This document shows, one piece after another, positions 1 to 64,000 of a DNA stretch of 64,000 nt; within the stretch, counting starts at the first letter, position 1, and the number at the start of each line of letters is the position of its first letter. Origin of the DNA: an uncultured Syntrophaceae bacterium. Lineage in GTDB: Bacteria > Desulfobacterota > Syntrophia > Syntrophales > UBA5619. The stretch covers positions 81,701 through 145,700 of the forward strand of contig CAZWTL010000001.1 of NCBI GenBank assembly GCA_964637025.1, written 5' to 3'. Position numbers and translations under genes: made by a program. The notes beneath the pieces were generated by a model. The model saw only the letters and a program-made list of their open reading frames with translations, did not search any database and was not told the origin of the DNA.

Positions 1-1
1 G

Positions 2-1444
2 TACCGAATCCTGGCGGACAGCTCTCAGGCGGGTGTCTATATCCTCCAGGACGGCAGGTTCCAGTTCGTCAATCCCCACATCCAGGAATACGCCGGCTAC
101 ACGGCGGAGGAGATGCTCGGAATGGATGCGATCCGCTTCATCCATGCCGAAGACCGGGCCCAGGCGCGAAAGAACGCGATCCGGATGCTCAAGGGGCAGC
201 GGTTCTCGCCTTACGAATTCCGGATCATCACCCGGGACGGCCGGACGAAGTGGATCCTGGAGACGGTGACATCCATTCGTTACGGAGGCCGCCCGGCCGT
301 GCTGGGCAGTTCCATGAACATTACGGAACAGAAAGAGGCCCGAACCCGCCTTGAGGAGATCGAGGCGCTCGAATCCTCGATTCTCGACGCGATCCCGCAT
401 GCCGTCATCGGGCTGCACAACCGGATTTTCATTTTCGCCAACAATGCCGTGAAGGCCGTTTTCGGCTGGCGGCCGGAGGAACTGATCGGCAAGAATGTCC
501 GGATCCTTTACCGCACCGACGAAGAATACGAACACATCTCGGAGATCTTCTACAGCGCCCTCCAGAAGCAGCGAACCTTCAGCAGCGAGTTCCCGTGCCG
601 GCGGAAGGACGGCGGAGACATCGTCTGCATGATCCGCGCCTCGAGGATCGGCGCCACCCTCAGCGAACGGCGGATCGTTGCGACCTACGAGGACATCACC
701 GAACGGATACAGGGGGAAAAGGAGCTGGAGCACTCCCGGCAGGAACTGCGTAACCTTTCGGCCCATCAGCAGACGGTCCGCGAAGAGGAGCGGACGCGGA
801 TCGCCCGCGAGATCCATGACGAACTGGGACAGACCCTCACGGCCCTCAAGATGGACCTCTCCTGGGTGAAGAACCGCCTTCCGGCCGGGATGAAGCCCCT
901 GCAGACGAAAATCCAGCAGATGTCGGAGCTTGCCGGCACCACGATCGAGACGGTCAGGCGCATTGCGACGGAACTCCGTCCCGGCCTGCTGGACGATCTC
1001 GGCCTTGCGGCGGCCATCGAATGGCAGGCCGCGGATTTTCAGAACCATTCCGGCATCGCATGCTCGGCCGTTCTGGCCGCCGACGATCTGGAGCTGGACC
1101 GCGATCTGGCGACGGCGATCTTCCGTATTTTCCAGGAGACGCTGACGAATGTCGCCCGCCACGCCGGGGCGACCCGGGTGGACGTCAGCCTCGAGAGGAG
1201 CCGGGACCGGATCGTGCTGACCGTGGCCGACAACGGTCGGGGGATCACGAAGCACCAAAGCGAAGACAGCCGGTCCTTCGGCATCATCGGGATGCGGGAG
1301 AGGGCCCATCTCTGGGGCGGCGAGCTGCATATCACGGGCAATCGGGAGGAGGGGACCCGGGTTACGGTGACCCTTCCGTTGAATCCCTCGAACGCCGCCG
1401 TCCGGAAGGGGACAGGCGGGACTTTCGGGGAGAAGGGGCCATGA
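2..1444 (+). CDS. PAS-domain sensor histidine kinase (HisKA_3 + HATPase_c, NarX/DegS type); 5' end cut by window edge
   Basis: Frame is open from nt 2 (YRILADSSQAGVYILQDGRFQFVNPHIQEYAGYTAEEMLGMDAIRF = PAS fold) and continues into listed ORF 113..1444. It has a second PAS-like block, the H-box 'IAREIHDELGQTLTALKMDL', and ATPase blocks 'VADNGRGI' and 'FGIIGMRERA'. The stop overlaps the next start (ATGA). Confidence 0.88.
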   Translation, partial: YRILADSSQAGVYILQDGRFQFVNPHIQEYAGYTAEEMLGMDAIRFIHAEDRAQARKNAIRMLKGQRFSPYEFRIITRDGRTKWILETVTSIRYGGRPAVLGSSMNITEQKEARTRLEEIEALESSILDAIPHAVIGLHNRIFIFANNAVKAVFGWRPEELIGKNVRILYRTDEEYEHISEIFYSALQKQRTFSSEFPCRRKDGGDIVCMIRASRIGATLSERRIVATYEDITERIQGEKELEHSRQELRNLSAHQQTVREEERTRIAREIHDELGQTLTALKMDLSWVKNRLPAGMKPLQTKIQQMSELAGTTIETVRRIATELRPGLLDDLGLAAAIEWQAADFQNHSGIACSAVLAADDLELDRDLATAIFRIFQETLTNVARHAGATRVDVSLERSRDRIVLTVADNGRGITKHQSEDSRSFGIIGMRERAHLWGGELHITGNREEGTRVTVTLPLNPSNAAVRKGTGGTFGEKGP

Positions 1445-2091
1445 TTCGCATACTGGTGGTGGACGACCACGCGATCGTCCGCGAGGGGCTCAAACAGATC
1501 CTGAGCGACGTGAACGGGATGTCGGTGAGCGACGAGGCGGCCGGCGGCCAGGAGGCCCTCGCAAAGATCCGGAGCGCGGCGTTCGACGTGATCCTCCTGG
1601 ACATCTCCCTGCCGGGGCGGAGCGGGCTGGAGATTCTCAAGGAGATCAGGGCGGAACAGCCGAAGCTTCCCGTTCTGATTCTCAGCATGCACGCCGAGGA
1701 ACAGTACGCCATCCGTTCGCTCCGCGCGGGCGCTTCGGGCTATCTGACCAAGGCGAGCGCACCGGATGAACTGATCGGCGCGATTCGCAAGGTCTCCTGC
1801 GGCCGCAAATACGTCAGCGCCTTTCTGGCCGAGAAACTCGCCCTCGAATTGGACGCGGACGCGCAGAAGCCTCCCCACGAAACCCTTTCCGACCGGGAAT
1901 ACCAGGTGATGCTGATGCTCGCCTCGGGAAAAACGGTGAAGGAGATCGCCAACGAACTCTGTCTCAGCGTTAAAACCATCAGCACCTACCGCAGCCGCCT
2001 GATGGACAAGATGAATATGAAGAAGAATGCTGAATTGACCCTCTACGCCGTCCGGAACCGCCTCGTCGGCGATTCCACTGAAACCTACTGA
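1441..2091 (+). CDS. Two-component response regulator, NarL/FixJ family (REC + LuxR-type HTH)
   Basis: Internal ATG of ORF 1021..2091 gives 'MIRILVVDDHAIVREGLKQIL'. Acceptor region is 'DVILLDISLPGRSG'; HTH is 'LSDREYQVMLMLASGKTVKEIANELCLSVKTISTYRSRLMDKM'. The ATGA overlap with the kinase stop suggests translational coupling. Confidence 0.9.
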   Translation: MIRILVVDDHAIVREGLKQILSDVNGMSVSDEAAGGQEALAKIRSAAFDVILLDISLPGRSGLEILKEIRAEQPKLPVLILSMHAEEQYAIRSLRAGASGYLTKASAPDELIGAIRKVSCGRKYVSAFLAEKLALELDADAQKPPHETLSDREYQVMLMLASGKTVKEIANELCLSVKTISTYRSRLMDKMNMKKNAELTLYAVRNRLVGDSTETY

Positions 2092-2339
2092 CCTTTCCGC
2101 CGATGTAGGACAAAGACCGACAGGCCGGCCGGCTTCGGTCCGACGCAAAAATCAGACCCCTGCCGATAGATTCCCCCCTGCAACCGTGATACTCAAACCA
2201 TCCATGGAAATGGACGCCCGTCCATGCTCCGGGCCTGAAGGCCGCCGGAGCGGTCCGGGCGCAAGAGGTATTGCGAGGTATTGCAGTGCATATCGAGGAA
2301 GTACGCTTGGGAACGGCTGTCCGAGGAGTGGCGCGTCCG

Positions 2340-4481
2340 ATGGCGATGCCCATCCCGGATGCGGCCGTGATCCAGGCGCCCATGGCGGTGGATGACGCGC
2401 CGAATGGAATCCCCGTCGAAACATTCCGTGAAATTCTGGAGCAGGCAGGCAGGGAGAACCGGACCTATCTGATGGAGCATGAATGCAAGGAGCTCCTGGA
2501 GGGGATGGGGATCGCAACAACAGGCTCGCTTGTGGCCGGCTCCGGTGATGAGGCGGCGGGGATGGCCCGCGTTTTGGGCTATCCCGTCGCCTTGAAGATC
2601 GTCTCCCCCGATGTGGTTCACAAGGCCGAAACCGGGGGCGTCCGGCTCAATCTGAACTCCGCCGATGAAGTCCGGAAGGCCTACCGGGACATCGTGGGCT
2701 CATACCGCTACCAGCACATCGTCGGCGTTTCCGTTCAGCGGATGGCCGCGCCCGGGGTGGAGGCGATCGTCGGCGTGACCCGGGACCCGAATTTCGGCCG
2801 CATCCTGATGTTCGGGCTCGGAGGCACGTTCGCCGAGGTTCTCGGGGACGTCACCTTCCGGGTGCTTCCGGTGACCGAGAGGGATGTGGACGGGATGATT
2901 CGCGAGATCAAGGGTTATCCGCTGCTCCAGGGATACCGGGGGCAATCGGTCGATGTCGACTCCCTCAAGGGTCTGCTGCTTCGGATCTCCGACCTCGTTG
3001 GGGCCTGCCCCGAGATCCGGGAACTCGATTTGAATCCCGTTTTTCTTTACCCGGACGGGAATTGCGTCGTCGATGCCGGCATGTTCGTCGGAAAGAGGGT
3101 CGAAAGGCCCGCCGCGCGCCGTTCCCCGAATCTCAGGGACTTCTTTTATCCGAAAAGCATCGCCGTGATCGGCGCCTCCGGGGTGAAGGGGAAACTGGGT
3201 TACAACGTTTTGAACAATCTGCTTTCCCACGGCTACAAGGGAAAGCTCTACCCGATCAATCCCAAAAACGACGTGGTGCAGGGGGTCAAGGCCTACCGTC
3301 ATATCGCGGATGTGCCCGGGGCGGTCGATCTGGCCCTCGTGATCGTCCCTGCGGAGAGGACCCCCGCCGCGATCGAAGAGTGCTGCCGAAAAGGGGTGCG
3401 GTTCATCGTCGTGGAGACGGCGGGTTTTGCCGAGACAGGCGGAAAAGGGAAAGAGGCCCAGGAGCGGATCAGGCAACTCGCCGAGGCAAGCGGCTGCCGG
3501 ATTCTCGGTCCAAACTGCTCCGGCGTGATCAACACCCACCATCGCATGGTCCAGTCCATCGGGCTGCTGGAAAAGCTCGGACAGGGCAACGTCGGCATGG
3601 TCGCCCAGGCGGGCGTTTATGCCGCCGGAATCCTGACCGGATTGCGCCGGATCATGGATTTCGGAATCGTGGCGACCATCGGCAACAAGATGGACATCGA
3701 CGAGACCGACATTCTGGAATTCCTCGGTAAGGATGAGCATATCGATGTGATCGCGATGTACATGGAGGATGTCACAAGCGGACGGAGGCTCATCGAGGTC
3801 GCCCGTGAAGTCACGGCGGTCAAGCCGATCATCGCGATGAAATCGGGCAGGACCGAAGCGGGCAAGAAGGCTGCCCTGTCCCACACCGCTTCGCTCGCCG
3901 GCGACGACCGGTTCAACGACGCAGCCTTCCGCCAGAGCGGGATCATCCGCGCGCGGGACAACGCGCACCTGTTCGATTTGGTCAGGGCGTTCTCGAAACA
4001 GCCTCTGCCTGCGGGAGACGGGATGATGGTGGTCACCTATGCCGGGTCGCTGGGGGTTGCCGCGACGGACACGCTCTACCTGCAGGGCCTCCGTTTGGCC
4101 GAGCTCGAACCGGAACTCAAGACCCGGCTTCTGAGGATCATCCCGGACTACGTCCGGAACGTCAACCCCGTGAACTTCTCTTTCAGCATGGAGCCCGACC
4201 AGCTCCGCCGAAGTATTGAAATCGGATTGGAGAGCGAGGACGTCAGCGGTTTCATCGTGGTGATCCAGGGCGAGCTGCTCGGTGCTTTCGTGGATGTCCT
4301 GGCGGGAATGGACTATCGGGGAAAGCCCATTCTCGGTTGCGTGGCCTGCAGGGAGTTCATGATGGATGAGGTAATCCGAATGGAAAAGGCAGGCATCCCC
4401 GTATTCTCGACCGTGGAAATGGCGGCAGAGGCCCTGGCGACGATGCGTCGCTACCGCCTTTACCGGGAAAGGCAGTCATAG
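2340..4481 (+). CDS. ADP-forming acetyl/acyl-CoA synthetase family protein, permuted fusion (ATP-grasp beta part first, CoA-binding/ligase alpha part second)
   Basis: ORF 2271..4481. The N-half 'HECKELLEGMGI...YPVALKIVSPDVVHKAETGGVRLNL...ELDLNPVF' is an ATP-grasp. The C-half 'PKSIAVIGASGVKGKLGYNVLNNL...ILGPNCSGVINT...ALSHTASLAGDD' is CoA-binding plus ligase-CoA with a phospho-His loop. Start is uncertain (2271, 2340, 2346 or 2382); 2340 follows GAGGAG. Confidence 0.85.
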   Translation: MAMPIPDAAVIQAPMAVDDAPNGIPVETFREILEQAGRENRTYLMEHECKELLEGMGIATTGSLVAGSGDEAAGMARVLGYPVALKIVSPDVVHKAETGGVRLNLNSADEVRKAYRDIVGSYRYQHIVGVSVQRMAAPGVEAIVGVTRDPNFGRILMFGLGGTFAEVLGDVTFRVLPVTERDVDGMIREIKGYPLLQGYRGQSVDVDSLKGLLLRISDLVGACPEIRELDLNPVFLYPDGNCVVDAGMFVGKRVERPAARRSPNLRDFFYPKSIAVIGASGVKGKLGYNVLNNLLSHGYKGKLYPINPKNDVVQGVKAYRHIADVPGAVDLALVIVPAERTPAAIEECCRKGVRFIVVETAGFAETGGKGKEAQERIRQLAEASGCRILGPNCSGVINTHHRMVQSIGLLEKLGQGNVGMVAQAGVYAAGILTGLRRIMDFGIVATIGNKMDIDETDILEFLGKDEHIDVIAMYMEDVTSGRRLIEVAREVTAVKPIIAMKSGRTEAGKKAALSHTASLAGDDRFNDAAFRQSGIIRARDNAHLFDLVRAFSKQPLPAGDGMMVVTYAGSLGVAATDTLYLQGLRLAELEPELKTRLLRIIPDYVRNVNPVNFSFSMEPDQLRRSIEIGLESEDVSGFIVVIQGELLGAFVDVLAGMDYRGKPILGCVACREFMMDEVIRMEKAGIPVFSTVEMAAEALATMRRYRLYRERQS

Positions 4482-4492
4482 AGCCCCCCATA

Positions 4493-4534
4493 CTCCCCTT
4501 CCCCTTGTTCCAGTTCCCTCCGGGGGAGGGGGAG
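4493..4534 (+). terminator. Hairpin between convergent genes (possible terminator of the acyl-CoA synthetase gene)
   Basis: CTCCCCTTCCCC (4493-4504) pairs with GGGGAGGGGGAG (4523-4534), about 12 bp including one G-U. It is followed by TTCCTAATTATT. The loop is long (about 18 nt), so this is only moderate. Confidence 0.4.
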
Positions 4535-4541
4535 TTCCTAA

Positions 4542-5480
4542 TTATTCCCCGTTGTCCGTGAGAATGGCGCGGGCCCGGACCGTATCCCGTTCGATCTGCG
4601 CGGTCAGCTCTTCCGGGCTTTCGAAGCGCGCCTCGTCCCTGAGCCGGTCGACGAAGAGGACCTCGATCGACTTCCCATAGATGTTCCCATGAAAATCGAG
4701 GATATGAACCTCAACGGAACGTTTGGCGTCGGCGAAAGTCGGATTCCAACCGATGTTGAGGACCCCGTCGAGCCGTTTCCCTGCCAGGAGGACCCGGACG
4801 GCGTAGATGCCGTCGGCCGGGACCAGTGCTTTGTCGGGCTCGATGTTCGCCGTCGGGAAGCCGAGACCCGCCCCCCGATGGTTTCCCCGGATCACCCGGC
4901 CGGAGAGATTGTAGGGCCGGCCCAGCATAACCGCGGCGGAACGAACGTCTCCGGCGAGCAGGGCCTCCCGGATCTTCGTGCTGCTGATGACGGTATCGCC
5001 GACGCGAAAGGCGTTGATGACCTCGACCTCGAAGCCCAGCCGGCGTCCGGCCTCGACCAGAAAGGCCTCGTTTCCCTGCCCGCCGCGGCCGAAGGTATAG
5101 TCGTGCCCGATCAGGATGCGCCGGATCCGCAGACGATCCCAGAGAAAGCCCCGGACGAACGCCTCCGCCGTCGTGTTTGCGTATTCGAGGGAAAAGGGGA
5201 CCAGAATGAAGGCATCGATCCCGAGACCTTCCAGGATTCGGATCTTTTCTTCAAGGGAGGTGATCAGGTAAAAGGGACGACGATCGGGGTGGAGGACCAG
5301 CTTCGGGTGCGGATCGAAGCTGATCGCCACGGCCGCCCGCCCTTCGCGGCGCGCCTCCTCGACGAGCCTTCGGAAAATGAAACGATGGCCCAGATGGACC
5401 CCATCGAAATTGCCGATCGTCACGCAGGCGCCCTGGAGACGTTCCGGGATGTCCTCACTGTCGCGAATTACGTCCATCAA
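4542..5480 (-). CDS. ribF: Bifunctional riboflavin kinase / FMN adenylyltransferase
   Basis: 312 aa. Contains 'CVTIGNFDGVHLGHRFIF' (nucleotidyltransferase HxGH) and the C-terminal riboflavin kinase block 'GRVIRGNHRGAGLGFPTANI...WNPTF...VEVHILDF'. Starts at TTG 5480 or ATG 5477, with GGAGGAGG upstream. Confidence 0.93.
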   Translation of the reverse strand: MMDVIRDSEDIPERLQGACVTIGNFDGVHLGHRFIFRRLVEEARREGRAAVAISFDPHPKLVLHPDRRPFYLITSLEEKIRILEGLGIDAFILVPFSLEYANTTAEAFVRGFLWDRLRIRRILIGHDYTFGRGGQGNEAFLVEAGRRLGFEVEVINAFRVGDTVISSTKIREALLAGDVRSAAVMLGRPYNLSGRVIRGNHRGAGLGFPTANIEPDKALVPADGIYAVRVLLAGKRLDGVLNIGWNPTFADAKRSVEVHILDFHGNIYGKSIEVLFVDRLRDEARFESPEELTAQIERDTVRARAILTDNGE

Positions 5481-5684
5481 AAGCGGTTGACCTCCTCCAC
5501 GGGTCCGCTACCATAGCATCAATCCCGGCAATTTCAAGTGGAATCGTCGCCTCCGGATCGCCTCGCGAGGCGTGACTCCGCCAAAGGGGCGCGGCGGCGC
5601 GCCCCGCAAACGACCCGCATCGACCGGTTGCCCACGCGAGCCGTTCGAGGGGCCGCATCCCGGTATCCCTGCCGTCAATTTCAC

Positions 5685-5714
5685 TTGACAACCGAGGGAG
5701 CGCCGGTGTAGATA
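5685..5714 (+). promoter_or_regulatory. Candidate sigma70-type promoter for tRNA-Leu
   Basis: TTGACA (5685-5690), 18 nt spacer, TAGATA (5709-5714). Located about 33 nt upstream of the tRNA 5' end. Confidence 0.4.
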
Positions 5715-5746
5715 AAACCTCCAATTTTCAACGCCGCAAGAAGAGT

Positions 5747-5834
5747 GCCGAAGTGGCGGAATTTGGTAGACGCGCTAGGTTCAGGGTCTAGTGGGAGTAC
5801 TCCTGTCCGGGTTCAAGTCCCGGCTTCGGCACCA
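5747..5834 (+). tRNA. tRNA-Leu (anticodon CAG), class II with long variable arm, CCA encoded
   Basis: Arms by eye: GCCGAAG/TG/GCGG-AATTTGGTAGA-CGCG/CTAGG-TTCAGGG-TCTAG/TGGGAGTACTCCTGT/CCGGG-TTCAAGT-CCCGG/CTTCGGC/ACCA. It is near-colinear with E. coli tRNA-Leu(CAG). The acceptor stem is perfectly paired. Confidence 0.95.
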
Positions 5835-5844
5835 TAGACAAAAT

Positions 5845-5885
5845 GGGGATTGGCTGCTGATGCGGTCAATCCCCTTTCGCTTTTC
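5845..5885 (+). terminator. Rho-independent terminator after tRNA-Leu
   Basis: GGGGATTG (5845-5852) pairs with CAATCCCC (5867-5874), an 8-bp GC-rich stem. It is followed by TTTCGCTTTTC. Confidence 0.6.
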
Positions 5886-5995
5886 AATCTGAGAAAATCC
5901 CATCGAACGGCGGCTTCCCGGGAACCCGCGGCCGATGGCCGCCCATGGACAGCTCCGCAGATTGCCGAGATCCAGTGCCGGCACATCGGCTTTCA

Positions 5996-6024
5996 TTGAC
6001 ATACACCCATGTTGTCCCTATACT
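5996..6024 (+). promoter_or_regulatory. Candidate sigma70 promoter of the serine-hydrolase gene
   Basis: TTGACA (5996-6001), 17 nt spacer, TATACT (6019-6024). It lies in a locally AT-rich stretch about 85 nt upstream of ATG 6110. Confidence 0.55.
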
Positions 6025-6109
6025 TCCCCACTGTGAAAGCAAGTTCGTTGATTGATGCGCACCTTTGTTCTTCATATCGTTCTGCAACAAAAGGGGAGAA
6101 GCCGGACCG

Positions 6110-7927
6110 ATGGATTTCAGAAAAAAATTTGCGGAAGACCCAGCAGAGAATCCACTCCAAAAGCCAGAAGGAACCGAATCTCAAAGAAGAACAAAACGGC
6201 TGCATCTTGCGGTGCTGATGCTCCTTGTTTTCCTCACCGCCTGTGGGGGAAGCGGAGGAGATACAGCCTACGAAAAAACGATCCAGGCCATGATTCCCTT
6301 TGTCGAGCAGGAAATGCAGACAGCGGGTGTCATCGGTCTGTCCATCGCCCTGGTAGACGATCAGCGAACCGTCTGGGCCAGGGGATTCGGGTACTCGGAT
6401 CTTGCCAATCATACATTGGCCTCCGCCGAAACCCAGTTCGAGATCGGATCCAATACCAAAACCTTTGCCGGGACCATGGCCGCGCAACTGGTCGAGCAGG
6501 GGCTGCTGCGCATCGACAATCCTCTGAGCGCATACCTGACCGATTTCAGCATCAATCCCCCGCTGGGTTCTTCAGGCGGCGGCTCGGTCACAATCCGGAG
6601 CATGCTGACGCATCACTCGGGTATTCCCGGGGATGTCTTGAACGGCGCCTTCACGTTCGGATCTCCCCGCCCCAACTTTAACCGGTGGCTGCGCGATTAT
6701 ATCGGCACCGATTACCTCCACTTCCCCGCCGATCTCATTTTCTCTTATTCCAATACGGCGGTTGCCCTTCTTGCCGATGTAATCGCTGCGGCATCCGGCA
6801 CGGATTTCAATACAGGCATCGAAGCTCTTTTCCAGAAAATCGGTATGGACCGGACCGCCTTTTCTCTGGGCAGCCCCAATGTCGCCGGTCTTTCCAAGGG
6901 GTACTGGGAGGGGAAGGAGCTGGGCCCCTTTTACTGCAATCTCGGTACGGCCGGTTCGATCATATCCACTGTGAACGACATGGCGAAATATCTGAAGATG
7001 ATCATGAACGGGGGAATGGGGGAACGCGGGCGCGTGATGACTTCGGCAACGCTCGATATGATGCTCGCCGCCCAGCCTGCGCCGCCCCTGGATTTCAGCA
7101 CCCGCATCGGATTCTGCTGGCTCCTGAACGATCCGGATCTCGACTATGCCGGCCGGCTGTGCTGGCACAACGGCGGCACCATTGCCATGAAGAGTCATAT
7201 GGAAGTGCTGCGCGATCATAAACTCGCCGTCGTTGTGCTTTCGAATTCAGCCGACGCGGATGCTGCGGTGGTCAATATCGCAAAACAGGCCCTCAGACTG
7301 GCTCTGGAAGAGAAAACCGGCATCCAAGCGCCGGACGCCTATTCGCCAGAATTTTCGCCTCGCGTTTCCTGGTCTCAAAGCAGTCTCGATGCGTTGGCCG
7401 GAATCTATGTGCTTTGCTCTGAAACCGGCTATGCGAATGTCGCCAGCATTCCGGGCGGCCTGCAATGGACCGATTCCACGGGGCCCATTTCCGTTGTGCC
7501 GCGTGCAAACGGCTGGCTCTCGTCGGCCGATTCTCAGACCGTGCAGTATGAATTTGCGGTCATCTCCGGTCGCAATGTGGTCATACGCAATAGAGAAGGC
7601 AAGATCCATGTTTATGCGGAGAAATACGCGCCTGTCGCCATCCCGGAAGCCTGGAGCGCCCGCGTCGGTACCTGGGATGCCGTTGATCAGGATGCGGAGG
7701 ATTTCCGGCGCTATGTCCCGGGATGGGGTAACGATCAAAAAGCGCTGGCTGTCGCCGATGGCCTGATCATGTTAGATGGGTATGTCATTCAGCCCATCCA
7801 TGATCATCTCGGCTATGTCCGGGGCCTCGGGCGCAACATGGGCACTGCCGTTCAAGTCTATACGGATGTCGGGCCGGACGCCCACGAGGAATTGAGATAT
7901 CTGGGAATCCGGTACAAAAAGCGCTGA
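6110..7927 (+). CDS. Serine hydrolase, beta-lactamase/PBP4*-like family, lipoprotein with extra C-terminal domain
   Basis: Internal ATG of ORF 6065..7927, preceded by AAGGGGAGAA. Lipobox 'LLVFLTACGG'. Class-C-type motifs are 'SNTK' (SxxK) and 'YSN'. About 200 extra C-terminal residues have no motif I recognise. Confidence 0.8.
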   Translation: MDFRKKFAEDPAENPLQKPEGTESQRRTKRLHLAVLMLLVFLTACGGSGGDTAYEKTIQAMIPFVEQEMQTAGVIGLSIALVDDQRTVWARGFGYSDLANHTLASAETQFEIGSNTKTFAGTMAAQLVEQGLLRIDNPLSAYLTDFSINPPLGSSGGGSVTIRSMLTHHSGIPGDVLNGAFTFGSPRPNFNRWLRDYIGTDYLHFPADLIFSYSNTAVALLADVIAAASGTDFNTGIEALFQKIGMDRTAFSLGSPNVAGLSKGYWEGKELGPFYCNLGTAGSIISTVNDMAKYLKMIMNGGMGERGRVMTSATLDMMLAAQPAPPLDFSTRIGFCWLLNDPDLDYAGRLCWHNGGTIAMKSHMEVLRDHKLAVVVLSNSADADAAVVNIAKQALRLALEEKTGIQAPDAYSPEFSPRVSWSQSSLDALAGIYVLCSETGYANVASIPGGLQWTDSTGPISVVPRANGWLSSADSQTVQYEFAVISGRNVVIRNREGKIHVYAEKYAPVAIPEAWSARVGTWDAVDQDAEDFRRYVPGWGNDQKALAVADGLIMLDGYVIQPIHDHLGYVRGLGRNMGTAVQVYTDVGPDAHEELRYLGIRYKKR

Positions 7928-8096
7928 GGGCGCCCCCCTTCTTTCACCTGGGATACATTCCAAGGCCCATGCGCCTCGGCTCCCTTCACACCGCCTTTCC
8001 CGACGATGCCGTATGCCGACCCAGACTGCTCTTGGGATGCCCGTATAGGGACCTAAGCAAAGCCGCATGTCCGGCCGCTCTGTTCCCATCCCTGCC

Positions 8097-8124
8097 TTGA
8101 CTTCTTCGGGGAAAGGTTTATGAT
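8097..8124 (+). promoter_or_regulatory. Candidate sigma70 promoter upstream of the MFS-SGNH-regulator operon
   Basis: TTGACT (8097-8102), 16 nt spacer, TATGAT (8119-8124). It would give a leader of about 165 nt before ATG 8295. Confidence 0.35.
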
Positions 8125-8294
8125 CGGCTCGAAAACGCCGTTCCCGCGACGGCCTTTCCCGTTCCGCTGCGATCCTCTGGGGGTCATGCAGGACCCACAG
8201 AGAAGATCTCCGGCCGGGCTCGGCTACGCATGCGCACGGCGGAAGCGAACGGAGGCCGGGGCGGCCTTGAAGGCGGCGTTCAGGAAATCCCCTC

Positions 8295-9506
8295 ATGAAG
8301 ACGAATTCAGCGGATGACGGATCCCGGATCCCGAAACCCCTCCCTTCCGAATTTACCCTGCTTCTGCTGGTGTTCGTGACGGCCTTCTGCAATGTCAGCG
8401 TATTCTACAGCTTCTATCATTACCTGGAGACGATCGGCATCCCCGCGGCGTGGCGTGGCTTTCTGGTCGGGCTGGAGCCCATGGCGGCATTCGCCCTGCG
8501 CCTGCTCGTTCTGCCGTGGCTGCACCTGCGCAACGCCTACGGCATGGTCATGGCCTCCCTGGCCATGCTGATCCTGGTCTCCTGCGCCTACCCCTTCGTG
8601 ACGACGGTCGAGGGGCTGATCCTCCTGCGCGTCTTTCACGGCATGACCTTTGTCCTGCTGACCTCCGCCCTGATCGCGCTCATGGTGATCTTCATCCCTG
8701 CCGAGAGAAGCGGACAGGGGTTCAGCATCGTCAGCATCGGGTCGATGATCCCCTATGCGCTGATCCCGCCCCTCACCGAGATCCTGCTGCCCCATCTCCG
8801 CAATGCTGCCGACATCTACGCCGGCGTTTCCGTCTTCTCCGTGGGCGCCCTGCTGATCATGGCGGCGGTCCGCCGCCGGATAACCGATGCCCTGAAGGGA
8901 ATGGACGCGGCCATGATGCGCCGGCCGACCCTCGCCGAAATCCGGGAAAATTTCAAAGTCCGGGCTGTGCCCATGCTTCTGGCGGCCCTGCTCTTTGCCT
9001 ATTTTGCCCATGCCACGTTTTTCTATTTCATGAAGAACCTGACCCTCCAGATCGGAACGGGGAACGTCGGGACCTTTTTCGCCGTGTCCATGGCGGCCAC
9101 GATCGCGGTGCGCCTCTTCGGCGCACGCCTGTTCGACCGGACCGAAAAGGCCGGCCTTGCGCGTCTCTGCCAGATCGGTCTTTGCCTCTGCCTGGCGCTG
9201 CTTCCCCATGTCCGCACCCCGTTGGGCTATTACCTGCTGGCCGTCGTCTATGGCGCGGGGATGGGGGTGGTCATGCCCCTCCTGAACGCCCTCCTGTTTT
9301 CCGCGTCCCCTGCGGCCCTGCGGGGACTCAACACCAATCTGGGAATTTTCATCATGGATGCGGCCTATTTCCTGACGCCCTATCTGGGCGGCGCCCTGAT
9401 CGCATCCGGTGCGAGGTTCGGCGCCCTCTTCTATATCGCCGCGGTTTGCGTGATGCTGAGCTTTTTCATGATTCTGACGCTGAAACGAGGGGAGGAAAAT
9501 TTCTGA
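8295..9506 (+). CDS. MFS transporter
   Basis: 403 aa, about 12 hydrophobic spans with a central loop ('AAVRRRITDALKGMDAAMMRRPTLAEIRENFK'). The stop overlaps the next start (TGATG). Confidence 0.8.
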   Translation: MKTNSADDGSRIPKPLPSEFTLLLLVFVTAFCNVSVFYSFYHYLETIGIPAAWRGFLVGLEPMAAFALRLLVLPWLHLRNAYGMVMASLAMLILVSCAYPFVTTVEGLILLRVFHGMTFVLLTSALIALMVIFIPAERSGQGFSIVSIGSMIPYALIPPLTEILLPHLRNAADIYAGVSVFSVGALLIMAAVRRRITDALKGMDAAMMRRPTLAEIRENFKVRAVPMLLAALLFAYFAHATFFYFMKNLTLQIGTGNVGTFFAVSMAATIAVRLFGARLFDRTEKAGLARLCQIGLCLCLALLPHVRTPLGYYLLAVVYGAGMGVVMPLLNALLFSASPAALRGLNTNLGIFIMDAAYFLTPYLGGALIASGARFGALFYIAAVCVMLSFFMILTLKRGEENF

Positions 9507-10582
9507 TGGCGGCAATATGGGTCTTGACGGGGGCCATCGGGGTCCTGATCGGCGCTGAAATCGCATGTCGTCTGGCGTTTCGCCTCTGGTTCCGGTTCCC
9601 CTTCCACGACAGGCGCATTGCCGAGTATCCTTACAGACGGCTTCTGGAACAGACGGCCCCGCCCGTTCATTGCGTCTTCCGCCGGGGTTTCCGGTCGGAC
9701 CACCTCAATACCAACCGTTTCGGGCTCCGGGGGGACGAACCGGCGCCCAATGGCGAAAAACGCCGCATCCTCGTGATCGGCGAATCGAATTGGTTCGGAG
9801 CGAAACTCAGGGACGAACGCCGCATATGGGCGAAAAGAATGCAGGAGCTGCTGACGGAGGCCGGCCATGGGGAATGGGAGGTCCTCAACGGGGGTACCCC
9901 GCTCTACGGCAGCGCACAGCACTGGCACTTCTGGACCCGCGCGCTGGCCGAAGTCAGGCCGGAAATCGTGGTGGTCGGGATCGGGGGAAACGACGTCGCT
10001 CAGATGACCGTTCTGGGGGAACGCTGGACACACGAGGCCCACTGGCCTTTTGAATTCCTGCTGAAACTGGAGCGGAAGGGGACGTGGTGGAATGCCTTTT
10101 TAAGCCGCTTCTGCCTCTATTTTCTGTTGCGCCGCCTGTTCGAGGCGCCGCCTGCCCCGCATTTCCCAAAGGGCGAGGGCTTGCTGCCCTGGGAGGCCTG
10201 CAAGCGCCACATCCTCGATCAGTATCGCAATTTTCACGGGTATGCCAGCCGGACGGGGATCCGGATCGCCTTCACCAACTCATTTCCCCTGTATACCCCG
10301 GAGCCGTCGCCGGGGGAGGAACGGCGGCTGTGGGCGATCCAGGCCAATTACCGGGATTCCATCGAACGCGACGGCCGGTATTTTTTCGAACTCCAGGATG
10401 CCGTGGCCCGCGGCCTGTGCCCGGAACTGGGCGTCCCCTATTTGGACCTGAAAGCCGACTTTGACGCCTATCCCCGCCGCTACGAGTGCTGGTACGACCT
10501 CGGACACTGGAACGAAAGGGGAATGGACTTCATCGCCAAAGCCCTGTATCGCCGTATTGACCCATTGGGCTGGTGGGAGTGA
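9506..10582 (+). CDS. SGNH/GDSL-family hydrolase, N-terminally membrane anchored
   Basis: Internal ATG of ORF 8450..10582: 'MAAIWVLTGAIGVLIGAEIACRL' (TM anchor). Block I is 'ILVIGESNWFG', block III 'VVGIGGNDV', and the C-terminal 'DLGHWNERG' is a D-x-x-H-like block. Confidence 0.72.
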   Translation: MAAIWVLTGAIGVLIGAEIACRLAFRLWFRFPFHDRRIAEYPYRRLLEQTAPPVHCVFRRGFRSDHLNTNRFGLRGDEPAPNGEKRRILVIGESNWFGAKLRDERRIWAKRMQELLTEAGHGEWEVLNGGTPLYGSAQHWHFWTRALAEVRPEIVVVGIGGNDVAQMTVLGERWTHEAHWPFEFLLKLERKGTWWNAFLSRFCLYFLLRRLFEAPPAPHFPKGEGLLPWEACKRHILDQYRNFHGYASRTGIRIAFTNSFPLYTPEPSPGEERRLWAIQANYRDSIERDGRYFFELQDAVARGLCPELGVPYLDLKADFDAYPRRYECWYDLGHWNERGMDFIAKALYRRIDPLGWWE

Positions 10583-11968
10583 ATGGGTCCACGCAGCAAG
10601 AATGAACGAACCGGCATCGTGACGCCGACGGAGGTGATCTTGGAGAGCATCTCCGATGGCGTGTTTACGGTGGACACGCAGTGGCGCATCACTTCGTTCA
10701 ACCGCGCTGCCGAAGAAATTACCGGGGTGGTCCGTTCGGATGCGATCGGACGGCGCTGCTCGGATGTCTTCCGGTCCAGCCTCTGCGGGGCCGACTGCGC
10801 GCTGGCGCGGACCTTTGCGAAGGGCAGGCCGATCATCGGCACATCCGCTTACATCGTCGACGCCGAGGGGAACCGCATTCCCATCAGCATTTCCACCGCC
10901 CTGCTTCGTGATGCCAGGGGACGCGTGACCGGGGGCGCCGAGACGTTTCGCGATTTGTCGGAGGTGGAGACGCTTCGTCAGGAGGTGACCGGAAAGTTTC
11001 GCCTCGGCGATTTGATCAGCCGGAGCCCCTTGATGCAGCGGGTATTCGAAGTCCTGCCCTCCATCGCAGCCAGTCCCAGCACGGTCCTGGTCTTGGGGGA
11101 AACCGGGACGGGCAAGGAACGGATTGCCCGGACGCTTCACCACTTGAGTCCCCGGCGCGACGGCCCGTTTGTCGCCGTCAACTGCGGGGCCCTTCCGGAT
11201 ACGCTCCTGGAGTCGGAACTGTTCGGTTATAAGGCCGGCGCTTTTACCGGTGCCGCCAAGGACAAGCCCGGACGCTTTAAGTTGGCCAAAGGGGGGACGA
11301 TCTTTCTCGATGAGATCGGCGAGATAAGCCCGGCGCTGCAGGTCAAGCTGCTCCGTGTGCTGCAGGAACGGAGCTATGAACCCTTGGGATCGACCCGCTC
11401 CGAACAGGCCGATGTCCGAATCATCGCCGCCACCAACCGGGATCTGGCGGAGCGGATGCGAGACGGCGCGTTTCGGGAAGATCTCTATTATCGTTTGAAT
11501 GTGGTGCGCGTCGAGCTGCCCCCCCTGCGGCGGCGGAAGGAGGATATCCCCCTGCTGGTGGACCAGTTCGTCACCCGCTTCAACCGGATCAGGAAGACCG
11601 AGGTCCTGGGGATGACGGCGGAAGCGCTCTCCCTGCTCATGGCCCACGACTGGCCGGGCAATATCCGCGAGGTGGAAAACGCCGTCGAACATGCCTTCAT
11701 CCTCTGTCATGAAGGATATATCGACATCGGTCATCTGCCTGAAGCGTTGAGAATGCGCGGGCCCGATGCGGGATTCGGGGCCGACCTCCGTTCGGCGCGT
11801 GATATTTTGGACGGACAGGCGATCCGCACGGCCCTTGAACGCAATGCCTGCAACCGCGTTGCTGCGGCGCGCATGCTGGGGATCCACAAGACCACGCTCT
11901 TCCGGCAGATGAAGAGGCTGGGAATCACTCCTCCGAACCAGGACGGCCGCAAGCGCCGAATGAAGTAG
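10583..11968 (+). CDS. Sigma54-dependent transcriptional activator (PAS sensor + AAA+ + Fis-type HTH)
   Basis: Walker A 'GETGTGKE', sigma54-contact loop 'GAFTGA', 'ESELFGY', and C-terminal HTH 'AAARMLGIHKTTLFRQMKRLGI'. The N-terminal PAS carries the Cys cluster 'CSDVFRSSLCGADCAL'. The start directly abuts the upstream stop. Confidence 0.92.
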   Translation: MGPRSKNERTGIVTPTEVILESISDGVFTVDTQWRITSFNRAAEEITGVVRSDAIGRRCSDVFRSSLCGADCALARTFAKGRPIIGTSAYIVDAEGNRIPISISTALLRDARGRVTGGAETFRDLSEVETLRQEVTGKFRLGDLISRSPLMQRVFEVLPSIAASPSTVLVLGETGTGKERIARTLHHLSPRRDGPFVAVNCGALPDTLLESELFGYKAGAFTGAAKDKPGRFKLAKGGTIFLDEIGEISPALQVKLLRVLQERSYEPLGSTRSEQADVRIIAATNRDLAERMRDGAFREDLYYRLNVVRVELPPLRRRKEDIPLLVDQFVTRFNRIRKTEVLGMTAEALSLLMAHDWPGNIREVENAVEHAFILCHEGYIDIGHLPEALRMRGPDAGFGADLRSARDILDGQAIRTALERNACNRVAAARMLGIHKTTLFRQMKRLGITPPNQDGRKRRMK

Positions 11969-11997
11969 CGTTTATGCATCGATAGATAATTAGTAAG

Positions 11998-12013
11998 GTT
12001 GCGCTAACGCAAC
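11998..12013. promoter_or_regulatory. Inverted repeat GTTGCG-CTAA-CGCAAC, candidate enhancer (UAS) for the adjacent sigma54 activator
   Basis: Perfect 6-bp arms with a 4-nt spacer, centred about 98 bp upstream of the -24 element. It is too short and has no U-tract, so a terminator is unlikely. Confidence 0.4.
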
Positions 12014-12101
12014 TATACCTCTTCCGCTTTTCCGCCCCGGAACCCTTCAAAGATCGGTATCGCAATGGATATCCGGCCCTCTCGCTCCTGACGACCGAAG
12101 A

Positions 12102-12117
12102 TGGCACGTCGCTTGCT
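12102..12117 (+). promoter_or_regulatory. Sigma54 (-24/-12) promoter
   Basis: TGGCACGTCGCTTGCT matches consensus TGGCACG-N4-TTGCW at every conserved position, with canonical GG-to-GC spacing. It lies 38 nt upstream of ATG 12155 and just downstream of the sigma54 activator gene. Confidence 0.8.
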
Positions 12118-12154
12118 CCTCTTCCCTGTGCAGACGCTTGCATGGAAATGGAAA

Positions 12155-12754
12155 ATGAAGGCTGCCTTTCCTTTCTGGGACAATCGAATCGCGCCGGTAT
12201 TCGATGCCGCGCGGCAGGTTTGCGTCGTCGAGACGGAATCCGGGCGGGTCGTTCGGGAAAGCCGGGAGCCGCTGACGGGGGATCTGCCGGTTCAAAAGGC
12301 GCTTCGCCTGACAGAGCTGGGTGTGGCCGTGCTGGTTTGCGGCGCCATTTCCAGGCCTCTGCAGGGAATGCTTGCCGGTTGCGGCATCCGGGTGGTTCCC
12401 TTTGTTTCGGGAGATCTGAGCGATGTGATTCGGGCATGGATTTCCGGCCACCTTCACCGAGGCGCCTTTGCCATGCCGGGTTGTTTGAGGGGAGGGCGCC
12501 GCCGATTCGGAGGTCAGCGCATCGTTTACGGAAAGGGGGATGTCATGAACGGAATGGGACAGGGCAGATGGGGAATGGGAGGCGGACAGGGACGGGGTCA
12601 GGGTGGCCGGAGGGTTGGCCGCGGCCCGCTGGCGGCCGGACCGGACGGACACTGCGTCTGCCCTCAGTGTGGCCACAAGGAGCCCCATCAACGCGGAGTA
12701 CCCTGCGTCGAGCGCAGGTGCCCGAACTGCGGGGCCACCATGGTCAGAGAATAA
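12155..12754 (+). CDS. NifX/NifB-C-terminal-like (dinitrogenase FeMo-cofactor-binding fold) protein fused to a Gly/Arg-rich linker and a C-terminal 4-Cys zinc ribbon
   Basis: Start is placed downstream of the sigma54 promoter (the ORF 12101 start lies inside the promoter). 'MKAAFPFWDNRIAPVFDAARQVCVVETESG...LGVAVLVCGAISRPLQGMLAGCGIRVVPFVSGDL' resembles the small NifX-like family. The tail is 'GMGQGRWGMGGGQGRGQGGRRVGRG...CVCPQCGHKEPHQRGVPCVERRCPNCG'. Confidence 0.65.
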   Translation: MKAAFPFWDNRIAPVFDAARQVCVVETESGRVVRESREPLTGDLPVQKALRLTELGVAVLVCGAISRPLQGMLAGCGIRVVPFVSGDLSDVIRAWISGHLHRGAFAMPGCLRGGRRRFGGQRIVYGKGDVMNGMGQGRWGMGGGQGRGQGGRRVGRGPLAAGPDGHCVCPQCGHKEPHQRGVPCVERRCPNCGATMVRE

Positions 12755-12785
12755 CAGGTGATCCTGAGTCAAGGAGGACGCGAAC

Positions 12786-13172
12786 ATGCCAGGTGGAGAT
12801 CGAACAGGACCCGGGGGAATGGGGCCCATGACCGGACGTGCGGCGGGATGCTGCGCAGGGTTCGGTGTTCCGGGGTACGCGAATTCAGTGCCCGGGAGGG
12901 GTTTCGGAATCGGCTCCGGCAGGGGCGGAGGATTTTGGAGACGCGGCGGGGGGAGCCGCGGATGGCGGAACATGCTTTACGCCACCGGTCAACCGGGTTG
13001 GATGCGCTTCGGCGGGTCCGCGACGCCTGATGGCCACCCTGCGTCGCACCAGGCCGCCAGTCCGGAGATGGAAAGGCGGTTTCTCAAAGGTCAAGTCGAT
13101 GCCCTGCAGGCGGAGATGGATGCCATCCGGAAACGGCTTGCCGACATCGAAGCCGGGACGGCGGAGCCATAA
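12786..13172 (+). CDS. DUF5320-family protein (Gly/Arg-rich N-half, C-terminal coiled coil)
   Basis: 'MPGGDRTGPGGMGPMTGRAAGCCAG' and the C-terminal heptad-like 'FLKGQVDALQAEMDAIRKRLADIE' match my memory of the DUF5320 family, which commonly neighbours NifX-like genes in anaerobes. Confidence 0.6.
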   Translation: MPGGDRTGPGGMGPMTGRAAGCCAGFGVPGYANSVPGRGFGIGSGRGGGFWRRGGGSRGWRNMLYATGQPGWMRFGGSATPDGHPASHQAASPEMERRFLKGQVDALQAEMDAIRKRLADIEAGTAEP

Positions 13173-13200
13173 TGCCGGCTGGAATCAGGAACACGACGGC

Positions 13201-13244
13201 CGATTGGCGCTCCGGTGCGTCACGGCCAATCGTGTTTTGGGTTT
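13201..13244 (+). terminator. Candidate Rho-independent terminator after the DUF5320 gene
   Basis: CGATTGG (13201-13207) pairs with CCAATCG (13226-13232). It is followed by TGTTTTGGGTTT. Confidence 0.45.
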
Positions 13245-13451
13245 CCCCATTGACAGGATGAAGTACGGCCCGCGGCGGGAGGCACCGGATTATCCTCGAG
13301 GGGGAGGGCCATTACCGCACGGGACCGCCGGCCCTGTTCCCTTGAACTTTCGCGGGACGCCGCCGGAGGCAGGCCGATCCAGACGATCCGCAGCACCGGA
13401 CCGAATCGATCGGGAGGAACGCTGCGGAAAACCTCCGTGTGGAGGATAGCC

Positions 13452-14432
13452 ATGGCGCCACCCGGCTTTCGATACTCCTTTGGCCCCGTTCCGTCGAGGC
13501 GTTTGGGGAAGAGCCTGGGAATCAACAACATTCCGTCCAAGGTGTGCACCTATTCCTGCCTTTACTGTCAGGTGGGGCGGACCACGTCCATGACACTGGA
13601 TCGCCGCGCCTTTTACCCGCCGGAAGCGATCTTCCGGGACGTGCAGAACAGGATTGCAGCGACAAGGGAGGCGGCGGAGTCCATGGATTATCTCGCCTTC
13701 GTTCCGGATGGAGAGCCCACCCTGGACATCCGCCTCGGCAGCGAACTGGGGATGATGAGGTCTTTCGGGATTCCCGTCGGCGTCATTACAAACGGTTCTC
13801 TTCTCTGGCGCGCCGACGTGAGAGAGGCGCTTGCCGGCGCAGATTGGGTTTCTGTGAAGGTCGATGCCGTTGAGGAACGCATCTGGAGGAGGATCGACCG
13901 ACCGCACAAAATCCTCAAGCTGTCCTCAGTTCTGGAGGGGATAGGAGGGTTCGCCGAGACCTTTGCCGGGAAACTTGTCACCGAGACGATGCTCGTAAAG
14001 GACATCAACGACAATGAACATTGCCTGGCGGGAATCGCGGCATTCATCGGGGGCTTGAAGCCCGATGCGGCCTATTTGAGCATTCCGACCCGGCCGCCGG
14101 CCCTGCAGCGGGTTCGCGCACCCGCCGCAGGGACCGTGAACCGGGCGTACCGAATTTTCGCCGATCAATTGGAGCATGTGGAATATCTCATCGGCTACGA
14201 GGGGGATGCGTTCGTCTTTACCGGTGACATCCAAAGGGACCTTCTGAGCATTGCCGCCGTTCACCCCATGCGCAGAGAGGCGGTCGACGCGCTTTTGGCA
14301 AAGGCCGGAGCCTCATGGGCTGTCGTGGACGAGCTGCTGGCCCATGGAGAGCTGGCAGAGGTGAGGCACGATGGCCATCTCTTCTATCTGAGATCCTTCA
14401 GGACCGGATGCGCCTCCACAGGGGTCCCGTGA
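13452..14432 (+). CDS. Radical SAM protein (COG0731-like, NifB/MoaA-related)
   Basis: Has 'GPVPSRRLGKSLGINNIPSKVCTYSCLYCQVG' (CxxxCxxC). ATG 13452 is preceded by GGAGGA, 5 nt upstream. Confidence 0.8.
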   Translation: MAPPGFRYSFGPVPSRRLGKSLGINNIPSKVCTYSCLYCQVGRTTSMTLDRRAFYPPEAIFRDVQNRIAATREAAESMDYLAFVPDGEPTLDIRLGSELGMMRSFGIPVGVITNGSLLWRADVREALAGADWVSVKVDAVEERIWRRIDRPHKILKLSSVLEGIGGFAETFAGKLVTETMLVKDINDNEHCLAGIAAFIGGLKPDAAYLSIPTRPPALQRVRAPAAGTVNRAYRIFADQLEHVEYLIGYEGDAFVFTGDIQRDLLSIAAVHPMRREAVDALLAKAGASWAVVDELLAHGELAEVRHDGHLFYLRSFRTGCASTGVP

Positions 14433-14498
14433 ATTCCCTGGACCGATGCCCTTTCCACCAGATCCCCCGAGCCGCGGCCTCCTGCCCGTGCGGAGGGG

Positions 14499-15077
14499 TT
14501 ATCCTGATTTCCCCTCCATGAGCCTGAGCCAGATTTTTGCCGTCATCCGGGCGTCGTCCAGGGCGCGATGGTTCTGCCGATGCAGGCCCGCATCGGGGAA
14601 GAGGTGGAGGTAGACCGTTTCCAGGGTGTGGTCCGTCAGGCGCGGGAGGCGTCTCCGGCTGAGCTCCAGCGTGCAGAGATGGGGGTGGGGGAGGGTCATG
14701 CCCAGCCGGGCGAACTCGTGGCGGAGAAAGCGAACGTCGAAAGCCGCGTTGTGGGCGATCAGCACGCTCTCCCGGATGAACCGGGCGAACAGCGGGAGCA
14801 CCTGCTCCGGCGCCGGCTGGCCCGCAAGCATCTCGTCGGTGATCCCGTGGATCGCCTGCACCACCAGGGGGACAGGAACCCCGGCGTCGATCAGCGATGA
14901 AAACTCCCCGACGACTTCCCCCTCCTCGATGGCGACCGCTCCGATCTCGATCACCCGGTGGCCCTGCCGGGGCGACAGGCCCGTGGTTTCGACGTCCACG
15001 ACCACGTGGCGTTCGGCCGGAGGCGGCCCGCCCACGGCGGCGAAGGCCTCTTCACGCGTTCGGATGATCGGTTTCAT
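14499..15077 (-). CDS. DnaQ/DEDDh-family 3'-5' exonuclease (Pol III epsilon-like, stand-alone)
   Basis: Exo I 'VVVDVETTGL', Exo II 'IAHNAAFDVRFL', Exo III 'HRALDDARMTAKIW'. Confidence 0.85.
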   Translation of the reverse strand: MKPIIRTREEAFAAVGGPPPAERHVVVDVETTGLSPRQGHRVIEIGAVAIEEGEVVGEFSSLIDAGVPVPLVVQAIHGITDEMLAGQPAPEQVLPLFARFIRESVLIAHNAAFDVRFLRHEFARLGMTLPHPHLCTLELSRRRLPRLTDHTLETVYLHLFPDAGLHRQNHRALDDARMTAKIWLRLMEGKSG

Positions 15078-15190
15078 GTCATGCCTCTACGGGATGTGCC
15101 GAAGGTTAACCGGTTTCGTTCGCCATGTCCGGTCCGGCCGGGAATGGTCCTTGATCACACCGATTGTTGAAAACGGGCGGGTTGAAATGA

Positions 15191-16504
15191 TCACAGGAGG
15201 TACATCCGTTCCGCCTCCTTGAGCAGGTCCTCGCGGAAGCGGGGGTGGGCCAATTCGATGATCGCCAGGGCGCGCTCCCGGGTCGACTTTCCCTTCAGGT
15301 CGGTGATGCCGTATTCGGTGACCAGGTATTGCGTGTCCATTCGGGGCGTCGTGATCACCGAACCCCGGTCGAGCCGCGGGACGATCCGGGAGACGGTCCC
15401 CTGTTTGGCCGTGGCGTAGAAGGCCAGGAAGGACTTCCCCTCCCGGGCGTTGAAGGCGCCGCGCACGAAATCGAGCTGCCCCCCGGTGGCGCTGAACTGA
15501 TATCCGGCCAGGGCCTCGGCGTTGCACTGGCCCAGCAGGTCCACCTCCAGCACGGAATTGACCGAGATCATCCGGTCGTTGCGGGCGATCACGGCCGGGT
15601 CGTTGACGTAGGAGACCGGATAGCTTTCCAGACTCGGGTTGTCGTCAATGAACCCGTACATCTCCGGGGTGCCGATGGCGACCGTAAAGACATGTTTGCG
15701 CGGATGGAGGGTCTTGCGTCTTCCCGTGACCACCCCGCCCCGGATCAGTTCCATCATGCCGGGACCGAAGAGTTCCGTGTGGATGCCCAGGTCCCTGTGG
15801 CTGGTCAGGTAGCGGGACACGGCATCGGGGAGGGCGCCGATTCCGAGCTGGATCGTCGCCCCGTCGGGGATCAGCGCCGCGATCCGTTTGCCGATCCGCT
15901 CGTCCTCCGGTTCCGGCGCTGCAACCGGTACGGCGAACAGGGGGGCGTCGTTCTCCACGATCGCGTGCACTTCGGAGACGTGCAGCAGGGAATCGCCGAA
16001 GACGCGGGGCATGTTCCTGTTCACCTCCACGATCAGCCGTTTGGCGCAGCGGGCCGCCGTGGAGATGAAATCGTTCGAGGCGCCGAAGCTGAAGTGTCCC
16101 GCCTTGTCCATGGGGGAGACCACGGTGACCACGGTGTCGATGTCCATGTATTCTCGGCAGAGTTTGGGGATCTGGTGAAAGTAGTTCGGCACGAAATAGC
16201 TCAGCCCGGTCCGGACCCGCGAGCGGTCCGCGCCGGTGACGAACCAGGTATAGGAGGTGATCACGTCGCACAGGTCCACGGCCAGAACCGTCTTCATGGC
16301 CACGGCGGTGGGGAAGAAGGAGTAGATCTTGATGTCCTTGAGATCCCCGGACCGGGCGCGGCTCGCAATGGCTTCCAGGAGCGCCGGGGGTTCGGCCGTG
16401 GCGGCGCCATGGACCAGGGTTTCCCCGTCTTTGATCCGCCCTGCGGCCTTGTCCGGGGTCGTGAGTTTCCGCCGGTACTGGGCGGCAAAATCGGATTTTT
16501 TCAT
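15191..16504 (-). CDS. Acetyl-CoA hydrolase/transferase family enzyme (4-hydroxybutyrate/butyryl-CoA:acetate CoA-transferase-like)
   Basis: Internal ATG of ORF 15191..16561, preceded by GAGGGAGGA. Contains 'GIGALPDAV', 'IHTELF' and 'SATGGQLDFVRGA', typical of the AcetylCoA_hydro/Cat family. Confidence 0.82.
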   Translation of the reverse strand: MKKSDFAAQYRRKLTTPDKAAGRIKDGETLVHGAATAEPPALLEAIASRARSGDLKDIKIYSFFPTAVAMKTVLAVDLCDVITSYTWFVTGADRSRVRTGLSYFVPNYFHQIPKLCREYMDIDTVVTVVSPMDKAGHFSFGASNDFISTAARCAKRLIVEVNRNMPRVFGDSLLHVSEVHAIVENDAPLFAVPVAAPEPEDERIGKRIAALIPDGATIQLGIGALPDAVSRYLTSHRDLGIHTELFGPGMMELIRGGVVTGRRKTLHPRKHVFTVAIGTPEMYGFIDDNPSLESYPVSYVNDPAVIARNDRMISVNSVLEVDLLGQCNAEALAGYQFSATGGQLDFVRGAFNAREGKSFLAFYATAKQGTVSRIVPRLDRGSVITTPRMDTQYLVTEYGITDLKGKSTRERALAIIELAHPRFREDLLKEAERMYLL

Positions 16505-16607
16505 CGGTTCCTCCCTCGCGGGCCGGAATGGCCCCGATCCGGCTGCTATGCGTCCGTGCATCCCCCTGCCGGACGGGGTCCGGACAACCGGCCTCTTGAG
16601 AGCCTCC

Positions 16608-17636
16608 TCAGCCCTTCCCGACCTGCGCCCGCTCCCAGTCCGTGCGGATCACGGCCATGAGGTCCCTGGCCACATCGGAATCCAACACGATGCCTTCGAA
16701 ATCCGGGGGGCAGTAGAGTTTCTGCATGAGCAGCCCGTCCCCGTCGAACCAGCGGGGCAGCGGCCCGCCGAAGAAATAGCCGTTTCCCCGGAGAATCTCG
16801 ACGGCCCGATCGACCCAGGGTTCGGTCAGATTGAGCCAGACCTGGATCACGGCCGCCTTTTGGGTGCGGGCCCCGGCTTCCAGATCGGCCAGGCGGGCCG
16901 CAAAATCCCTGCCGACGGAATGGACGGCGATCCGGGCCACCTGCGCGAAGTCGAATTGGCTGACCTCGATGTGCGACGGAAGGTCCGGGAGAGGGTCCGG
17001 TCCGGCGGTTACGAGGTCTCGGGCGTCGTCGAGCCGCCCATAGATCCCGCGCAGCGTTCCGTCATACGATGCCGGGAGATAGACCCGATGGGGTTTGGGC
17101 CTGTAGCAGCGGAAGCCGTTCAGGGTCGCCACCCGGCTTGCGGTGGTCTTCTCCTTCCCGTAGGTATCGGACGGCATCAGGGCCACTTCGATGGAGGTCC
17201 AGATATGCTGGAGCGACCTGACGCTTCTCTGCATGTAAGGGTGATAGCAGACCGCCTCGCCGAAGGTCTCTTCGATGTTCGGCATCCGGGGGACGAATTC
17301 ATCATACATGAAACGCAGCATTTCGAAATTGACCTTGGCCCCCCGATATTCCTTCAGCACGAGGCCCGCCCCGGCCTCGTAGAGGCCCGGATACGGAGCC
17401 GACCGGAAGAGATGTTCGACGCCGATCACCTCGCCGGAGGCCGACCGGCCGACGATGGAGTAATAACGCCCCTCGGCGTTGGCGGCGACGATCGCCGCGG
17501 GATCGTAGAACAGCCGGATCGGATAATGCTCCCCGTAGACGGCATGAAAGAGGCGGACGATTCCCGCGGCGTCCTCCTCCCGGAACAGGCCGACCGTGAA
17601 TTGAAGCGACGCCTTGTCCTGAATCCCGTTGTCCAT
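16608..17636 (-). CDS. Putative two-lobed GNAT-like acyltransferase
   Basis: 342 aa. The N-lobe 'VGLFREEDAAGIVRLFHAVYGEHYP...GAGLVLKEYRGAKV' resembles a GNAT acetyl-CoA-binding region. The C-lobe ends 'GYFFGGPLPRWFDGDGLLMQKL'. Assignment is by resemblance only. Confidence 0.4.
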   Translation of the reverse strand: MDNGIQDKASLQFTVGLFREEDAAGIVRLFHAVYGEHYPIRLFYDPAAIVAANAEGRYYSIVGRSASGEVIGVEHLFRSAPYPGLYEAGAGLVLKEYRGAKVNFEMLRFMYDEFVPRMPNIEETFGEAVCYHPYMQRSVRSLQHIWTSIEVALMPSDTYGKEKTTASRVATLNGFRCYRPKPHRVYLPASYDGTLRGIYGRLDDARDLVTAGPDPLPDLPSHIEVSQFDFAQVARIAVHSVGRDFAARLADLEAGARTQKAAVIQVWLNLTEPWVDRAVEILRGNGYFFGGPLPRWFDGDGLLMQKLYCPPDFEGIVLDSDVARDLMAVIRTDWERAQVGKG

Positions 17637-17906
17637 ATCGTTTCCTTTCGCGATGATCGGATATCGACGGCAACACCCCGGAGGGATGACCGTCCGGTGC
17701 GCGCCGCCGCGGCCGGCGAACCCCGCGCCGAGGGCAACAGATCCGGGGCAGCGGCGGTTACAATGACGGGAATGATACCATAAAAGGATGTCCGGATCAC
17801 GATCATATTCCGCAAGGGTGTGGCCGTTTGTGAAAAGACGGAAATCGGTTTGCGCCCCGACGGGGTCAGATCCCGGCTCCGCTGCGGGCGTCCGTTCGCG
17901 GCAGCG

Positions 17907-20081
17907 TCAGGGACCGGAACGAATCCCGGCGGTCCCGGGGGCCAGCACCACCAGGGCGTCGGCCGCCACGGGTTCCGATCCCGTGAGGATGATCGGGTTC
18001 AGGTCGATCTCCGCGATCTCAGGGTGGATGAGGGCGATCGCGCCGACCGTCCGGAGGATCCCGGCAAGGGCAGGAAGGTCCGCAGGGGGGAGGCCGCGGA
18101 AACCGCCCAGAAGCGCCGTCGCACGGATATCGGCGAGCATCTCCTCCGCCTCGGCATCCGAAAGCGGCGCCGATCGAAAGGCCGTATCCCGGAACGCCTC
18201 GGCAAAGACGCCGCCCAGGCCGAACAGGACGCAGGGGCCGATGCCCGGGAAGCGGGTCATCCCGGTCAGAAACTCGCGGCTCCCCGGGACCATCTCCTGG
18301 ACCAGGATGGGGAGATCCCGGCGGGCTGCAGCGCGGATCGATCGGACGGCCTTCCGCAGGGCCGCCTCCGTCCGGATGTCCAGCGCGATCAGCCCCTTGC
18401 CGGACTTGTGCAGGATCTCTCCGCCGCACGCCTTGGCGGCGACCGGGAATCCGATGTTGCGGGCGACGGCCACCGCCTCTTCCCCGTTTCCGGCAATCCC
18501 CTCCCGGGTGACCGGGATGCCGTAGGCGGCCAGGATCCTTTTGGATTGATGCTCGTCGAGGGCCTTCCGTCCTTCCGCCAGGGCAGTCCTGATGAGTTCC
18601 GCCGCCTCCGGACTCGCCGGGGGCAGGGCGGCCCGGATGACCGGCTTGCGTCTCCGGACCTCCAGGTGGCGAAGCAGCGATGCCATGCCCCGCGCCGCCT
18701 TCTCGGGCGAGTCGAAGACCGGGACGCCGCGGTCCATGAAGAGGGCGGTGTAGTCGTCGTCGCGCCCAAAAAAGGAGGAGACCGCCAGGGGAACGCCGAA
18801 TGTCCGGGGAAGTTCCGCAGCGGGGGTCATGTCCGTAGCCGTCCGCTCCAGGAAGGAATCCAGCGAAACGTTCCCCAGGATGTCGCGGAGGTGCGGATAG
18901 ACCGCCTTCATGAAGCCGGAGTGCAGGGCGCCGTGGACGACGAGGGCGTCCACTTCGTTGCTTTCCAGGATCATCTTCGGGATGGTGACGGCCAGGAGCT
19001 TCATATCCAGGTTGAAGGTGAGATCGACCGGGTTGGCGCTGGAGGCATGTCCGGGGATGATCTCCCGTATCCTTTTCCGCAGCCCATCGGAGAAACGGGG
19101 GATCGTCATGCCTTCACGATCCGCATGGTGGGAGATCGCGGTTCCCGGTCCGCCCGAGTTCGTCACCACGGCCAGCCTGCGGCCGCGCAGGGGCGGCTGG
19201 GAGGCGTGGATCCATCCGTGGGCGTAGAGATCCTCGATGGAATGACAGCGGATGATCCCGCACTGTTTGAAGATGCCCTCGTAGAGGAAGTCAGGTCCGG
19301 CCAGGGCGCCGGTGTGGCTCAGGCCCGCGCGGGCGCCGGCGGCCGATCCGCCCACGTACTGGGCGAGGATCGGTTTTTTCGGGGAGATCCGCTGCGCGGC
19401 CTCGATGAAGCGCCGGCCGTCGCGGAGCCCCTCGACGTAGAGAATGATCGCCCGGGTCTGCTCGTCTTCGCCGAGATATTCGAGGGCGTCGACCATGTGG
19501 ATGTCGGCCTCGTTCCCGCAGCTGACGGCCTTGCTGAAACGGATCCCGCGCTCGCGGAGGTAGGCGAAGGTCTGCGTGATGTAGGTCCCGCTTTGGGAAA
19601 CCATGCCGAGCGGGCCCGGACGCCCCTCCAGGGCGGCGAAGGTGAGGTTGAGGGAGATGGCGGTGTTCACGATCCCCATGCAGTTCGGTCCGAGGAACCT
19701 GACGCCCCGGGCCGCCGCGATTTCCCGGAGCCGATCCTCCAGCGCCCGTCCCGTTTCGCCGGTCTCCCGGAATCCGGCGCTGATGATGATCGCCCGCTTC
19801 GTGCCGATCTTTGCGAAATTTTCGAAGACCGGCAGGACCTGCGCGGTGGGGACGACCAGCAGGGCGAGGTCGGGCGCCTCGGGAAGATCAAGGGGCGAGG
19901 CATAGGCGGGGTGTCCCAGCACGACCTTCTCCGTGGGATGGACCGCGTAGAATTTTCCCTGGTAGCCGTCCTTGAGGATGGAAAGGGCCTGCAGGGTGCC
20001 CATTTTCACGGGATTGTTGCCTGCGCCGGCGACGGCGATGGACTTCGGGTGCAGCAGGAGGTGGAGCGGATTTTCGGACAT
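17907..20081 (-). CDS. ADP-forming acetyl/acyl-CoA synthetase family protein, canonical alpha-beta fusion
   Basis: The N-half 'PKSIAVAGAGNNPVKMGTLQ...FLGPNCMGIVNT...GLSHTGALAGPD' is CoA-binding plus ligase. The C-half 'SKRILAAYGIPV...FPVAAKACGGEILHKSGKGLIALDI...EIDLNPIIL' is an ATP-grasp. Confidence 0.88.
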   Translation of the reverse strand: MSENPLHLLLHPKSIAVAGAGNNPVKMGTLQALSILKDGYQGKFYAVHPTEKVVLGHPAYASPLDLPEAPDLALLVVPTAQVLPVFENFAKIGTKRAIIISAGFRETGETGRALEDRLREIAAARGVRFLGPNCMGIVNTAISLNLTFAALEGRPGPLGMVSQSGTYITQTFAYLRERGIRFSKAVSCGNEADIHMVDALEYLGEDEQTRAIILYVEGLRDGRRFIEAAQRISPKKPILAQYVGGSAAGARAGLSHTGALAGPDFLYEGIFKQCGIIRCHSIEDLYAHGWIHASQPPLRGRRLAVVTNSGGPGTAISHHADREGMTIPRFSDGLRKRIREIIPGHASSANPVDLTFNLDMKLLAVTIPKMILESNEVDALVVHGALHSGFMKAVYPHLRDILGNVSLDSFLERTATDMTPAAELPRTFGVPLAVSSFFGRDDDYTALFMDRGVPVFDSPEKAARGMASLLRHLEVRRRKPVIRAALPPASPEAAELIRTALAEGRKALDEHQSKRILAAYGIPVTREGIAGNGEEAVAVARNIGFPVAAKACGGEILHKSGKGLIALDIRTEAALRKAVRSIRAAARRDLPILVQEMVPGSREFLTGMTRFPGIGPCVLFGLGGVFAEAFRDTAFRSAPLSDAEAEEMLADIRATALLGGFRGLPPADLPALAGILRTVGAIALIHPEIAEIDLNPIILTGSEPVAADALVVLAPGTAGIRSGP

Positions 20082-20148
20082 TGTTGATCCTCCCCTTCGG
20101 ATTCCTGTCGGCGTGAACCCCTACGCCGGCACTATAGGCAATGCCCCA

Positions 20149-20171
20149 CCCGCTGTCAAGGCGACAGCGGG
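20149..20171. promoter_or_regulatory. Perfect 9-bp inverted repeat CCCGCTGTC-aaggc-GACAGCGGG in divergent intergenic region
   Basis: It lies between the divergent starts of the acyl-CoA synthetase (20081, minus) and trxB (20249, plus). It sits just upstream of a possible TTTACA-N18-TAAATA promoter (20185-20214). No U-tract follows it. Confidence 0.35.
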
Positions 20172-20248
20172 CCTCAAGTTGCGCTTTACAAACGGGAGGC
20201 TCCTCGATTAAATAGAACAAAATCGTTTCAGGAGAGGAGATTGAAGCC

Positions 20249-21214
20249 ATGACCGGACAGGAGGAGGCCGGGCGGATATACGATATCGTGATCGTCGGCG
20301 GAGGGCCGGCGGGACTCACCGCGGGGATGTACGCCGCGCGAGCGGACATGCGGACCCTGGCAATCGAGGGCGCTTCGAGTTTGAGCCAGATCACGGCGAC
20401 CGACATCATCGAAAACTATCCGGGCATCCCCGGAGGGGCCAACGGCTTCGATATCATCGAACGGTTCAAGAAGCAGGCCGCGGAATTCGGGCTGGAAACC
20501 GACTCCGCCGACGTGACGGCCGTGTCGCGGAAACGGCTGGGCGCCCTGGACGGATGGGAGATCGTTGCCGGCGAAAGACGGTTCCGCGCCCTTTCCGTGA
20601 TCCTTGCCACCGGCGCCGCCTGGCGCCGTCTCGGAGCGCCGGGCGAGGAGCGGTTCATCGGCCGCGGCGTTTCGTTCTGCGCGACCTGCGACGCCCCCCT
20701 GTTCCGCAACCGGGAGGTGGCGGTGGTCGGCGGCGGCGACACCGCGATCCAGGAGGCGATCTATCTGACCCGTTTCGCGAAAAAGGTGACGGTCATCCAC
20801 CGGAGGGACCGGCTGCGGGCAACCGCGATCCTCCAGAAGCGGGCCTTGGCGAACGAGAAGATCTCTTTTGCGTGGAATTCCGTCGTCGATGCGATCGACG
20901 GACTCGACCTGCTCCAGGAGGTCCGCCTGAGGGACGTCAAGACGGGGGAAAAACGGACCCTCCCGGTCAGCGGCGTCTTCATCTTTGTCGGGCTCTCGCC
21001 GAACACGGCCCCCTTCCGGGGTCTGGTCGACCTGGACGCGGGAGGGTACATTCAGGTCGATGCGAACATGCAGACCTCCGTTCCCGGAATTTTCGCCTGC
21101 GGGGACTGTACGGCCAAGCGCCTGAGGCAGGTGGTCACCGCCTGCGGCGACGGGGCCACGGCCGCCTTTTCCGCGCAGCTCTACGTGGAGGAACTCAAGG
21201 GAGAAGCGTACTGA
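20249..21214 (+). CDS. trxB: Thioredoxin reductase
   Basis: Contains 'IVIVGGGPAGLTAG', the redox-active 'CATCDA', the NADPH site 'VAVVGGGDTAIQEA', and 'GIFACGDC'. Confidence 0.92.
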   Translation: MTGQEEAGRIYDIVIVGGGPAGLTAGMYAARADMRTLAIEGASSLSQITATDIIENYPGIPGGANGFDIIERFKKQAAEFGLETDSADVTAVSRKRLGALDGWEIVAGERRFRALSVILATGAAWRRLGAPGEERFIGRGVSFCATCDAPLFRNREVAVVGGGDTAIQEAIYLTRFAKKVTVIHRRDRLRATAILQKRALANEKISFAWNSVVDAIDGLDLLQEVRLRDVKTGEKRTLPVSGVFIFVGLSPNTAPFRGLVDLDAGGYIQVDANMQTSVPGIFACGDCTAKRLRQVVTACGDGATAAFSAQLYVEELKGEAY

Positions 21215-21215
21215 G

Positions 21216-22043
21216 ATGGAACAGTGGATCGCCGCCTGGCGGAACATACCGGCTCACATCAGCCCTTACCTGTTCGAGATCGGCTCCTTCCAGCTGCGCT
21301 GGTACAGCCTGATGTACTTGGCGGCCTTTGTCTGCATCTATCTGGTCGTCATGCGCCGGATCCGGCAGGACCGTTTGCCCTACACGGCGGAGCTGATCCA
21401 GGATTATTTCGTTTGGGCGATTCTCGGGGTGATCATCGGCGGCCGTCTCGGCTATGTCCTCTTCTACAATCTCGGCTACTATCTGCGGCACCCCCTGGAG
21501 ATCCTCTTGCCCTTCGAATTCAACGGCGGCTTCCGTTTCGTGGGGATCAGCGGGATGTCCTACCACGGGGGCGCCCTCGCCGTGCTGATCGCGACCGCGA
21601 TTTTCTGCCGGGTTCGCCGGATCGACTTCTGGCGGTTCGCCGATCTCTTCAGCTCGGCGATACCCCTCGGCTACACCTTCGGAAGGATCGGCAACTTTCT
21701 CAACGGCGAACTGTACGGACGGGCCACGGACGTGGCCTGGGCCATGGTCTTCCCGCTCGATCCGCTGCACCTGCCGCGCCACCCTTCCCAGCTCTACGAG
21801 GCCTTCTTCGAGGGGATCTTCCTGTTCGCGGTTCTCTGGCTGGTCCGGAAGCGGTTTTCCTCGACCGGCGCCCTGTTCGCCCTCTACATCATGGGCTACG
21901 GCCTCGTCAGGTTCTTCATCGAGTTCTTCAGGCAGCCGGACGCCCAGCTCGGATTCGTCTTCGGCCCCCTGAGCATGGGGCAGCTCCTCTGCCTGCTGAT
22001 GATCGCAGCCGGCGCTGCGATTTACACCCTTCGCGTGAAATGA
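21216..22043 (+). CDS. lgt: Prolipoprotein diacylglyceryl transferase
   Basis: Contains 'FEIGSFQLRWYSLMY', 'GGRLGYVLFYN', 'GRIGNFLNGELYGR' and 'HPSQLYEA'. Confidence 0.93.
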   Translation: MEQWIAAWRNIPAHISPYLFEIGSFQLRWYSLMYLAAFVCIYLVVMRRIRQDRLPYTAELIQDYFVWAILGVIIGGRLGYVLFYNLGYYLRHPLEILLPFEFNGGFRFVGISGMSYHGGALAVLIATAIFCRVRRIDFWRFADLFSSAIPLGYTFGRIGNFLNGELYGRATDVAWAMVFPLDPLHLPRHPSQLYEAFFEGIFLFAVLWLVRKRFSSTGALFALYIMGYGLVRFFIEFFRQPDAQLGFVFGPLSMGQLLCLLMIAAGAAIYTLRVK

Positions 22044-22057
22044 GAAAGGAGTGTGTC

Positions 22058-23392
22058 ATGGGGAAACGAATGGTCATCGTCGGTGCCGGCGCGGGAGGCG
22101 CTTCCGCAGCCGCCGAGGCGAAACGGACGGACCCATCGCTTTCGATCGCCATGATCGAACAGCGTTCCGAGGTTTCCGTTGCCGCCTGACCGATGCCCTA
22201 TTACATCGGCGATGTAATCAGGGACTCGAAGAGGCTGATCGCCCGGACGCCCGAGAAGTTCCGGGAGACGGGGATCGACGTCCGGATCGACGCCCGCGTC
22301 GAGGAGGCCGATCCGGAATCGGGGCGGGTCCGCCTGGCGGACGGGGAGACCTTTCCCTATGACCTCCTCGTCCTGGGAACGGGAACCACGCCGCTGCTGC
22401 CCGGCATCCCCGGAGAGTCGCTGGAAGGGGTTTTCACCCTGAAAAAGCTTTCGGACGCGGTCCGGATCAAGGCCTGGCTCCGCGACGTTCCCTGCCGGAA
22501 GGCGATCATCGTCGGGGCCGGCTTCATCGGGATGGAGATGGCCGAGGCGATCCGGAACCTGGGGATCGAGGCGGCGGTCTATCACCGCGGGACGCTTCCC
22601 GCGGCCCGATGGGACCCGGAATTTTCGAAGCTGGTTCTGGAGGAGCTCCAGAGGCACGGGGTCGGATTCGTCGCCGGCGTCGAGACGAAGGCCGTGGAGG
22701 CGGGCAAGGAGCACCGCCTGCGGCTGTCGACCAACCTCGGCGAAGACGAGGCCGATATGATCCTGATGGCCGTCGGGGTCCGGCCCGATGCGGAGCTGGC
22801 CAGGAGCATGGGCCTGTCGCTGGGAAAGACGGGGGCGATCCAGGTCGATTTCTCGCAGCGAACCTCCAGGCCGGAGGTCTATGCGGTGGGGGACTGTGCG
22901 GAGTCGTTCCACCGGGTGAGCGGCCGCTGGGTGAACATCCCCCTGGGCGACATCGCCAACAAGCAGGGCCGGGTGGCCGGGCGGAACATCGGCGGGAAGG
23001 AGATGCGTTTTCCCGGGATCGTGGGGGCGCAGTCCTTCAAGGTCTTCGATCTGGAGGTCGCGGCAACGGGCCTTGACGAACGGGAGGCCAAACAGGCCGG
23101 TTTCGACCCCGCCGCCGCGCTGATCTGGGGGAACGCGATCGCCGGGTCGATGCCCGGGAACACGAAACTGGGGGTCAAACTGGTCGCCGACCGGACCACG
23201 GGGAAACTGCTCGGGGCCCAGGCGGTGGGTCGCGCGGGGGCGGTAAGCCGGGTGAACACCCTTTCAGCCTGCCTCTGGTCCGGGCTCTCCCTGGACGACG
23301 TCGGCTGGCTCGACCTGGCCTATGCCCCGCCGTTCAGCGGCTCCTGGGACCCGATCCACATCGCCGCCCAGACGCTCCGCCGGCAGCTCTGA
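22058..23392 (+). CDS. FAD-dependent pyridine-nucleotide disulfide oxidoreductase, CoA-disulfide reductase / NADH oxidase-peroxidase family, with in-frame UGA (22187..22189) read as selenocysteine
   Basis: ORFs 21224..22189 and 22193..23392 are in the same frame, separated only by TGA-CCG. The joined product is 'MGKRMVIVGAGAGGASAAAEAKRTDPSLSIAMIEQRSEVSVAA-U-PMPYYIGDVI...'. It is colinear with the 'SFANC(A/G)LPYYIG' active-site region of CoADR/Nox/Npx enzymes. Total length of 444 aa is typical of the family. Confidence 0.75.
22196..22223 (+). other. SECIS-like stem-loop downstream of the in-frame UGA
   Basis: CCCT-ATTACATC-GGC-GATGTAAT-(C)-AGGG gives up to 12 bp with one bulged C. The upper stem starts 10 nt after the UGA, and the apical-loop GG lies 22-23 nt from the U of UGA. 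The arms use TAT and GTA codons, which look unusual against the mostly G/C-ending codons here. Confidence 0.6.
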
Positions 23393-23413
23393 TCGGCGGG
23401 ACATTCCGTGAAA

Positions 23414-23450
23414 GGCAAAGAGGCCCCGCTTCCGGCGGGGGCTCTTTGCC
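23414..23450. terminator. Strong hairpin between convergent genes (bidirectional terminator candidate)
   Basis: GGCAAAGAGGCCCCGC (23414-23429), loop TTCCG, then GCGGGGGCTCTTTGCC (23435-23450). That is 16 bp with one mismatch. Flanked by AAA on one side; no long U-tract. Confidence 0.55.
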
Positions 23451-23552
23451 TCTGCGAGCCGGCATCGGCATGCATTTCCTCTTTCCGGTCCGCCGGCTGG
23501 ACCGCCGCTGCGCCAGCCCCCGGCTGTTGAGGATCCCGTCGCCGGAGAACCC

Positions 23553-24326
23553 CTATCGGTAGGGATCCATCCACGCGAGCCCTTCGTCGGTTCCGCCCAG
23601 GGGCCGGTACTCGCATCCGATCCATCCCGCGTACCCCATCCCGTCCAGGAAGCGGAAGATGTTGGGAAAGTTGATCTCGCCCGTTCCCGGTTCGTTGCGT
23701 CCGGGATTGTCCGCGATCTGGATGTGGGCGATCCGGCGAAAATGGTCCTGCAGGGTCTGGATGAGGTTCCCCTCGGTCACCTGCATGTGGTAGACGTCGT
23801 ACTGGAGCCAGAGGTTGGGGTGGTTCACCTCCTCGATCAGGGCGACGGCGTTACCGGTTCCGCAGAGATGGAACCCCGGCATGTCCCGCAGGTTCAGGGG
23901 TTCGACGAGAAGCCGGATCTCCTCCCTTTCCAGGGCCGCGGCGGCGAAGCGCAGGTTTTCCACGAGGATCCGGCGGACCGTTTCAGGATCCTCCGCCGGC
24001 GTCTTGCCGACAAGGCAGTTCACCAGCGGGCAGTCCAGGGCCTTCGCGTATTCGATCGCCAGCCCGACCCCGTCCCGGAATTCCCCTTCCCTTCCCGGCA
24101 GGCAGGCGATTCCCCTTTCGCCGGACGCCCAGTCCCCTGCCGGCAGATTGAAGAGCGCCTGCCGCAGGCCGTATTTAACCAGGGGTTCGGCCAGAGCCTC
24201 CTTCCCGTACGGGTAGGGGAACATGTATTCGACCGCCCTGAAGCCGGCTGCGGCCGCCCGCCCGAAACGGCCGAGGAAATCGACCTCGGGGAAGAGCATC
24301 GACAGATTGGCGCTGAAGCGTGGCAT
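23553..24326 (-). CDS. hyi: Hydroxypyruvate isomerase family (TIM-barrel, Hyi/OtnI-like)
   Basis: Near-colinear with E. coli Hyi as I remember it: 'MPRFSANLSMLF', 'NLPAGDWASGERGIACLPGRE', 'HIQIADNPGRNEPGTGEINF', 'GWIGCEY...GLAWMDPYR'. Confidence 0.88.
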   Translation of the reverse strand: MPRFSANLSMLFPEVDFLGRFGRAAAAGFRAVEYMFPYPYGKEALAEPLVKYGLRQALFNLPAGDWASGERGIACLPGREGEFRDGVGLAIEYAKALDCPLVNCLVGKTPAEDPETVRRILVENLRFAAAALEREEIRLLVEPLNLRDMPGFHLCGTGNAVALIEEVNHPNLWLQYDVYHMQVTEGNLIQTLQDHFRRIAHIQIADNPGRNEPGTGEINFPNIFRFLDGMGYAGWIGCEYRPLGGTDEGLAWMDPYR

Positions 24327-24520
24327 GCGGGTTCTCCTTTTCTCCGGAATGGCGCGGCATGGGATTGACGATGGATGAATACCAAAAAGGGAGAGCCCGT
24401 GTCAAGGCGCCGGCCGTCCCCTTCACGCCGCGAGGAGAGGAACCGCCGCCTTCCGGGAAGGTCAAAAACCGTTTCACCTGCCGCCTCTTTTCTGTTAGAA
24501 TTTTTTGCCGCGGCCGGTCG

Positions 24521-25354
24521 ATGCAGAGGACCGGCCCGCTTGCGGAGGAGGCCATGCGGGAGCGAATCGGAGTTCCATCCCAGGCGCAGGTCAGGGAATG
24601 GCGGAAGCTGACGATGGAAAAGCACCGCCGCCGGCAAGGCCGGTTTCTGGCCGAGGGGATGAAGGTCGTCGCCGAACTCCTCCGGAGCGGCCGCCCGGCG
24701 GAGGCCCTTCTGGTGGCCGGGGAGAAGGCGGGGCTGGTCGAGGCACGCTTCGACGGCCTTCCGGGCGGGATGCCGATATTCCGGCTGACGGACCGCGAAT
24801 GGAAGTCTCTCAGCCAGGACCGGTCGCCGGAAGGGGTGATGGCCGTGGCCGGGCTCCCGAAGCCCGCCGATCCCGCCGTCCTGCTGGCGAAGGAGCCCGG
24901 GCCGCTCCTGCTGCTTCACCGGGTGACCAATCCCAACAATCTCGGCGCCCTTCTGCGGACGGCCCACTGGTTCGGATTCCGGACGGTCCTTGTCAGCGAG
25001 GGGTCCTGCGACGCGTCGAATCCCAAGACGGTCCGGACATCGATGGGGAGCCTGTTCCATCTGACGGTGATCGAGGACCTCGACTTCCGCAAACTGCTCA
25101 TCGAGATCCGGGGGCGTTTCCGGATCGTGGGAAGCGACGTCCGGACAGGCATTGCGCCCCATCCCTGCAGACCGGAGACGGCCCTCCTCATGGGGAGCGA
25201 AAGCCACGGGCTGCCCGGGGAACTCCTTGCCGAGACCCAGGAGCAGTGGCGGATACCCGGGGGCCGGGGGGCCGATTCCCTCAGCCTCCCGCAGGCGGCC
25301 GCGATCATGATGTACGAGTGCGTGCGCAAGGCCTCGTGCAACGAGGGGGGATGA
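24521..25354 (+). CDS. TrmH/SpoU-family RNA 2'-O-methyltransferase
   Basis: Internal ATG of ORF 24320..25354. Contains 'RFLAEGMKVVAELL', 'NPNNLGALLRTAHWFG', 'LLMGSESHGL' and 'IPGGRGADSLSLPQAAAIMMYE'. Confidence 0.85.
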   Translation: MQRTGPLAEEAMRERIGVPSQAQVREWRKLTMEKHRRRQGRFLAEGMKVVAELLRSGRPAEALLVAGEKAGLVEARFDGLPGGMPIFRLTDREWKSLSQDRSPEGVMAVAGLPKPADPAVLLAKEPGPLLLLHRVTNPNNLGALLRTAHWFGFRTVLVSEGSCDASNPKTVRTSMGSLFHLTVIEDLDFRKLLIEIRGRFRIVGSDVRTGIAPHPCRPETALLMGSESHGLPGELLAETQEQWRIPGGRGADSLSLPQAAAIMMYECVRKASCNEGG

Positions 25355-25680
25355 TGGAAGGGTTCATCCAGGTGACGACCACCACCGCAACCCGGGAGGA
25401 TGCCGAACGGATCGCGCATTCGCTCGTCGAGACGCGGCTGGCCGCCTGCGTCCAGATCGTGGGGCCGATCGAGAGCGTCTACCGCTGGAAGGGCAAGGTG
25501 GAGACGGCGGACGAATGGCTCTGTCTGATCAAGAGCCGGGAGGGGCATTACGGGGCCATCGAACAGGCCATCCGTTCCCTGCATCCCTATGAAACGCCGG
25601 AGATCATCGCCATGCCGCTGACCGCGGGGAGCCGCGACTATCTCGACTGGCTCGGGGATTCGCTGGCGCCGCCCCGCTGA
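25351..25680 (+). CDS. cutA: Divalent-cation tolerance protein CutA
   Basis: Contains 'IQVTTTTATREDAERIAHSLVETRLAACVQIVGPIESVYRWKGKVE...HPYETPEIIAMP'. ATGA overlap with the upstream gene. Confidence 0.9.
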   Translation: MMEGFIQVTTTTATREDAERIAHSLVETRLAACVQIVGPIESVYRWKGKVETADEWLCLIKSREGHYGAIEQAIRSLHPYETPEIIAMPLTAGSRDYLDWLGDSLAPPR

Positions 25681-25787
25681 ACGTGAGGCCTCGGCCGGCC
25701 TTTCCGGAGGGCGCAAAGGGAAGGGGTGCGCCTTCCTGTACGATCTTCGATGGGGCCCCGCGGGAGGGGGGCGAAAGGGGGACGGCC

Positions 25788-26768
25788 ATGCTGCTGGCGG
25801 GGGATATCGGGGGGACGAAGTGCAGGCTCGCGCTCTTCGCGGACGACGCCGATCCGAGGCGGCCCCTCGCGGAGGAGGTCCAGCCGAGCAGCCGTTACCG
25901 GGGCATCGAGCCGTTGATCCGAGCGTTCCTGAAACGTACCGGCGGAACGGCGGATCGCGCCTGCCTGGCCGTGGCCGGACCCGTCATCGGAGGCCGGGCG
26001 GCGGTGACCAACCTGCCCTGGATCGCGGAGGCCGAGACGATCCGGCGGCGGTTCGGCTTTCGATCGGTTCGCCTTCTGAACGATGTTGCGGCGGTCGCCC
26101 GGGCCGTCCCGCTCCTCGAACCGCGGGAACTCCGCACGCTGTGGCCGGGGGAGCCGGCCGCCGGGGCAACGTGCGCGGTGATCGCCCCGGGAACCGGTCT
26201 GGGGGAGGCCTTTCTGATCCGGACGGGGGCGCGCCGGCTGGAATGCCCGTCCGAGGGAGGCCACGCGGACTTCGCCCCCACCGGTCCGCTGGAGGCGGAT
26301 CTCCTCGGGGCGCTGCGCGAAGCATACGATCACGTCAGCTATGAAACGGTTTGTTCCGGTCCCGGCCTCTGGAGGATCTATCGCTTTCTGACCCTGCGGG
26401 GTGTGGAGCAGGAGCCGTCCTGGCTGGCCGAAAGGCTCAACGCCGTCGAGGATCCCGTGCCGGTTCTCGTCGAGGCGGCCTTGAAGGAAAAAGCCGGCGC
26501 CTGCGTCCGGGCCCTGAGCCTCTTCTGTTCCATCCTCGGGTCGGAGGCGGGGAACCTGGCATTGAAGACGCTGGCCACGGGAGGCGTTTACATCGGGGGC
26601 GGGATCGCCCCGCGCATCCTCCCCTTTCTGGAGGACGGTGCGTTTCTGGCGGCCTTCCGCCGCAAGGGGAAGATGGCCGATCTCCTCTTCCGGATCCCCG
26701 TGCACGTCATTCTCGAGCCGCGGGCGCCCCTGATCGGCGCGGTCGACTGCGGCCGGAAGGTTCGGTGA
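25788..26768 (+). CDS. glk: Glucokinase
   Basis: Internal ATG of ORF 25683..26768: 'MLLAGDIGGTKCRLALF', 'ACLAVAGPV', 'NDVAAVA', 'GTGLGEAF', and 'GGVYIGGGIAPRI', as in bacterial Glk. Confidence 0.85.
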   Translation: MLLAGDIGGTKCRLALFADDADPRRPLAEEVQPSSRYRGIEPLIRAFLKRTGGTADRACLAVAGPVIGGRAAVTNLPWIAEAETIRRRFGFRSVRLLNDVAAVARAVPLLEPRELRTLWPGEPAAGATCAVIAPGTGLGEAFLIRTGARRLECPSEGGHADFAPTGPLEADLLGALREAYDHVSYETVCSGPGLWRIYRFLTLRGVEQEPSWLAERLNAVEDPVPVLVEAALKEKAGACVRALSLFCSILGSEAGNLALKTLATGGVYIGGGIAPRILPFLEDGAFLAAFRRKGKMADLLFRIPVHVILEPRAPLIGAVDCGRKVR

Positions 26769-26910
26769 AAGGCGCGGTCCCTCGCATGGATCGCGGGCCG
26801 GCTTCGTCGAGGGGGCGTTTTGAAAATTCGCGCCCCGCATCGGGGCAGGGGTCCCCGAACGGCCGCCCGGTCGGGTCGGCGGCGCGGCCGGGCGAAAAAA
26901 ATCCCACCGT

Positions 26911-26924
26911 TTGATTTAAGTCAA
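26911..26924. promoter_or_regulatory. CRP/FNR-type box upstream of hcp
   Basis: TTGATTTAAGTCAA matches the FNR consensus TTGAT-N4-ATCAA with one mismatch. It lies 114 nt upstream of the hcp ATG. Confidence 0.45.
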
Positions 26925-27037
26925 GGCCTTTGGCCCGCGCCACGTGTAGCATGGATCCACAACGCGAACGGCGTCCCGGGTGCGAGGTGGAACGCCGGTT
27001 CCGCGATTTCGAGATCAAAGAAAAAAGGAGGTGCACC

Positions 27038-28666
27038 ATGTTTTGCTATCAGTGTGAACAGACAGCCCGGGGGGAAGCGTGCAGCAAGTCGGGGGTATGC
27101 GGGAAGCAGCCGGATGTGTCGGCCCTTCAGGATCTCCTCGTCTACGCCCTGGCCGAGATGTCGCAGGCGGCGCTGGCGGCTGCGAAGGCGGGGATCCGCG
27201 ACAGCGCCGTCGATCTGCTGGTCTGCGAGGGCCTCTTCACGACCGTAACGAACGTGGATTTCGATCCGGAGCGCATCGCGCCGATGATCCGCAAGGCGGC
27301 GTCCCTGCGCGATGAATTGACCGCGAAGCTCCAGGCCGCAGGCAAGCCGGCCGGACTGCCCGGCGGGGCGGCCCCGTTGCAGCCGGCGGACACCCTGGCG
27401 GGGATGGCCTCCCAGGGAGAGGCCCGCGGCATCCGCTCCTACCCGGCCGTCAATCCCGATGTCCTTTCCATCAAGCACACCCTGCTCTACGGGATCAAGG
27501 GAATCGCCGCTTATGCGGACCATGCCGCGATCCTGGGACACAAGGACGACGCCGTATTCGGGTTTCTCCAGGAAGCCCTGGCCGCGATGCTCGACGACAA
27601 GCTGGACCTCAACGGCGCCCTGGGCCTTCTGATGAAGTGCGGCCAGGTGAACCTCCGGACCATGGAACTGCTGGATGCGGCCAACACCGGCGCCTACGGC
27701 CATCCGGTTCCGACCAAGGTGCCCCTGGGGGCGAAGCGGGGGAAGGCGATCCTGATTTCCGGCCACGATCTCAGGGATCTCGAGGAGCTGCTCAAGCAGA
27801 CGGAGGGAAAGGGCATTTGCGTCTACACCCACGGGGAGATGCTCCCTGCCCACGGCTACCCGGGGCTCAAAAAATATGCCCATTTCTACGGCCATTACGG
27901 GACGGCCTGGCAGAACCAGGCGAAGGAGTTCGCGGCCTTTCCCGGCGCCATCCTGATGACGACCAACTGCATCCAGAGGCCTCAGGACGCCTACCGGGAC
28001 CGGATCTTCACCTCAGGCCTCGTCGCCTGGCCGGGGGTCGTCCACATCGCCGACCGGAACTTCAAGCCGGTCATCGACAAGGCGCTCGCGCTTCCGGGCT
28101 TCGATGCGGATACGGAAGGGAAGGCCGTGATGACGGGGTTCGGCCACAGCGCCGTCCTCGGTGTTGCGGACCGGATCATCGCGGCGGTGAAGGACAAAAA
28201 GATCCGCCACTTCTTCCTCGTGGCCGGCTGCGACGGGGCGAAGCCGGGACGGAACTACTACACGGAGTTCGTGGAAAAGGTCCCTGCGGACTGTGTCGTC
28301 CTGACGCTGGCCTGCGGCAAGTTCCGCTTCTTCGACAAGAACCTCGGGGACATCGGCGGGATTCCCCGCCTGCTGGACATGGGGCAGTGCAATGACGCCT
28401 ATTCGGCGATCCAGGTGGCGGTCGCCCTGGCGAAGGCCTTCGGCGTCGGCGTGAACGACCTCCCCCTGTCAATGATCCTTTCCTGGTACGAGCAGAAGGC
28501 GGTCGCGATCCTGCTCACGCTGCTTTCGCTGGGGATCAAAGACATCCGCCTGGGGCCGACGCTGCCGGCCTTTGTGACCCCGAACGTGCTCAACGTCCTG
28601 GTGGAAAAGTTCGGCATCAAACCGATCGCCACGCCGGACGAGGACCTCAAGGCGATCCTCGGCTGA
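27038..28666 (+). CDS. hcp: Hybrid cluster protein (hydroxylamine reductase / NO reductase)
   Basis: Internal ATG preceded by AAAGGAGG. The N-terminal Cys motif is 'MFCYQCEQTARGEACSKSGVCGK'. Also 'ILISGHDLRDLEELL', 'TNCIQ', 'LTLACGKFRF' and 'GQCNDAYSA'. Confidence 0.95.
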   Translation: MFCYQCEQTARGEACSKSGVCGKQPDVSALQDLLVYALAEMSQAALAAAKAGIRDSAVDLLVCEGLFTTVTNVDFDPERIAPMIRKAASLRDELTAKLQAAGKPAGLPGGAAPLQPADTLAGMASQGEARGIRSYPAVNPDVLSIKHTLLYGIKGIAAYADHAAILGHKDDAVFGFLQEALAAMLDDKLDLNGALGLLMKCGQVNLRTMELLDAANTGAYGHPVPTKVPLGAKRGKAILISGHDLRDLEELLKQTEGKGICVYTHGEMLPAHGYPGLKKYAHFYGHYGTAWQNQAKEFAAFPGAILMTTNCIQRPQDAYRDRIFTSGLVAWPGVVHIADRNFKPVIDKALALPGFDADTEGKAVMTGFGHSAVLGVADRIIAAVKDKKIRHFFLVAGCDGAKPGRNYYTEFVEKVPADCVVLTLACGKFRFFDKNLGDIGGIPRLLDMGQCNDAYSAIQVAVALAKAFGVGVNDLPLSMILSWYEQKAVAILLTLLSLGIKDIRLGPTLPAFVTPNVLNVLVEKFGIKPIATPDEDLKAILG

Positions 28667-28701
28667 CGGGTGGGCCTCCGTGCACCGATCGGGATTTTCC
28701 G

Positions 28702-28737
28702 CGGCAGGGGGGGAACTTCAGGGCTCCCTCCCTGCCG
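28702..28737. terminator. GC-rich hairpin between hcp and a convergent small ORF
   Basis: CGGCAGGGGGGGA (28702-28714) pairs with TCCCTCCCTGCCG (28725-28737), about 13 bp including one G-U. It is followed on the plus strand by GCTATTTGGATTT. Confidence 0.5.
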
Positions 28738-28738
28738 G

Positions 28739-28849
28739 CTATTTGGATTTCCTTTTCGCCTCTTTCGCCCGAAGCTTCAGGCTCTTTTCCCTTCTTCTGC
28801 GCCTGCGGTCCAGCTCCTTCTTGCGTTCCACCTTTTTATGCTGGCTCAT
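28739..28849 (-). CDS. Small, extremely basic hypothetical protein (36 aa)
   Basis: 'MSQHKKVERKKELDRRRRRREKSLKLRAKEAKRKSK'. The ATG is preceded by GAGGAGG 4 nt upstream, and a hairpin follows the stop. No homology is recognisable by eye. Confidence 0.4.
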   Translation of the reverse strand: MSQHKKVERKKELDRRRRRREKSLKLRAKEAKRKSK

Positions 28850-29164
28850 GATGCCTCCTCTGTGGTCCGGATGATGTGCGATGGGTTGTTTCTGCATTGC
28901 GCCGAACAGGGACCGGCCCCCGCCGATTTGCTGCAGGGGGCCATGCCGGTCAGGGCAGACGGGATCCGGCATTCAAACGGCGACAGGATATCGCAATGCG
29001 CGCGCGATGGCAAGCGTGACGGTCAGCAAAGAATTGCGCCGATGGACTCGTCCTTCCCGCCGTCCCGGAAGAACAGGAAGCCCGCGTGCGCTGAAGGGCA
29101 GGGCGGCAGGCCGATGCGTGACGAGCCGGGGCGGTTATGGAAGCGCCTCCGGCTCGGGTCGCAT

Positions 29165-30334
29165 TCACGAAGCGAAGCGGTTGGGGTCCAGGGGCGAAAC
29201 ATCCATGAAGGTCTTTCCGTCGACGATCAGGTCGGCCACGATCTTCCCGGTCACGGGGCTCAGGGCGATGCCGTCCCCCTCGTGCCCCGCGGCGATGAAA
29301 CATCCCTCCAGACCGTTTGCATAGCCGACCAGCGGCAGTCCGTCGGGCGTAAAGGGCCTGATGCCGCCCATGGTGCGGATGATATGGATCGGTCCCAATC
29401 CGGGGACCAGACGCAGGGCGTTTTTGAGGATCTCCCGGATCCCCTCGCGGGTGTTCCTGACCTCGTAGCCCACGAATTCCCGGGTTCCGCCGATGAAGAT
29501 GTTCCCCTTTTCGGTCTGGCTAAGGGAAAGGCCGACCCCGAGTTGAACGGCCCGGCTTTTCGCTCCCTCCGCCCTGCCGGCGTTGTATTTGGCCGCGATG
29601 TAGGAAGCGGACAGCATGCTCCTGGAGATGAAGGGGGCCGCGGGCTCGGTGATCACGATCTGTCCGCGCCGGGGTTGGATCGGCAGATCCAGGCCCGCCA
29701 TCCTGCCGATCAGGGACGCCCATGCCCCCGCCGCGTTCACCACGATCGGCGCGTGGGCCGGCCCCTGCGCGGTCGCCACCCCTTCCACCCGTCCGCCTTT
29801 CGTCAGGTAGCCCGTGACTTCCGTCTTCAGCAGGATCTCGGCGCCCAGCCTCTTCGCGGCCCCGGCAAAACCCAGGTTGAGCTCGATGGGATTCACGTCG
29901 CCGTCCTGGGGGCTGTAGGTGGACGCGATCAGGTGACCCGCCAGACCCCGCTGCATCCGGGAGGCCTCCCGGCGGTCGATGATGTCGACCTGCAGGCCCG
30001 TCCGCTTCTGACGGGCCACGAAATCCTCCATGACCTTCAATTCGTCGGCGGTCTCGATGAGGATCATCCCGCCCTTTTGATGGTATTCGATGTCGTGATC
30101 CAGCTCGTCCCGAAGGCCCTTGAAGAGTTCGGCGCTGGCCAGGGCCAGCCTCAGATGGATCCCGGCGTTCTTGGACTGCAGGAAGATGCCCGTATCGCAG
30201 GCCCCGGAGGCGCCGGAGGCAAAATCCTCCTTTTCCAGCAGCAGGACCTTCAGGCCCCGTTTCGCCAGTTGATAGGCCGTCGAGCTCCCGATGACGCCGC
30301 CGCCGACCACGATCACGTCCGCTTTCCGGGTCAT
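29165..30334 (-). CDS. FAD-dependent oxidoreductase, DAO/sarcosine-oxidase-beta/proline-dehydrogenase-beta-like catalytic subunit
   Basis: Internal ATG of ORF 29165..30577: 'MTRKADVIVVGGGVIGSSTAYQLAKRGLKVLLLEK'. The C-terminal 'FIAAGHEGDGIALSPVTGKIVADLI' fits the DAO family. ATGA overlap with the upstream gene. Confidence 0.85.
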   Translation of the reverse strand: MTRKADVIVVGGGVIGSSTAYQLAKRGLKVLLLEKEDFASGASGACDTGIFLQSKNAGIHLRLALASAELFKGLRDELDHDIEYHQKGGMILIETADELKVMEDFVARQKRTGLQVDIIDRREASRMQRGLAGHLIASTYSPQDGDVNPIELNLGFAGAAKRLGAEILLKTEVTGYLTKGGRVEGVATAQGPAHAPIVVNAAGAWASLIGRMAGLDLPIQPRRGQIVITEPAAPFISRSMLSASYIAAKYNAGRAEGAKSRAVQLGVGLSLSQTEKGNIFIGGTREFVGYEVRNTREGIREILKNALRLVPGLGPIHIIRTMGGIRPFTPDGLPLVGYANGLEGCFIAAGHEGDGIALSPVTGKIVADLIVDGKTFMDVSPLDPNRFAS

Positions 30335-30606
30335 TCTTCGTCCCCCTGGGCCATCTCCTCGATCCTGACCGCGCGGACCGGGGGGCGAAAGGTGGGAGGG
30401 AGAATTTCGGCGGGATCCCGTCCGGCGGCGAGCATGCCGGCGATCAGTTTCCGGCAGGTTCTCCCCTGGCAGAGCCCCATCCCGGCATGGGTTCTCTTCT
30501 TGATCCCCGACAGCGTGGTCGCGCCGTCGCGGATGGCCTGTTCGATCTCTTCCCGGGTCACCTCTTCGCACCGGCACACAAACACCGTACCGTTCTTTTC
30601 ACCCAT
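30331..30606 (-). CDS. BFD-like [2Fe-2S]-binding small subunit
   Basis: Has 'VCRCEEVTREEIEQAIRDGATTLSGIKKRTHAGMGLCQGRTC' (C-x-C...C-x4-C). It overlaps both neighbours. Confidence 0.8.
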   Translation of the reverse strand: MGEKNGTVFVCRCEEVTREEIEQAIRDGATTLSGIKKRTHAGMGLCQGRTCRKLIAGMLAAGRDPAEILPPTFRPPVRAVRIEEMAQGDEE

Positions 30607-31117
30607 GCCGGATTGTCTCCCTTCTGCAGATCGTGCGGACCTCCAGGCAGAACTCCTTGGGAACCTCCACGCCCACCACGGCCGTTCCGTCATGGGCCTT
30701 GCTTTTCCGGACGTGCGCCACCCGTCCGTCCGTCACGTACTCCCCGCTGCGGTTGCCGCAGGGGACGATCCGGCCCTTCGCGGGGAGGGGCCAGTACTCG
30801 TAGGGGAATTCGACCAGAGAGGTGCCTTCCGTGTAGTGGAGATGGACCTTGAAAATCGCCAGACCCGGGCACTGCGCGATGCACGCGCCGCAGCCCGTGC
30901 ACTTGCCGCCGTCCAGGGCCGGCAGGTTGGTGATCGGCTCTCCCACGGCAATGGCGCCGAAGGGGCAGGCCTCCTCACAGGGGTTGCAGGGGATTTCCTG
31001 GACGCACTCGATGACGGCCACCGGCCCCTGTTCCATCCTCTCCCGGCTCGGCATGCCGGGACTGGCCAGGAGCTCCTTTTCGGAAGGGATCCCCGTGTAC
31101 CGGACGCCTCGGTTCAT
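30599..31117 (-). CDS. 4Fe-4S dicluster ferredoxin-like subunit
   Basis: Internal ATG of ORF 30599..31528. Has 'CNPCEEACP' and 'CTGCGACIAQCP'. ATGA overlap with the upstream gene. Confidence 0.8.
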   Translation of the reverse strand: MNRGVRYTGIPSEKELLASPGMPSRERMEQGPVAVIECVQEIPCNPCEEACPFGAIAVGEPITNLPALDGGKCTGCGACIAQCPGLAIFKVHLHYTEGTSLVEFPYEYWPLPAKGRIVPCGNRSGEYVTDGRVAHVRKSKAHDGTAVVGVEVPKEFCLEVRTICRRETIRHG

Positions 31118-32211
31118 GCGGATGCCTCCATCGACAGATCGAGAAGCCGGCCTTTGGCGACCCGGCGTCCCTCGCCGAACGGTCCGGTGCGGAGCGCGTC
31201 CAGCCGCTCCCAGATCGCGGCCTTGCGTTTGCGGGCCTCGTCCGGGTCCAGCAACCCCAGGGCTTCGGCGCAGGCCGTGCCGGCCAGCCGCCCCTCCTCC
31301 AGGGCCGTGCTGGCCTCCTCCACGCCCGAAACGTCGCCGGCGACGTAGACGCCCGGCACCGTGGTCTCCATGTTCAGGTCGTGCTTCGGCACATGGCCGC
31401 CCAGGGCGGGAACAAAGACGAATTCGCAGCCCATGAGCCAGGCGAGCTCCGTCAGGGGGGTGAGCCCCACGGCGAGGCAGACCGTATCGACGGCCAGGCT
31501 CTTTTCCGAACCCGCCACGGGCTGCCACCGGGAATCCAGGGCCACGATCTCCACCGACTCCACCTGGCCGTTGCCGGCCGCCCTTTTCACCGTGTGGGAC
31601 AGATGGATGGGCACCCCGGCCCGCCGGATCTTGGCGGCATGGACCCCGTATCCTCCGATCTGCGGCGCCGCCTCGATGAGCGCCGCCACCTCCGCCCCGG
31701 CCTGCATCAGCTGGTAGGAGACGATCAGCCCCACGTTGCCCGAGCCGATCATCAGCACCCTGCGGCCTGGAAGGACGCGGTTCACGTTGATCATCGTCTG
31801 CGCGGCCCCGGCGCCCATGACCCCGGGGAGTGTGCTGCCCGGAAAGGCCAGGGCGTTTTCCGCGGCGCCCGCGGCGATGACGATCTTTTCGGCCCGCAGG
31901 GACTCCGCCTTGCCGCGGCGGACATAGCCCACGGTCCGGTCGGGAAACAACGCGTAGACCGGGGATTCCAGCAGCACCTCCACGTTCAGGCTGCGGGTCT
32001 CCTCGAGAAGCTGTTCGCCGATGCGGAAGCCGCGGACCCCGGCCCGGTGTTCCCGTGAGCCGAAGAACTTGTGAATCTGTTTGAACAGCTGTCCCCCGGG
32101 CTTGGCGTTTTCGTCGATCAGGACCGCCTGGCCTCCGGCACGGGCCACTTCGATGGCCGCCGCAAGCCCCGCCGGTCCGGCGCCGATCACGGCCGCCTGC
32201 GTCGTCTTCAT
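31114..32211 (-). CDS. FAD/NAD(P)-binding pyridine-nucleotide oxidoreductase subunit (HcnB / OoxA / proline-dehydrogenase-alpha-like)
   Basis: Has 'AAVIGAGPAGLAAAIEVARAGGQAVLIDE...GGQL', a second Rossmann 'VLMIGSGNVGLIVSYQL', and 'GVYVAGDVSG'. Start 32211 forms an ATGA overlap with the upstream stop. Confidence 0.85.
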   Translation of the reverse strand: MKTTQAAVIGAGPAGLAAAIEVARAGGQAVLIDENAKPGGQLFKQIHKFFGSREHRAGVRGFRIGEQLLEETRSLNVEVLLESPVYALFPDRTVGYVRRGKAESLRAEKIVIAAGAAENALAFPGSTLPGVMGAGAAQTMINVNRVLPGRRVLMIGSGNVGLIVSYQLMQAGAEVAALIEAAPQIGGYGVHAAKIRRAGVPIHLSHTVKRAAGNGQVESVEIVALDSRWQPVAGSEKSLAVDTVCLAVGLTPLTELAWLMGCEFVFVPALGGHVPKHDLNMETTVPGVYVAGDVSGVEEASTALEEGRLAGTACAEALGLLDPDEARKRKAAIWERLDALRTGPFGEGRRVAKGRLLDLSMEASA

Positions 32212-32525
32212 GGTTCGTCCGTCCATTTCCCGCGCCCCTGCTGGGTTTCTACGATCATCCCGTCCCTCACCGGGGTCACGCAGGTCCGGACGTTGGGCTG
32301 GCCATCCACGGTCATCACGCAGTCCGTGCAGCGGCCGATGCCGCAGAAAAGCCCTCTGGGGCTTCCGAACCGCGGCGTGAGCCGGAAGACGCGGATGCCG
32401 GCGGCCAAAAGCGCCGAGGCAATCGGCTCTCCCGCGATGGCGGCGATTCTTTCCCCATCCACGACGATGGAGGCGTCCGGCCTCCTGGGATCCTCGCCCA
32501 GGATGGGATGCTGGGTCACTCTCAT
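32208..32525 (-). CDS. [2Fe-2S]-binding small subunit (HcnA / sarcosine-oxidase-alpha N-terminal-like)
   Basis: Has 'IVVDGERIAAIAGEPIASALLAAGI...GLFCGIGRCTDCVMTVDGQPNVRTCVTPV'. ATG 32525 is preceded by GAGGTG. Confidence 0.8.
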   Translation of the reverse strand: MRVTQHPILGEDPRRPDASIVVDGERIAAIAGEPIASALLAAGIRVFRLTPRFGSPRGLFCGIGRCTDCVMTVDGQPNVRTCVTPVRDGMIVETQQGRGKWTDEP

Positions 32526-32605
32526 GAAAAAACGCACCTCGTATTTTTTAAACCGGGGAGATTTACCCCTTCCGGCTTCCTTGTGCAAGCAGATTGTTTT
32601 GTGCC

Positions 32606-33343
32606 TCAGGGCTCAGGGAACCCTTTGCGTTCGAGGCCCGCATGGACATGCCGGATCAGCGTGACCACGTCGAAAACCGGGATCTTGAGCACCTCCTGCA
32701 CGGCGGCGGCATAGGGGGGCATGTTGGTGCACTCCAGCACCAGGGCGCCCATGTCGGGCCGGGATGCGGCCAGCTTCCGTGCCGCCTCGACCATTTCCCC
32801 GCGCACCCGGCGATGGTCCAGGGAGGGTTTCCCCCGGATGAAGGCGGCGGTAAACTCCTCGGCGTCGTCCATCCCCGCCACCACGAGGGGCAGGTCCCGG
32901 ATGCCCACCCCTTCGAGATGCCTTTCGGTCAGAGAGGCCTTGCTGGCCGTCAGAATGCCGACCGCTGCGTCGCGGCCGAGCATGGCGCGGATCATGGGGA
33001 CCTGCAGCAGACTGGAGCTCAACACGGGAATCCGCACCGCATCGGCGAGTTCCCGCTGGAAGATGGCCAGAAAGCCGCAGCTGGTGGCGATCGCCCCGGC
33101 GCCCCCCCTTTCCAGTTCGCGGGCCGCGGCGATGAAGGGTTCGAGGAGCCTGTCGTCGGCCTCCTTCACCACCCTTTGCGGCGAGGCCCCCCGCACCACC
33201 CGATACCGCACCGGAAAGGGAAAGGTCAGGGGATTCCCGATATCCCCCGGGATCCGGGGAAACACCGTATCCAGCATGATGATCCCTACGGCCGGCCCGC
33301 ATGGCGCGGCGCAAGAAGCCGACATCGCCCTTTCCTCCCCCAT
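32606..33343 (-). CDS. Asp/Glu/hydantoin-racemase superfamily protein
   Basis: Two catalytic-Cys blocks, 'AIATSCGFLAIFQ' and 'ALVLECTNMPPY'. The start may be the internal Met-7. Confidence 0.75.
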   Translation of the reverse strand: MGEERAMSASCAAPCGPAVGIIMLDTVFPRIPGDIGNPLTFPFPVRYRVVRGASPQRVVKEADDRLLEPFIAAARELERGGAGAIATSCGFLAIFQRELADAVRIPVLSSSLLQVPMIRAMLGRDAAVGILTASKASLTERHLEGVGIRDLPLVVAGMDDAEEFTAAFIRGKPSLDHRRVRGEMVEAARKLAASRPDMGALVLECTNMPPYAAAVQEVLKIPVFDVVTLIRHVHAGLERKGFPEP

Positions 33344-33360
33344 GAGGCCCCCAAAGTCCT

Positions 33361-34896
33361 TCAGCCGGCTTCGAAGCGGATGCCCTGCGCCAGCGGCAAT
33401 TCATGGCCCCAGTTGATCGTGCTGGTCTGGCGGCGCATGTACTGTTTCCAGGCGTCGGAACCGGATTCACGTCCTCCGCCGGTCTCCTTTTCCCCTCCGA
33501 AGGCGCCGCCGATCTCGGCCCCGGAGGTGCCGATGTTGACGTTGGCGATTCCGCAATCGCTTCCCGCGGAGGAGAGGAAGGCCTCCTCGTAATGGACGCT
33601 TTTCGTGAATATCGCCGAGCTCAGGCCCTGGGGCACGTCGTTCTGCTTCCGGATGGCTTCGTCGATCCGGTCGTACGCGATGACGTAGAGAATCGGGGCG
33701 AAGGTTTCCTCCTTGACGATCGGATATTCGTTTTCGACCTCCATGATCGCCGGCTCGACGTAATGGCCGCCCTCGCAGCCCGGCACGCTGATCCGCCGGC
33801 CGCCGCAGAGCAGCTTGCCGCCGGAGCGTTCAGCCGCGGCGATCGCGCTCAGCATGGATTCGATCGTCTCCCCGTCCACGACGGGTCCCATCAGGATCCC
33901 CTCCTGCAGCGGATGGCCGATGCGGATCTGGCGGTAGGCCGCCACCAGCCTTTCGACAAAGGGCTGTTTGACATCCCTCTGGACGATGACGCGGCGGGTG
34001 GTCGTGCAGCGCTGGCCTGCGGTCCCGACCGCGCCGAACAGGGTCGCCCGGACCGCCATGTCCAGGTCGGCGTCCTCGGCCACGATGATGGCGTTGTTGC
34101 CCCCGAGTTCCAGAATGGTCCTGCCCAGCCGCCGGGCCACCGTTTCGGCGATATGGACCCCCATGGCCGTGCTGCCCGTCATGCTGATCAGGGGGATGCG
34201 CCGGTCGCGGATCATGGCCTCGCCGATGTCGGCCCCCTTCCCGATCAGGAGGTTGAACACCCCGTCCAGGCCATGACGGTCGATCACGGGGGCGATCAGG
34301 CGGTGCACGGCAATCGCGGTCAGCGGGGTGGTCGAGCTGGGTTTCCAGACGACGACGTCGCCGCAGACCGCCGCGATGAGCGCATTCCAGGACCATACGG
34401 CCACAGGAAAATTGTAGGCCGTGATGACCCCCACGATGCCCAGCGGATGCCACTGTTCGTACATCCGGTGCCGGGGGCGCTCGCTGTGCATGGAGAAACC
34501 GTAGAGCATCCGGCTCTGCCCGACGGCGAAATCGGCGATGTCGATCATCTCCTGAACCTCGCCCCGGCCTTCGGCCGCGATCTTTCCCATCTCCAGGGTC
34601 ACCAGATTTCCCAGCGCCTCCTGGTTCGCGCGCAGGACATCGCCGATTTCGCGCACGATCTGGCCGCGGACGGGGGCGGGAACGGTGCGCCATTTCAGGA
34701 AGGCCTCCCGGGCTCTTTCGACCACCTTGCCGTAGTCGTTTGCATCCGCCTGGACGACCGATCCGATGGGCCTGCCGTCGATGGGCGACACGCTGACCCG
34801 TTCCCCGCCGCCGGTCTTCAGCCAGCCGCCGGTGCCGCCTGTCGTGGCGCCGGAATGGATTTTTCCGACGCCGAGCCTCGCCAGAATGTCTTCCAT
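33361..34896 (-). CDS. ALDH7 (antiquitin)-type aldehyde dehydrogenase: piperideine-6-carboxylate / alpha-aminoadipic semialdehyde dehydrogenase
   Basis: Internal ATG preceded by GGGAGGA. Has 'ELGGNNAIIV', 'GTAGQRCTT', and the C-terminus 'GAEIGGAFGGEKETGGGRESGSDAWKQYMRRQTSTINW..LPLAQGIRF'. I recall that C-terminus as almost identical to ALDH7A1. Confidence 0.88.
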   Translation of the reverse strand: MEDILARLGVGKIHSGATTGGTGGWLKTGGGERVSVSPIDGRPIGSVVQADANDYGKVVERAREAFLKWRTVPAPVRGQIVREIGDVLRANQEALGNLVTLEMGKIAAEGRGEVQEMIDIADFAVGQSRMLYGFSMHSERPRHRMYEQWHPLGIVGVITAYNFPVAVWSWNALIAAVCGDVVVWKPSSTTPLTAIAVHRLIAPVIDRHGLDGVFNLLIGKGADIGEAMIRDRRIPLISMTGSTAMGVHIAETVARRLGRTILELGGNNAIIVAEDADLDMAVRATLFGAVGTAGQRCTTTRRVIVQRDVKQPFVERLVAAYRQIRIGHPLQEGILMGPVVDGETIESMLSAIAAAERSGGKLLCGGRRISVPGCEGGHYVEPAIMEVENEYPIVKEETFAPILYVIAYDRIDEAIRKQNDVPQGLSSAIFTKSVHYEEAFLSSAGSDCGIANVNIGTSGAEIGGAFGGEKETGGGRESGSDAWKQYMRRQTSTINWGHELPLAQGIRFEAG

Positions 34897-35034
34897 GTCG
34901 CAGGGTCCTCCCGAATCAGGACGTTTCAGTTTTGAGGGGGAAGAAAGCGGACCGGTCCGGAGAGTCCCCGGATGGCCGAGATCCACAGGTCATGGCCGCT
35001 CCTGTCGAACGCCGTCCGGATCCGCTGTCGGATT

Positions 35035-36936
35035 TCAAGCCGCCTGCCCCTGATCCCGTTTCCGTGTGGTCCACCACCAACCCAGAAAGGCCAGCGTCAT
35101 GCCCAAAGCCGCGATCAGGGTGAGGGGCTGGCTCGCCAGTTCCCGGTGGGCGGCCAGGAGGATCCCCCCCACGGTCGCCGCTGCCATGGCGGCCCTCTCA
35201 AACCCGTTGAGCATCCTGATGAAGAAACCGCTCACCGCCGCGGACAGGAAGGTGACGGAAATGATGATCAGCAGCAGCACGGCCACGGTTTCGAACACGC
35301 CCCCCCGCAGGAGCAGCGCGTGGTTGAAGACGAAGATATAGGGGATCGTGAAGGCCACGATGGCCATCTTGAAGGCCTCGAAGCCCGTCTGCAGCGGCTT
35401 GGCGCCCGCGATGGAGGCGGCGCAGTAGGCCGGAATGCAGACCGGCGGGGTCACTTCGGCCAGGATGGAGAAGTAGAATACGAAGAGGTGCGCCGCCAGC
35501 AGGTTGATCCCCAGGGCCACCAGGGCCGGGCCGCCGATCGTGATGGCGACGATGTAGGCCGGGGTGCAGGGCATGCCCATGCCCAGGATCAGCGAGGTGA
35601 CCATGATCAGCATCATGGCCGGCAGCAGATGGCCGCCCGACCAGTTGGTGATCACCGTGGCGATGCCCAGGGCCAGTCCCGTGTGGGTGACGATGGCGAC
35701 GATCATGCCGGCGCCGGCGCAGGCCAGGGCGATCATGACCATGTTCCTTCCGGCCGACTGCAGGGCTTCCCATGTTTTTCTCGGGGTCATGGCCGTCTTC
35801 TTCTTGCAGAAGCTGATCACGTAGGACATGGCAATGGCCCCCATGGCCGCCATGAAGACCGAAAACCCGGCGATGAGCAGCCCCATGAGTCCGAACAGGG
35901 GGATGAGCAGATAGGAATCCTTGATGATGGTCGGCAGGGGCACCATCATGTCCTCCTCCTTCATCCCCTTGAGGGCGTCCCGGACGGCGATGAAGTGGAC
36001 CCGGATGGCCAGGCTCGTGTAGTAGGCGATCGCCGGCAGAGCCGCCGCCACGCAGATGTCGAGATAGGGAATGCCCGTGATCTCGGACATCACGAAGGCG
36101 CCGGCCCCCATGATCGGCGGCATGTACTGACCGCCGCTGGAGGCAACCGCCTCCACCGCGCCCGCGAACTGGGGTCGGTAGCCCAGCCGCTTCATCATGG
36201 GGATGGTGAAGGTACCCGTCGCGTAGACGTTGGCCGCGGCCACACCGCTGATCGATCCGAAAAAGGCACTGCTGACGACCGCGACCTTGGCTGGACCCCC
36301 CCGGCTCTTGCCGGTCAGACGGCAGGCGAGGTCCGTGAAGAACTTGCCCGTCTGGGTTCCCTCCATGATGGACCCGAAGATGACGAAGAGGGCCACGAAC
36401 GTGGCGGAAATTCCCGTGATGGAACCGTAGATGCCCGAGTCCGTCAGCATGTACTCCATCTCGATCAGTTCGGAGATGGGCAGTGGCTTGCAGTAGAAGA
36501 CGCCTGAAAAATGGGGCGCTGCAAAGACGTAGACGAAAAAGCTGCAGATCAGGATGGTCATGGCGGGGACAACGGCCCTGCGGATCGCTTCGAGGATCAG
36601 GATGATGTTCAGGGCTCCCAGCGCCACCTGAAGCGGCGTCAGGGGATCGACGAATTCAAACCGAGAGCTTAAATCGCCGTTATTGAAAATGATGTAGAGG
36701 GCCGGAACGAGCGACAGGAAGGCCAGGATCCAATCATAAACGGGAATCCGGTCCGGCGCCGATTTCTTGGTCGCCGGAAACAGGACGAAGGCCATCGGCA
36801 GCAGGAAAAGCAGATGGACCCCGCGCTGAATGCGGGGCTGCATGATGCCGAAGGTTGCCGTATAGAGGGCGAAGACCGAAACCGCCGACAACCAGATCCC
36901 GATCGCGTTTTTTTTCCAACCCGATAGTGTTCTCAA
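35035..36936 (-). CDS. TRAP transporter fused permease (4TM/12TM, TAXI-associated type)
   Basis: 633 aa and highly hydrophobic throughout. It lies directly downstream of a TAXI-type binding protein gene. Confidence 0.85.
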   Translation of the reverse strand: MRTLSGWKKNAIGIWLSAVSVFALYTATFGIMQPRIQRGVHLLFLLPMAFVLFPATKKSAPDRIPVYDWILAFLSLVPALYIIFNNGDLSSRFEFVDPLTPLQVALGALNIILILEAIRRAVVPAMTILICSFFVYVFAAPHFSGVFYCKPLPISELIEMEYMLTDSGIYGSITGISATFVALFVIFGSIMEGTQTGKFFTDLACRLTGKSRGGPAKVAVVSSAFFGSISGVAAANVYATGTFTIPMMKRLGYRPQFAGAVEAVASSGGQYMPPIMGAGAFVMSEITGIPYLDICVAAALPAIAYYTSLAIRVHFIAVRDALKGMKEEDMMVPLPTIIKDSYLLIPLFGLMGLLIAGFSVFMAAMGAIAMSYVISFCKKKTAMTPRKTWEALQSAGRNMVMIALACAGAGMIVAIVTHTGLALGIATVITNWSGGHLLPAMMLIMVTSLILGMGMPCTPAYIVAITIGGPALVALGINLLAAHLFVFYFSILAEVTPPVCIPAYCAASIAGAKPLQTGFEAFKMAIVAFTIPYIFVFNHALLLRGGVFETVAVLLLIIISVTFLSAAVSGFFIRMLNGFERAAMAAATVGGILLAAHRELASQPLTLIAALGMTLAFLGWWWTTRKRDQGQAA

Positions 36937-37068
36937 TGAACCCTCTCCATTCGTTTTCCGTTCCGTTTCTTCCTCAGCCGGTGGGGACGCGAACCGGACC
37001 GGGACGGGATGCGGGAAGGGGCCCGCATCTCCATCCGCGATCCTCAGCGGTCGAATCGTTTGCCGACG

Positions 37069-38106
37069 CTACTTCATGAAGCCGGCTTCCCTGTAGAACT
37101 TCTCCGCGCCGGGATGGAGGGGAACGGCGACGTGAAGCCAGCCTTTTTCCGCAATGAAGGTTGCGTTGGCGTTGTTGATCTTGTGAAGTTCGGGAATGTT
37201 CCGGCAGAGGATCTTGGTGATGGCGTAGACGACGTCGTCGGCGACGGCCTTGCCGACCAGGAGTTCGCCGGTGCTCACCACGGTGGGGACATCCTCGGCC
37301 TGACCTTTGTAGGTCCCCTTGTGGATGATCTGATGGCCCGAATCCGTCCCCAGGGTGCCCAGGTCCTTGGCGAGCTTGTCGATGCAGGCGTTGGAGACGG
37401 CCAGAACGACGCTGGGCCGGCTGACGAACATCTCGGTGATCGCGGCGGCCGGCAGGGCCAGATGGGTGAAGACGAAGTCCACGTGCCGGTCCTGGTAGAG
37501 GCTGGTCATGTCGGCGTAGACGGCCTGATGGACCTTCCCGCCGGCCTTCTTGATGGCGTCCAGCGAGATGCCGTAGAAGGCCAGGACATTTTCGATGAGG
37601 GGCAGATCGGAGGTCCCCTTCATGGGCGCGGCCACACTCACGGCCTTGCCGGCCTTGACCTGATCGGCCAGTTCCGCGACTGTCTTGATTCCCTTGTCCT
37701 GGGCCGCCACGAAGTGGACATAGTAGGTTCCGAAGATGCCGCCGATGGCCCGGACATTGGGATTGGGTTTTTCGAAGAGGGGGGCCATGCCGGTGTAGGC
37801 CATCTTGTCCACGAAGGTGATGCCCCATCCGAGATCGTCCTTGCCTCCGGAAACGCGGACCGGATTGACCATGCCGCCCCCGGGGACGACCTTGACCACG
37901 ATCTTGGGCTCCTTCTCCGTGATCATCCGGGCGATTCCGCCGGCCTGGACATACCAGCCCCCGCCGACCCCGCCGGCGACCCAGCTCAGGGTGGTCGGCT
38001 TCAACTCCTCTGCGGCCGACACCGTCTCCGTTCCTGCCGCCATCAGCAGCATCAACGACATGACCACCAGGACAGCAAAACAGCCTTTGCGCAGATATGC
38101 CTTCAT
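37069..38106 (-). CDS. TAXI-family TRAP transporter solute-binding protein
   Basis: Signal peptide 'MKAYLRKGCFAVLVVMSLMLLMAAG'. 'TLSWVAGGVGGGWYVQAGGIARMI' and 'HPGAEKFYREAGF' are characteristic of TAXI receptors. Confidence 0.85.
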   Translation of the reverse strand: MKAYLRKGCFAVLVVMSLMLLMAAGTETVSAAEELKPTTLSWVAGGVGGGWYVQAGGIARMITEKEPKIVVKVVPGGGMVNPVRVSGGKDDLGWGITFVDKMAYTGMAPLFEKPNPNVRAIGGIFGTYYVHFVAAQDKGIKTVAELADQVKAGKAVSVAAPMKGTSDLPLIENVLAFYGISLDAIKKAGGKVHQAVYADMTSLYQDRHVDFVFTHLALPAAAITEMFVSRPSVVLAVSNACIDKLAKDLGTLGTDSGHQIIHKGTYKGQAEDVPTVVSTGELLVGKAVADDVVYAITKILCRNIPELHKINNANATFIAEKGWLHVAVPLHPGAEKFYREAGFMK

Positions 38107-38228
38107 CGTCTCCTCCTCCGTCTCTGTTGTGAAAAAAGTTTCAGTAAAAATGCGCCTCGAACGGTCGTGTCCGCTTCAACCATATTCGGCCGAAAAATTC
38201 AACCGTTCAGATGAGCGATCCCCTCCTG

Positions 38229-39944
38229 TCATTGACCGACCCGCTTCTCGGCCGCCCGGTGCCAGGTGTAGACCGGCGGCAGTTGATCCACCTCCGTCTC
38301 CGAGAGGACGTCCAGGAAAACCGGGCCGTGCTGTGCAAAGGCCTCGTCCAGGCCGCTCTCCAGTTCCGCGGCCGTTCGGATCTCGAGGGCCTTCACCCCG
38401 AATCCTCTGGCCACCATGGCCGGATGTCCCGGGGTAAAATCCACGGACAGGTATTTTTCGTTGCTGTGGAGTTTCTGCAGGCACTTGATCCATCCGAACA
38501 TGCCGTTGTTGAAATGGATCAGCACGGCGGGGATGTTCAACCGGGCCAGGGTTTCCAGCTCTCCGGCGGACATGCCGAGGCTGCCGTCCCCGAAAAGCCC
38601 GATCAACCGCGCGTCCGGCCGGGCGAAGTGGGCCCCGACAACGGCGGGGATCGCGTAGCCCAGGCCGCCGTAGGCCCGGGGGATGAGGAACCGGGAGCCG
38701 TTGCCCTTGAGTTTCAGGTAGCGGGCGGTGTAGGGGGTCGGTGTGCCCGCGTCGGCGATCACCACGGAGACGCCGGGCATCCTCCGGTTGAGAGCGGCGA
38801 TGATCCGCTGAGGCTTCAGCGGGATCGCGTCGGACGCGAACTCGGCCTCGGCGGCCTCCCAGAACCGCCCCCTTTCAACGTTCAGGCGGATGATCCTGTC
38901 CGATCCCGTGCGCCGGGGCGTCCTGGCCCGGATCAGGACCGACAGGTCCTCCATGATCAGCCTGGCGTCGCCGGCGACGCTCAGGGTGTTCTGGTAATTG
39001 TTGCCCAGCATTTCCGGATTCAGATCGATCTGGATGATCTTCCGGTCCGGTCTGCGGGACGGCATCGACCAGTTGATGGTGGAAACGGAGCCCATCTTGC
39101 AGCCCACGTAGAGGAGGACATCGCTCTCCTCGACCGCCTGGTGCGCATGCGGGTGGAATCCGTTGTCGCCGATCACGCCGAGGGCCAGGGCATGGTCGTC
39201 GGCAATCACCCCCTGGCCTGAAATGGTCGTCACCACCGGGATCGCGAGCCATTCCGCGAGATCCGCGATGGCCTGGCCCGCCTGTGAATGGTTGGCCCCG
39301 CCCCCGGCCACGATGATCGGCCTCTCGGCCCGGATGAGGTCATCCGCGGTCTTCTCCAACTCCCCGCGGGCCCCGCGGGTGCGGTAGGCGGGATAGGTCG
39401 CGCACTCCTCTTCGGCGTAGAGGGCGTCCCCGCCGGCGGGAAGCTCCCCGGTCATGACCTCCTTGGGAAAGGCCAGATGGATCGCCCCGGGACGCCCGGT
39501 GGTGGCGATCCGGAAGGCGCGCCGGACCGCTTCCGGGATCTTCCCGGCGCTTTTGAGGACGCTGGACCACTTGGTGATGGAGTCGAAAAGCTTCTGGCAG
39601 TCGAGTTCCGTGATGGTCTGCTTGCCTTCGCCGGCGAGGGCGATGTCGGAGGTGATCAGGATGACCGGGATGGAGGAGGCGTTCGCCTCGGCGATGCCCG
39701 GCACCGAGTAGAGCGGCCCCGCCCCGCTGGGGCATTCGCAGATCCCGGGTTTGTGCGCGAGCCGCGCATAGGCGTCGGCCATGAACGAGGCCGACCGCTC
39801 GTCCCGGGCCAGGATATGCCGGATGGCCGGGGCCGCGTTGTGGAGCGCTTCGTACAGGGGCAGGCTGGTATCCCCGGGAACGCCGAATATCAGCTCCACC
39901 CGGTAGGCCTTCAGCATTTCGACCAATGCCTGGGCGCCGTTCAT
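38229..39944 (-). CDS. Thiamine-pyrophosphate enzyme, acetolactate-synthase-large-subunit-like
   Basis: Has 'MNGAQALVEMLKAYRVELIFGVPGD' and the TPP motif 'GDGSLGMSAGELETLARLNIPAVLIHFNNG'. RBS GGGAGG precedes the start. Confidence 0.85.
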   Translation of the reverse strand: MNGAQALVEMLKAYRVELIFGVPGDTSLPLYEALHNAAPAIRHILARDERSASFMADAYARLAHKPGICECPSGAGPLYSVPGIAEANASSIPVILITSDIALAGEGKQTITELDCQKLFDSITKWSSVLKSAGKIPEAVRRAFRIATTGRPGAIHLAFPKEVMTGELPAGGDALYAEEECATYPAYRTRGARGELEKTADDLIRAERPIIVAGGGANHSQAGQAIADLAEWLAIPVVTTISGQGVIADDHALALGVIGDNGFHPHAHQAVEESDVLLYVGCKMGSVSTINWSMPSRRPDRKIIQIDLNPEMLGNNYQNTLSVAGDARLIMEDLSVLIRARTPRRTGSDRIIRLNVERGRFWEAAEAEFASDAIPLKPQRIIAALNRRMPGVSVVIADAGTPTPYTARYLKLKGNGSRFLIPRAYGGLGYAIPAVVGAHFARPDARLIGLFGDGSLGMSAGELETLARLNIPAVLIHFNNGMFGWIKCLQKLHSNEKYLSVDFTPGHPAMVARGFGVKALEIRTAAELESGLDEAFAQHGPVFLDVLSETEVDQLPPVYTWHRAAEKRVGQ

Positions 39945-39998
39945 GTCGACCTCCCTGCAGCAGGTGCTTTATCGCTTGATCGATGAGTGGAGAAACTC

Positions 39999-40012
39999 AA
40001 CCGGATCCGGTT
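39999..40012. promoter_or_regulatory. Perfect 14-bp palindrome AACCGGATCCGGTT in the leader of the ten-gene operon
   Basis: It lies between the predicted -10 (40025-40030) and the TPP-enzyme ATG (39944). It could be a second operator or a 5'-UTR hairpin. Confidence 0.35.
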
Positions 40013-40024
40013 CACTGGGCCGCT

Positions 40025-40053
40025 ATCGTATGGAAACGGTCTTTCCATGTCAA
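40025..40053 (-). promoter_or_regulatory. Sigma70 promoter of the ten-gene operon with an embedded operator-like inverted repeat
   Basis: On the minus strand: TTGACA (40053-40048), 17 nt spacer, TACGAT (40030-40025). The spacer is spanned by the 7-bp inverted repeat ATGGAAA-N5-TTTCCAT (40030-40048). Confidence 0.6.
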
Positions 40054-40097
40054 GACAAATGAGGCCCTTCGAAAAGAAGGCTGCAAAAAATTAATTC

Positions 40098-40126
40098 TTG
40101 ACATCTGTGGTTTTAAGGTTTATGAA
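40098..40126 (+). promoter_or_regulatory. Sigma70 promoter (divergent from the operon promoter)
   Basis: TTGACA (40098-40103), 17 nt spacer, TATGAA (40121-40126), in an AT-rich island. Confidence 0.5.
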
Positions 40127-40132
40127 TCTCTT

Positions 40133-40197
40133 GACTTTTTTGGTTTCGGTTTTGGCAGCGCTACCCAGAGCCCGTAAAAAGGCTTCTGGGTTTTTTT
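40133..40197 (+). ncRNA. Candidate ~65-nt small RNA or terminator-attenuator leader of rhlE
   Basis: Bounded by the promoter at 40098-40126 and an intrinsic terminator ending at 40197. The body is U-rich (CUUUUUUGGUUUCGGUUUUGG). The 5' end is inferred, not observed. Confidence 0.35.
40164..40197 (+). terminator. Rho-independent terminator
   Basis: CCCAGAGCC (40164-40172) pairs with GGCTTCTGGG (40181-40190), 9 bp with one bulged T and an 8-nt loop. It is followed by TTTTTTT (40191-40197). Confidence 0.7.
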
Positions 40198-40336
40198 ATG
40201 CGCGGACCCGGCCGAAGGAACACGGGAGTCCAGAGGGCCGCCAGAAGCCGGGCGCCATGGGCCAATCGGCGCATCGCCCTTCCCCGGCGGACGGACCGCA
40301 GGACAGGCCGGAATTTACATCATGCAAAGGAAAATA

Positions 40337-41659
40337 ATGAATTTCAAAGCGTTTCATCTTCACACCGCCATCGAATCGTCCATCCGGGATGTCGGATATG
40401 ACATCCCGACACCGATCCAGCGTCAAGCCATTCCCCCCATCGTCCAGGGCAAAGATCTCATCGGCATTGCCCAGACCGGCACGGGGAAGACGGCCGCTTT
40501 TGTTTTGCCCATCCTGAATCGCCTGATGGGGCGTCCGCGAAAGCAGCCGCGGGCCCTGATCCTCGCTCCGACACGGGAGCTCGCGGAACAGATCCATGAG
40601 GCCATCGTCGCGCTGGGCCGGGGGACGGGGCTCAAGAGCGTCGCCGTTTACGGCGGGGTGAACAAGAATCCTCAGATCCAAAAGCTGCGGGACGGAGCGG
40701 AAATCGTCGTGGCCTGTCCGGGACGCCTGCTCGATCTCGCGGATCAAGGGGCCGTCCGTTTTGCCGATCTGGAATTTCTCGTGATCGACGAGGCGGACCG
40801 CATGCTGGACATGGGGTTTCTGCCCGATATCCGGAAGATCGTGAAGCGGCTGCCCGCGAAGCGTCAAACCCTCCTCTTTTCCGCAACCATGCCCGAGGAT
40901 ATCCGGAGGCTGGCGGAGTCGATTCTTCATGAACCGGCAATCGTCCGGGCCGGCGACGGGACCCCGGTGTCCACGGTTTCCCATGCCGTCTATCCGGTCG
41001 AGCCGCATCTCAAGACCCCTCTTTTGATGAAGCTGATCGCAGGGACGGACACGGAGTCGGTCCTTGTGTTCACCCGGACGAAGCACCGCACGAAGAGCGT
41101 GGCCGCAAAGATGCAAAAGGCGGGATTCGCCGTGGCCTCGCTTCAGGGCGACCTCTCCCAGAACAGGCGCCAGGCGGCCATCGAAGGGTTTCGAAGCGGG
41201 AAATACAGGGTCCTCGTGGCCACCGACATCGCCGCCCGGGGGATCGACGTCACCCGGATATCGCATGTCATCAATTACGATATGCCCGATACCGTGGAAA
41301 CCTACACCCACAGGATCGGCCGCGCGGGGAGGGCGGAGAGGACCGGCGACGCCTTCACGCTGGCAACGCCACAGGATCGGCCTTTCCTGAGCGGCATCGA
41401 GAGCATGCTCGGCGGAAAAATCGAAAGGCGCACCCTGGAGGGCTTCGACTACGCCGCGCCGGCGCCGGCCGGCAGCAGCTCCTCGGGCCGAATGCCCTCC
41501 TTCAGCGACTCCGGGTTTCCGACCAGGGCGTCTCGTCGCGCTCCGGGGGCCATGGGTTGCCGTTCGTCCCGGCACAGTCCCGCGGCCAAGGGCGCCCGCA
41601 ACGCCCCGCGGTCTTTGGAGGGATTCCCTGTGTCGAACCGTTCATTCCGAGCCAAATAG
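40337..41659 (+). CDS. rhlE: DEAD-box ATP-dependent RNA helicase with basic C-terminal tail
   Basis: Q-motif 'TPIQRQAIP', motif I 'AQTGTGKTAAF', motif II 'VIDEADRMLDMGF', motif III 'SAT', motif VI 'HRIGRAGRA'. ATG 40337 is preceded by AAGGAAA. Confidence 0.9.
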   Translation: MNFKAFHLHTAIESSIRDVGYDIPTPIQRQAIPPIVQGKDLIGIAQTGTGKTAAFVLPILNRLMGRPRKQPRALILAPTRELAEQIHEAIVALGRGTGLKSVAVYGGVNKNPQIQKLRDGAEIVVACPGRLLDLADQGAVRFADLEFLVIDEADRMLDMGFLPDIRKIVKRLPAKRQTLLFSATMPEDIRRLAESILHEPAIVRAGDGTPVSTVSHAVYPVEPHLKTPLLMKLIAGTDTESVLVFTRTKHRTKSVAAKMQKAGFAVASLQGDLSQNRRQAAIEGFRSGKYRVLVATDIAARGIDVTRISHVINYDMPDTVETYTHRIGRAGRAERTGDAFTLATPQDRPFLSGIESMLGGKIERRTLEGFDYAAPAPAGSSSSGRMPSFSDSGFPTRASRRAPGAMGCRSSRHSPAAKGARNAPRSLEGFPVSNRSFRAK

Positions 41660-41822
41660 GGCGCGCCGCGCCCGGATCGGCCGTTTCTTCGATTCCCCTG
41701 TCCGGGCGGGATCGAAAGCGACCCAAGACGGCAGCGTGCGGGGAGGCCCGCTCCGCACGGGCCCGGATAGACGGCGGCGGAAGTCAAGGGCCTGTTTTCA
41801 ATCTTTTGGAGAAGGAGACGCC

Positions 41823-42122
41823 ATGAACATTTACGTAGGGAATCTGTCGTACAACGTCACGGAGGGAGATTTGCAGCAGGCCTTTGCCGCCTTCGGACAA
41901 GTTGCGTCCGTGTCCATCATCAAGGATCAATTCAGCGGCCAGTCCAAAGGATTCGGCTTCATCGAAATGCCGGTCAAGGAAGAGGCCCAGGCGGCCATCG
42001 CGGGCATGAACGGCAAGATGATGAACGACCGGGCTTTGAATGTGAACGAGGCCCGTCCCCGTGCCGACCATCAGCGGGGGAGAGGCGGACAAGGCCGATC
42101 AGGGGGCAGATCCCGCTATTAG
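41823..42122 (+). CDS. RRM-type RNA-binding protein with RGG tail
   Basis: Has 'MNIYVGNLSYNVTEGDLQQAF' (RNP2), 'KGFGFIEM' (RNP1), and the tail 'RGRGGQGRSGGRSRY'. Confidence 0.9.
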   Translation: MNIYVGNLSYNVTEGDLQQAFAAFGQVASVSIIKDQFSGQSKGFGFIEMPVKEEAQAAIAGMNGKMMNDRALNVNEARPRADHQRGRGGQGRSGGRSRY

Positions 42123-42226
42123 ACGATCGTCTGCCCGCCCGATGACGCACGCCTCCGCTGACGGACGGCGGCATCGAGGGATGGACGGGCCGTCGGCGTA
42201 TCCACCAGGCGGATCAGGATCACGGA

Positions 42227-42916
42227 TCAACGGGACGCTTTGCCGGATGAGGCGGATGGGGCGGGGTGCGCCCTCAGTGAGGGGCTCATGATCCGTTCCA
42301 ACTCCTGCCGCTGGCGTTCAAAGGCGTCCGGGTCTTCGGCCGCCGCGGTTTCGATGATCTCCCCGAAGGAAATGACGACCCTGGCAAAGGGCTTGGGCAG
42401 AAAGAAACGGTCCCAGCTGCTGAAATACCAGGCCCGGTCGGCGGAGGTGTAAAACGGAACGATGACCGCGTCGGCGGCGCGGGCCAGTTGAATCACGCCG
42501 GCCTTGACGATCCCCGCCGGTCCCTTGGGGCCGTCAACGATGTGGCCCGCCATGCCGGACTCGCGCAAACGGCCGACCATTTCCTTCAGGGCTGCCCTGC
42601 CGTTCCGCGACGAAGAGCCTCGAACCGCATGCCAGCCGCTCCTCCGGGCGACGTCGGCGATGATCTCCCCGTCGGCGCTTTGGCTGATCATCAGGGCGGG
42701 CTTGAAGGGCCCATAGGTCTGGAAATGGCGAATCGCGGGAAAGAACTGCTGATGCCAGGTGCACAGGACCACCCGGCCGCCTCTGGCCAGATGTTCCATC
42801 CAGGGTTTTTCGTTTTCGACCCTGAGCCTGAAGGTGGAGCTGTAGAGGCGAATGAAATGGTAGAGAAAGAGGCGGAACGCCTTGGTTCCGACGATCCGAC
42901 CGAATAGGGCTTTCAT
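42227..42916 (-). CDS. DUF374 / lysophospholipid-acyltransferase-like protein
   Basis: 'VVLCTWHQQFFPAI...ALMISQSADGEIIADVARRSGWHAVRGSSSRNGRAALKEM' matches the DUF374 family as I remember it. Confidence 0.7.
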   Translation of the reverse strand: MKALFGRIVGTKAFRLFLYHFIRLYSSTFRLRVENEKPWMEHLARGGRVVLCTWHQQFFPAIRHFQTYGPFKPALMISQSADGEIIADVARRSGWHAVRGSSSRNGRAALKEMVGRLRESGMAGHIVDGPKGPAGIVKAGVIQLARAADAVIVPFYTSADRAWYFSSWDRFFLPKPFARVVISFGEIIETAAAEDPDAFERQRQELERIMSPSLRAHPAPSASSGKASR

Positions 42917-43480
42917 CTGTCGCTTTTTCAGATCCTTGTCCGCCTTGAATCCCGTGAGCCTGCCGGCGGCTGTGCCGGCGACCGCAACGGTCCGTGAAAT
43001 TCCTGCCTGCAGGGGATTTCCCCTCCTGACGCCCGATGCCCCTTCCCCTCAAGGCCGCGGCGTCCCCTTTGACCGCCTTCCCGATGGCCGCCGACTCCGC
43101 TTCCTTTCCGGTCCGCGCGACACCGCCTGGCCTATATCCTGTCGCGCGTCACAAAGCAATCGAAATGAAGGCCGGGAAGGGTCGTGGCCTCCACTCGGGC
43201 TTCGCCATCGAAACGGGCGGTCGCCGCGATTCGAAAGTCCCGGCGGCCTGGCGGGGCCATCCGGCCGTTTCCCGACCGGAGCCCATGCGTTCCTCAGGGA
43301 TCGTTGCGCCGGCCCAGGGTCTTGGCGGGGCGATGCCGGGGCCGCATCCGGCCTTGCGTGCCGATCTCCTTGTTAAATCGGGGGCGTTGTTGTAAAGTGG
43401 CGCCGTGCTGCAAGAGGGTTTCACATGGCCGCGGCCGTCGTTCCGAAGGCCGATCTGACACGATAAAAGGAGACTTCACC

Positions 43481-45538
43481 ATGAACGGACGGAATCCCCT
43501 GGAGGAGATGTGCATCAACACCATCCGCTTTCTGGCGGCGGATGCGATCGAGAAGGCCAAGTCGGGACATCCCGGCATGCCGATGGGCGCGGCGGCCGCG
43601 GCCTTCACCCTCTGGACGCGAAGGCTGAAGCACAATCCGGACGACCCGCTCTGGCCCGACCGGGACCGCTTCGTGCTCTCCGCCGGCCATGCCTCGATGC
43701 TCCTCTATGCCCTTCTTTACCTGACCGGATACGACCTCTCCCTCGACGATCTGAAGGCCTTCCGCCAGTGGGGGAGCAAGACGCCGGGCCATCCGGAGCG
43801 CCGGCATCCCCCGGGAACGGAGATGACCACGGGTCCGCTCGGCCAGGGGCTGGGCGCCGCGGTCGGCATGGCGCTCGCGGAGGCGCACCTGGCGGCCCGT
43901 TTCAACCGGCCGGGATTTCCCGTGGTGGATCACCGCACCTACGTCTTCGCCAGCGACGGCGATCTGATGGAGGGGCTCTCCTGCGAGGCCTGCGCCCTGG
44001 CAGGACACCTGGGATTGGGAAAGCTCACGGTGCTTTACGACGACAACCGGATCTCCCTGTCAGGGACCACCGCGCTCTGTTTTACCGAGGACGTCGACCG
44101 GCGGTTTGAATCCTGCGGCTGGCAGGTGATCGTCGTGGAGGACGGCAACGACACGGGGTCGATCGACCGGGCCCTCGCGTCGGCTGCGGCGGAATCGGAG
44201 CGGCCGTCGCTCATCCGTCTCCGCACGACGATCGGCTTCGGCGCGCCCGGGAAGCAGAACAGCAGCGCCGCGCACGGTTCGCCCCTGGGGACGGAGGAGG
44301 TCAGGGCGGCCAAGGAGAACCTCGGATGGCCCGCGGAACCGCCGTTTTTCGTTCCGGAGGAGGCGCTGGCCTTCTTCCGGCAGTCGGGAAAGGAAAGCGG
44401 GAAGCAACAGGAAAGCTGGAAGGGGTCCTTCCGGAACTATGCCGCCGCCCATCCGGAGGCGGCCGCCGAGTTCGAGAGAATCATGGAGGGAGAACTGCCC
44501 CGGGACTGGGAGAAGGCGCTTCCCGTTTACGGCGCGGAAACGAAAGACGTGGCGACGCGCAAGACCTCCGAGGCCGTGCTCCAGGCCCTCGGGGCGGCGG
44601 TCCCCGAATTGGCGGGCGGCGGGGCCGATCTGAACCCCTCCATCTTCTCCTGGCTCAAGGGGATGGGCGACTTCCAGCGGCCGGGCGAACCGCCCGCCAG
44701 CCGGGAAGGGGCCTGCGGCGGGGAGTGGGGGCGCTACGGCCGCAACATCCACTTCGGGGTCCGGGAGCACGCCATGGCGGCCATGGCCGGCGGCATGGCG
44801 ATGCACGGGGGGATCATCCCCTTCACCGGGACCTTTCTCACCTTTGCCGACTATATGCGGCCGTCGATCCGGCTGGCCGCGATGATGGGGCTCCGCGTGA
44901 TCTACCTTTTCAGCCACGACAGCATCGGGGTAGGCGAGGACGGCCCCACCCACCAGCCCGTGGAACACCTGATGAGCCTGCGGGCGATTCCCGGCCTGAC
45001 GGTCATCCGGCCGGCGGACGCCAACGAAACCGTCGAGGCCTGGCGCATGGCCATCGGCAACAGCCGGGGGCCGACCGCGCTCGTATTGACCCGGCAGAAT
45101 CTGCCGGTTGCGGACCGGTCTTCGGTGGGTCCGGCGGAGGGGCTGCGGCAGGGGGGCTACATCTGCTGGGAGTCCGGGCCGGGCGCGCCGGAGGCGATCC
45201 TGATCGGGACCGGTTCCGAGGTCGGCATGGCCATGGCGGCGGGAAAAGCGCTTGCCGGCGAGGGAATCCGGGTCCGCGTCGTCTCGCTTCCGAGCTGGGA
45301 GCTTTTTGACCGCCAGCCGCAGGCCTACCGGGATCAGGTCCTCCCGCCGGAGGTGCGGGCGAGGGTCGCCTGCGAGGCGGGGATCCGGATCGGATGGGAA
45401 CATTACGTCGGCCTGGACGGGGCCGTCGTGGGGATGGACCGGTTCGGCGCCAGCGCCCCGTACCAGACCGTCTACGAAAAATTCGGGATCACGGCCGACG
45501 CGGTGGCGGTCCAGGCGCGGCGTCTCCTGAAAAGGTAG
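43481..45538 (+). CDS. tkt: Transketolase
   Basis: Internal ATG preceded by AAAGGAG. Has '[24 protein letters not shown]', '[16 protein letters not shown]', 'ASDGDLMEG' and '[18 protein letters not shown]'. Confidence 0.95.
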
Positions 45539-45647
45539 GGAAAGGCTGCCCCCGCTCCGGGCCGGAAGGGAAAGCCGGGGGAACAGGGCCCGGAAGCGGT
45601 CCCTCCGGTTCGAAACGGGACAGCGATTTGCGGCGGCGAGGGGGTCC

Positions 45648-47351
45648 ATGGCGACAAGGATGACGTTTCGCCCGGCTTCGTGCCGGACGGCAGCGGAAGA
45701 GGCCGTCAGGGCCTTGGAATCCGGACGGATCGTGGAACGGATCCTGCGGAAGGACCATACCGTCTGGAAGCCCGGACCGGACGAAATCGCGAACCGCCTC
45801 GGCTGGCTCGAAAGCCCGCGGGCGATGCGGGCCAGGCTTCCCGAGATCGGCGCGGTTGTGGACGGCATCCGGGCCGAGGGGCTTGATTTTGCGCTGCTGC
45901 TCGGGATGGGGGGCTCCAGCCTCGCTCCCGAGGTCTTTCGGAAGGTCTTCGGTTCCGCCTCCGGCTTCCTCGATCTGGCCGTGCTGGACAGCACGGACCC
46001 CGGCGCGGTCCTCTCCCGCGCCGAAAGCCTGGATCCGGGCCGGACGCTCTTCATCGTCTCCACAAAGTCGGGAGGGACGGTCGAGACCTTCTCGTTCATG
46101 AAATACTTCTTCAACCTCGCCGCGCGGAAACTCGGGACCCGGGAGGCGGGGCGACATTTCCTGGCCATCACCGATCCCGGAAGCGCCCTCGCGGATCTGG
46201 CCCGGGCACACGGGTTTCGCCATGTTTTCCTCAACGATCCGGAGATCGGCGGCCGCTATTCGGCCCTCTCCTGCTTCGGCCTCGTCCCGGCGGCGCTGAT
46301 CGGAACGGACCCGGGACGCCTCCTGGATCGGGCCGCCGAGGCTGCCGGCGCCGAAGCGGAGGGGGCGGGGCGGATGAACGGCGCCGCCCTGGGGGCCCTG
46401 CTCGGCCAATTCGCCCGACGCGGCCGCGACAAGCTCACCTTCGTCTTCTCCCCGCAGCTCGGGGCTTTCGGAGACTGGGTGGAGCAGCTCCTGGCGGAGA
46501 GCACCGGCAAGGAGGGCAAGGGGATCCTGCCGGTTGCGGGCGAGGCGCTCGGGCCGCCCGAGGTGTACGGGGACGACCGGATCTTCTGCTCCATCCGTCT
46601 TGCCGGGGACGCCGCGGAAGAGGGGCGGTTGAAGGCGGTCGCGGAGGCCGGACACCCCGTCGTGGATCTGGCCCTCGACGATCCCTGGGATCTGGGGGGG
46701 CAGTGCTTCCTCTGGGAGATGGCCACGGCGGTTGCGGGCTGGAGGCTGGGGATCAACCCCTTTGACCAGCCGGACGTGGAGGCGGCAAAGGTCCTGGCCC
46801 GGAAGGGGATCGCGGCGTACCGCGAAAAAGGGGTCCTGCCCGCGGAAACCCCGGCCCTCGCAAGGGGCGGAATCTCGGTCTTCGGCGAGGTCGCGGCGGC
46901 CCGGCCGGAAGACGCCCTGGCCGCCTTTCTCGCGGGGGCAGGGTCCGGGGCGTATGTCGCGATCCAGGCCTACCTGACCCCGTCCACCGTCATGGACCGG
47001 GCCCTCGACGGCCTCCGGATGCGGATCCGGGACCGTTTCCGTCTGGCTGCGACCGCGGGATACGGGCCCCGATTCCTCCACTCGACGGGGCAACTCCACA
47101 AGGGGGACTCGGGCCGCGGCCTGTTCATCCAGTTCACGGCGGACGATCCCCGGGACGCGCCGATTCCCGATGAAATCGGCGGGCCGGAATCCGCGATCAC
47201 CTTCGGCGTCCTCAAGCAGGCCCAGGCCTCCGGCGACCGCCAGGCCCTGATCGGCGCGGGCCGCCGTGTGATCCGGATCCACCTTCACGGGGACCCGGCG
47301 GATGGCCTGGTCCGCCTGGCGGAGACTTTGGAGCAAGGGAGGCAGAGATGA
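45648..47351 (+). CDS. pgi: Glucose-6-phosphate isomerase (the type found fused to transaldolase in some bacteria)
   Basis: SIS-domain blocks 'LLLGMGGSSLAPEV', 'FIVSTKSGGTVET' and 'GGRYSALS'. The N-terminus is 'ILRKDHTVWKPGPDEIANRLGWL'. Confidence 0.8.
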   Translation: MATRMTFRPASCRTAAEEAVRALESGRIVERILRKDHTVWKPGPDEIANRLGWLESPRAMRARLPEIGAVVDGIRAEGLDFALLLGMGGSSLAPEVFRKVFGSASGFLDLAVLDSTDPGAVLSRAESLDPGRTLFIVSTKSGGTVETFSFMKYFFNLAARKLGTREAGRHFLAITDPGSALADLARAHGFRHVFLNDPEIGGRYSALSCFGLVPAALIGTDPGRLLDRAAEAAGAEAEGAGRMNGAALGALLGQFARRGRDKLTFVFSPQLGAFGDWVEQLLAESTGKEGKGILPVAGEALGPPEVYGDDRIFCSIRLAGDAAEEGRLKAVAEAGHPVVDLALDDPWDLGGQCFLWEMATAVAGWRLGINPFDQPDVEAAKVLARKGIAAYREKGVLPAETPALARGGISVFGEVAAARPEDALAAFLAGAGSGAYVAIQAYLTPSTVMDRALDGLRMRIRDRFRLAATAGYGPRFLHSTGQLHKGDSGRGLFIQFTADDPRDAPIPDEIGGPESAITFGVLKQAQASGDRQALIGAGRRVIRIHLHGDPADGLVRLAETLEQGRQR

Positions 47352-48922
47352 AGATCAGCGGCGTCGCTGAAATGAGGGCGATGGACCTTCGGGCCGCCCG
47401 GGAGTTCGGGATCTCCGAGGAGGTCCTGATGGAAAACGCCGGCCGTGCGGCGTTCGAGATCCTTTCCGACGGATGGGGGGCGGCAGGGAGGCGGTTCGCC
47501 CTCTTCTGCGGGACCGGAAACAACGGCGGGGACGGCCTGGTCGTGGCCCGCCACATCCTTTCGGCCGGCGGGACCCCGCGGATCTTTCTGTTCGGAGACC
47601 CCGCGCGCTTCAAGGGGGCGGCGAAGACCAACTGGGAGATCGTCTCGCGGCTTCCCATCGAGGTGAAGCGGGTCGAACGGATCGCGGAGATCCGGTCGGC
47701 GGTCCTCCACGCGGACGCGATCGTCGACGGTCTCTTCGGCACGGGCCTGGACCGCGAGGTGGAAGGCATCTGCCGCAAGGCGATCCACCTGATCAATGGG
47801 TCCGGGCGGCCCGTTCTCAGCCTCGACATCCCCTCCGGGGTCCACGGGGACACGGGGGAGATCCTGGGGACGGCGGTCCGGGCGGACTGCACCGTGACCT
47901 TCGGCCTCCCCAAGATCGGGAACCTGCTCTATCCCGGCTGCGGCCTCGGGGGCCGGCTCCATGTCTCGCACATCTCGTTTCCCCCGTCCCTGTATGGCGA
48001 CGAGGCCCTGCGGATCGAGACGAACGGCCCCATCCCGCTTCCGCCGCGGAATCCCTCGGCGCACAAGGGATCCGTGGGGGATGTCCTGTTCATCGCCGGC
48101 GCCGCCGGCTATTTCGGGGCTCCCTACTTCTCCGCCATGTCTTTCCTGAAGTCCGGCGGGGGATACGCCCGCCTCGCGGCGCCCCGGTCGATGACCCCCT
48201 TCCTGGCCACGCGGGGCAGCGAGATCGTCTTCGTCCCGCAGGACGAAACCGGGGAGGGGAGCCTCTCGCTGAAGAACCTCGACCCCCTCATCGCACTGGC
48301 GGGCCGCGTGGACATGGTCGTTGCCGGCCCCGGCCTTTCCCTCAACGGCGAAACGCAGGAGCTCGTGCGGAACCTGGCCGCCGGCGTCACCAAGCCGCTG
48401 CTGATCGACGGCGACGGCCTCACCGCCCTGGCGGACCGGCCCGGGATCCTCCGGAAGCGGCGGGCGCCGACGGTGCTTACCCCCCATCCGGGTGAGATGT
48501 CGCGCCTCACCGGCAAAACGGTCGCTGAAATCGAGAAGAGACGGATCCCGATCCTCGAGGCGGCCTGCGCGGATCTGAAAGCCTGGATCGTGCTCAAGGG
48601 CCCCCATTCTCTGATCGGGACCCCGGAAGGGCGGGTTTTCATCAACCTGAGCGGCAATCCGGGGATGGCAACGGCGGGGGCGGGGGATGTGCTGTCCGGA
48701 ACGATCGCCGCGATGCGCGGCCTCGGTCTTCCCCTGGAGGAGGCCATCCGCAAGGGGGTGTTCCTGCACGGCCTGGCCGGAGACCTGGCCGCCGCGGACA
48801 AGGGCGAGGACGGGATCACGGCCCAGGATATCCTGAACTACCTTCCCTACGCGCTCAAGCAGGACCGGGAGGGATTGGACGAGCCCCTTGCGGAGCGGTA
48901 CCTGGGACCGCCCGTGGTCTGA
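47348..48922 (+). CDS. nnr: Bifunctional NAD(P)H-hydrate repair enzyme (epimerase + ADP-dependent dehydratase)
   Basis: YjeF-N block 'CGTGNNGGDGLVVARHL'-like ('FCGTGNNGGDGLVVARHI'), and C-terminal carbohydrate-kinase blocks 'GMATAGAGDVLSGTIAA' and 'GVFLHGLAGD'. ATGA overlap with pgi. Confidence 0.9.
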   Translation: MKISGVAEMRAMDLRAAREFGISEEVLMENAGRAAFEILSDGWGAAGRRFALFCGTGNNGGDGLVVARHILSAGGTPRIFLFGDPARFKGAAKTNWEIVSRLPIEVKRVERIAEIRSAVLHADAIVDGLFGTGLDREVEGICRKAIHLINGSGRPVLSLDIPSGVHGDTGEILGTAVRADCTVTFGLPKIGNLLYPGCGLGGRLHVSHISFPPSLYGDEALRIETNGPIPLPPRNPSAHKGSVGDVLFIAGAAGYFGAPYFSAMSFLKSGGGYARLAAPRSMTPFLATRGSEIVFVPQDETGEGSLSLKNLDPLIALAGRVDMVVAGPGLSLNGETQELVRNLAAGVTKPLLIDGDGLTALADRPGILRKRRAPTVLTPHPGEMSRLTGKTVAEIEKRRIPILEAACADLKAWIVLKGPHSLIGTPEGRVFINLSGNPGMATAGAGDVLSGTIAAMRGLGLPLEEAIRKGVFLHGLAGDLAAADKGEDGITAQDILNYLPYALKQDREGLDEPLAERYLGPPVV

Positions 48923-49009
48923 CGTCCCGTCCGCCTTCCATCGGATCGCCGAGACGGCGACCCGATGGGTTCGGGGGATGGAGAAGACGGCGGCAGAGCC
49001 CGGTTCGGC

Positions 49010-49534
49010 TCAGCGGTAGCCGCCTTCCTTGGCGTTGTGGATGATCGAGATCAGGTGCCCCGAGGTGTAATCGCCCACGGAGCCGCCGGCAAAGACCAGC
49101 CGGCCCTGCCCCTTGTACACCATCTCATACCGGTGCCGGTCGCTGCCGAAGTAGAACGGGATCCACGCCTTTCCGGTGACATAGGCGCCCTGGTCCGTGG
49201 GCGGGCCGATCAGATCGGTGACCTGCTTCATGCTCATCCCGATCTGGAGCTTCGTGAATTTGCTCCCTGCGGCGGGGGTCCCGGAAATCTCTCCCTCCCA
49301 TCCGTCGATGCCCTTGACGGTCTTGACGTCCTTGGGGGCCTCTGCGGCCGCGGCGGGCTTGGCCGCCTTGTCCGTTTCGGCCTTGGCGGCGGGTTTGGAC
49401 TCCTTTGCCGTCTCCGCTTTCGCGGCGGGCGCTGTCCCGGATGACCCCCCCAGCTTTTGCTGCACCGTCTGGCAGGAGACGAGCAGGAAAACGGAAACGA
49501 TCGCCATGGCTGCAAACGCGTAACGATTGGTCAT
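49010..49534 (-). CDS. Lipoprotein with Ala/Lys/Pro-rich linker and BamE(SmpA/OmlA)-like C-terminal domain
   Basis: Lipobox 'FLLVSCQ', linker 'AAKAETAKESKPAAKAETDKAAKPAAAAEAPK', and 'GMSMKQVTDLIGPPT'. Confidence 0.65.
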   Translation of the reverse strand: MTNRYAFAAMAIVSVFLLVSCQTVQQKLGGSSGTAPAAKAETAKESKPAAKAETDKAAKPAAAAEAPKDVKTVKGIDGWEGEISGTPAAGSKFTKLQIGMSMKQVTDLIGPPTDQGAYVTGKAWIPFYFGSDRHRYEMVYKGQGRLVFAGGSVGDYTSGHLISIIHNAKEGGYR

Positions 49535-49590
49535 GATTCAACCTCCATCCTTGGGTCGTGATCGGGAACACGGGAACCGTCGCGGTTCCC

Positions 49591-50529
49591 CTATTTCCGG
49601 ATTTCCCGGAGTCCGTTGAGGATCTTTTCCTTCCCGGTCAAGGTCTGTTTCCGTTTGGAATCGACGATCACGCAGGTGGGCGTCCCCTGAATCTTGTCCT
49701 CCTTGAGGTAGTTGTTCAGGATCCTGAAGATCGGGGTGATGTCGTACGGGACGATATCGACCTTCCTGTCCTTCAGGAAGGCCTCCATGGACTCCTTGGC
49801 CCGGATCTCCTGATGCGCCGCCTCGAAGAGGGCGCTCCGGGCGGCGACCGCCTGATGCAGCTCCTTCTTGGCGTTGAGCGCCGCGAGAAAATAGCCGGTG
49901 TAGAGAACCGTCTCGCTGTGGACCGGCGCATCGATGAAAAGGACGCGAATGAGGCCCTTGTCGACGAGTTCGCCCACGAGCGCCATCACCTCCGGCTCCT
50001 CGGCCGCGCAGGGCTCGCAAAAGTAATCCGTATAGATGCGGACCTCGACGGCCCCCTTTCCGAAGACGGGCACGGCGGGCTCGGCGGCGAACGCGGGGGT
50101 GGTCGAACCGGAGAAGAAGAGGAGGAAGAAGGCCAGCCCGGCTGCTGCGGCCAGCACGGAAATCGCCTTCCGGTTCGGTTCGAAATTGACCGCGAGGGCC
50201 AGGAAGATCGTGACCGCGAAGCCGAGGCAGTATGGACAGTAGACGCCGCTGTGGATCTGGTAGCCGATCAGGAAGAGCTCCCCGCCGGCCCCGAAGGCGA
50301 GCAGCAGGAGACAGAGGAGATGCTTCCTGAACCAGGCGAGGATGAACAGCATGGCCATGTAGAAGATGCCCATGTGTTTGAGATCGATGCCCAGAATGTC
50401 CCCTTTGAGGTATTTGCAGTAACCCAGGCAGAGCATGTAGGCGACGGTGATGGCGATGCCGACGATCGCCAGCAGCAGGGTGAGAAAACGCCTCTTCCCG
50501 GACAGCCACTTCTTCATGAAATCGGACAC
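49591..50529 (-). CDS. VKOR-like membrane domain fused to a periplasmic thioredoxin/DsbA-like domain
   Basis: About 5 TM spans with 'CLGYC' and 'CPYC', then the soluble part 'VEVRIYTDYFCEPCAAEEPEV'. Start is GTG 50529 or, more likely, ATG 50517. Confidence 0.65.
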   Translation of the reverse strand: MSDFMKKWLSGKRRFLTLLLAIVGIAITVAYMLCLGYCKYLKGDILGIDLKHMGIFYMAMLFILAWFRKHLLCLLLLAFGAGGELFLIGYQIHSGVYCPYCLGFAVTIFLALAVNFEPNRKAISVLAAAAGLAFFLLFFSGSTTPAFAAEPAVPVFGKGAVEVRIYTDYFCEPCAAEEPEVMALVGELVDKGLIRVLFIDAPVHSETVLYTGYFLAALNAKKELHQAVAARSALFEAAHQEIRAKESMEAFLKDRKVDIVPYDITPIFRILNNYLKEDKIQGTPTCVIVDSKRKQTLTGKEKILNGLREIRK

Positions 50530-50781
50530 CTCCCTTGCCAGTGCGTGAATGGCCCCTTCTATCCCTTCCGGCGCGGCATTGTCAAGGGTTTTGATCCCCC
50601 GGAGGCCTGCGCGGCCGCGTCATTGGGGGCGAAGATGCGGACGGCGCCTCCGCGTCACAGTCCCGCTGCCGAGGCCTGTCGGTTCCGGCCGGAAAAGGGG
50701 GCCGGACTCCCCATGCAGGGGCGCGCCGGCCCGATCCCGACGGGCGGGGAGAATCCGGCTTTAAGGTGTGCGGAAAGGCGC

Positions 50782-51462
50782 TCAGGCGATCCGTGCGAGC
50801 CGCATCCAGCTGGTTCGGTCCCAGGAGGGGTTTGCCTCCGCCTCCTCCGTATCGGACCGGATGCCGCATTTGCGTGCAAAATGGCGGTGAAAGACGAGGG
50901 AAGGCGTCAGTTCGGGATGGAATACGGTGGCCAGGACCCCGGGAGACTCGGCCGCGGCGATGAAATCGTCCACCCGGAGCAGGACTTCCACCCCCGCTCC
51001 CACGCTGAGGATCTTGGGGGCGCGGATGAAGGTGAGGGGGATCGGGTTCGGCGAAAGCGCCGGGATCGAGGCCTCGATGGCGAAGCTGTCCAACTGGCTC
51101 CCGAAACTGTTGCGTTCGACCTCGATGTCCATCAGGCCGAGGTGGGGCTTTTCCCCCACGATCGAACGCGCCAGGAGAATCGCCCCGGCGCAGGTTCCCC
51201 AGAGCTTCATCCCTTCATGGAATTTGCGGACGATGGTTTGATCGATGCCGAAGGTGCGAAGCAGGCGCGCCAGGCAGGTGCTCTCGCCGCCGGGCAGGAT
51301 GAGGCCGGACAACCCTTCGAAATCCCGACCCGTTTTGACCCGTCTGGGGGAGACCCCCACCCGTTCCAGGTGGTCCAGGTGCTCGAACACGTCCCCCTGG
51401 AGATCCAGGACCCCGATGGCCTTTTCCGGCAATCCGGCGGTTTCCAATGCAAGGCGGCTCAT
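50782..51462 (-). CDS. pdxT: Pyridoxal 5'-phosphate synthase, glutaminase subunit
   Basis: Has 'IGVLDLQGDVFEHL', 'LILPGGESTCLARLL', 'GTCAGAILLA' and 'FIRAP...ATVFHPELT'. Confidence 0.92.
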   Translation of the reverse strand: MSRLALETAGLPEKAIGVLDLQGDVFEHLDHLERVGVSPRRVKTGRDFEGLSGLILPGGESTCLARLLRTFGIDQTIVRKFHEGMKLWGTCAGAILLARSIVGEKPHLGLMDIEVERNSFGSQLDSFAIEASIPALSPNPIPLTFIRAPKILSVGAGVEVLLRVDDFIAAAESPGVLATVFHPELTPSLVFHRHFARKCGIRSDTEEAEANPSWDRTSWMRLARIA

Positions 51463-51483
51463 CCCATCCGTCCCGTCATGGAT

Positions 51484-52365
51484 CTACCAGCCGCGGCCGG
51501 CCAAGAGCTGTTCCTTGGGAATGGCGGCGATTTCCAGGCCGGGCATGGCCTCTCCGAGACCCATGGAGGCCTCGAGGACCTTGACGGGATCGTTGAAGTA
51601 GGCCGTTGCCTTGACGATCGCCCGGGCGCGTGCGGCGGGCGTCGCCGACTTGAAGATCCCCGAACCGACGAAGATTCCGTCGCATCCGAGCTGCATCATC
51701 AGCGCCGCATCGGCCGGGGTTGCGATCCCGCCCGCAGCAAAATTGACGACCGGAAGGCGGCCCAGCTCCTTCACCTTCAGGGCCAGTTCATAGGGGACCC
51801 CGTTGGCCTTGGCGAAGCCCGTCACCTCCTCCACCGGCATGTTCACAAGCTGGCGGATCTCGCGGTTCATCGTCCTCATGTGGCGGACGGCCTCGACGAC
51901 GTTTCCGGTCCCGGCCTCTCCCTTGGTGCGGATCATCGCCGCCCCCTCCGCGACCCTGCGGAGCGCCTCGCCCAGGTTCCGGGCGCCGCAGACGAAGGGG
52001 ATGGAGAAGCGGGTCTTGTCGATGTGGCATTCCTCGTCGGCCGGGGTCAGGACCTCGCTCTCGTCGATATAGTCGATTTTCAGGGCCTCGATGATCTGGG
52101 CCTCGACAAAATGTCCGATCCGCGCCTTGGCCATGACGGGGATGGAGACGGCCCTTTTGATCTCGGCGATCATGGCCGGGTCCGACATCCGGGCGACACC
52201 TCCGTCCTTGCGGATGTCCGCAGGGACCCGCTCCAGGGCCATCACGGCCACGGCGCCCGCCTCTTCGGCGATCTTCGCCTGTTCGACATTGGTTACGTCC
52301 ATGATGACGCCGCCTTTGAGCATCTGCGCCAGTTGGACGTTCAGTTCATATCGCTTTGCATCCAC
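51484..52365 (-). CDS. pdxS: Pyridoxal 5'-phosphate synthase, lyase subunit
   Basis: Has '[41 protein letters not shown]', '[10 protein letters not shown]', '[18 protein letters not shown]' and '[18 protein letters not shown]'. Confidence 0.96.
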
Positions 52366-52465
52366 GATCAGGTTCCTCCCTGTGCTTCATTAACGAGTCT
52401 AACACCTCTTTTTAGCTCATAAACCGGATCACGTCAAGGACAATTATCAGGCGCGGATCGTCTGA

Positions 52466-52481
52466 AAATCCGGCCGGATTT
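52466..52481 (-). terminator. Palindrome AAATCCGGCCGGATTT downstream of hisF (weak terminator candidate)
   Basis: Perfect 16-nt palindrome 30 nt after the hisF stop. On the minus strand the 3' arm runs into TTTT. The stem is short and there is no long U-tract. Confidence 0.3.
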
Positions 52482-52510
52482 CCGGCCCCGGCGCCGCGGC
52501 CTCCGGACGG

Positions 52511-53290
52511 CTACCAGTGCATCCGGGTTTTGACGCCCCGGCCGTGCAGGTACCTCTTGATTTCCGGAATGGCGTAGGTGCGGTAGTGGACCATCGAGGC
52601 GATCAGCGCGGCATCGGCCCGCCCGCGGGTCAGGACGTCGAAGAGGTGTTCCGGTTTCCCCGCGCCGCCCGAGGCGATGACCGGGATGCCGACGTGGCCC
52701 GATATCAGCGCGGTGAGCCCGACGTCGTAGCCGTCGAGCGTTCCGTCCGCATCGATGGAGTTCAGGCAGATTTCCCCGGCGCCGAGGGATTCCGCCTCCC
52801 GGGCCCACCGGAGGGCATCCAGGCCGGTGAAGGTCCTTCCGCCGTGGATCGCGATCTCGTATCCCGAAGGGATCCTTTCGTTGGCGGGGACCTTTTTGAC
52901 GTCCATCCCGAGGACGATGCACTGGCTGCCGAAGGTTCGGGCCCCCTCGGCGATGATGGCCGGGTTCTTCACCGCCTCCGTGTTCACGCTCACCTTTTCG
53001 GCCCCGGCGAGGATCACGCGCCGCATCTCCTCCACGGTTCCGATGCCGCCCCCCACCGAAAAGGGGATGAAGATCGTCTCGGCGACGCGCCTCACGATAT
53101 CGATCATGATCCGGCGGCCCTCGGAGGAGGCGGTGATGTCGTAGAAGACGATCTCGTCCGCCCCCTGCTCGTAATATTCCCGTGCCGCCTCGACCGGATC
53201 GCCGATATCGGCGTTTTCTTTGAATTGGATCCCTTTCGTCAGACGGCCGTCCCGGACGTCGAGGCAGGGGATGATCCGTTTACTGAGCAT
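52511..53290 (-). CDS. hisF: Imidazole glycerol phosphate synthase, cyclase subunit
   Basis: Internal ATG of ORF 52511..53584: '[20 protein letters not shown]', '[12 protein letters not shown]', 'FSVGGGI' and '[11 protein letters not shown]'. Confidence 0.9.
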
Positions 53291-53915
53291 CGTTCCCCCC
53301 CCACCGGCAGAAATTGGCCAGCAGATCGAGCCCCGGCCTGCCGCTCTTTTCCGGATGAAACTGGACCGCCACCAGGCTCCCCCGGGCGACGGCCGAACAG
53401 AAGCGGATCCCGTAATCGGTCCATCCGGCGGCCCAGGACTCGTCCGCCGGGGCGGGATAGTAGGAATGGACGAAGTAGAACTCCGCCTCAGCGGGGATGC
53501 CGCTGAAAACCGGATGGCCTTTCCGGAACGACACGCGGTTCCACCCCATGTGGGGGACCTTGAGCTTCCGCCCATTCTCCCCAAGATCCGCCGGAAACCG
53601 CTTCACCTCTCCCGGGACGATGCCGAGACAGGGGGTGTCGTCCTCTTCGCTCCGGTCGAAGATCACCTGGGTGCCGAGGCAGATCCCCAGGACCGGCCGG
53701 CCCTCCCGCACCCAGCGGCGCAGGGGGACGTCCAGCCCGCTTTCCCGGAGGTTGGCCATCGCCGTTCCGGCGGCGCCCACGCCGGGAAAAATGATGCGAC
53801 CCGCCCGGTCCAGCACGTCGGCGTCGCGGGTGATCGCGAACGGCTCCCCCAGCCTGTCGAGCGCCCTGGCGACGCTGGTCAGGTTCCCTGCCCGGTAATC
53901 CACGATTCCGATCAT
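53280..53915 (-). CDS. hisH: Imidazole glycerol phosphate synthase, glutamine amidotransferase subunit
   Basis: Internal ATG: '[19 protein letters not shown]', 'IIFPGVGA', the catalytic 'LGICLGTQ', and 'VQFHPEKS'. 11-nt overlap with hisF. Confidence 0.9.
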
Positions 53916-54856
53916 TCCGTCTCTCCCTGTCGCTTCCCCTGCCAGCTGTCCCGCCTCTCCAGTTCCCGGTCGATCGCGTTGAGGACGGCCAGCTTGTTGG
54001 CCGCCCATGCCGGCCCGAGAAAGATATCCCGGTAGCCGTCCGCGGTCAACCGCTGGATGACCATCTCCGGCGGCAGGATCTCCAGGATGTCGCAGACGAT
54101 CCCGACATACTCCTCCCGGCCCATCAGGGGGATCTCCCCCCGGCTGAAGCGGGCGCCGAGGGGGGTCCCCTCCAGGGCGAGGAGGCCGTGGATCTTGATC
54201 CCGTGGACCGGCAGCCCGGAGACCGCCTTGGCCGTCTGCAGGATCTCCCCGCGGGCCTCACCCGGAAGGCCCACGATGATGTGGACGCAGATCAGGATCG
54301 GCCCCCCCGAGGCGCGCCGGACGGCGTCGTAAAAGGCGGCCGCATCGTGGCCCCGGTTGATGGCCGCGAGGGTGCGGTCGTGGATCGACTGGAGGCCGAA
54401 TTCCAGCCAGACATCGGCTTTCCCGGCATAGGAGCCGATCAGCGCCAGCGTCTCGTCGGAAACGCAATCCGGCCGGGTCCCGATGGAAAGGCCCACCACG
54501 TCCTCCACCGCCAGTGCCTCGTCGAAGAGGGCGCGCAGCCTTTCGACCGGCGCGTAGGTGTTCGTGAAGGTCTGAAAGTAGGCGACGAACTTCTCCGCCT
54601 TCGGCCGCTGCCGATAGAAGGCCATCCCCTGCCGCAGCTGCTCGCCCACCGTCGGAAGCGCACCCGCGCGGCGGAGCGCCGATCCCCGCCCGTCGCAGTA
54701 GACGCACCCCCCTTCGGCCAGGCGCCCGTCGCGGTTCGGACAGGTGAACCCGGCGTCGATGGGGAGCTTGTGCACCCGGCAGCCGAAGCGGTTGACCCAG
54801 TAACTCTTGAGGTCGTAATACCGTTTCGTGTTGTTCCAAAAGCCCGGCTTGGCCAT
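53912..54856 (-). CDS. TIGR01212-family radical SAM protein (YhcC-like)
   Basis: Internal ATG: 'FGCRVHKLPIDAGFTCPNRDGRLAEGGCVYCD'. 4-nt overlap with hisH. Confidence 0.85.
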   Translation of the reverse strand: MAKPGFWNNTKRYYDLKSYWVNRFGCRVHKLPIDAGFTCPNRDGRLAEGGCVYCDGRGSALRRAGALPTVGEQLRQGMAFYRQRPKAEKFVAYFQTFTNTYAPVERLRALFDEALAVEDVVGLSIGTRPDCVSDETLALIGSYAGKADVWLEFGLQSIHDRTLAAINRGHDAAAFYDAVRRASGGPILICVHIIVGLPGEARGEILQTAKAVSGLPVHGIKIHGLLALEGTPLGARFSRGEIPLMGREEYVGIVCDILEILPPEMVIQRLTADGYRDIFLGPAWAANKLAVLNAIDRELERRDSWQGKRQGETE

Positions 54857-54930
54857 GCGGCTCCTTTTTCCGGTTGTGTTTTCGCCGTGGATCATATTAA
54901 ATTGCCGCATGATCCGCAAGGGAATCGCAT

Positions 54931-56811
54931 ATGAGCCGTGAATACGACGTCATCGTGGTCGGCGGGGGGCACGCAGGCTGTGAAGCGGCCCTTGCGGCGG
55001 CGAGGATGGGCTGCGAGACGCTGCTGTTCAATATCAACCTCGACGCCATTGCCCTGATGTCCTGCAATCCCGCGATCGGCGGGCTGGCCAAGAGCCAGCT
55101 CGTCAAGGAGGTCGATGCCCTCGGCGGCCAGATGGGCCGGATTGCCGACCAAACCGCCGTCCATTTCCGCCTGCTGAACGCCTCCAAGGGGCCGGCGGTC
55201 CAGTCCACGCGGTTCCAGTGCGACAAGCAGCTCTACCGTTTGGCGATGAAATCCGTCCTGGAGAAGGAGGCGCGCCTCCATCTGAGACAGGGGCTGGTCG
55301 AGGGGCTGGCGGTCGAGGGCGGCCGGGTCCGCGGCGTGGTCGACCAGACGGGGGTTTTCCACGGGGGGCGGGCGGTCGTCCTGACCACCGGGACCTTCCT
55401 GGGAGGCCTCATCCATGTCGGCGATGTGCGCTATCCGGCGGGCCGGGCCGGCGAGATCGCTTCCCTGGAGCTTTCCAACTCCCTCAGGGCCCTCGGGTTC
55501 GAAATGGGGAGGCTGAAGACGGGGACGCCCCCGAGGCTTCGCGCCTCCACGATCGACTTTGCCCGCCTGGTCCGCCAGGACAGCGATCCCGATCCGGAAC
55601 CCTTCTCGTTCGCCACGGAGAGGCTGCGGGAGGATCGCCTCCCCTCCTTCTTTTCGGCGACCACCATGGAAACCCACCGGATCATCCGCGACAATATCCG
55701 GTTCTCGCCCCTCTACGCCGGCGCGATCCGGGGGGTCGGAGCGCGCTATTGCCCCTCCCTGGAGGACAAGGTGATGCGATTTTCCGACCGCGAAAGCCAC
55801 CCGGTCGTGCTCGAGAGGGAGGGGCTCGACACCGAGGAGATCTACGCCAAGGGGCTGGGCAACTGTCTCCCGCCGGATCTTCAGGAGCGGATCGTCCGGA
55901 GCGTTCCGGGTCTGGAGGAGGCCGAGATCATGCGCCTGGCCTACGCCATCGAATACGACTTTGTCCAGCCCACCCAACTGCGCCTCACCCTGGAGACGAA
56001 GCGGGTCGCCGGCCTCTACCTCGCCGGCCAGATCAACGGGACATCGGGTTACGAGGAGGCCGCGGCCCAGGGGCTCTGGGCGGGAATCAACGCGGCCCTG
56101 GCCGTTACGGGCCGCCCCCCCTTTGTGCTGGACCGGTCCCAGGCCTACATGGGGGTCATGGTGGACGACCTGGTCACGCGGGGGGTGGACGAACCCTACC
56201 GCATGTTCACCTCCCGGGCCGAGTACCGGCTGATCCTCCGGGAGGACAACGCCGCGATCCGCCTGATGGGGAAGGGCCGCGAAATGGGCCTGATCTCGGC
56301 CGGGCAGCACGCGCGTCTGGAGGAACGGATCGCCCGGATCGAGGAGGGGGTCCGGAGGCTCTCGTCCATCCGGATCTTCCCGGTGGAAGAGACCAACGGC
56401 ATCCTCGCGGAGATGAAGACCGCGCCGATCAGGAATCCGATCCCGCTTTTCGACCTGCTCAAGCGGGAGGAACTCGGCTACGACGATCTGGCCCGCTTCG
56501 AGGGGTGGGAGGCGATTGCGGACCGCGCGGTCAAGCGGCAGATCGAGATCGGGGCGAAGTACGAGGGGTACATCCGCAGGCAGGAGGCGGCGGTGGCCAG
56601 GATGCGGGAGCTCGAGGGGGTGAAGATTCCCTCCGGCTTCGATTACGCCGCCGTTCCCGGCCTCTCGAACGAACTCAAGGGGAAGCTCGCCCGGGTGGAG
56701 CCGGTGACGGTCGGCCAGGCGGAGCGGATCCCCGGCATGACACAGGCGGCGCTCACGGCCATCCTCGTGGCCATGAAGAAGCGGGAGATGGGCATCAAGA
56801 AAAACACTTGA
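54931..56811 (+). CDS. mnmG: tRNA uridine-5-carboxymethylaminomethyl modification enzyme
   Basis: Has 'YDVIVVGGGHAGCEAALAAARMG', 'MSCNPAIGG', 'GRAGE', 'RYCPSLEDK' and 'GQINGTSGYEEAAAQG'. 626 aa. Confidence 0.96.
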   Translation: MSREYDVIVVGGGHAGCEAALAAARMGCETLLFNINLDAIALMSCNPAIGGLAKSQLVKEVDALGGQMGRIADQTAVHFRLLNASKGPAVQSTRFQCDKQLYRLAMKSVLEKEARLHLRQGLVEGLAVEGGRVRGVVDQTGVFHGGRAVVLTTGTFLGGLIHVGDVRYPAGRAGEIASLELSNSLRALGFEMGRLKTGTPPRLRASTIDFARLVRQDSDPDPEPFSFATERLREDRLPSFFSATTMETHRIIRDNIRFSPLYAGAIRGVGARYCPSLEDKVMRFSDRESHPVVLEREGLDTEEIYAKGLGNCLPPDLQERIVRSVPGLEEAEIMRLAYAIEYDFVQPTQLRLTLETKRVAGLYLAGQINGTSGYEEAAAQGLWAGINAALAVTGRPPFVLDRSQAYMGVMVDDLVTRGVDEPYRMFTSRAEYRLILREDNAAIRLMGKGREMGLISAGQHARLEERIARIEEGVRRLSSIRIFPVEETNGILAEMKTAPIRNPIPLFDLLKREELGYDDLARFEGWEAIADRAVKRQIEIGAKYEGYIRRQEAAVARMRELEGVKIPSGFDYAAVPGLSNELKGKLARVEPVTVGQAERIPGMTQAALTAILVAMKKREMGIKKNT

Positions 56812-56865
56812 ATATTATTTCCCCGGGGATAGAATGGTTCCCGGTTATCTGCGGCAGGGTCCACG

Positions 56866-57324
56866 GTGAAGGTCCTCTTCGTCTGCAACGCGAACATCGT
56901 GCGGAGCTTCATGGCCGAGCGGCTTCTGAGAAGCCGGCTGAAGCGGGCCGGGCTTGAGGGGGTGGACGTCTCCTCCGCCGGCGTCCTGGACATGCGGGGG
57001 GCGCCCGCCGACGAGAGGGCCAGGCAGGTCCTGCGCGAGAACGGCATCGAGGACGAAGGCCACCGGTCCCGGGTTGTCGACGAAGCGATCATCGGGGAGG
57101 CGGACCTGATCCTCGCGATGGAACAAAGGCAGCTGCAAATCATCGGGGAGCGATACCCCTTTGCGGCGGGCAAGGCCAGGATGTTGAAATCCTGTCTGCC
57201 GAAGAGGGGCGATGACGTCGGCTCGCTGGACATCAGGGATCCCTATGGGCGATCCCTTTTCGATTACCGCCTGTGTTTCGCGGAAATCTCCCTGGCCATG
57301 GAGGAGTTGATGAAATGTATCTAG
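56866..57324 (+). CDS. Low-molecular-weight protein-tyrosine-phosphatase family protein
   Basis: P-loop 'VLFVCNANIVRSFMAE' (CX5R-S) and a 'DIRDPYG' Asp loop. GTG start. The 3' end overlaps the next gene by 10 nt. Confidence 0.8.
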   Translation: MKVLFVCNANIVRSFMAERLLRSRLKRAGLEGVDVSSAGVLDMRGAPADERARQVLRENGIEDEGHRSRVVDEAIIGEADLILAMEQRQLQIIGERYPFAAGKARMLKSCLPKRGDDVGSLDIRDPYGRSLFDYRLCFAEISLAMEELMKCI

Positions 57325-58112
57325 AGCATTGGGGTTTTCAGAAGTACCCGTTCGACAACGTGCCGGATCCGGAATTCATGTACTATTCGCCGGAGCACAA
57401 GGAGGCGCTGGCGAGATTGTTCTATGCGGTGCGGAGGAACAAGGGGGCCGTTCTGCTGACCGGCGAAATCGGGTGCGGCAAAACGATGCTGAGCCGCGTC
57501 TTCATCCAGCAATTGTCCGAAGCCGAGTTCGACATCGGGCTGATCACCAACCCCGCGCTGTCGCCTATCGATTTCCTGAAGGAAGCCCTCAACCAGATCG
57601 GCCTCAATTCCCACTCCAACTCCAAGCATGAGCTGCTCAACATCCTCAACGTGGCCATGATTGAAAATATGAAGAAAAGCCGGTCGACCCTGTTCATCAT
57701 CGACGAGGCCCAGCTCATATCCGCGGAGACCTTCGAGGAGATCCGCCTGCTTCTGAATTTTCAGCTCAACGACCGCTTTCTCCTGACCCTGATCCTCTTG
57801 GGACAGCCTGAATTGCGGGACATGATCCGGGGATACAAGCAGCTCGATCAACGCATTGCCAACCGCTACCATTTGAATCCCCTGAACCTGGAAGACACGA
57901 AGGCCTACATTGCCCTCCGAATCGAAAAGGCGGGACGGCGCGACAGCGGCATATTCACCACCGCGGCCGTGGAGGAGGTCTACAACCACTCCGAGGGGGT
58001 CCCGCGCGTGATCAACAACGTCTGCGATCTCGCCCTGCTCGTGGGATTCAGCCTGAAGAGCCGGGTCATCGACGTCGACACCATCCGCAAGGTGATCAAG
58101 GATTCCCTGTAG
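57315..58112 (+). CDS. ExeA/GspA/MshM-like AAA ATPase
   Basis: Has 'FQKYPFDNVPDPEFMYYSPEHKEAL', Walker A 'GEIGCGKT' and Walker B 'LFIIDEAQ'. GGAGGAG lies 8 nt upstream of the ATG. Confidence 0.85.
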   Translation: MYLEHWGFQKYPFDNVPDPEFMYYSPEHKEALARLFYAVRRNKGAVLLTGEIGCGKTMLSRVFIQQLSEAEFDIGLITNPALSPIDFLKEALNQIGLNSHSNSKHELLNILNVAMIENMKKSRSTLFIIDEAQLISAETFEEIRLLLNFQLNDRFLLTLILLGQPELRDMIRGYKQLDQRIANRYHLNPLNLEDTKAYIALRIEKAGRRDSGIFTTAAVEEVYNHSEGVPRVINNVCDLALLVGFSLKSRVIDVDTIRKVIKDSL

Positions 58113-58388
58113 GCGCCGTTACGACCCGGTCTTCGCCTTCTCCCCGCACCTTCGCCGCCACCCAACGCGTCCGGCCCGGCCGGCTGCGGGGACGGCGGTC
58201 TGCATGGTCTCCGGGGCCGGACCGACGGGCAAGACGCCCTCCACGTTCGGACCGGCCCGGCGCGATCCTCCCCGGTCCCCCTGACAGGGGCCGGCGCGAT
58301 GCGGGGCCTCGTCGGGAGTCCGGCGCGGCAGCGAATCAAATCATTAAGAATTGCCGTGCTGTGCGCATCCCCAACGAGCATTTTTATC

Positions 58389-58418
58389 TTGACAAGGCGA
58401 CAACACCTTGGGTACAGT
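58389..58418 (+). promoter_or_regulatory. Candidate sigma70 promoter for the pilus-assembly genes
   Basis: TTGACA (58389-58394), 18 nt spacer, TACAGT (58413-58418), in an AT-rich 437-bp intergenic region. Confidence 0.35.
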
Positions 58419-58522
58419 TCTACATTCGAACGACGCCCAGGGTGCATTATATTTAAATGCATGTAATCATTGCTTATTGATAGGGACGTCCCCCGCGCAT
58501 TCTCAGGACGTGCGGGACGCAA

Positions 58523-60475
58523 ATGGTCAGGTTTCGCCGCCGGTTTCGCATGAACGACATTACGTCGACCGAAAAACTGCTCGATCTGATCCGGAAAGGC
58601 AAGGGCGGCCCCGATGCGTCCGTCCCCAGGGCCAATCCGTCTCCTGCCGTTGCTCCCCGGAAACGGACCCGGCCGGCTTTCGCCAAAGGTCTGCCCGCCG
58701 GCAAACACGTCAACGTCGGGATCGATATCGGCCACGAATTCCTGCGCCTGGCCAAAACGGAAAGGCGCTCCGATTCACAGTGGGATCTGCTCGACTGCAA
58801 GACCGTCCGTTTTTACGGCCGGGTGCGCAAGGGGACCCCCGAGTTCGCCCTTTTTCTGAAGGAGGAGCTGAACCGGTTCTGCGGATCGGATAAGAAGGTG
58901 GATCTGTGGGCCATCATGTCCGCGGCCAATGTCAGCGTCCGCCACATCAAGATACCGAAGGTCCCGAAGAACCAGATCGCCAATGCCGTTTTCTGGTCCC
59001 TCAAGAGGGAGCAGCCCTTCAACGAGCATGAGACCATCCTCGATTACGAGGTTCTGGAAGAGACCGTCGAACAGGGCAATCCCAAATGGCTGGTCATGGC
59101 CTACACGGCGCCCCGGGCCAAAGCCGAAGAGACGAAGGCGCTCTTTGCGGCGGCCGGATTGCCCCTGACGGGCATTTCCATCGTCCCCTTTGCCGTGCAG
59201 AACATCTTCCGGACCGGCTGGATCCCGAAGTCGGACGGCACCGCCGCCTATCTCTTCATCGGCAACGATTTTTCACGGATCGACATCTATTCCAAGGGGA
59301 ACCTTATCATGACCCGCGGGATCAAGGCCGGCATCAACAGCATGGCCGAGGCCCTGCTGGAGGCCCTCCAAGCGGAGGAGCGCGAAAGGCCGGCATTGCC
59401 GGAAGGCCGGCCCGCGATCGATATGGAACAGGCGCGGAAAGTCCTGTTCAGCCTCAGCCCCGATTTCCCGGGGCTGGCGGAAGGGGAGGCCGGATACGCC
59501 CTGACGGAAGAGGAAAAAGCCCGGATCGCCCTGCCCGCGCTGGACAGGCTCATCCGGCAGGTCGAGCGCACCTTCGAATATTACTACAGCAACGTCGCCC
59601 AGGACCGCGTGCACCGGATCTACGTCACCAGCGCCATGCACATTTACCCCCCCGCCGTCGCCTATGTCGGCGAGCAGCTGGGGATCGAAAGCGACATCCT
59701 GGACCCTCTGGGCGAGGTCCTCAGCGGCATCGACCCCAACGGTCCGGAACTCAACCTTTCGGAGCGGATCACGCTGACGCCGGCCCTCGGCATGGCGCTG
59801 GCCGACAACGCCCACACCCCGAACCTCCTGTTTACGGTGCGGGAGAAGCAGCAGATCGCCGCCGTCCACCGGGTCAACCGGGTCATCTTCTCGTCGCTCA
59901 TGGTCGCGACCCTGATATGCGCCGGCCTCGTCCTCTACCAGATCGGGCTCATCGCCAAGAAGCAGCTCGACGTCCACCGCGCGGAGCAGCAACTGGCCGC
60001 CTTTAACCCGCAGTTGAAGGCGGACGACCTCCTCCGGATGGCGGCGCAATCGAAACAGCGCCAACAGGCCCTGCGGGCGTACGGCGAGAGATACCGCGGC
60101 ATGGCCGTTATCGGCGAATTGGCCGTCCTGACCCCGGCCCATATCCGTTTCGTGAACCTCAAGGCCGATTTCGGCCTGTCGGCCGCGCAGCAGGCCAAGG
60201 GGCCGCCGAAGCCCGGCGAAGCCGCCCCGGAAGGCGGCAAGGCCGGATCCAAGGAGGCGCCCAAGGAGCAGGCCGCGGCCGCCAAGGCCGGCCATCTCGT
60301 GGTGGAGGGGATCGTCTCCGGGGACCGGTTGTCCCTGGAATCCTCCCTGGCCGGGTATCTGGTCAAGCTGCAGGAGTCGCCGCTGTTCCGTCAGGTTTCC
60401 GTGCAGAAAAACGGCATCGAGCGCGTCCAGAAGAAAGAGGTGCTCCGTTTCACGATCAGCATGCAGGTGGTTTGA
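58523..60475 (+). CDS. PilM-like actin-fold ATPase fused to a PilN-like TM/coiled-coil domain (MshI-like)
   Basis: Has 'VNVGIDIGHEFLRLAK', 'LFAAAGLPLTGISIVPFAVQNIF' and 'LFIGNDFSRIDIYSKGNLIMTRGIKAGINSM'. These are followed by the TM segment 'VIFSSLMVATLICAGLVLYQIGLI' and a Lys/Ala/Pro-rich stretch. Start is 58523 or 58550. Confidence 0.7.
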   Translation: MVRFRRRFRMNDITSTEKLLDLIRKGKGGPDASVPRANPSPAVAPRKRTRPAFAKGLPAGKHVNVGIDIGHEFLRLAKTERRSDSQWDLLDCKTVRFYGRVRKGTPEFALFLKEELNRFCGSDKKVDLWAIMSAANVSVRHIKIPKVPKNQIANAVFWSLKREQPFNEHETILDYEVLEETVEQGNPKWLVMAYTAPRAKAEETKALFAAAGLPLTGISIVPFAVQNIFRTGWIPKSDGTAAYLFIGNDFSRIDIYSKGNLIMTRGIKAGINSMAEALLEALQAEERERPALPEGRPAIDMEQARKVLFSLSPDFPGLAEGEAGYALTEEEKARIALPALDRLIRQVERTFEYYYSNVAQDRVHRIYVTSAMHIYPPAVAYVGEQLGIESDILDPLGEVLSGIDPNGPELNLSERITLTPALGMALADNAHTPNLLFTVREKQQIAAVHRVNRVIFSSLMVATLICAGLVLYQIGLIAKKQLDVHRAEQQLAAFNPQLKADDLLRMAAQSKQRQQALRAYGERYRGMAVIGELAVLTPAHIRFVNLKADFGLSAAQQAKGPPKPGEAAPEGGKAGSKEAPKEQAAAAKAGHLVVEGIVSGDRLSLESSLAGYLVKLQESPLFRQVSVQKNGIERVQKKEVLRFTISMQVV

Positions 60476-60481
60476 CGAACG

Positions 60482-61021
60482 ATGAAGATTCCGAACGCAC
60501 TCAAACTGATACCGCGGAGGACCGCGATCATCCACCTGGCCTGGCTCGGGAGTTTGCTGCTCCTGGTCCTGGCCCTGGTCGTTCCCATGCAGCGGTACGT
60601 CTCCGGGCTCGACGGCAGGATCAAGGACATCCGGTATCGGATCGACGAGCAGAAGGGGTTGCGGCCGATCTATCAGGCGCTCCAGTCCAGGAGCCAGGCG
60701 GCCAAGCCCGGCGCGCTGCCGATGCCGGAGGCGGGCAAGCTGTCGCGGGACCTCGTCGGCGTGATCCCCTCCACCATCGGCAGGATCGTCAAGGGCGCCG
60801 CCATGGAGACCGTATCGATATCCCCGGACGTGAACTCCCTGGCCAATCAATCCCGTTCCCTGCTGGTGCATGCCGTCATCAGGGGAGATTTCATGAGCTT
60901 CCGGAGATTCCTCATCGGGATCGGCGAGCTGCCCTATCTGGAACGGTTTGAAGAGATCGAGATCCGGAAGGAGACGGCGTTCACGGAATACCGGGTCGCG
61001 ATCCGGCTGGCGCTGAGCTGA
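60482..61021 (+). CDS. PilO/MshJ-like pilus assembly protein
   Basis: 179 aa with the N-terminal TM 'AIIHLAWLGSLLLLVLALVV' followed by a coiled coil. The call rests mainly on its position between the PilMN-like and secretin genes. Confidence 0.5.
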   Translation: MKIPNALKLIPRRTAIIHLAWLGSLLLLVLALVVPMQRYVSGLDGRIKDIRYRIDEQKGLRPIYQALQSRSQAAKPGALPMPEAGKLSRDLVGVIPSTIGRIVKGAAMETVSISPDVNSLANQSRSLLVHAVIRGDFMSFRRFLIGIGELPYLERFEEIEIRKETAFTEYRVAIRLALS

Positions 61022-61024
61022 TCG

Positions 61025-61561
61025 ATGGTGCAAAGGCTTATGGGAAAGCTGAACAAAAGACAGATGGCCATCCTGGGCGTCATGCTCCTGGCGGTGCTCT
61101 ACGGGGGGTACGATTTCCTCACCTCCGGCCGGAAGAGCCAGGCCGTCTCCGGCGGCGCAACGCAGACCGCCGATTTGAACGCCCTGATCGGCAACATCAC
61201 CGCGGCGATGACGGCGGAAGCCCCTTCGCCGGCGGCGGCCTATGCGGCCAAAATGGCCGAAGCCCAATGGGCCCGCGATCCTTTTTACGAACCCGTGGAC
61301 AAGCGGGAGGAGGCCATGGAGAGGGCGGCCGCCCGGGCCCGGCAGATCGCGGCGCTGACCGCCGAGCTCAAGGGGAAGCTCATCTACTCCGGTTATCTCG
61401 AACTGGGGTCGAAGAAAATCGCCGTCGTCAACGGAAGCGAGTATGTCGAGGGGGATTCCCTGGATCCGGAGGGCCATCTCCTCAGCGGCATTTACCCGTC
61501 CAAGATCGTCATCTATCATAAGGGGGCGCGGCTCAAAATCGACATCCCCCTGCAGGAGTGA
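61025..61561 (+). CDS. PilP/MshK/GspC-like small assembly protein
   Basis: TM 'MAILGVMLLAVLYGG'. The C-terminal beta-rich 'LIYSGYLELGSKKIAVVNGSEYVEGDSL...IYPSKIVIY' resembles the secretin-interacting domain of PilP/GspC. Confidence 0.45.
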   Translation: MVQRLMGKLNKRQMAILGVMLLAVLYGGYDFLTSGRKSQAVSGGATQTADLNALIGNITAAMTAEAPSPAAAYAAKMAEAQWARDPFYEPVDKREEAMERAAARARQIAALTAELKGKLIYSGYLELGSKKIAVVNGSEYVEGDSLDPEGHLLSGIYPSKIVIYHKGARLKIDIPLQE

Positions 61562-61566
61562 CGTTT

Positions 61567-63183
61567 ATGGGAGGAAGTACCTTGAAGAACCGGACGCGGA
61601 AGGCGATGCGCCGCTGGACGGCGGGCGTCCTGATCGGGTTGTCGTGCCTCTGGGGATGCGCCAGCGATACGGCCCAGGTCAAAGACCCCTTTTTCGAAAA
61701 ATGGAAGACCCTGGAGCAGAGCTCGGCGGGCTCGTCGCCTGCGGCCTCGACCCGCGTCCTCGACGTCAGCGACCAGGTCGGGCAGGGCGGCGAAAAGCCC
61801 CTGTCCTCGATCCGGCTGCTGCCGACCACGGAGATCAGCCTCAAGATGCGCCAGGCGGACGTGAAGGCGGTGCTCCGGTCGCTGGCGCTGGCGGTCAACC
61901 TCAACATCCTCGTCAAGAACGACATCAAGGGGGAGGTCAGCGTCGATTTCAAGGACGTTCCCTGGGACCAGGCCTTCCAGAGCATCCTGCGGATGCAATC
62001 CCTCGATTATACCTGGGACGGCAACATCATCCGGGTCATGTCCCTGGACGACCTGGAACGGGATCTGAAGCAGAAGACGCAGGAGCTGGGCGCCAAATGG
62101 GTGGAGCCCCTCAAGACGGTCGTGATCAATATCGGTTTTGCCGATACCAAGGACCTCAAGGAGAATCTCCAGGAATTTCTCACCAAGGACAAGGAGGGCA
62201 AACCCCGCGGCTCGATCAAGGTCGACAGCCACAGCAATTCACTGATCGTCTCCGCGATCCAGGACGACATCGATCGCATGGTCTCCATCATTGAAAAGGT
62301 CGACAAGCCGGCCCATCAGATCCAGATCAAGGCCAACATCGTCGAGGCGTCGAAGGAGACCGCCCGAAACCTCGGCGTCCAGTGGGGCGGCGCCTATGGA
62401 CGGAGGGTGGGGGAACAGAGCATATTCGTCACCCCGGGCGGCAGCGGGGGGAGCACGGTTTCCCCCGGAAGCGCCCTGGACGGAGGCTACACCCCGGCTT
62501 ACGGCAATTCCGGCGTCGGCGGCCAGGGCTTCGGCGTCAACTTCCCCGCCCCGGGCCTGTCCGACACCGCCTCGGCCACGCTGGGGCTCGTTTTCGGGAC
62601 GATCGGCGCCAACCTGCTGGAGGTGCAGTTGAGCGCCCTCCAGGAGGACGGAAAGATCAACATCCTCTCCAGCCCGTCCATCACCACCCTGGACAATCAG
62701 ATGGCCTATACGGAAAACGGGGAGCGGATCCCCTACGTGACCGAGGAGGTTTCGTCCACCGGTGCCATCACCCGGTCGGTCAAGTTCGAGAATGTGGTGC
62801 TCCGGCTCGAAATCACCCCCCACGTCATCGACGGCAGGAACCTGAAGATGAAGGTGGTGGTCAAGAAGGACGAGATCAACGAGAATCGCAGCGTCCAGGG
62901 CAATCCGGGGATCTGGAAGAAAGAGACCAGCACGAACCTGATCGTCCGGGACGGGGAGACCATCGTGATCTCCGGTCTGACCAAGCTGCGGAGCACCGAT
63001 GCGGAAAACGGGGTTCCCTGGCTGAAGAACGTCCCTGCGCTCGGCTGGCTCTTCAAGGCGTCGGGAAAGTCGGAGTCCATGGAAGAGGTCCTGATCTTCA
63101 TCACGCCGACGATCCTGCCCCCGCAAGCCGCGGCCGCGGCCAGCCTTCCCCCTCCGGACGCAGCCGCGGGGGCGGGCCGGTAG
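61567..63183 (+). CDS. Secretin (PilQ/MshL/GspD family), lipoprotein-type
   Basis: Lipobox 'LSCLWGCAS'. N0-like block 'MRQADVKAVLRSLALAVNLNILV'. Secretin core 'ILSSPSITTLDNQMA...ISGL...VPWLKNVPALGWLFK...LIFITPTIL'. ATG 61567 follows GGAG (GTG 61558 is also possible). Confidence 0.9.
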   Translation: MGGSTLKNRTRKAMRRWTAGVLIGLSCLWGCASDTAQVKDPFFEKWKTLEQSSAGSSPAASTRVLDVSDQVGQGGEKPLSSIRLLPTTEISLKMRQADVKAVLRSLALAVNLNILVKNDIKGEVSVDFKDVPWDQAFQSILRMQSLDYTWDGNIIRVMSLDDLERDLKQKTQELGAKWVEPLKTVVINIGFADTKDLKENLQEFLTKDKEGKPRGSIKVDSHSNSLIVSAIQDDIDRMVSIIEKVDKPAHQIQIKANIVEASKETARNLGVQWGGAYGRRVGEQSIFVTPGGSGGSTVSPGSALDGGYTPAYGNSGVGGQGFGVNFPAPGLSDTASATLGLVFGTIGANLLEVQLSALQEDGKINILSSPSITTLDNQMAYTENGERIPYVTEEVSSTGAITRSVKFENVVLRLEITPHVIDGRNLKMKVVVKKDEINENRSVQGNPGIWKKETSTNLIVRDGETIVISGLTKLRSTDAENGVPWLKNVPALGWLFKASGKSESMEEVLIFITPTILPPQAAAAASLPPPDAAAGAGR

Positions 63184-63230
63184 ACGCCGCCTGTCCGGTC
63201 CGGGGCGAAGGGGTTATGGATTCGTAGGAC

Positions 63231-64000
63231 ATGGAATACTTCACCATATTGAATCTGGTCCGTGAGCCCTTTTCCAATTCGCCCGAACCGGATCTTTTCT
63301 ACCAATCGCCCAAGCACGTCCGCTGCCTGCAGAACCTCGAGCTGGCCATCCGCCTGCGCCGGGGGCTCAACGTGGTCCTGGGCCGTGTGGGCACCGGCAA
63401 GACGACCCTCTGCCGCCACATGATCGGCCGGTTCGCCGGTGAGGGGGCGGGCGACAACGCCATCGAGACGCACCTGCTGATGGACCCCTCCTTCAGCACC
63501 CCCCGGGAATTCCTCACCACCGTGGCCGCGGGGTTCGGCATGGCCCCCAAAGCCGGGGAGGCGGCCGCCGGTCCCGGCATGACCGACTGGCAGCTCAAGG
63601 AGGCCATCAAGGATTACCTCTTCAAGAAGGGGGTCGAAGAGAAGGCGATCGTGGCCCTCATCATCGACGAGGGGCAGAAGCTCCCGGAGTATTGCCTGGA
63701 GATCCTGCGGGAATTCCTCAATTACGAGACCAACGAGAACAAGCTGCTCCAGATCGTCATCTTCGCCCAGCCCGAATTCCGGCAGGTTCTCGACCGGCTC
63801 GAAAACTTCGCGGACCGGGTGAACCTGCTTTACGTGCTGCAGCCCCTGAATTTCCGGGAGACGCGGGACATGATCCGGTTCCGCCTGACCCGGGCCGGCG
63901 AACCGGGATCCGTCCCGGAGCTTTTTACCCCCCTGGGGCTGCTGGCGGTCTATCTGGCCACCGGCGGCTACCCGAGGAAGATCGTCACCCTCTGCCACCA
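63231..64000 (+). CDS. Second ExeA/MshM-like AAA ATPase; 3' end cut by window edge
   Basis: My translation from ATG 63231: 'MEYFTILNLVREPFSNSPEPDLFYQSPKHVRCLQNLELAIRLRRGLNVVLGRVGTGKTTLCRHM...IIDEGQKL'. The frame is open to nt 64000, and it is not in the supplied ORF track because no stop is reached. Confidence 0.8.
   Translation, partial: MEYFTILNLVREPFSNSPEPDLFYQSPKHVRCLQNLELAIRLRRGLNVVLGRVGTGKTTLCRHMIGRFAGEGAGDNAIETHLLMDPSFSTPREFLTTVAAGFGMAPKAGEAAAGPGMTDWQLKEAIKDYLFKKGVEEKAIVALIIDEGQKLPEYCLEILREFLNYETNENKLLQIVIFAQPEFRQVLDRLENFADRVNLLYVLQPLNFRETRDMIRFRLTRAGEPGSVPELFTPLGLLAVYLATGGYPRKIVTLCH

Follow-up and report, generated by a model that had tools for sequence, protein, structure and literature searches.

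A probable selenocysteine-encoding gene of the CoADR/Nox flavoprotein group, with an in-coding SECIS-like hairpin, in a Syntrophaceae bacterium

The stretch of uncultured Syntrophaceae DNA analyzed here (64,000 nucleotides, hereafter the window) very probably carries, at 22058-23392, a genuine selenocysteine (Sec)-encoding gene with a functional SECIS element. The gene runs on the plus strand from an ATG at 22058 to a stop at 23390-23392 (444 codons plus the stop) and contains a single in-frame TGA at 22187-22189, which falls on the catalytic cysteine position of a family of flavoprotein disulfide reductases. An earlier note on this DNA had proposed the selenoprotein interpretation, and all the ways of refuting it that could be run favored it instead. 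The gene, its signals and its upstream neighbors are laid out as follows.

20249..21214, plus strand: trxB, thioredoxin-disulfide reductase, two genes upstream (TIGR01292, 371 bits, cut-off 343)
21216..22043, plus strand: lgt, prolipoprotein diacylglyceryl transferase, adjoining upstream (PF01790, E = 1e-74)
22045..22051, plus strand: Shine-Dalgarno-like AAAGGAG read in the sequence 6 nt upstream of the ATG, its role suggested by its position
22058..23392, plus strand: whole predicted selenoprotein gene, FAD/NAD(P)H disulfide reductase of single-Cys type (CoADR/Nox group)
22058..22186, plus strand: start and 43 N-terminal codons (FAD-binding beta-alpha-beta, GAGAGG), 5' of the Sec codon
22187..22189, plus strand: UGA at residue 44, predicted selenocysteine in place of the catalytic Cys (ungapped alignment, TGA in orthologs)
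22196..22223, plus strand: extended hairpin with lower stem CCCT/AGGG and a bulged C (predicted fold, this window)
22200..22218, plus strand: putative bacterial SECIS core (stem of 8 bp, ATTACATC/GATGTAAT; loop GGC), encoding Y-Y-I-G-D-V-I

The open reading frame check placed 21224..22189 and 22193..23392 in one frame, and re-reading of the sequence gave MGKRMVIVGAGAGGASAAAEAKRTDPSLSIAMIEQRSEVSVAA for the piece upstream of the TGA and PMPYYIGDVI for the beginning of the downstream piece, both as originally described. The position of the gene behind trxB and lgt was likewise borne out by the TIGR01292 and PF01790 matches directly upstream. Of 65 testable related loci, 34 have trxB upstream in the same orientation, and lgt adjoined the gene upstream in 41 of 74 testable loci, in Sec and Cys forms alike. 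A start at ATG 22040, which overlaps the lgt stop, was rejected in favor of ATG 22058, which is kept in 74/74 genes and has the Shine-Dalgarno-like motif.

Judged by its full-length homology, the predicted product, of about 48 kDa, belongs to the CoADR/Nox group of FAD/NAD(P)H disulfide reductases. Pfam analysis of the read-through product detected Pyr_redox_2, Pyr_redox and Pyr_redox_dim, with the Pyr_redox_2 match starting at residue 4. The closest solved relatives were 6ruz (E = 6e-106, residues 1-440) and the Pyrococcus CoADRs (E about 1e-87), the Npx/Nox structures being further off (E = 1e-56 to 1e-44) than those of CoADR type. TIGR03385 was the top NCBIfam match (E = 5e-117). With C substituted for U, the CoADR equivalog models TIGR03385, NF007123 and NF010037 scored 391.3, 379.6 and 226.8 bits, under their respective cut-offs of 578.8, 458 and 394, and the Nox equivalog NF046103 scored 234.8, under its cut-off of 600. 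Since these scores fall under the curated equivalog cut-offs, the enzyme should be named CoADR-like and not CoADR.

The assignment of the UGA to the catalytic cysteine was upheld by its alignment, without gaps, to the Cys of 6ruz (VSYGA-C-GLPY) and to C48 of the Pyrococcus horikoshii CoADR (phCoADR), and the 43-residue upstream piece proved homologous to the family, as had been supposed, carrying its GxGxxG FAD-binding fold. Both the Thermus thermophilus NADH oxidase (6ruz) and phCoADR (4fx9, 5l1n, 3kd9) are full-length homologs with the same three domains and one redox residue at the same position; they use Cys at this site, whereas the window enzyme is predicted to use Sec. In phCoADR, C48 is joined in a mixed disulfide to CoA, which is tightly bound, and it functions in the reduction of di-, per- and polysulfides (PMC6026696). 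Within the pyridine-nucleotide disulfide oxidoreductases, the product is assigned to the single-cysteine branch (CoADR/Nox/Npx) as a homodimeric enzyme with FAD. By analogy with such homologs, NAD(P)H would reduce, by way of FAD, a Sec-Se-S-CoA selenenylsulfide (or Se-OH), and the selenolate may then attack a disulfide, persulfide or polysulfide substrate, or peroxide or O2. Which of these is the specific substrate is less certain than the encoding of Sec. To our knowledge, a Se-S-CoA selenenylsulfide redox centre has had no biochemical characterization.

The codon itself is well supported by comparison. Among orthologs from readable species-representative genomes, mostly Syntrophales metagenome-assembled genomes, the codon is TGA in 75/79 and TGT in 4/79, a distribution that agrees with the proposed Sec/Cys site. 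Among the carriers of TGA are the complete relatives OY764159.1 (L060) and CAXXKT010000001.1 (L036). In all five Cys orthologs with DNA the active-site codon is TGT, which is weakly unusual (local TGT shares 27-59%). Metagenome assemblies do contain single-base errors, and the TGT of four relatives could be taken as a hint that TGC or TGT was misread or misassembled as TGA, but this explanation is exceedingly improbable. Four assemblies from independent runs (ERR13624443, SRR34774209, SRR18053989 and SRR34774211), with contigs 99.8-100% identical to the window, all have TGA, the outcome expected of resequencing if the codon is real, and the 75 orthologs with TGA come from different assemblies and have the conserved hairpin as well. 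Nor is UGA reassigned genome-wide, because TGA is the commonest ordinary stop in the window (19/27). The codon could alternatively be a true stop, the locus then being a pseudogene or encoding a 399-residue protein from ATG 22193 of which the 43 upstream codons are no part. Such is the verdict of gene callers, whose models in dozens of public records have, as had been foreseen, exactly these 399 residues, one assembly adding a separate 43-aa ORF; an ATG also lies one codon past the TGA. This product, however, would be without the catalytic residue and without the strand-helix in which GxGxxG binds FAD, and ATG 22193 corresponds to the conserved Met of C/U-P-M-P-Y, found in full-length Cys forms too. 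Moreover, pairwise differences over the 43 upstream codons are 0.29, 0.17 and 0.62 at codon positions 1, 2 and 3, against 0.74, 0.72 and 0.71 just upstream of the ATG, where there is no such periodicity; this codon-position periodicity shows that the 43 codons are translated. The piece has an amino-acid identity of 65.5%, is more conserved than a downstream control stretch, and begins with an ATG at codon -43 in 74/74 TGA-bearing genes. Because the upstream piece is under purifying selection at the protein level and this ATG is universal among them, the orthologs do not start at the downstream ATG. A nonsense codon would also not be expected to persist in 75 species-level genomes, and we regard termination at this TGA as very unlikely. 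The closest public gene models, including NCBI records named 'FAD-dependent oxidoreductase', are 399-residue truncations without the FAD-binding N-terminus and the catalytic residue, and annotation-based surveys would therefore miss the selenoprotein.

The hairpin reported in the earlier note was confirmed at 22200-22218, with an 8-bp stem beginning 10 nt past the UGA and a GGC loop whose G residues are nucleotides 22 and 23 counted from the U of UGA. The whole element, CCCT-ATTACATC-GGC-GATGTAAT-C-AGGG, spans 22196-22223, and the predicted fold of 22180-22245 has an energy of -24.1 kcal/mol (z = -2.98), 1 of 200 shuffles being as stable. The proposed extension of the stem by CCCT/AGGG held in part: it folds in the window but is kept only in a subset of relatives. 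As a conserved part of the element it was rejected: among 72 distinct sequences, pair 17-42 forms in 42, and positions 18 and 41 stay unpaired in 47.

The element was compared with the bSECIS consensus model that PMC13188914 (Fig. 2A) presents after Zhang & Gladyshev, and in the window it agrees with all four constraints. The model has a loop of 3-9 nt and an upper stem of 4-16 bp, and the hairpin has a 3-nt loop and an 8-bp stem in 74/74 genes. At least one of the two leading loop nucleotides must be G, the usual pair being GG or GU; the loop is GGC here and GGN in 74/74 genes. The UGA is separated from the apical loop by 18 nt (22190-22207), within the 16-37 nt of the model, and the minimum free energy (MFE) of the 46 nt from the UGA is -17.1 kcal/mol in the window, the limit of -7.5 kcal/mol or lower being passed by 71/74 family members. 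The 19-nt core hairpin by itself reaches only -5.2 kcal/mol, and when the 46 nt past the UGA are folded without constraint, the MFE structure lacks it in 30/74 genes. A search of Rfam gave no SECIS-type match, either at the gathering threshold or with the limit relaxed to E <= 10, where a chance match to int-alpA (E = 5.9) was the sole result. Like bacterial SECIS elements, of which that of E. coli fdhF is the studied case, the hairpin lies within the coding sequence immediately 3' of the UGA; its apical loop is small and opens with G-G, its upper stem has 8 bp and its spacing is 18 nt. It is set apart by its loop, at the 3-nt minimum, its A-U-rich stem, and a stem sequence nearly fixed among relatives just 54% identical in protein. 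This near-invariance is due to the superposition of the stem on the conserved active-site motif YYIGDVI: since the hairpin is written in the codons of Y-Y-I-G-D-V-I, RNA and protein constraints overlap. A very clean SECIS stem within an active-site motif therefore offers a benchmark for finding RNA structure inside coding sequence.

Codon choice in the stem points to selection on the RNA. The earlier suggestion that the stem codons are atypical for the region was substantiated by codon usage computed over 28 confident genes of the window, where Val is written as GTA in 1.7% of cases, Tyr as TAT in 29% and Asp as GAT in 30%. In the TGA-bearing genes, the stem is written with TAT in 72/74 and with TAC, ATC, GAT and GTA each in 74/74. 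Synonymous entropy amounts to 0-0.18 bits at the stem codons, compared with 1.64 bits at the third base of the Gly codon in the loop and about 1-2 bits in flanking codons. The stem is paired in 74/74 genes, and one compensatory change from U-A to C-G occurs, in the orthologs L076 and L080; in L076 it is written as TAC for TAT together with GTA for ATC. Because the stem is almost invariant, covariation support is limited to this one pair in two sequences. The Cys orthologs form no hairpin, and this includes L083, which is 77% identical and has the same gene neighborhood; in the Cys forms L025 and L027 the stem codon GTA reads GTC. Natural Sec/Cys pairs of this kind, with 77-84% identity and the same neighborhood, are suited to testing the contribution of selenium in a flavoprotein disulfide/persulfide reductase that works with one redox residue.

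From this anatomy and the comparative signal, we infer that when a ribosome reaches the UGA at 22187-22189, the hairpin at 22200-22218, with its 8-bp stem and G-G-N loop, would serve as SECIS and recruit SelB-GTP with Sec-tRNA(Sec), selenocysteine being inserted without termination. The finding leaves knowledge of Sec decoding itself unchanged. The Sec-decoding machinery of this organism is assumed. A tblastn search with E. coli SelA, SelB and SelD (E <= 1e-3) found no selA, selB or selD in the window or in 85 related loci, ARAGORN found no tRNA-Sec in the window plus related loci (937 kb), and Pfam annotation of the whole 64-kb window revealed no Sec machinery. Syntrophus aciditrophicus, of the same group, has SelD and 19 selenoproteins. 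It is conceivable that the UGA is read through without Sec, either because a near-cognate tRNA inserts Trp or Cys or because SelB delivers Cys-tRNA(Sec) at low selenium, with the hairpin acting as a read-through or pausing signal. The lack of Sec machinery in the 64-kb window and related loci is compatible with such decoding, as is the thermodynamically modest hairpin core. Against it, the codon falls exactly on the redox-active Cys in a family catalogued with Sec at that place, the hairpin fits the SelB-type bSECIS model down to the loop G-G and the spacing, relatives in the group are rich in selenoproteins, and Cys is the only other codon found in nature at the site, making a classic Sec/Cys pair. 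Read-through of this kind is thus very unlikely, and decoding as Sec is the preferred reading.

No second selenoprotein gene was detected in the window when each frame was scanned for TGA codons with coding-like sequence on both sides. The scan flagged the TGAs at 60473 and 61019, but these divide three neighboring same-frame pilus/secretion genes, each with its own ATG. What follows the TGA closing a Fer2_4 ORF at 32208 is out-of-frame junk, and the motif of the Thioredoxin_4 protein (49594-50529) is an ordinary CEPC.

The statement in the earlier note that a Sec-containing NADH oxidase family had already been catalogued was borne out by published selenoprotein listings. According to the listings in PMC9312934 and PMC13188914, a Sec 'CoA-disulfide reductase/NADH oxidase' has been included since 2004 (Kryukov & Gladyshev), with Geobacter metallireducens WP_011365774.1 as type example; the Sec motif listed for the family is U-G-x-P (PMC13188914). 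In the 2006 survey the family was recorded from a single genome, and it was not among the selenoproteins given for Syntrophus aciditrophicus. Compared by published listing, the Geobacter member and the window gene belong to the same family (COG0446/TIGR03385-like), have one Sec at the redox-active Cys, before x-x-P-Y, and were predicted from Cys/TGA pairing and a downstream hairpin. They differ in motif, U-G-x-P in Geobacter and U-P-M-P here: the position of U and the P at +3 agree, with P in place of G at +1. The Cys relatives of the clade likewise read C-P-M-P. The family itself is thus known, and what is new is the large Syntrophales U-P-M-P clade, mostly truncated in databases, together with 6-7 Sec/Cys switches. 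First catalogued from one genome, the Sec form proves to be the rule across a whole group of syntrophic anaerobes.

These 6-7 switches were recovered in 60/60 bootstrap neighbor-joining (NJ) trees, which take in 27 Cys forms, and Sec was the root state in 41/60. Sec with the present SECIS would then be ancestral to a large, mostly Syntrophales clade in which Cys replaced Sec 6-7 times, the hairpin having apparently decayed in each Cys replacement with DNA available. The direction of these changes is less certain, its basis being the NJ trees and the identical SECIS, which is taken to imply a single origin. The fuller proposal, that the U-P-M-P clade represents an ancient Sec acquisition separate from that of Geobacter, with Sec ancestral, at least six Cys reversions accompanied by SECIS decay, and an enzyme working through Se-S-CoA, is put forward tentatively, as possible but somewhat more doubtful than probable. 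In bacteria, conversions of Cys to Sec are stated to outnumber those of Sec to Cys (PMC13188914), and an ancestral Sec with repeated reversion to Cys, if true, would run contrary to that trend. A second site at which Cys forms (GDC-C-E) differ from the window (GDC-A-E) was rejected as correlated with the Sec/Cys state, as C is present there also in 58/73 Sec forms.

Read directly from the sequence, the gene occupies one frame that is interrupted by a single TGA separating the two halves returned by an ORF lister (21224..22189 and 22193..23392); the translation 5' of the TGA is MGKRMVIVGAGAGGASAAAEAKRTDPSLSIAMIEQRSEVSVAA and that on its 3' side starts PMPYYIGDVI. The frame, the TGA and the hairpin layout were as the earlier note had described them, and so were trxB and lgt directly upstream. 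The features are:

Upstream of lgt and the selenoprotein gene: trxB, TIGR01292 score above cut-off
Directly 5' of the selenoprotein gene: lgt
5' of ATG 22058, + strand: Shine-Dalgarno-like AAAGGAG with a 6-nt spacer, read from the sequence
22058-23392, + strand: selenoprotein gene, ATG at 22058, stop codon at 23390-23392, one in-frame TGA at 22187-22189
22200-22218, + strand: hairpin core, inverted repeat ATTACATC / GATGTAAT around GGC, 10 nt past the TGA
22196-22223, + strand: extended hairpin of the window sequence, with CCCT/AGGG added and a bulged C

The start at 22058 was preferred over an in-frame ATG at 22040 because homologues begin at the MGK position. The latter ATG, 6 codons 5' of the conserved one, overlaps the lgt stop codon (ATGA, 22040-22043) and may provide translational coupling to lgt.

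Profile and structure comparisons were made with the 444-residue product carrying Cys at the TGA. Pfam placed Pyr_redox_2 on residues 4-288 and also matched Pyr_redox and Pyr_redox_dim, the dimerisation domain. The top NCBIfam model was TIGR03385 (CoA-disulfide reductase, CoADR; E = 5e-117), at 391 bits against a curated cut-off of 578.8, with the H2O-forming NADH oxidase (Nox) model more distant (235 bits against a cut-off of 600). Because these curated cut-offs were missed, the gene was not filed as a CoADR proper. It was assigned to the Sec-containing CoADR/Nox-type family. The closest solved structure was the NADH oxidase of Thermus thermophilus (6ruz; E = 6e-106 over residues 1-440), and CoADRs from Pyrococcus came next at about 1e-87. 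These alignments are gap-free over the first 100 residues and place residue 44, encoded by the TGA, opposite the Cys of the 6ruz stretch VSYGA-C-GLPY and opposite C48 of the P. horikoshii CoADR, confirming the proposal that the TGA sits at the catalytic Cys. Enzymes of this group are single-cysteine FAD-dependent reductases in which tightly bound CoA serves to reduce di-, per- and polysulfide substrates (PMC6026696).

The TGA is not a sequencing artefact, since four separate sequencing runs gave contigs with 99.8-100% identity to the window, all of which carry TGA rather than TGC or TGT and encode the identical 399-aa product. TGA is also the commonest ordinary stop (19/27) among the 28 confident window genes, so this organism has not reassigned it. 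Three independent Logan contigs matching the window (L085, L086 and L087) each start at 22180, 7 nt before the TGA, likely due to assembly-graph branching, because the UGA/SECIS/active-site stretch is nearly identical in nucleotides between co-occurring Syntrophales species.

A scan of GTDB representatives, one genome per species, yielded 80 loci, mostly labelled as Syntrophales, Syntrophaceae or Smithella MAGs, the rest having broader labels and five being Acidobacteriota. One locus ends before the catalytic site; among the 79 readable ones the codon is TGA in 75 and TGT in four (L017, L025, L027 and L067), and this majority state of Sec among species-representative genomes is one of the observations added here. 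At one TGA locus with a SECIS (L079, around 4850-5010), the automated match began only at residue 54, because a stretch of Ns, either masked sequence or a gap, starts about 20 codons past the TGA. The Acidobacteriota-labelled MAGs (L018, L020, L028, L033 and L040) have the same Sec gene with an identical SECIS, group together in the tree and are devoid of trxB-lgt upstream, reflecting either mis-binning or horizontal transfer.

As the earlier note had predicted, public gene models are truncated: the closest protein-database clusters (74-82% identity) consist almost entirely of 399-residue models starting at the Met two codons past the TGA, some of them NCBI records titled 'FAD-dependent oxidoreductase', and in one independent assembly the 43-aa piece was called as its own ORF. 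Full-size models of 444-454 residues are Cys forms. That Met was ruled out as a translation start because it belongs to a conserved C/U-P-M-P-Y motif also found in full-length Cys forms. The upstream piece evolves as part of the protein. In the 74 TGA genes of the family set, mean pairwise nucleotide differences over codons -40 to -1 were 0.29/0.17/0.62 at codon positions 1/2/3, compared with 0.39/0.29/0.61 in a downstream control stretch and 0.74/0.72/0.71 directly 5' of the start codon; the upstream piece showed 65.5% amino-acid identity and the control 50%, and codon -43 was ATG in 74/74. The gene is one reading frame in which a conserved UGA occupies the catalytic position. The practical value of this result lies in annotation correction.

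The hairpin fits the bacterial SECIS model of PMC13188914 (Fig. 2A), which specifies a 3-9-nt loop with a G among its first two positions, a 4-16-bp upper stem, 16-37 nt from UGA to loop and an MFE of at most -7.5 kcal/mol. In the window the loop is GGC (3 nt), the stem has 8 bp, the loop is spaced 18 nt from the UGA, and 46 nt from the UGA give -17.1 kcal/mol; 71/74 family members reach the energy limit. The predicted fold of the segment 22180-22245 has -24.1 kcal/mol (z = -2.98 versus dinucleotide shuffles) and the 19-nt core by itself just -5.2 kcal/mol. In 30/74 genes the 46 nt past the UGA, folded without constraint, give an MFE structure that lacks this core. The CCCT/AGGG extension does form in the window but is not conserved among relatives. 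Selection at the RNA level is evident from synonymous sites, as the unusual stem codons had led the earlier note to propose. In proteins down to 54% identity, the stem codons are TAT in 72/74 and TAC, ATC, GAT and GTA in 74/74 each, yet GTA makes up 1.7% of Val codons in window genes; synonymous entropy was 1.64 bits for the Gly codon with the third loop base and about 1-2 bits for flanking codons. Pairing is intact in 74/74 genes, and the sole stem variation, a compensatory U-A to C-G change in two loci (L076 and L080), comes at the price of an Ile-to-Val substitution, so that covariation proper amounts to one pair in two sequences. Cys orthologues have diverged at precisely the stem codons, with GTC or GCC for GTA, TTT for TAC and GAC for GAT, and the hairpin does not form in them; the Cys form at locus L083 (protein P0001), 77% identical to the window protein and in the same neighbourhood (trxB-lgt-X-SpoU-CutA1-glucokinase), reads TGT ... 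GAT GCC ATA. No Rfam family matched the hairpin. Taken with this Cys-form control, the model fit and the synonymous sites indicate that the gene very probably encodes a genuine selenoprotein with a functional SECIS, in agreement with the initial interpretation.

The Sec 'NADH oxidase' family that the earlier note mentioned is already catalogued, in one genome (Geobacter metallireducens) in a 2006 bacterial survey (PMC1794560) and again in a study of Olavius symbionts. The present gene is a further member, with Sec at the same position and the motif U-P-M-P. The survey's S. aciditrophicus list is devoid of this family, which fits the TGT of L017, a MAG labelled as that species. When 73 Sec and 27 Cys forms were placed in a tree with the Thermus enzyme as root, the latter formed six separate groups among Sec forms; 60/60 bootstrap NJ trees require a minimum of 6-7 Sec/Cys switches, and Sec was the root state in 41/60. 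Because a single hairpin sequence is common to all Sec forms, one Sec origin with repeated Sec-to-Cys replacement is the economical, though unproven, reading; a 2026 review (PMC13188914) gives this direction as the rarer one in bacteria. The active-site codon is TGT, never TGC, in all five Cys forms with DNA (L017:5995, L025:5995, L027:3661, L067:5995 and L083:2065), which is only mildly unusual given a local TGT share of Cys codons of 27-59%. The family offers a clean natural system for comparing Sec and Cys.

Following the established outline of Sec decoding (PMC1794560, PMC9312934), the hairpin would be bound by SelB with Sec-tRNA(Sec), allowing the UGA to be decoded. By homology, FAD would be reduced by NAD(P)H and would reduce a Se-S-CoA or Se-OH centre at residue 44, whose selenolate would attack the substrate. 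Pfam annotation of all window genes revealed no SelA, SelB or SelD, tblastn with the E. coli proteins gave no match in the 937 kb made up of the window and 85 related loci, and the only tRNA in the window is tRNA-Leu. Indirect support comes from Syntrophus aciditrophicus, which possesses SelD along with 19 selenoproteins (PMC1794560).

No second selenoprotein gene turned up when the window was searched for one. The TGA codons at 60473 and 61019, considered as read-through candidates, merely separate three consecutive same-frame genes of a pilus/secretion cluster (57273-64000, + strand) comprising an ExeA-like AAA_22 ATPase gene, a PilM/N-like gene (58523-60475), two small genes, a secretin gene (61558-63183) and one more gene, in which a long antisense ORF (59273-61519) misleads simple ORF callers. 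The gene at 49594-50529 (- strand) encodes a 312-aa membrane protein with CPYC in its hydrophobic N-terminal half and a fused Thioredoxin_4 (DsbA/DsbG-like) domain with CEPC; it was rejected as a selenoprotein, being a Cys form here, though its Pfam family has Sec members elsewhere.

Across the loci, lgt is directly upstream in 41/74 testable cases and trxB upstream in 34/65, an arrangement uninformative about Sec because it accompanies Sec and Cys forms alike; the nearness of a thioredoxin reductase is loosely in keeping with a role in thiol redox chemistry. An hcp gene (hybrid-cluster protein / hydroxylamine reductase, 811 bits; 26930-28666, + strand) lies 3.5 kb 3' of the selenoprotein gene, likewise about 5 kb downstream in one relative (L024), and together with trxB lends the region a redox-stress flavour. 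An HcnABC/opine-oxidase-like set (29165-32588, - strand) consists of Fer2_4 (32208-32588), Pyr_redox_2 (31114-32226), a Fer4-containing ORF (30599-31528) and DAO (29165-30577); the 414-nt overlap of its Pyr_redox_2 and Fer4 ORFs suggests that a start was wrongly assigned or that there is a frameshift. Two ADP-forming acyl-CoA synthetase-type genes (2271-4481, + strand; 17907-20081, - strand) have permuted domain order, ATP-grasp first in one and CoA-binding first in the other. An acetyl-CoA hydrolase/transferase gene is close by (15191-16561), and genes of CoA-thioester metabolism abound in this neighbourhood.

Follow-up and report, generated by a model that had tools for sequence, protein, structure and literature searches.

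We find that ten minus-strand genes in the 64,000-nt stretch of DNA analysed here (the window), which comes from an anaerobic-digester bacterium, may form a single catabolic operon for a lysine-family amino or imino acid, with racemisation, C-alpha-N oxidation, decarboxylation by a thiamine-diphosphate (TPP) enzyme and oxidation by an ALDH7-type aldehyde dehydrogenase as its reactions; we hold this reading tentatively, at somewhat less than even confidence. It is better supported than the pathway proposed in the sequence-only reading of the same DNA, which led from pipecolate via P6C to 2-aminoadipate. All ten co-directional open reading frames (29165-39944) are present as first described, and Pfam and NCBIfam confirmed their family assignments. 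The features, read along the minus strand, are:

40025..40053, minus strand: sigma-70-like promoter candidate (TTGACA-17-TACGAT, 10/12 positions match)
38229..39944, minus strand: ALS-like TPP enzyme, 571 aa, first gene, with all three TPP_enzyme domains (Pfam); proposed 2-oxo-acid decarboxylase
37069..38106, minus strand: TAXI-family TRAP solute-binding protein, 345 aa (TIGR02122, 176 bits versus a cut-off of 84)
35035..36936, minus strand: fused TRAP permease, 633 aa (TIGR02123, 595 bits versus 321)
33361..34896, minus strand: ALDH7/antiquitin-type aldehyde dehydrogenase, 511 aa (NF050084, 782 bits versus 730)
32606..33343, minus strand: PRK07475-subfamily protein of the Asp/Glu-racemase superfamily, 245 aa (NF005679, 318 bits versus 231); proposed amino/imino acid racemase
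32208..32525, minus strand: [2Fe-2S] Fer2_4 subunit, 105 aa (PF13510, 1.4e-28); equivalent to HcnA, the OdhC gamma subunit and the SoxA N-terminus
31114..32211, minus strand: FAD/NAD(P)-binding Pyr_redox_2 subunit, 365 aa (SoxA model positions 171-486); core of the SoxA/HcnB/PDH alpha subunit
30599..31117, minus strand: 2x[4Fe-4S] ferredoxin-like subunit, 172 aa, 18.6 kDa (Fer4 families); inserted between the alpha-subunit halves
30331..30606, minus strand: BFD-like [2Fe-2S]/SO_alpha_A3 subunit, 91 aa, 10 kDa (PF04324, PF17806); detached alpha-subunit C-terminus
29165..30334, minus strand: DAO-family FAD catalytic (beta) subunit, 389 aa (PF01266, 5e-76)

The last four junctions overlap by 4, 4, 8 and 4 nt (32208-32211, 31114-31117, 30599-30606 and 30331-30334), exactly as had been claimed. 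The description of the other gaps as very short holds for the last six genes (ALDH7-racemase 17 nt, racemase-Fer2_4 80 nt) but not for the first three junctions, which span 120-140 nt (TPP-TAXI 122 nt, TAXI-TRAP 132 nt, TRAP-ALDH7 138 nt). A Shine-Dalgarno-like GGAGG/GGGAG motif precedes all ten starts, the starts having been chosen to fit the domain matches. The promoter candidate (40053-40025) is the sole such site directly upstream of the TPP gene, no sigma-70-like site was found inside the operon, and no minus-strand terminator-like site was found in any of its intergenic gaps, the terminator count equalling the shuffle expectation. The flanking genes are unrelated, a convergent hybrid-cluster protein and a divergent DEAD-box helicase. 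Because a Syntrophus MAG (L001) carries all ten genes in the same order, with proteins 73-88% identical, and many other taxa carry sub-modules, the arrangement is not due to chance. The proposal that the ten genes act as one catabolic unit is supported.

The dehydrogenase belongs, as proposed, to the group of PDH, D-hydroxyproline dehydrogenase, opine dehydrogenase and HcnABC, and the best solved match of its DAO subunit is 1Y56_B, the beta subunit of P. horikoshii L-proline dehydrogenase (PDH1; 1.9e-56). The Fer2_4 subunit (cysteine motif C61-X4-C66-X2-C69-X12-C82) aligns to SoxA model positions 18-100 and the BFD-like subunit to positions 510-596, and the Pyr_redox_2 subunit matches 1Y56_A residues 110-259 and the SoxA alpha subunit 2GAG_A. 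Judged by these alignments, the three ORFs are collinear parts of one split SoxA-like alpha subunit. Three-subunit relatives, which resemble the opine and D-hydroxyproline dehydrogenases, have the BFD module fused to alpha. The genes of the archaeal alpha-beta-gamma-delta L-proline dehydrogenase run alpha-gamma-delta-beta (PMC4364671), and the 2x[4Fe-4S] gene here takes the place of the gamma gene. The earlier impression that the complex has more Fe-S modules than known versions did not survive, since the BFD-like protein is a normally fused alpha C-terminus and the 2x[4Fe-4S] protein stands where archaeal gamma does. The latter has eight Cys and two cluster motifs, keeps its cassette position in three further loci (L081-L083) and has 991 homologues, all generically named, one form of which (P0115) is fused to a BFD module. 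The same five-gene cassette is widespread in anaerobes, without a name.

The TPP enzyme falls below every NCBIfam cut-off (best, biosynthetic ALS, 365 bits versus 538), and its best solved relative is BbmA (245 bits). ALDH7 membership was borne out: the protein passes NF050084, which is NCBI's P6C-dehydrogenase model, matches human ALDH7A1 (E 1e-156) and bacterial Pcd (6e-167), and conserves the GEVQE, QRCT and C-terminal PLAQGI motifs together with the AASA-binding Glu/Arg/Thr, whose roles have been described (PMC11362210).

Across relatives, ALDH7 tracks the TPP enzyme and not the dehydrogenase. Both genes are present in the window, L001, L014, G001, G002, G359, G411 and G414, and both are absent from G003, G005, G406, G407, G408, G409, G410 and G412, all of which have a related dehydrogenase cluster; these counts lack phylogenetic independence and include several MAGs. 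ALDH7 occurs in seven of the eight other genomes or loci with a TPP orthologue, the exception (G004) being a small MAG. The eight genomes without either gene weaken the claim that the dehydrogenase makes P6C for ALDH7; seven of them have a racemase gene beside the dehydrogenase cluster, and two loci among them (L031, L036) have near-orthologous TAXI, racemase and dehydrogenase genes. Of the genomes sampled across the phylum, G188 and G359 have a TPP gene as well as ALDH7, and four further genomes positive for a type-II TPP enzyme have no ALDH7, which counts against the model we favour.

TPP orthologues (61-90% identity) are common in Desulfobacterales and are always adjoined by a flavoenzyme and a transporter. 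Two further arrangements (L014, G188) also place ALDH7 next to the TPP gene, and in G321 the TPP orthologue is followed by flavoenzyme and TAXI-TRAP genes and by a Mo aldehyde oxidoreductase in place of ALDH7, which argues that the TPP product is an aldehyde. From this neighbourhood, the replacement by the Mo enzyme and the co-occurrence, we infer that the TPP enzyme is probably a decarboxylase feeding ALDH7 and not a late add-on. The G188 set (FAD oxidoreductase, TPP enzyme, ALDH7 and an 11-TM transporter) would be complete for the proposed scheme, with no missing step, and supports it. Support also comes from RidA, an imine deaminase, which accompanies the cassette or a DAO gene in L082 and L080; from Cys89 and Cys205 of the PRK07475 protein, invariant in 91 homologues; from paralogous clusters, only 25-45% identical, in which racemase, DAO and TPP genes again occur together (G359, G170, Bradyrhizobium, Oceanobacillus); and from the joint presence of racemase and ALDH7 in 12 genomes of 7 genera, where ~1.8 would be expected by chance. 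In about half of 80 loci, no more than 10 kb separates the PRK07475 gene from a DAO-family dehydrogenase.

In the model we favour, the TAXI-TRAP system, a member of its family by domain score, would import the substrate. The nearest solved structure to the binding protein is 1US4, a Glu/Gln binder, and the glutamate-contacting residues of VcGluP are exchanged here for W51, M79, I96, F125, T127/Y128, T214 and H215; the ligand is not glutamate. Clusters that have the TPP gene and clusters that lack it hardly differ in the pocket-equivalent residues of their TAXI proteins, which suggests one ligand class. The PRK07475 two-cysteine enzyme would then invert the alpha-carbon, passing the common L-form to a stereospecific flavoenzyme, and the five-subunit dehydrogenase would oxidise the C-alpha-N bond to a 2-imino/2-oxo acid or cyclic ketimine, its electrons reaching the NAD(P)/FAD subunit or a ferredoxin-type carrier by way of FMN and Fe-S centres. 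The ALS-like TPP enzyme would convert the 2-oxo acid to an aldehyde, as neighbourhood and co-occurrence suggest, and the ALDH7 family member would oxidise the aldehyde to the acid.

Candidate substrates are lysine or pipecolate, or diaminopimelate. We favour L-lysine or pipecolate, which would pass via the D-form to delta-1-piperideine-2-carboxylate (in equilibrium with 6-amino-2-oxohexanoate), 5-aminopentanal and 5-aminovalerate; conversion of lysine to 5-aminovalerate by an oxidase, a decarboxylase and an aldehyde dehydrogenase is described only as an artificial pathway (PMC7900509). Alternatively, 2,6-diaminopimelate might yield 2-amino-6-oxopimelate, alpha-aminoadipate semialdehyde and 2-aminoadipate, a route that fits the canonical ALDH7 substrate better and has less need of a racemase. 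Plant ALDH7s bind omega-aminoaldehydes poorly, with millimolar Km (PMC11362210), and the operon's ALDH7 retains the Arg and Thr that hold the AASA carboxylate, which makes 5-aminopentanal less likely and an omega-carboxy aldehyde, for instance AASA, more so. A further point against the favoured model is that the nearest solved relative of the catalytic subunit, L-proline dehydrogenase, oxidises C5-N and not C-alpha-N.

The pathway of the sequence-only reading now appears doubtful. D- or L-pipecolate or another cyclic imino acid would be taken up, brought to the L-form and oxidised at C6-N by the PDH-like complex to P6C/AASA, from which ALDH7 would make 2-aminoadipate; a transaminase encoded elsewhere would act next, then the TPP enzyme would decarboxylate 2-oxoadipate to glutarate semialdehyde, and related clusters without TPP and ALDH7 genes would be specific for proline, with ordinary enzymes dealing with their P5C. 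Model score and residues mark the ALDH7 as a genuine P6C/AASA dehydrogenase, the catalytic subunit has its closest counterpart in the beta subunit of archaeal L-proline dehydrogenase, the cassette order alpha-gamma-delta-beta is that of the Thermococcus enzyme, which also adjoins a racemase, and a ring imino acid would fit well in the aromatic, uncharged TAXI pocket. An AmaA-like oxidase adjoins ALDH7 in G325 and G269, the G325 locus also holding a PRK07475 racemase and an OCD gene, and the Oceanobacillus and Bradyrhizobium clusters have an aminotransferase gene immediately beside the TPP gene, which fits a 2-oxo acid from later transamination and counts against the favoured model. However, the operon lacks genes for two of the steps (the aminotransferase and a second aldehyde dehydrogenase), the genome yielded no OCD-family gene, and the window's DAO subunit scores 55 bits against the AmaA L-pipecolate oxidase model, far under the cut-off of 600. 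Near-orthologous TAXI/racemase/dehydrogenase clusters with almost identical TAXI pockets (L031, L036, Vibrio EA2) occur in genomes without ALDH7 or a TPP orthologue, and the ALDH7-TPP link is kept where an unrelated FAD oxidoreductase replaces the PDH-like complex. The families and the catalytic unit of that reading stand, but its route is weakened by the tracking of ALDH7 with TPP and by the replacement of ALDH7 by the Mo enzyme; the substrate may still be an imino acid, with a 2-ketimine a more likely intermediate than P6C.

Improbable, in our estimate, is the degradation of a different N-substituted or unusual amino acid (an opine-like secondary amine, 2-aminoadipate/2-aminopimelate, arginine/ornithine, or a sulfonated or sulfonium amino acid). 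ALDH7 would then accept a non-canonical aldehyde, and the PRK07475 protein might be no racemase but an isomerase or an Alma-type lyase eliminating a leaving group. The Alma DMSP-lyase family is among the nearest structural neighbours of that protein (TM 0.86), a TauE sulfite-exporter gene adjoins the Desulfospira cluster, and the clusters occur in marine and halophilic taxa (Desulfobacterales, Vibrio, Oceanobacillus, Virgibacillus); the opine- and D-hydroxyproline-type three-subunit relatives point the same way. Beside the racemase in Bradyrhizobium lies a split TPP-enzyme gene pair, which we take to be sulfopyruvate-decarboxylase-like and whose scanned first half (180 aa) weakly matches TPP_enzyme_N. 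The substrates of ALDH7 enzymes extend to betaine aldehyde and other aldehydes (PMC11362210). Against this, the AASA residues are fully conserved, and the operon encodes no opine synthase, arginase or desulfonating enzyme. The tight racemase-DAO pairing in distant clusters is expected of a racemase feeding a stereospecific dehydrogenase. Elsewhere in the phylum ALDH7 adjoins class-III aminotransferase (LAT-like), AmaA-like DAO or OCD-family genes, neighbourhoods that look like the lysine-catabolism type and speak for the model we favour, and the TPP-linked ALDH7s are interspersed among these.

Two or three independent modules merely sharing orientation (TPP plus transporter, ALDH7, racemase plus dehydrogenase) are highly improbable: the three gaps of 122-138 nt could hold internal promoters and the modules occur separately in other genomes, but the order is conserved in L001, HRM2 and Desulfospira have the TPP, TAXI, TRAP, dehydrogenase and racemase genes in one unbroken run behind a GntR gene, no internal promoter- or terminator-like sites above chance were found, and TPP and ALDH7 co-occur strongly.

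In the literature searched we found no description of this combination of known enzyme families. The cultivable Desulforapulum autotrophicum HRM2 has an orthologous cluster, and the operon is therefore testable.

We determined the layout of positions 29165–39944 of the window, which hold ten minus-strand genes, choosing start codons to agree with the domain matches; a Shine–Dalgarno-like motif is present at each of the ten chosen starts. The ten-gene operon with four overlaps described in the sequence-only reading was confirmed, the overlaps lying at exactly the positions it gave, and its family assignments of all ten genes agree with Pfam and NCBIfam. A sigma-70-like site lies upstream of the first gene.

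Putative promoter and gene spacing in the operon, minus strand, in gene order
40053–40025, minus strand: sigma-70-like site, TTGACA-17-TACGAT, upstream of the first gene
TPP enzyme to TAXI binding protein: 122 nt gap
TAXI binding protein to TRAP permease: 132 nt gap
TRAP permease to ALDH7: 138 nt gap
ALDH7 to racemase: 17 nt gap
Racemase to Fer2_4 subunit: 80 nt gap
Fer2_4 subunit to NAD subunit: 4 nt overlap
NAD subunit to 2x[4Fe-4S] subunit (Fer4x2): 4 nt overlap
Fer4x2 subunit to BFD subunit: 8 nt overlap
BFD subunit to DAO subunit: 4 nt overlap

The intergenic gaps of the operon hold no terminator-like hairpin on the minus strand, the terminator count not exceeding the shuffle expectation, and the flanking genes are unrelated (a convergent gene for a hybrid-cluster protein and a divergent gene for a DEAD-box helicase). 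Metagenomes of bioreactors, biogas fermenters and wastewater, drawn from at least eight studies, contain the locus nearly unchanged; runs labelled ‘RNA’ consist of DNA-like contigs with flat depth. One digester strain (run X16) carries a 1-base insertion at window position 33347, in the 17-nt spacer between the ALDH7 and racemase genes, and many synonymous-looking differences across the operon with its genes intact, which represents strain-level variation. The literature searched held nothing relevant on a described pathway with this gene set. The operon is a real, conserved and unstudied catabolic unit, in which known families are brought together in a new combination.

The best solved match of the catalytic DAO subunit is 1Y56_B, the beta subunit of Pyrococcus horikoshii L-proline dehydrogenase (1.9e-56, full length). 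Three of the other subunits match successive stretches of the sarcosine-oxidase alpha model and therefore represent one alpha subunit cut into three ORFs.

Matches of dehydrogenase subunits to the sarcosine-oxidase alpha model
Fer2_4 subunit: model positions 18–100
NAD (Pyr_redox_2) subunit: model positions 171–486
BFD/SO_alpha_A3 subunit: model positions 510–596

Fer2_4 is encoded by a separate 105-aa ORF that overlaps the NAD-subunit gene by 4 nt, and its cysteines (C61-X4-C66-X2-C69-X12-C82) reproduce the gamma-type motif C-X4-C-X2-C-X11-12-C. Those of the BFD subunit (C11-X-C13...C46-X4-C51) correspond to the alpha-type motif C-X-C...C-X4-C with a spacer longer than the published 15–20 residues; both motifs are described for the D-hydroxyproline/opine dehydrogenase group (PMC4575208). 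Together with the match to 1Y56_B, they bear out the earlier placement of the enzyme among the proline, D-hydroxyproline and opine dehydrogenases and HcnABC. A check of the subunits against HMMs and solved structures likewise upheld PDH1 (1Y56_B) as the nearest solved match of the beta subunit, and it set aside AmaA, whose model reaches 55 bits against a cut-off of 600.

The archaeal heteromeric enzymes (T. profundus PdhA/F/X/B; P. horikoshii PDH1 and PDH2) combine, like the operon, a DAO-type beta subunit (PH1364/PdhB in the archaea) with a SoxA-like nucleotide-binding alpha subunit, and two small subunits are encoded between alpha and beta. The order is the same in the window, the gamma and delta subunits being likened by position and size: the small proteins between alpha core and beta are Fer4x2 (18.6 kDa) and BFD (10.0 kDa), and we take archaeal gamma to be a ferredoxin-like protein of ~19 kDa and delta to measure ~8–10 kDa. 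In Thermococcus the genes of the alpha-beta-gamma-delta L-proline dehydrogenase run alpha, gamma, delta, beta (PMC4364671). The claim that the complex carries more Fe-S modules than known versions thus does not stand, since BFD is the alpha C-terminus and Fer4x2 occupies the archaeal gamma position; the sole true addition is a 2x[4Fe-4S] protein of 172 aa, placed after the alpha core and before the BFD piece. The dehydrogenase appears to be a bacterial form of the archaeal design, split further. Unlike the single archaeal alpha, the N-terminal [2Fe-2S] domain is an ORF of its own, which results in five subunits. The T. litoralis enzyme is clustered with a racemase, as in the operon, but there the partner belongs to the proline-racemase superfamily and here to the Asp/Glu superfamily. 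The partners here are ALDH7 and a TPP enzyme instead of P5C metabolism, a context that does not point to proline as the substrate; the organism itself is a bacterium, mesophilic and strictly anaerobic.

The bacterial alpha-beta-gamma enzymes D-hydroxyproline dehydrogenase (LhpBEF), opine dehydrogenase (OdhABC/OoxAB) and HCN synthase (HcnABC) are made of the same three kinds of subunit and share both [2Fe-2S] motifs (PMC4575208). These three-subunit enzymes differ from the operon, which has five ORFs with a split alpha subunit and an inserted 2x[4Fe-4S] ORF. The operon order gamma-alpha-...-beta presumably equals that of hcnABC. In Desulforapulum autotrophicum HRM2, Desulfospira and Vibrio, clusters that are otherwise orthologous encode a three-subunit form in place of the five-subunit one; in such relatives the BFD module is fused to alpha. 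The operon catalytic subunit shares only 43–49% identity with those of the three-subunit clusters. A cassette of Fer2_4, NAD, Fer4x2, BFD and DAO genes in the same order is found in Koleobacter methoxysyntrophicus, a Fusobacteria isolate and a metagenome contig. Fer4x2 has 991 database relatives, which carry generic or bacterial-MAG names among the 120 listed. Among the matches listed, a 271-aa protein (P0115) fuses the 2x[4Fe-4S] and BFD/SO_alpha_A3 subunits, which backs joint working of the two small subunits. A plasmid search with the catalytic subunit returned only ‘FAD-dependent oxidoreductase’ at ≤37% identity. When beta subunits and racemase-adjacent DAO proteins were ranked by NCBIfam models, the ThiO, DadA and SoxB scores lay too close to assign D- versus L-/imino specificity.

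The TPP enzyme scores below every curated NCBIfam cut-off, the best model being biosynthetic acetolactate synthase (TIGR00118, 365 bits against 538). It was rejected as a biosynthetic or catabolic acetolactate synthase, every such model staying below its cut-off, as AruI (286 bits against 500) and as glyoxylate carboligase (below the model cut-off); an Xsc model was absent from the 25 families listed. Its near relatives carry a Syntrophales label, and the literature searched offered nothing relevant on BbmA/CsmA. The TAXI binding protein and the fused TRAP permease exceed their cut-offs (TIGR02122, 176 against 84; TIGR02123, 595 against 321). At ~25% identity, the alignment places W51, M79, I96 and T127/Y128 at the glutamate contacts Y45, S75, Q93 and E125 of VcGluP/TtGluBP; these contacts are not conserved, so a glutamate-type binder was rejected, and the pocket-equivalent residues are aromatic and uncharged. 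Elsewhere in the same genome, on contig C7 at ~49469–56407, a second TAXI-TRAP cluster is accompanied by an RpiR-type regulator and a class-III aminotransferase and could serve uptake and transamination of an omega-amino acid such as 5-aminovalerate or GABA.

The racemase belongs to the PRK07475 subfamily of the Asp/Glu/hydantoin racemase superfamily (NF005679, 318 bits against 231), and its two catalytic cysteines, C89 and C205, are conserved in every one of 91 homologues. CuyB (42 bits against 190) and EutA (no model match) were rejected as identities. In the ESM Atlas, the nearest structural neighbours of the protein (32606–33343) outside its own family include eukaryotic ‘DMSP lyases’ of the Alma type (TM 0.86), nearer than the hydantoin racemases (TM 0.69). 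On these predicted structures the bacterial PRK07475 clade may be a sister group of the Alma lyases, so that the protein could be a lyase and not a racemase.

The assignment of the aldehyde dehydrogenase to ALDH7, made earlier from its C-terminus, holds: PLAQGI is present, and the protein exceeds the NCBI equivalog cut-off for L-piperidine-6-carboxylate dehydrogenase (NF050084, 782 bits against 730), with matches of ~1e-156 to human ALDH7A1 and 6e-167 to Pcd. GEVQE, QRCT and the C-terminal PLAQGI occur in the window ALDH7 and in all 23 aligned relatives. These motifs contain Glu121, Arg301 and Thr303 round the catalytic Cys302, which contact alpha-aminoadipate semialdehyde (AASA) at its amino and carboxyl groups, and omega-aminoaldehydes are poor ligands of plant ALDH7s (PMC11362210). 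TPP-linked ALDH7s are polyphyletic and scattered among ALDH7s encoded beside a class-III aminotransferase (LAT-like) or beside an AmaA-like oxidase and OCD genes; since key positions are also identical, we rejected a diverged clade with changed substrate residues.

We used the racemase as query and obtained 80 loci, in many of which it is encoded beside a DAO-type dehydrogenase. All ten genes occur in the same order, at 73–88% identity, in one locus from a Syntrophus MAG.

Dehydrogenase forms in related loci
Five-subunit form: Tepidanaerobacteraceae MAG (L009), Oscillospiraceae MAG (L054), Syntrophaceae MAG (L036)
Three-subunit form: Desulfobacter, Desulfobacterium, Desulfobacula, Geopsychrobacteraceae MAG, Vibrio sp. 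EA2, Oceanobacillus, Virgibacillus

The cluster of D. autotrophicum HRM2 and Desulfospira joergensenii reads GntR, TPP, TAXI, TRAP, beta, gamma, alpha, racemase; in the latter (locus L116, 7481–9001), GntR and TauE/SafE sulfite-exporter-family genes stand directly upstream of the orthologous cluster. Among 400 other genomes sampled from the phylum, the TPP orthologue was found in 6, ALDH7 in 27 and the racemase family in 26, and all three are absent from each of 13 genomes of the same order; the distribution of the operon in its phylum is patchy. Paralogous clusters with only 25–45% identity again combine TPP, racemase and DAO genes (genomes G359 and G170, Bradyrhizobium, Oceanobacillus). Four loci at 33–50% identity (L093 in G359, L094 in G170, L097 in G161, L098 in G058) encode racemase, TAXI, TRAP and a monomeric SoxB-like DAO, with a TPP enzyme as well in L093 and L094; they have the appearance of a sister pathway acting on a related substrate. 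A separate cluster of DAO, OCD, ALDH and ALDH7 genes is present in G058 and G161 as well. In Bradyrhizobium ganzhouense (L080, 4465–13769), the racemase gene is accompanied by genes for a 2-hydroxyacid dehydrogenase, RidA, an aminotransferase, an ALS-like TPP enzyme, a DadA-like DAO, GntR, an SDR and a split TPP-enzyme pair, whose first half (180 aa, the sole part scanned) matches TPP_enzyme_N weakly; the region looks like an island for the catabolism of sulfonates or unusual amino acids. A second type of cluster (L091, L095, L117, L118) shares a conserved trio of TPP orthologue, GIDA-like FAD oxidoreductase and 11-TM transporter, followed in L117 by 2-oxoacid:ferredoxin oxidoreductase genes. 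This oxidoreductase (~423 aa) falls in no NCBIfam family, has distant MnmG matches only among solved structures and carries generic Atlas names; the transporter falls in no Pfam family.

The sequence-only reading had proposed that pipecolate is oxidised by the dehydrogenase to P6C and by ALDH7 to 2-aminoadipate. A dehydrogenase making P6C for ALDH7 predicts ALDH7 in every genome with the dehydrogenase cluster, and we compared the two distributions; the counts are phylogenetically non-independent and include MAGs.

Co-occurrence of the TPP orthologue and ALDH7
TPP orthologue present, ALDH7 present: window, L001 (Syntrophus MAG), L014, G001, G002, G359, G411, G414
TPP orthologue absent, ALDH7 absent: Vibrio EA2, G005, Koleobacter, Fusobacteria isolate, Oscillospiraceae MAG, G409, G410, Oceanobacillus
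Exception, TPP orthologue present, ALDH7 not found: G004, a 3.2-Mb MAG

ALDH7 follows the TPP enzyme and is absent where the dehydrogenase cluster occurs without the TPP orthologue, which speaks against P6C formation by the dehydrogenase for ALDH7. In G414, ALDH7 was found first and the TPP orthologue later, as predicted. G409 and G410 encode near-orthologous TAXI (65%), racemase and five-subunit dehydrogenase; in the Fusobacteria isolate, the racemase gene is not adjacent to the cassette. L014 and G188 both have ALDH7 immediately next to the TPP gene; in G188, a GIDA-like FAD oxidoreductase, which is unrelated, and an 11-TM transporter take the place of the PDH-like complex and racemase. After the same pair of TPP and FAD-oxidoreductase genes in G321 come TAXI-TRAP genes and, substituting for ALDH7, a molybdenum aldehyde oxidoreductase. 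These patterns indicate that the product of the TPP enzyme is an aldehyde, oxidised by ALDH7 or a substitute, and that the product of the dehydrogenase is a 2-oxo acid or ketimine, handled otherwise in other organisms. To keep the pipecolate route to 2-aminoadipate, different substrates have to be assumed for near-orthologous transporters; the TAXI pocket-equivalent residues differ hardly at all between clusters that have the TPP gene and clusters that lack it, which argues against such a difference. Two required enzymes are also missing from the operon. Three points speak for that route: ALDH7 is canonical, an L-proline dehydrogenase is nearest to the catalytic subunit, and the TPP gene of two distant clusters has an aminotransferase gene beside it. 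We keep it as a serious alternative of fairly low probability.

The likeliest mechanism follows the order racemase, C-alpha–N dehydrogenase, TPP decarboxylase and ALDH7, with a probability that we place a little short of even. A natural O2-independent route of racemisation, D-amino/imino-acid dehydrogenation, decarboxylation and ALDH7 oxidation, acting on a lysine-family L-amino acid, is a more tentative proposal. Such an amino acid would be racemised by the PLP-independent two-cysteine enzyme and oxidised by the five-subunit flavo-Fe-S D-amino/imino-acid dehydrogenase, with an electron output suited to anaerobes (to NAD, or to ferredoxin via the extra 2x[4Fe-4S] subunit). The next enzyme would be an ALS-like decarboxylase dedicated to the 2-oxo acid, and the last would be ALDH7, so that 5-aminovalerate would be formed from lysine or pipecolate, or 2-aminoadipate from diaminopimelate. 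We know of no description of the latter conversion by such a route.

Within the phylum, ALDH7 genes lie in AMA-like or LAT-like neighbourhoods. The scatter of TPP-linked ALDH7s among such ALDH7s, the conserved AASA-binding positions and the poor binding of omega-aminoaldehydes favour an omega-carboxy aldehyde such as AASA. As AASA would arise by decarboxylation of 2-amino-6-oxopimelate, the substrate would then be diaminopimelate. Lysine or pipecolate is favoured by a second set of observations: the tight racemase–dehydrogenase pairing, which would be required if an abundant L-amino acid were to supply a D-specific enzyme; the co-occurrence of racemase and ALDH7 in 12 genomes from 7 genera of the phylum (~1.8 by chance); the AMA-like gene sets of G058 and G161, which point to lysine metabolism; and the uncharged aromatic TAXI pocket. 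Both substrates would converge on delta-1-piperideine-2-carboxylate, whose decarboxylation would give 5-aminopentanal and, on oxidation, 5-aminovalerate.

The Pseudomonas AMA pathway for D-lysine and pipecolate comprises Alr, AmaD/AmaC, DpkA, AmaA and AmaB, the last an ALDH7. It shares the logic of a racemase feeding a DAO-family D-amino-acid dehydrogenase that yields a ketimine, with ALDH7 last. The operon differs in its PLP-independent racemase, in its TPP enzyme, which is absent from the AMA pathway, and in lacking an AmaA-type oxidase. A tblastn search of the genome with two OCD-family queries found no OCD-family ketimine reductase; with neither this gene nor an AmaA-type oxidase, the classical pipecolate route appears not to be encoded. 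The L-hydroxyproline pathway offers an analogy (an epimerase, then a D-specific dehydrogenase, later an aldehyde dehydrogenase); hydroxyproline genes (deaminase, proline-racemase-type epimerase) and opine genes are absent from the operon. The proposed order of chemistry is that of the P. aeruginosa D-arginine dehydrogenase route (DauA-AruI-KauB) and of the engineered lysine route to 5-aminovalerate (RaiP-KivD-PadA): oxidation of an amino acid to a 2-oxo acid, decarboxylation by an ALS-like TPP enzyme, then an aldehyde dehydrogenase. Unlike both, the operon encodes a heteromeric dehydrogenase with Fe-S centres, an ALDH7 and TAXI-TRAP uptake, in an anaerobe. Conversion of lysine to 5-aminovalerate by oxidase, decarboxylase and aldehyde dehydrogenase is published only as an artificial pathway (PMC7900509).

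Should the model fail, the locus would still represent a well-conserved, unstudied catabolic module, with D. autotrophicum HRM2 as a cultivable test organism. If it holds, functions would be given to three large, generically annotated groups: the PRK07475 proteins, annotated as ‘aspartate/glutamate racemase family’; an ALS-like clade annotated as ‘IlvB / thiamine pyrophosphate-binding protein’, which counts >1,600 database clusters at E ≤ 1e-150; and the five-gene flavo-Fe-S cassette, with ~1,000 homologues of its ferredoxin-like subunit in anaerobes. The four-subunit design of archaeal proline dehydrogenase would then prove to be common in bacteria, and the enzymes might be of use for O2-free production of 5-aminovalerate or 2-aminoadipate. 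The anaerobic breakdown of lysine-type amino acids, or of diaminopimelate from cell walls, would also gain a further route; these compounds matter in digesters and marine sediments, where the turnover of protein and necromass feeds syntrophs and sulfate reducers.
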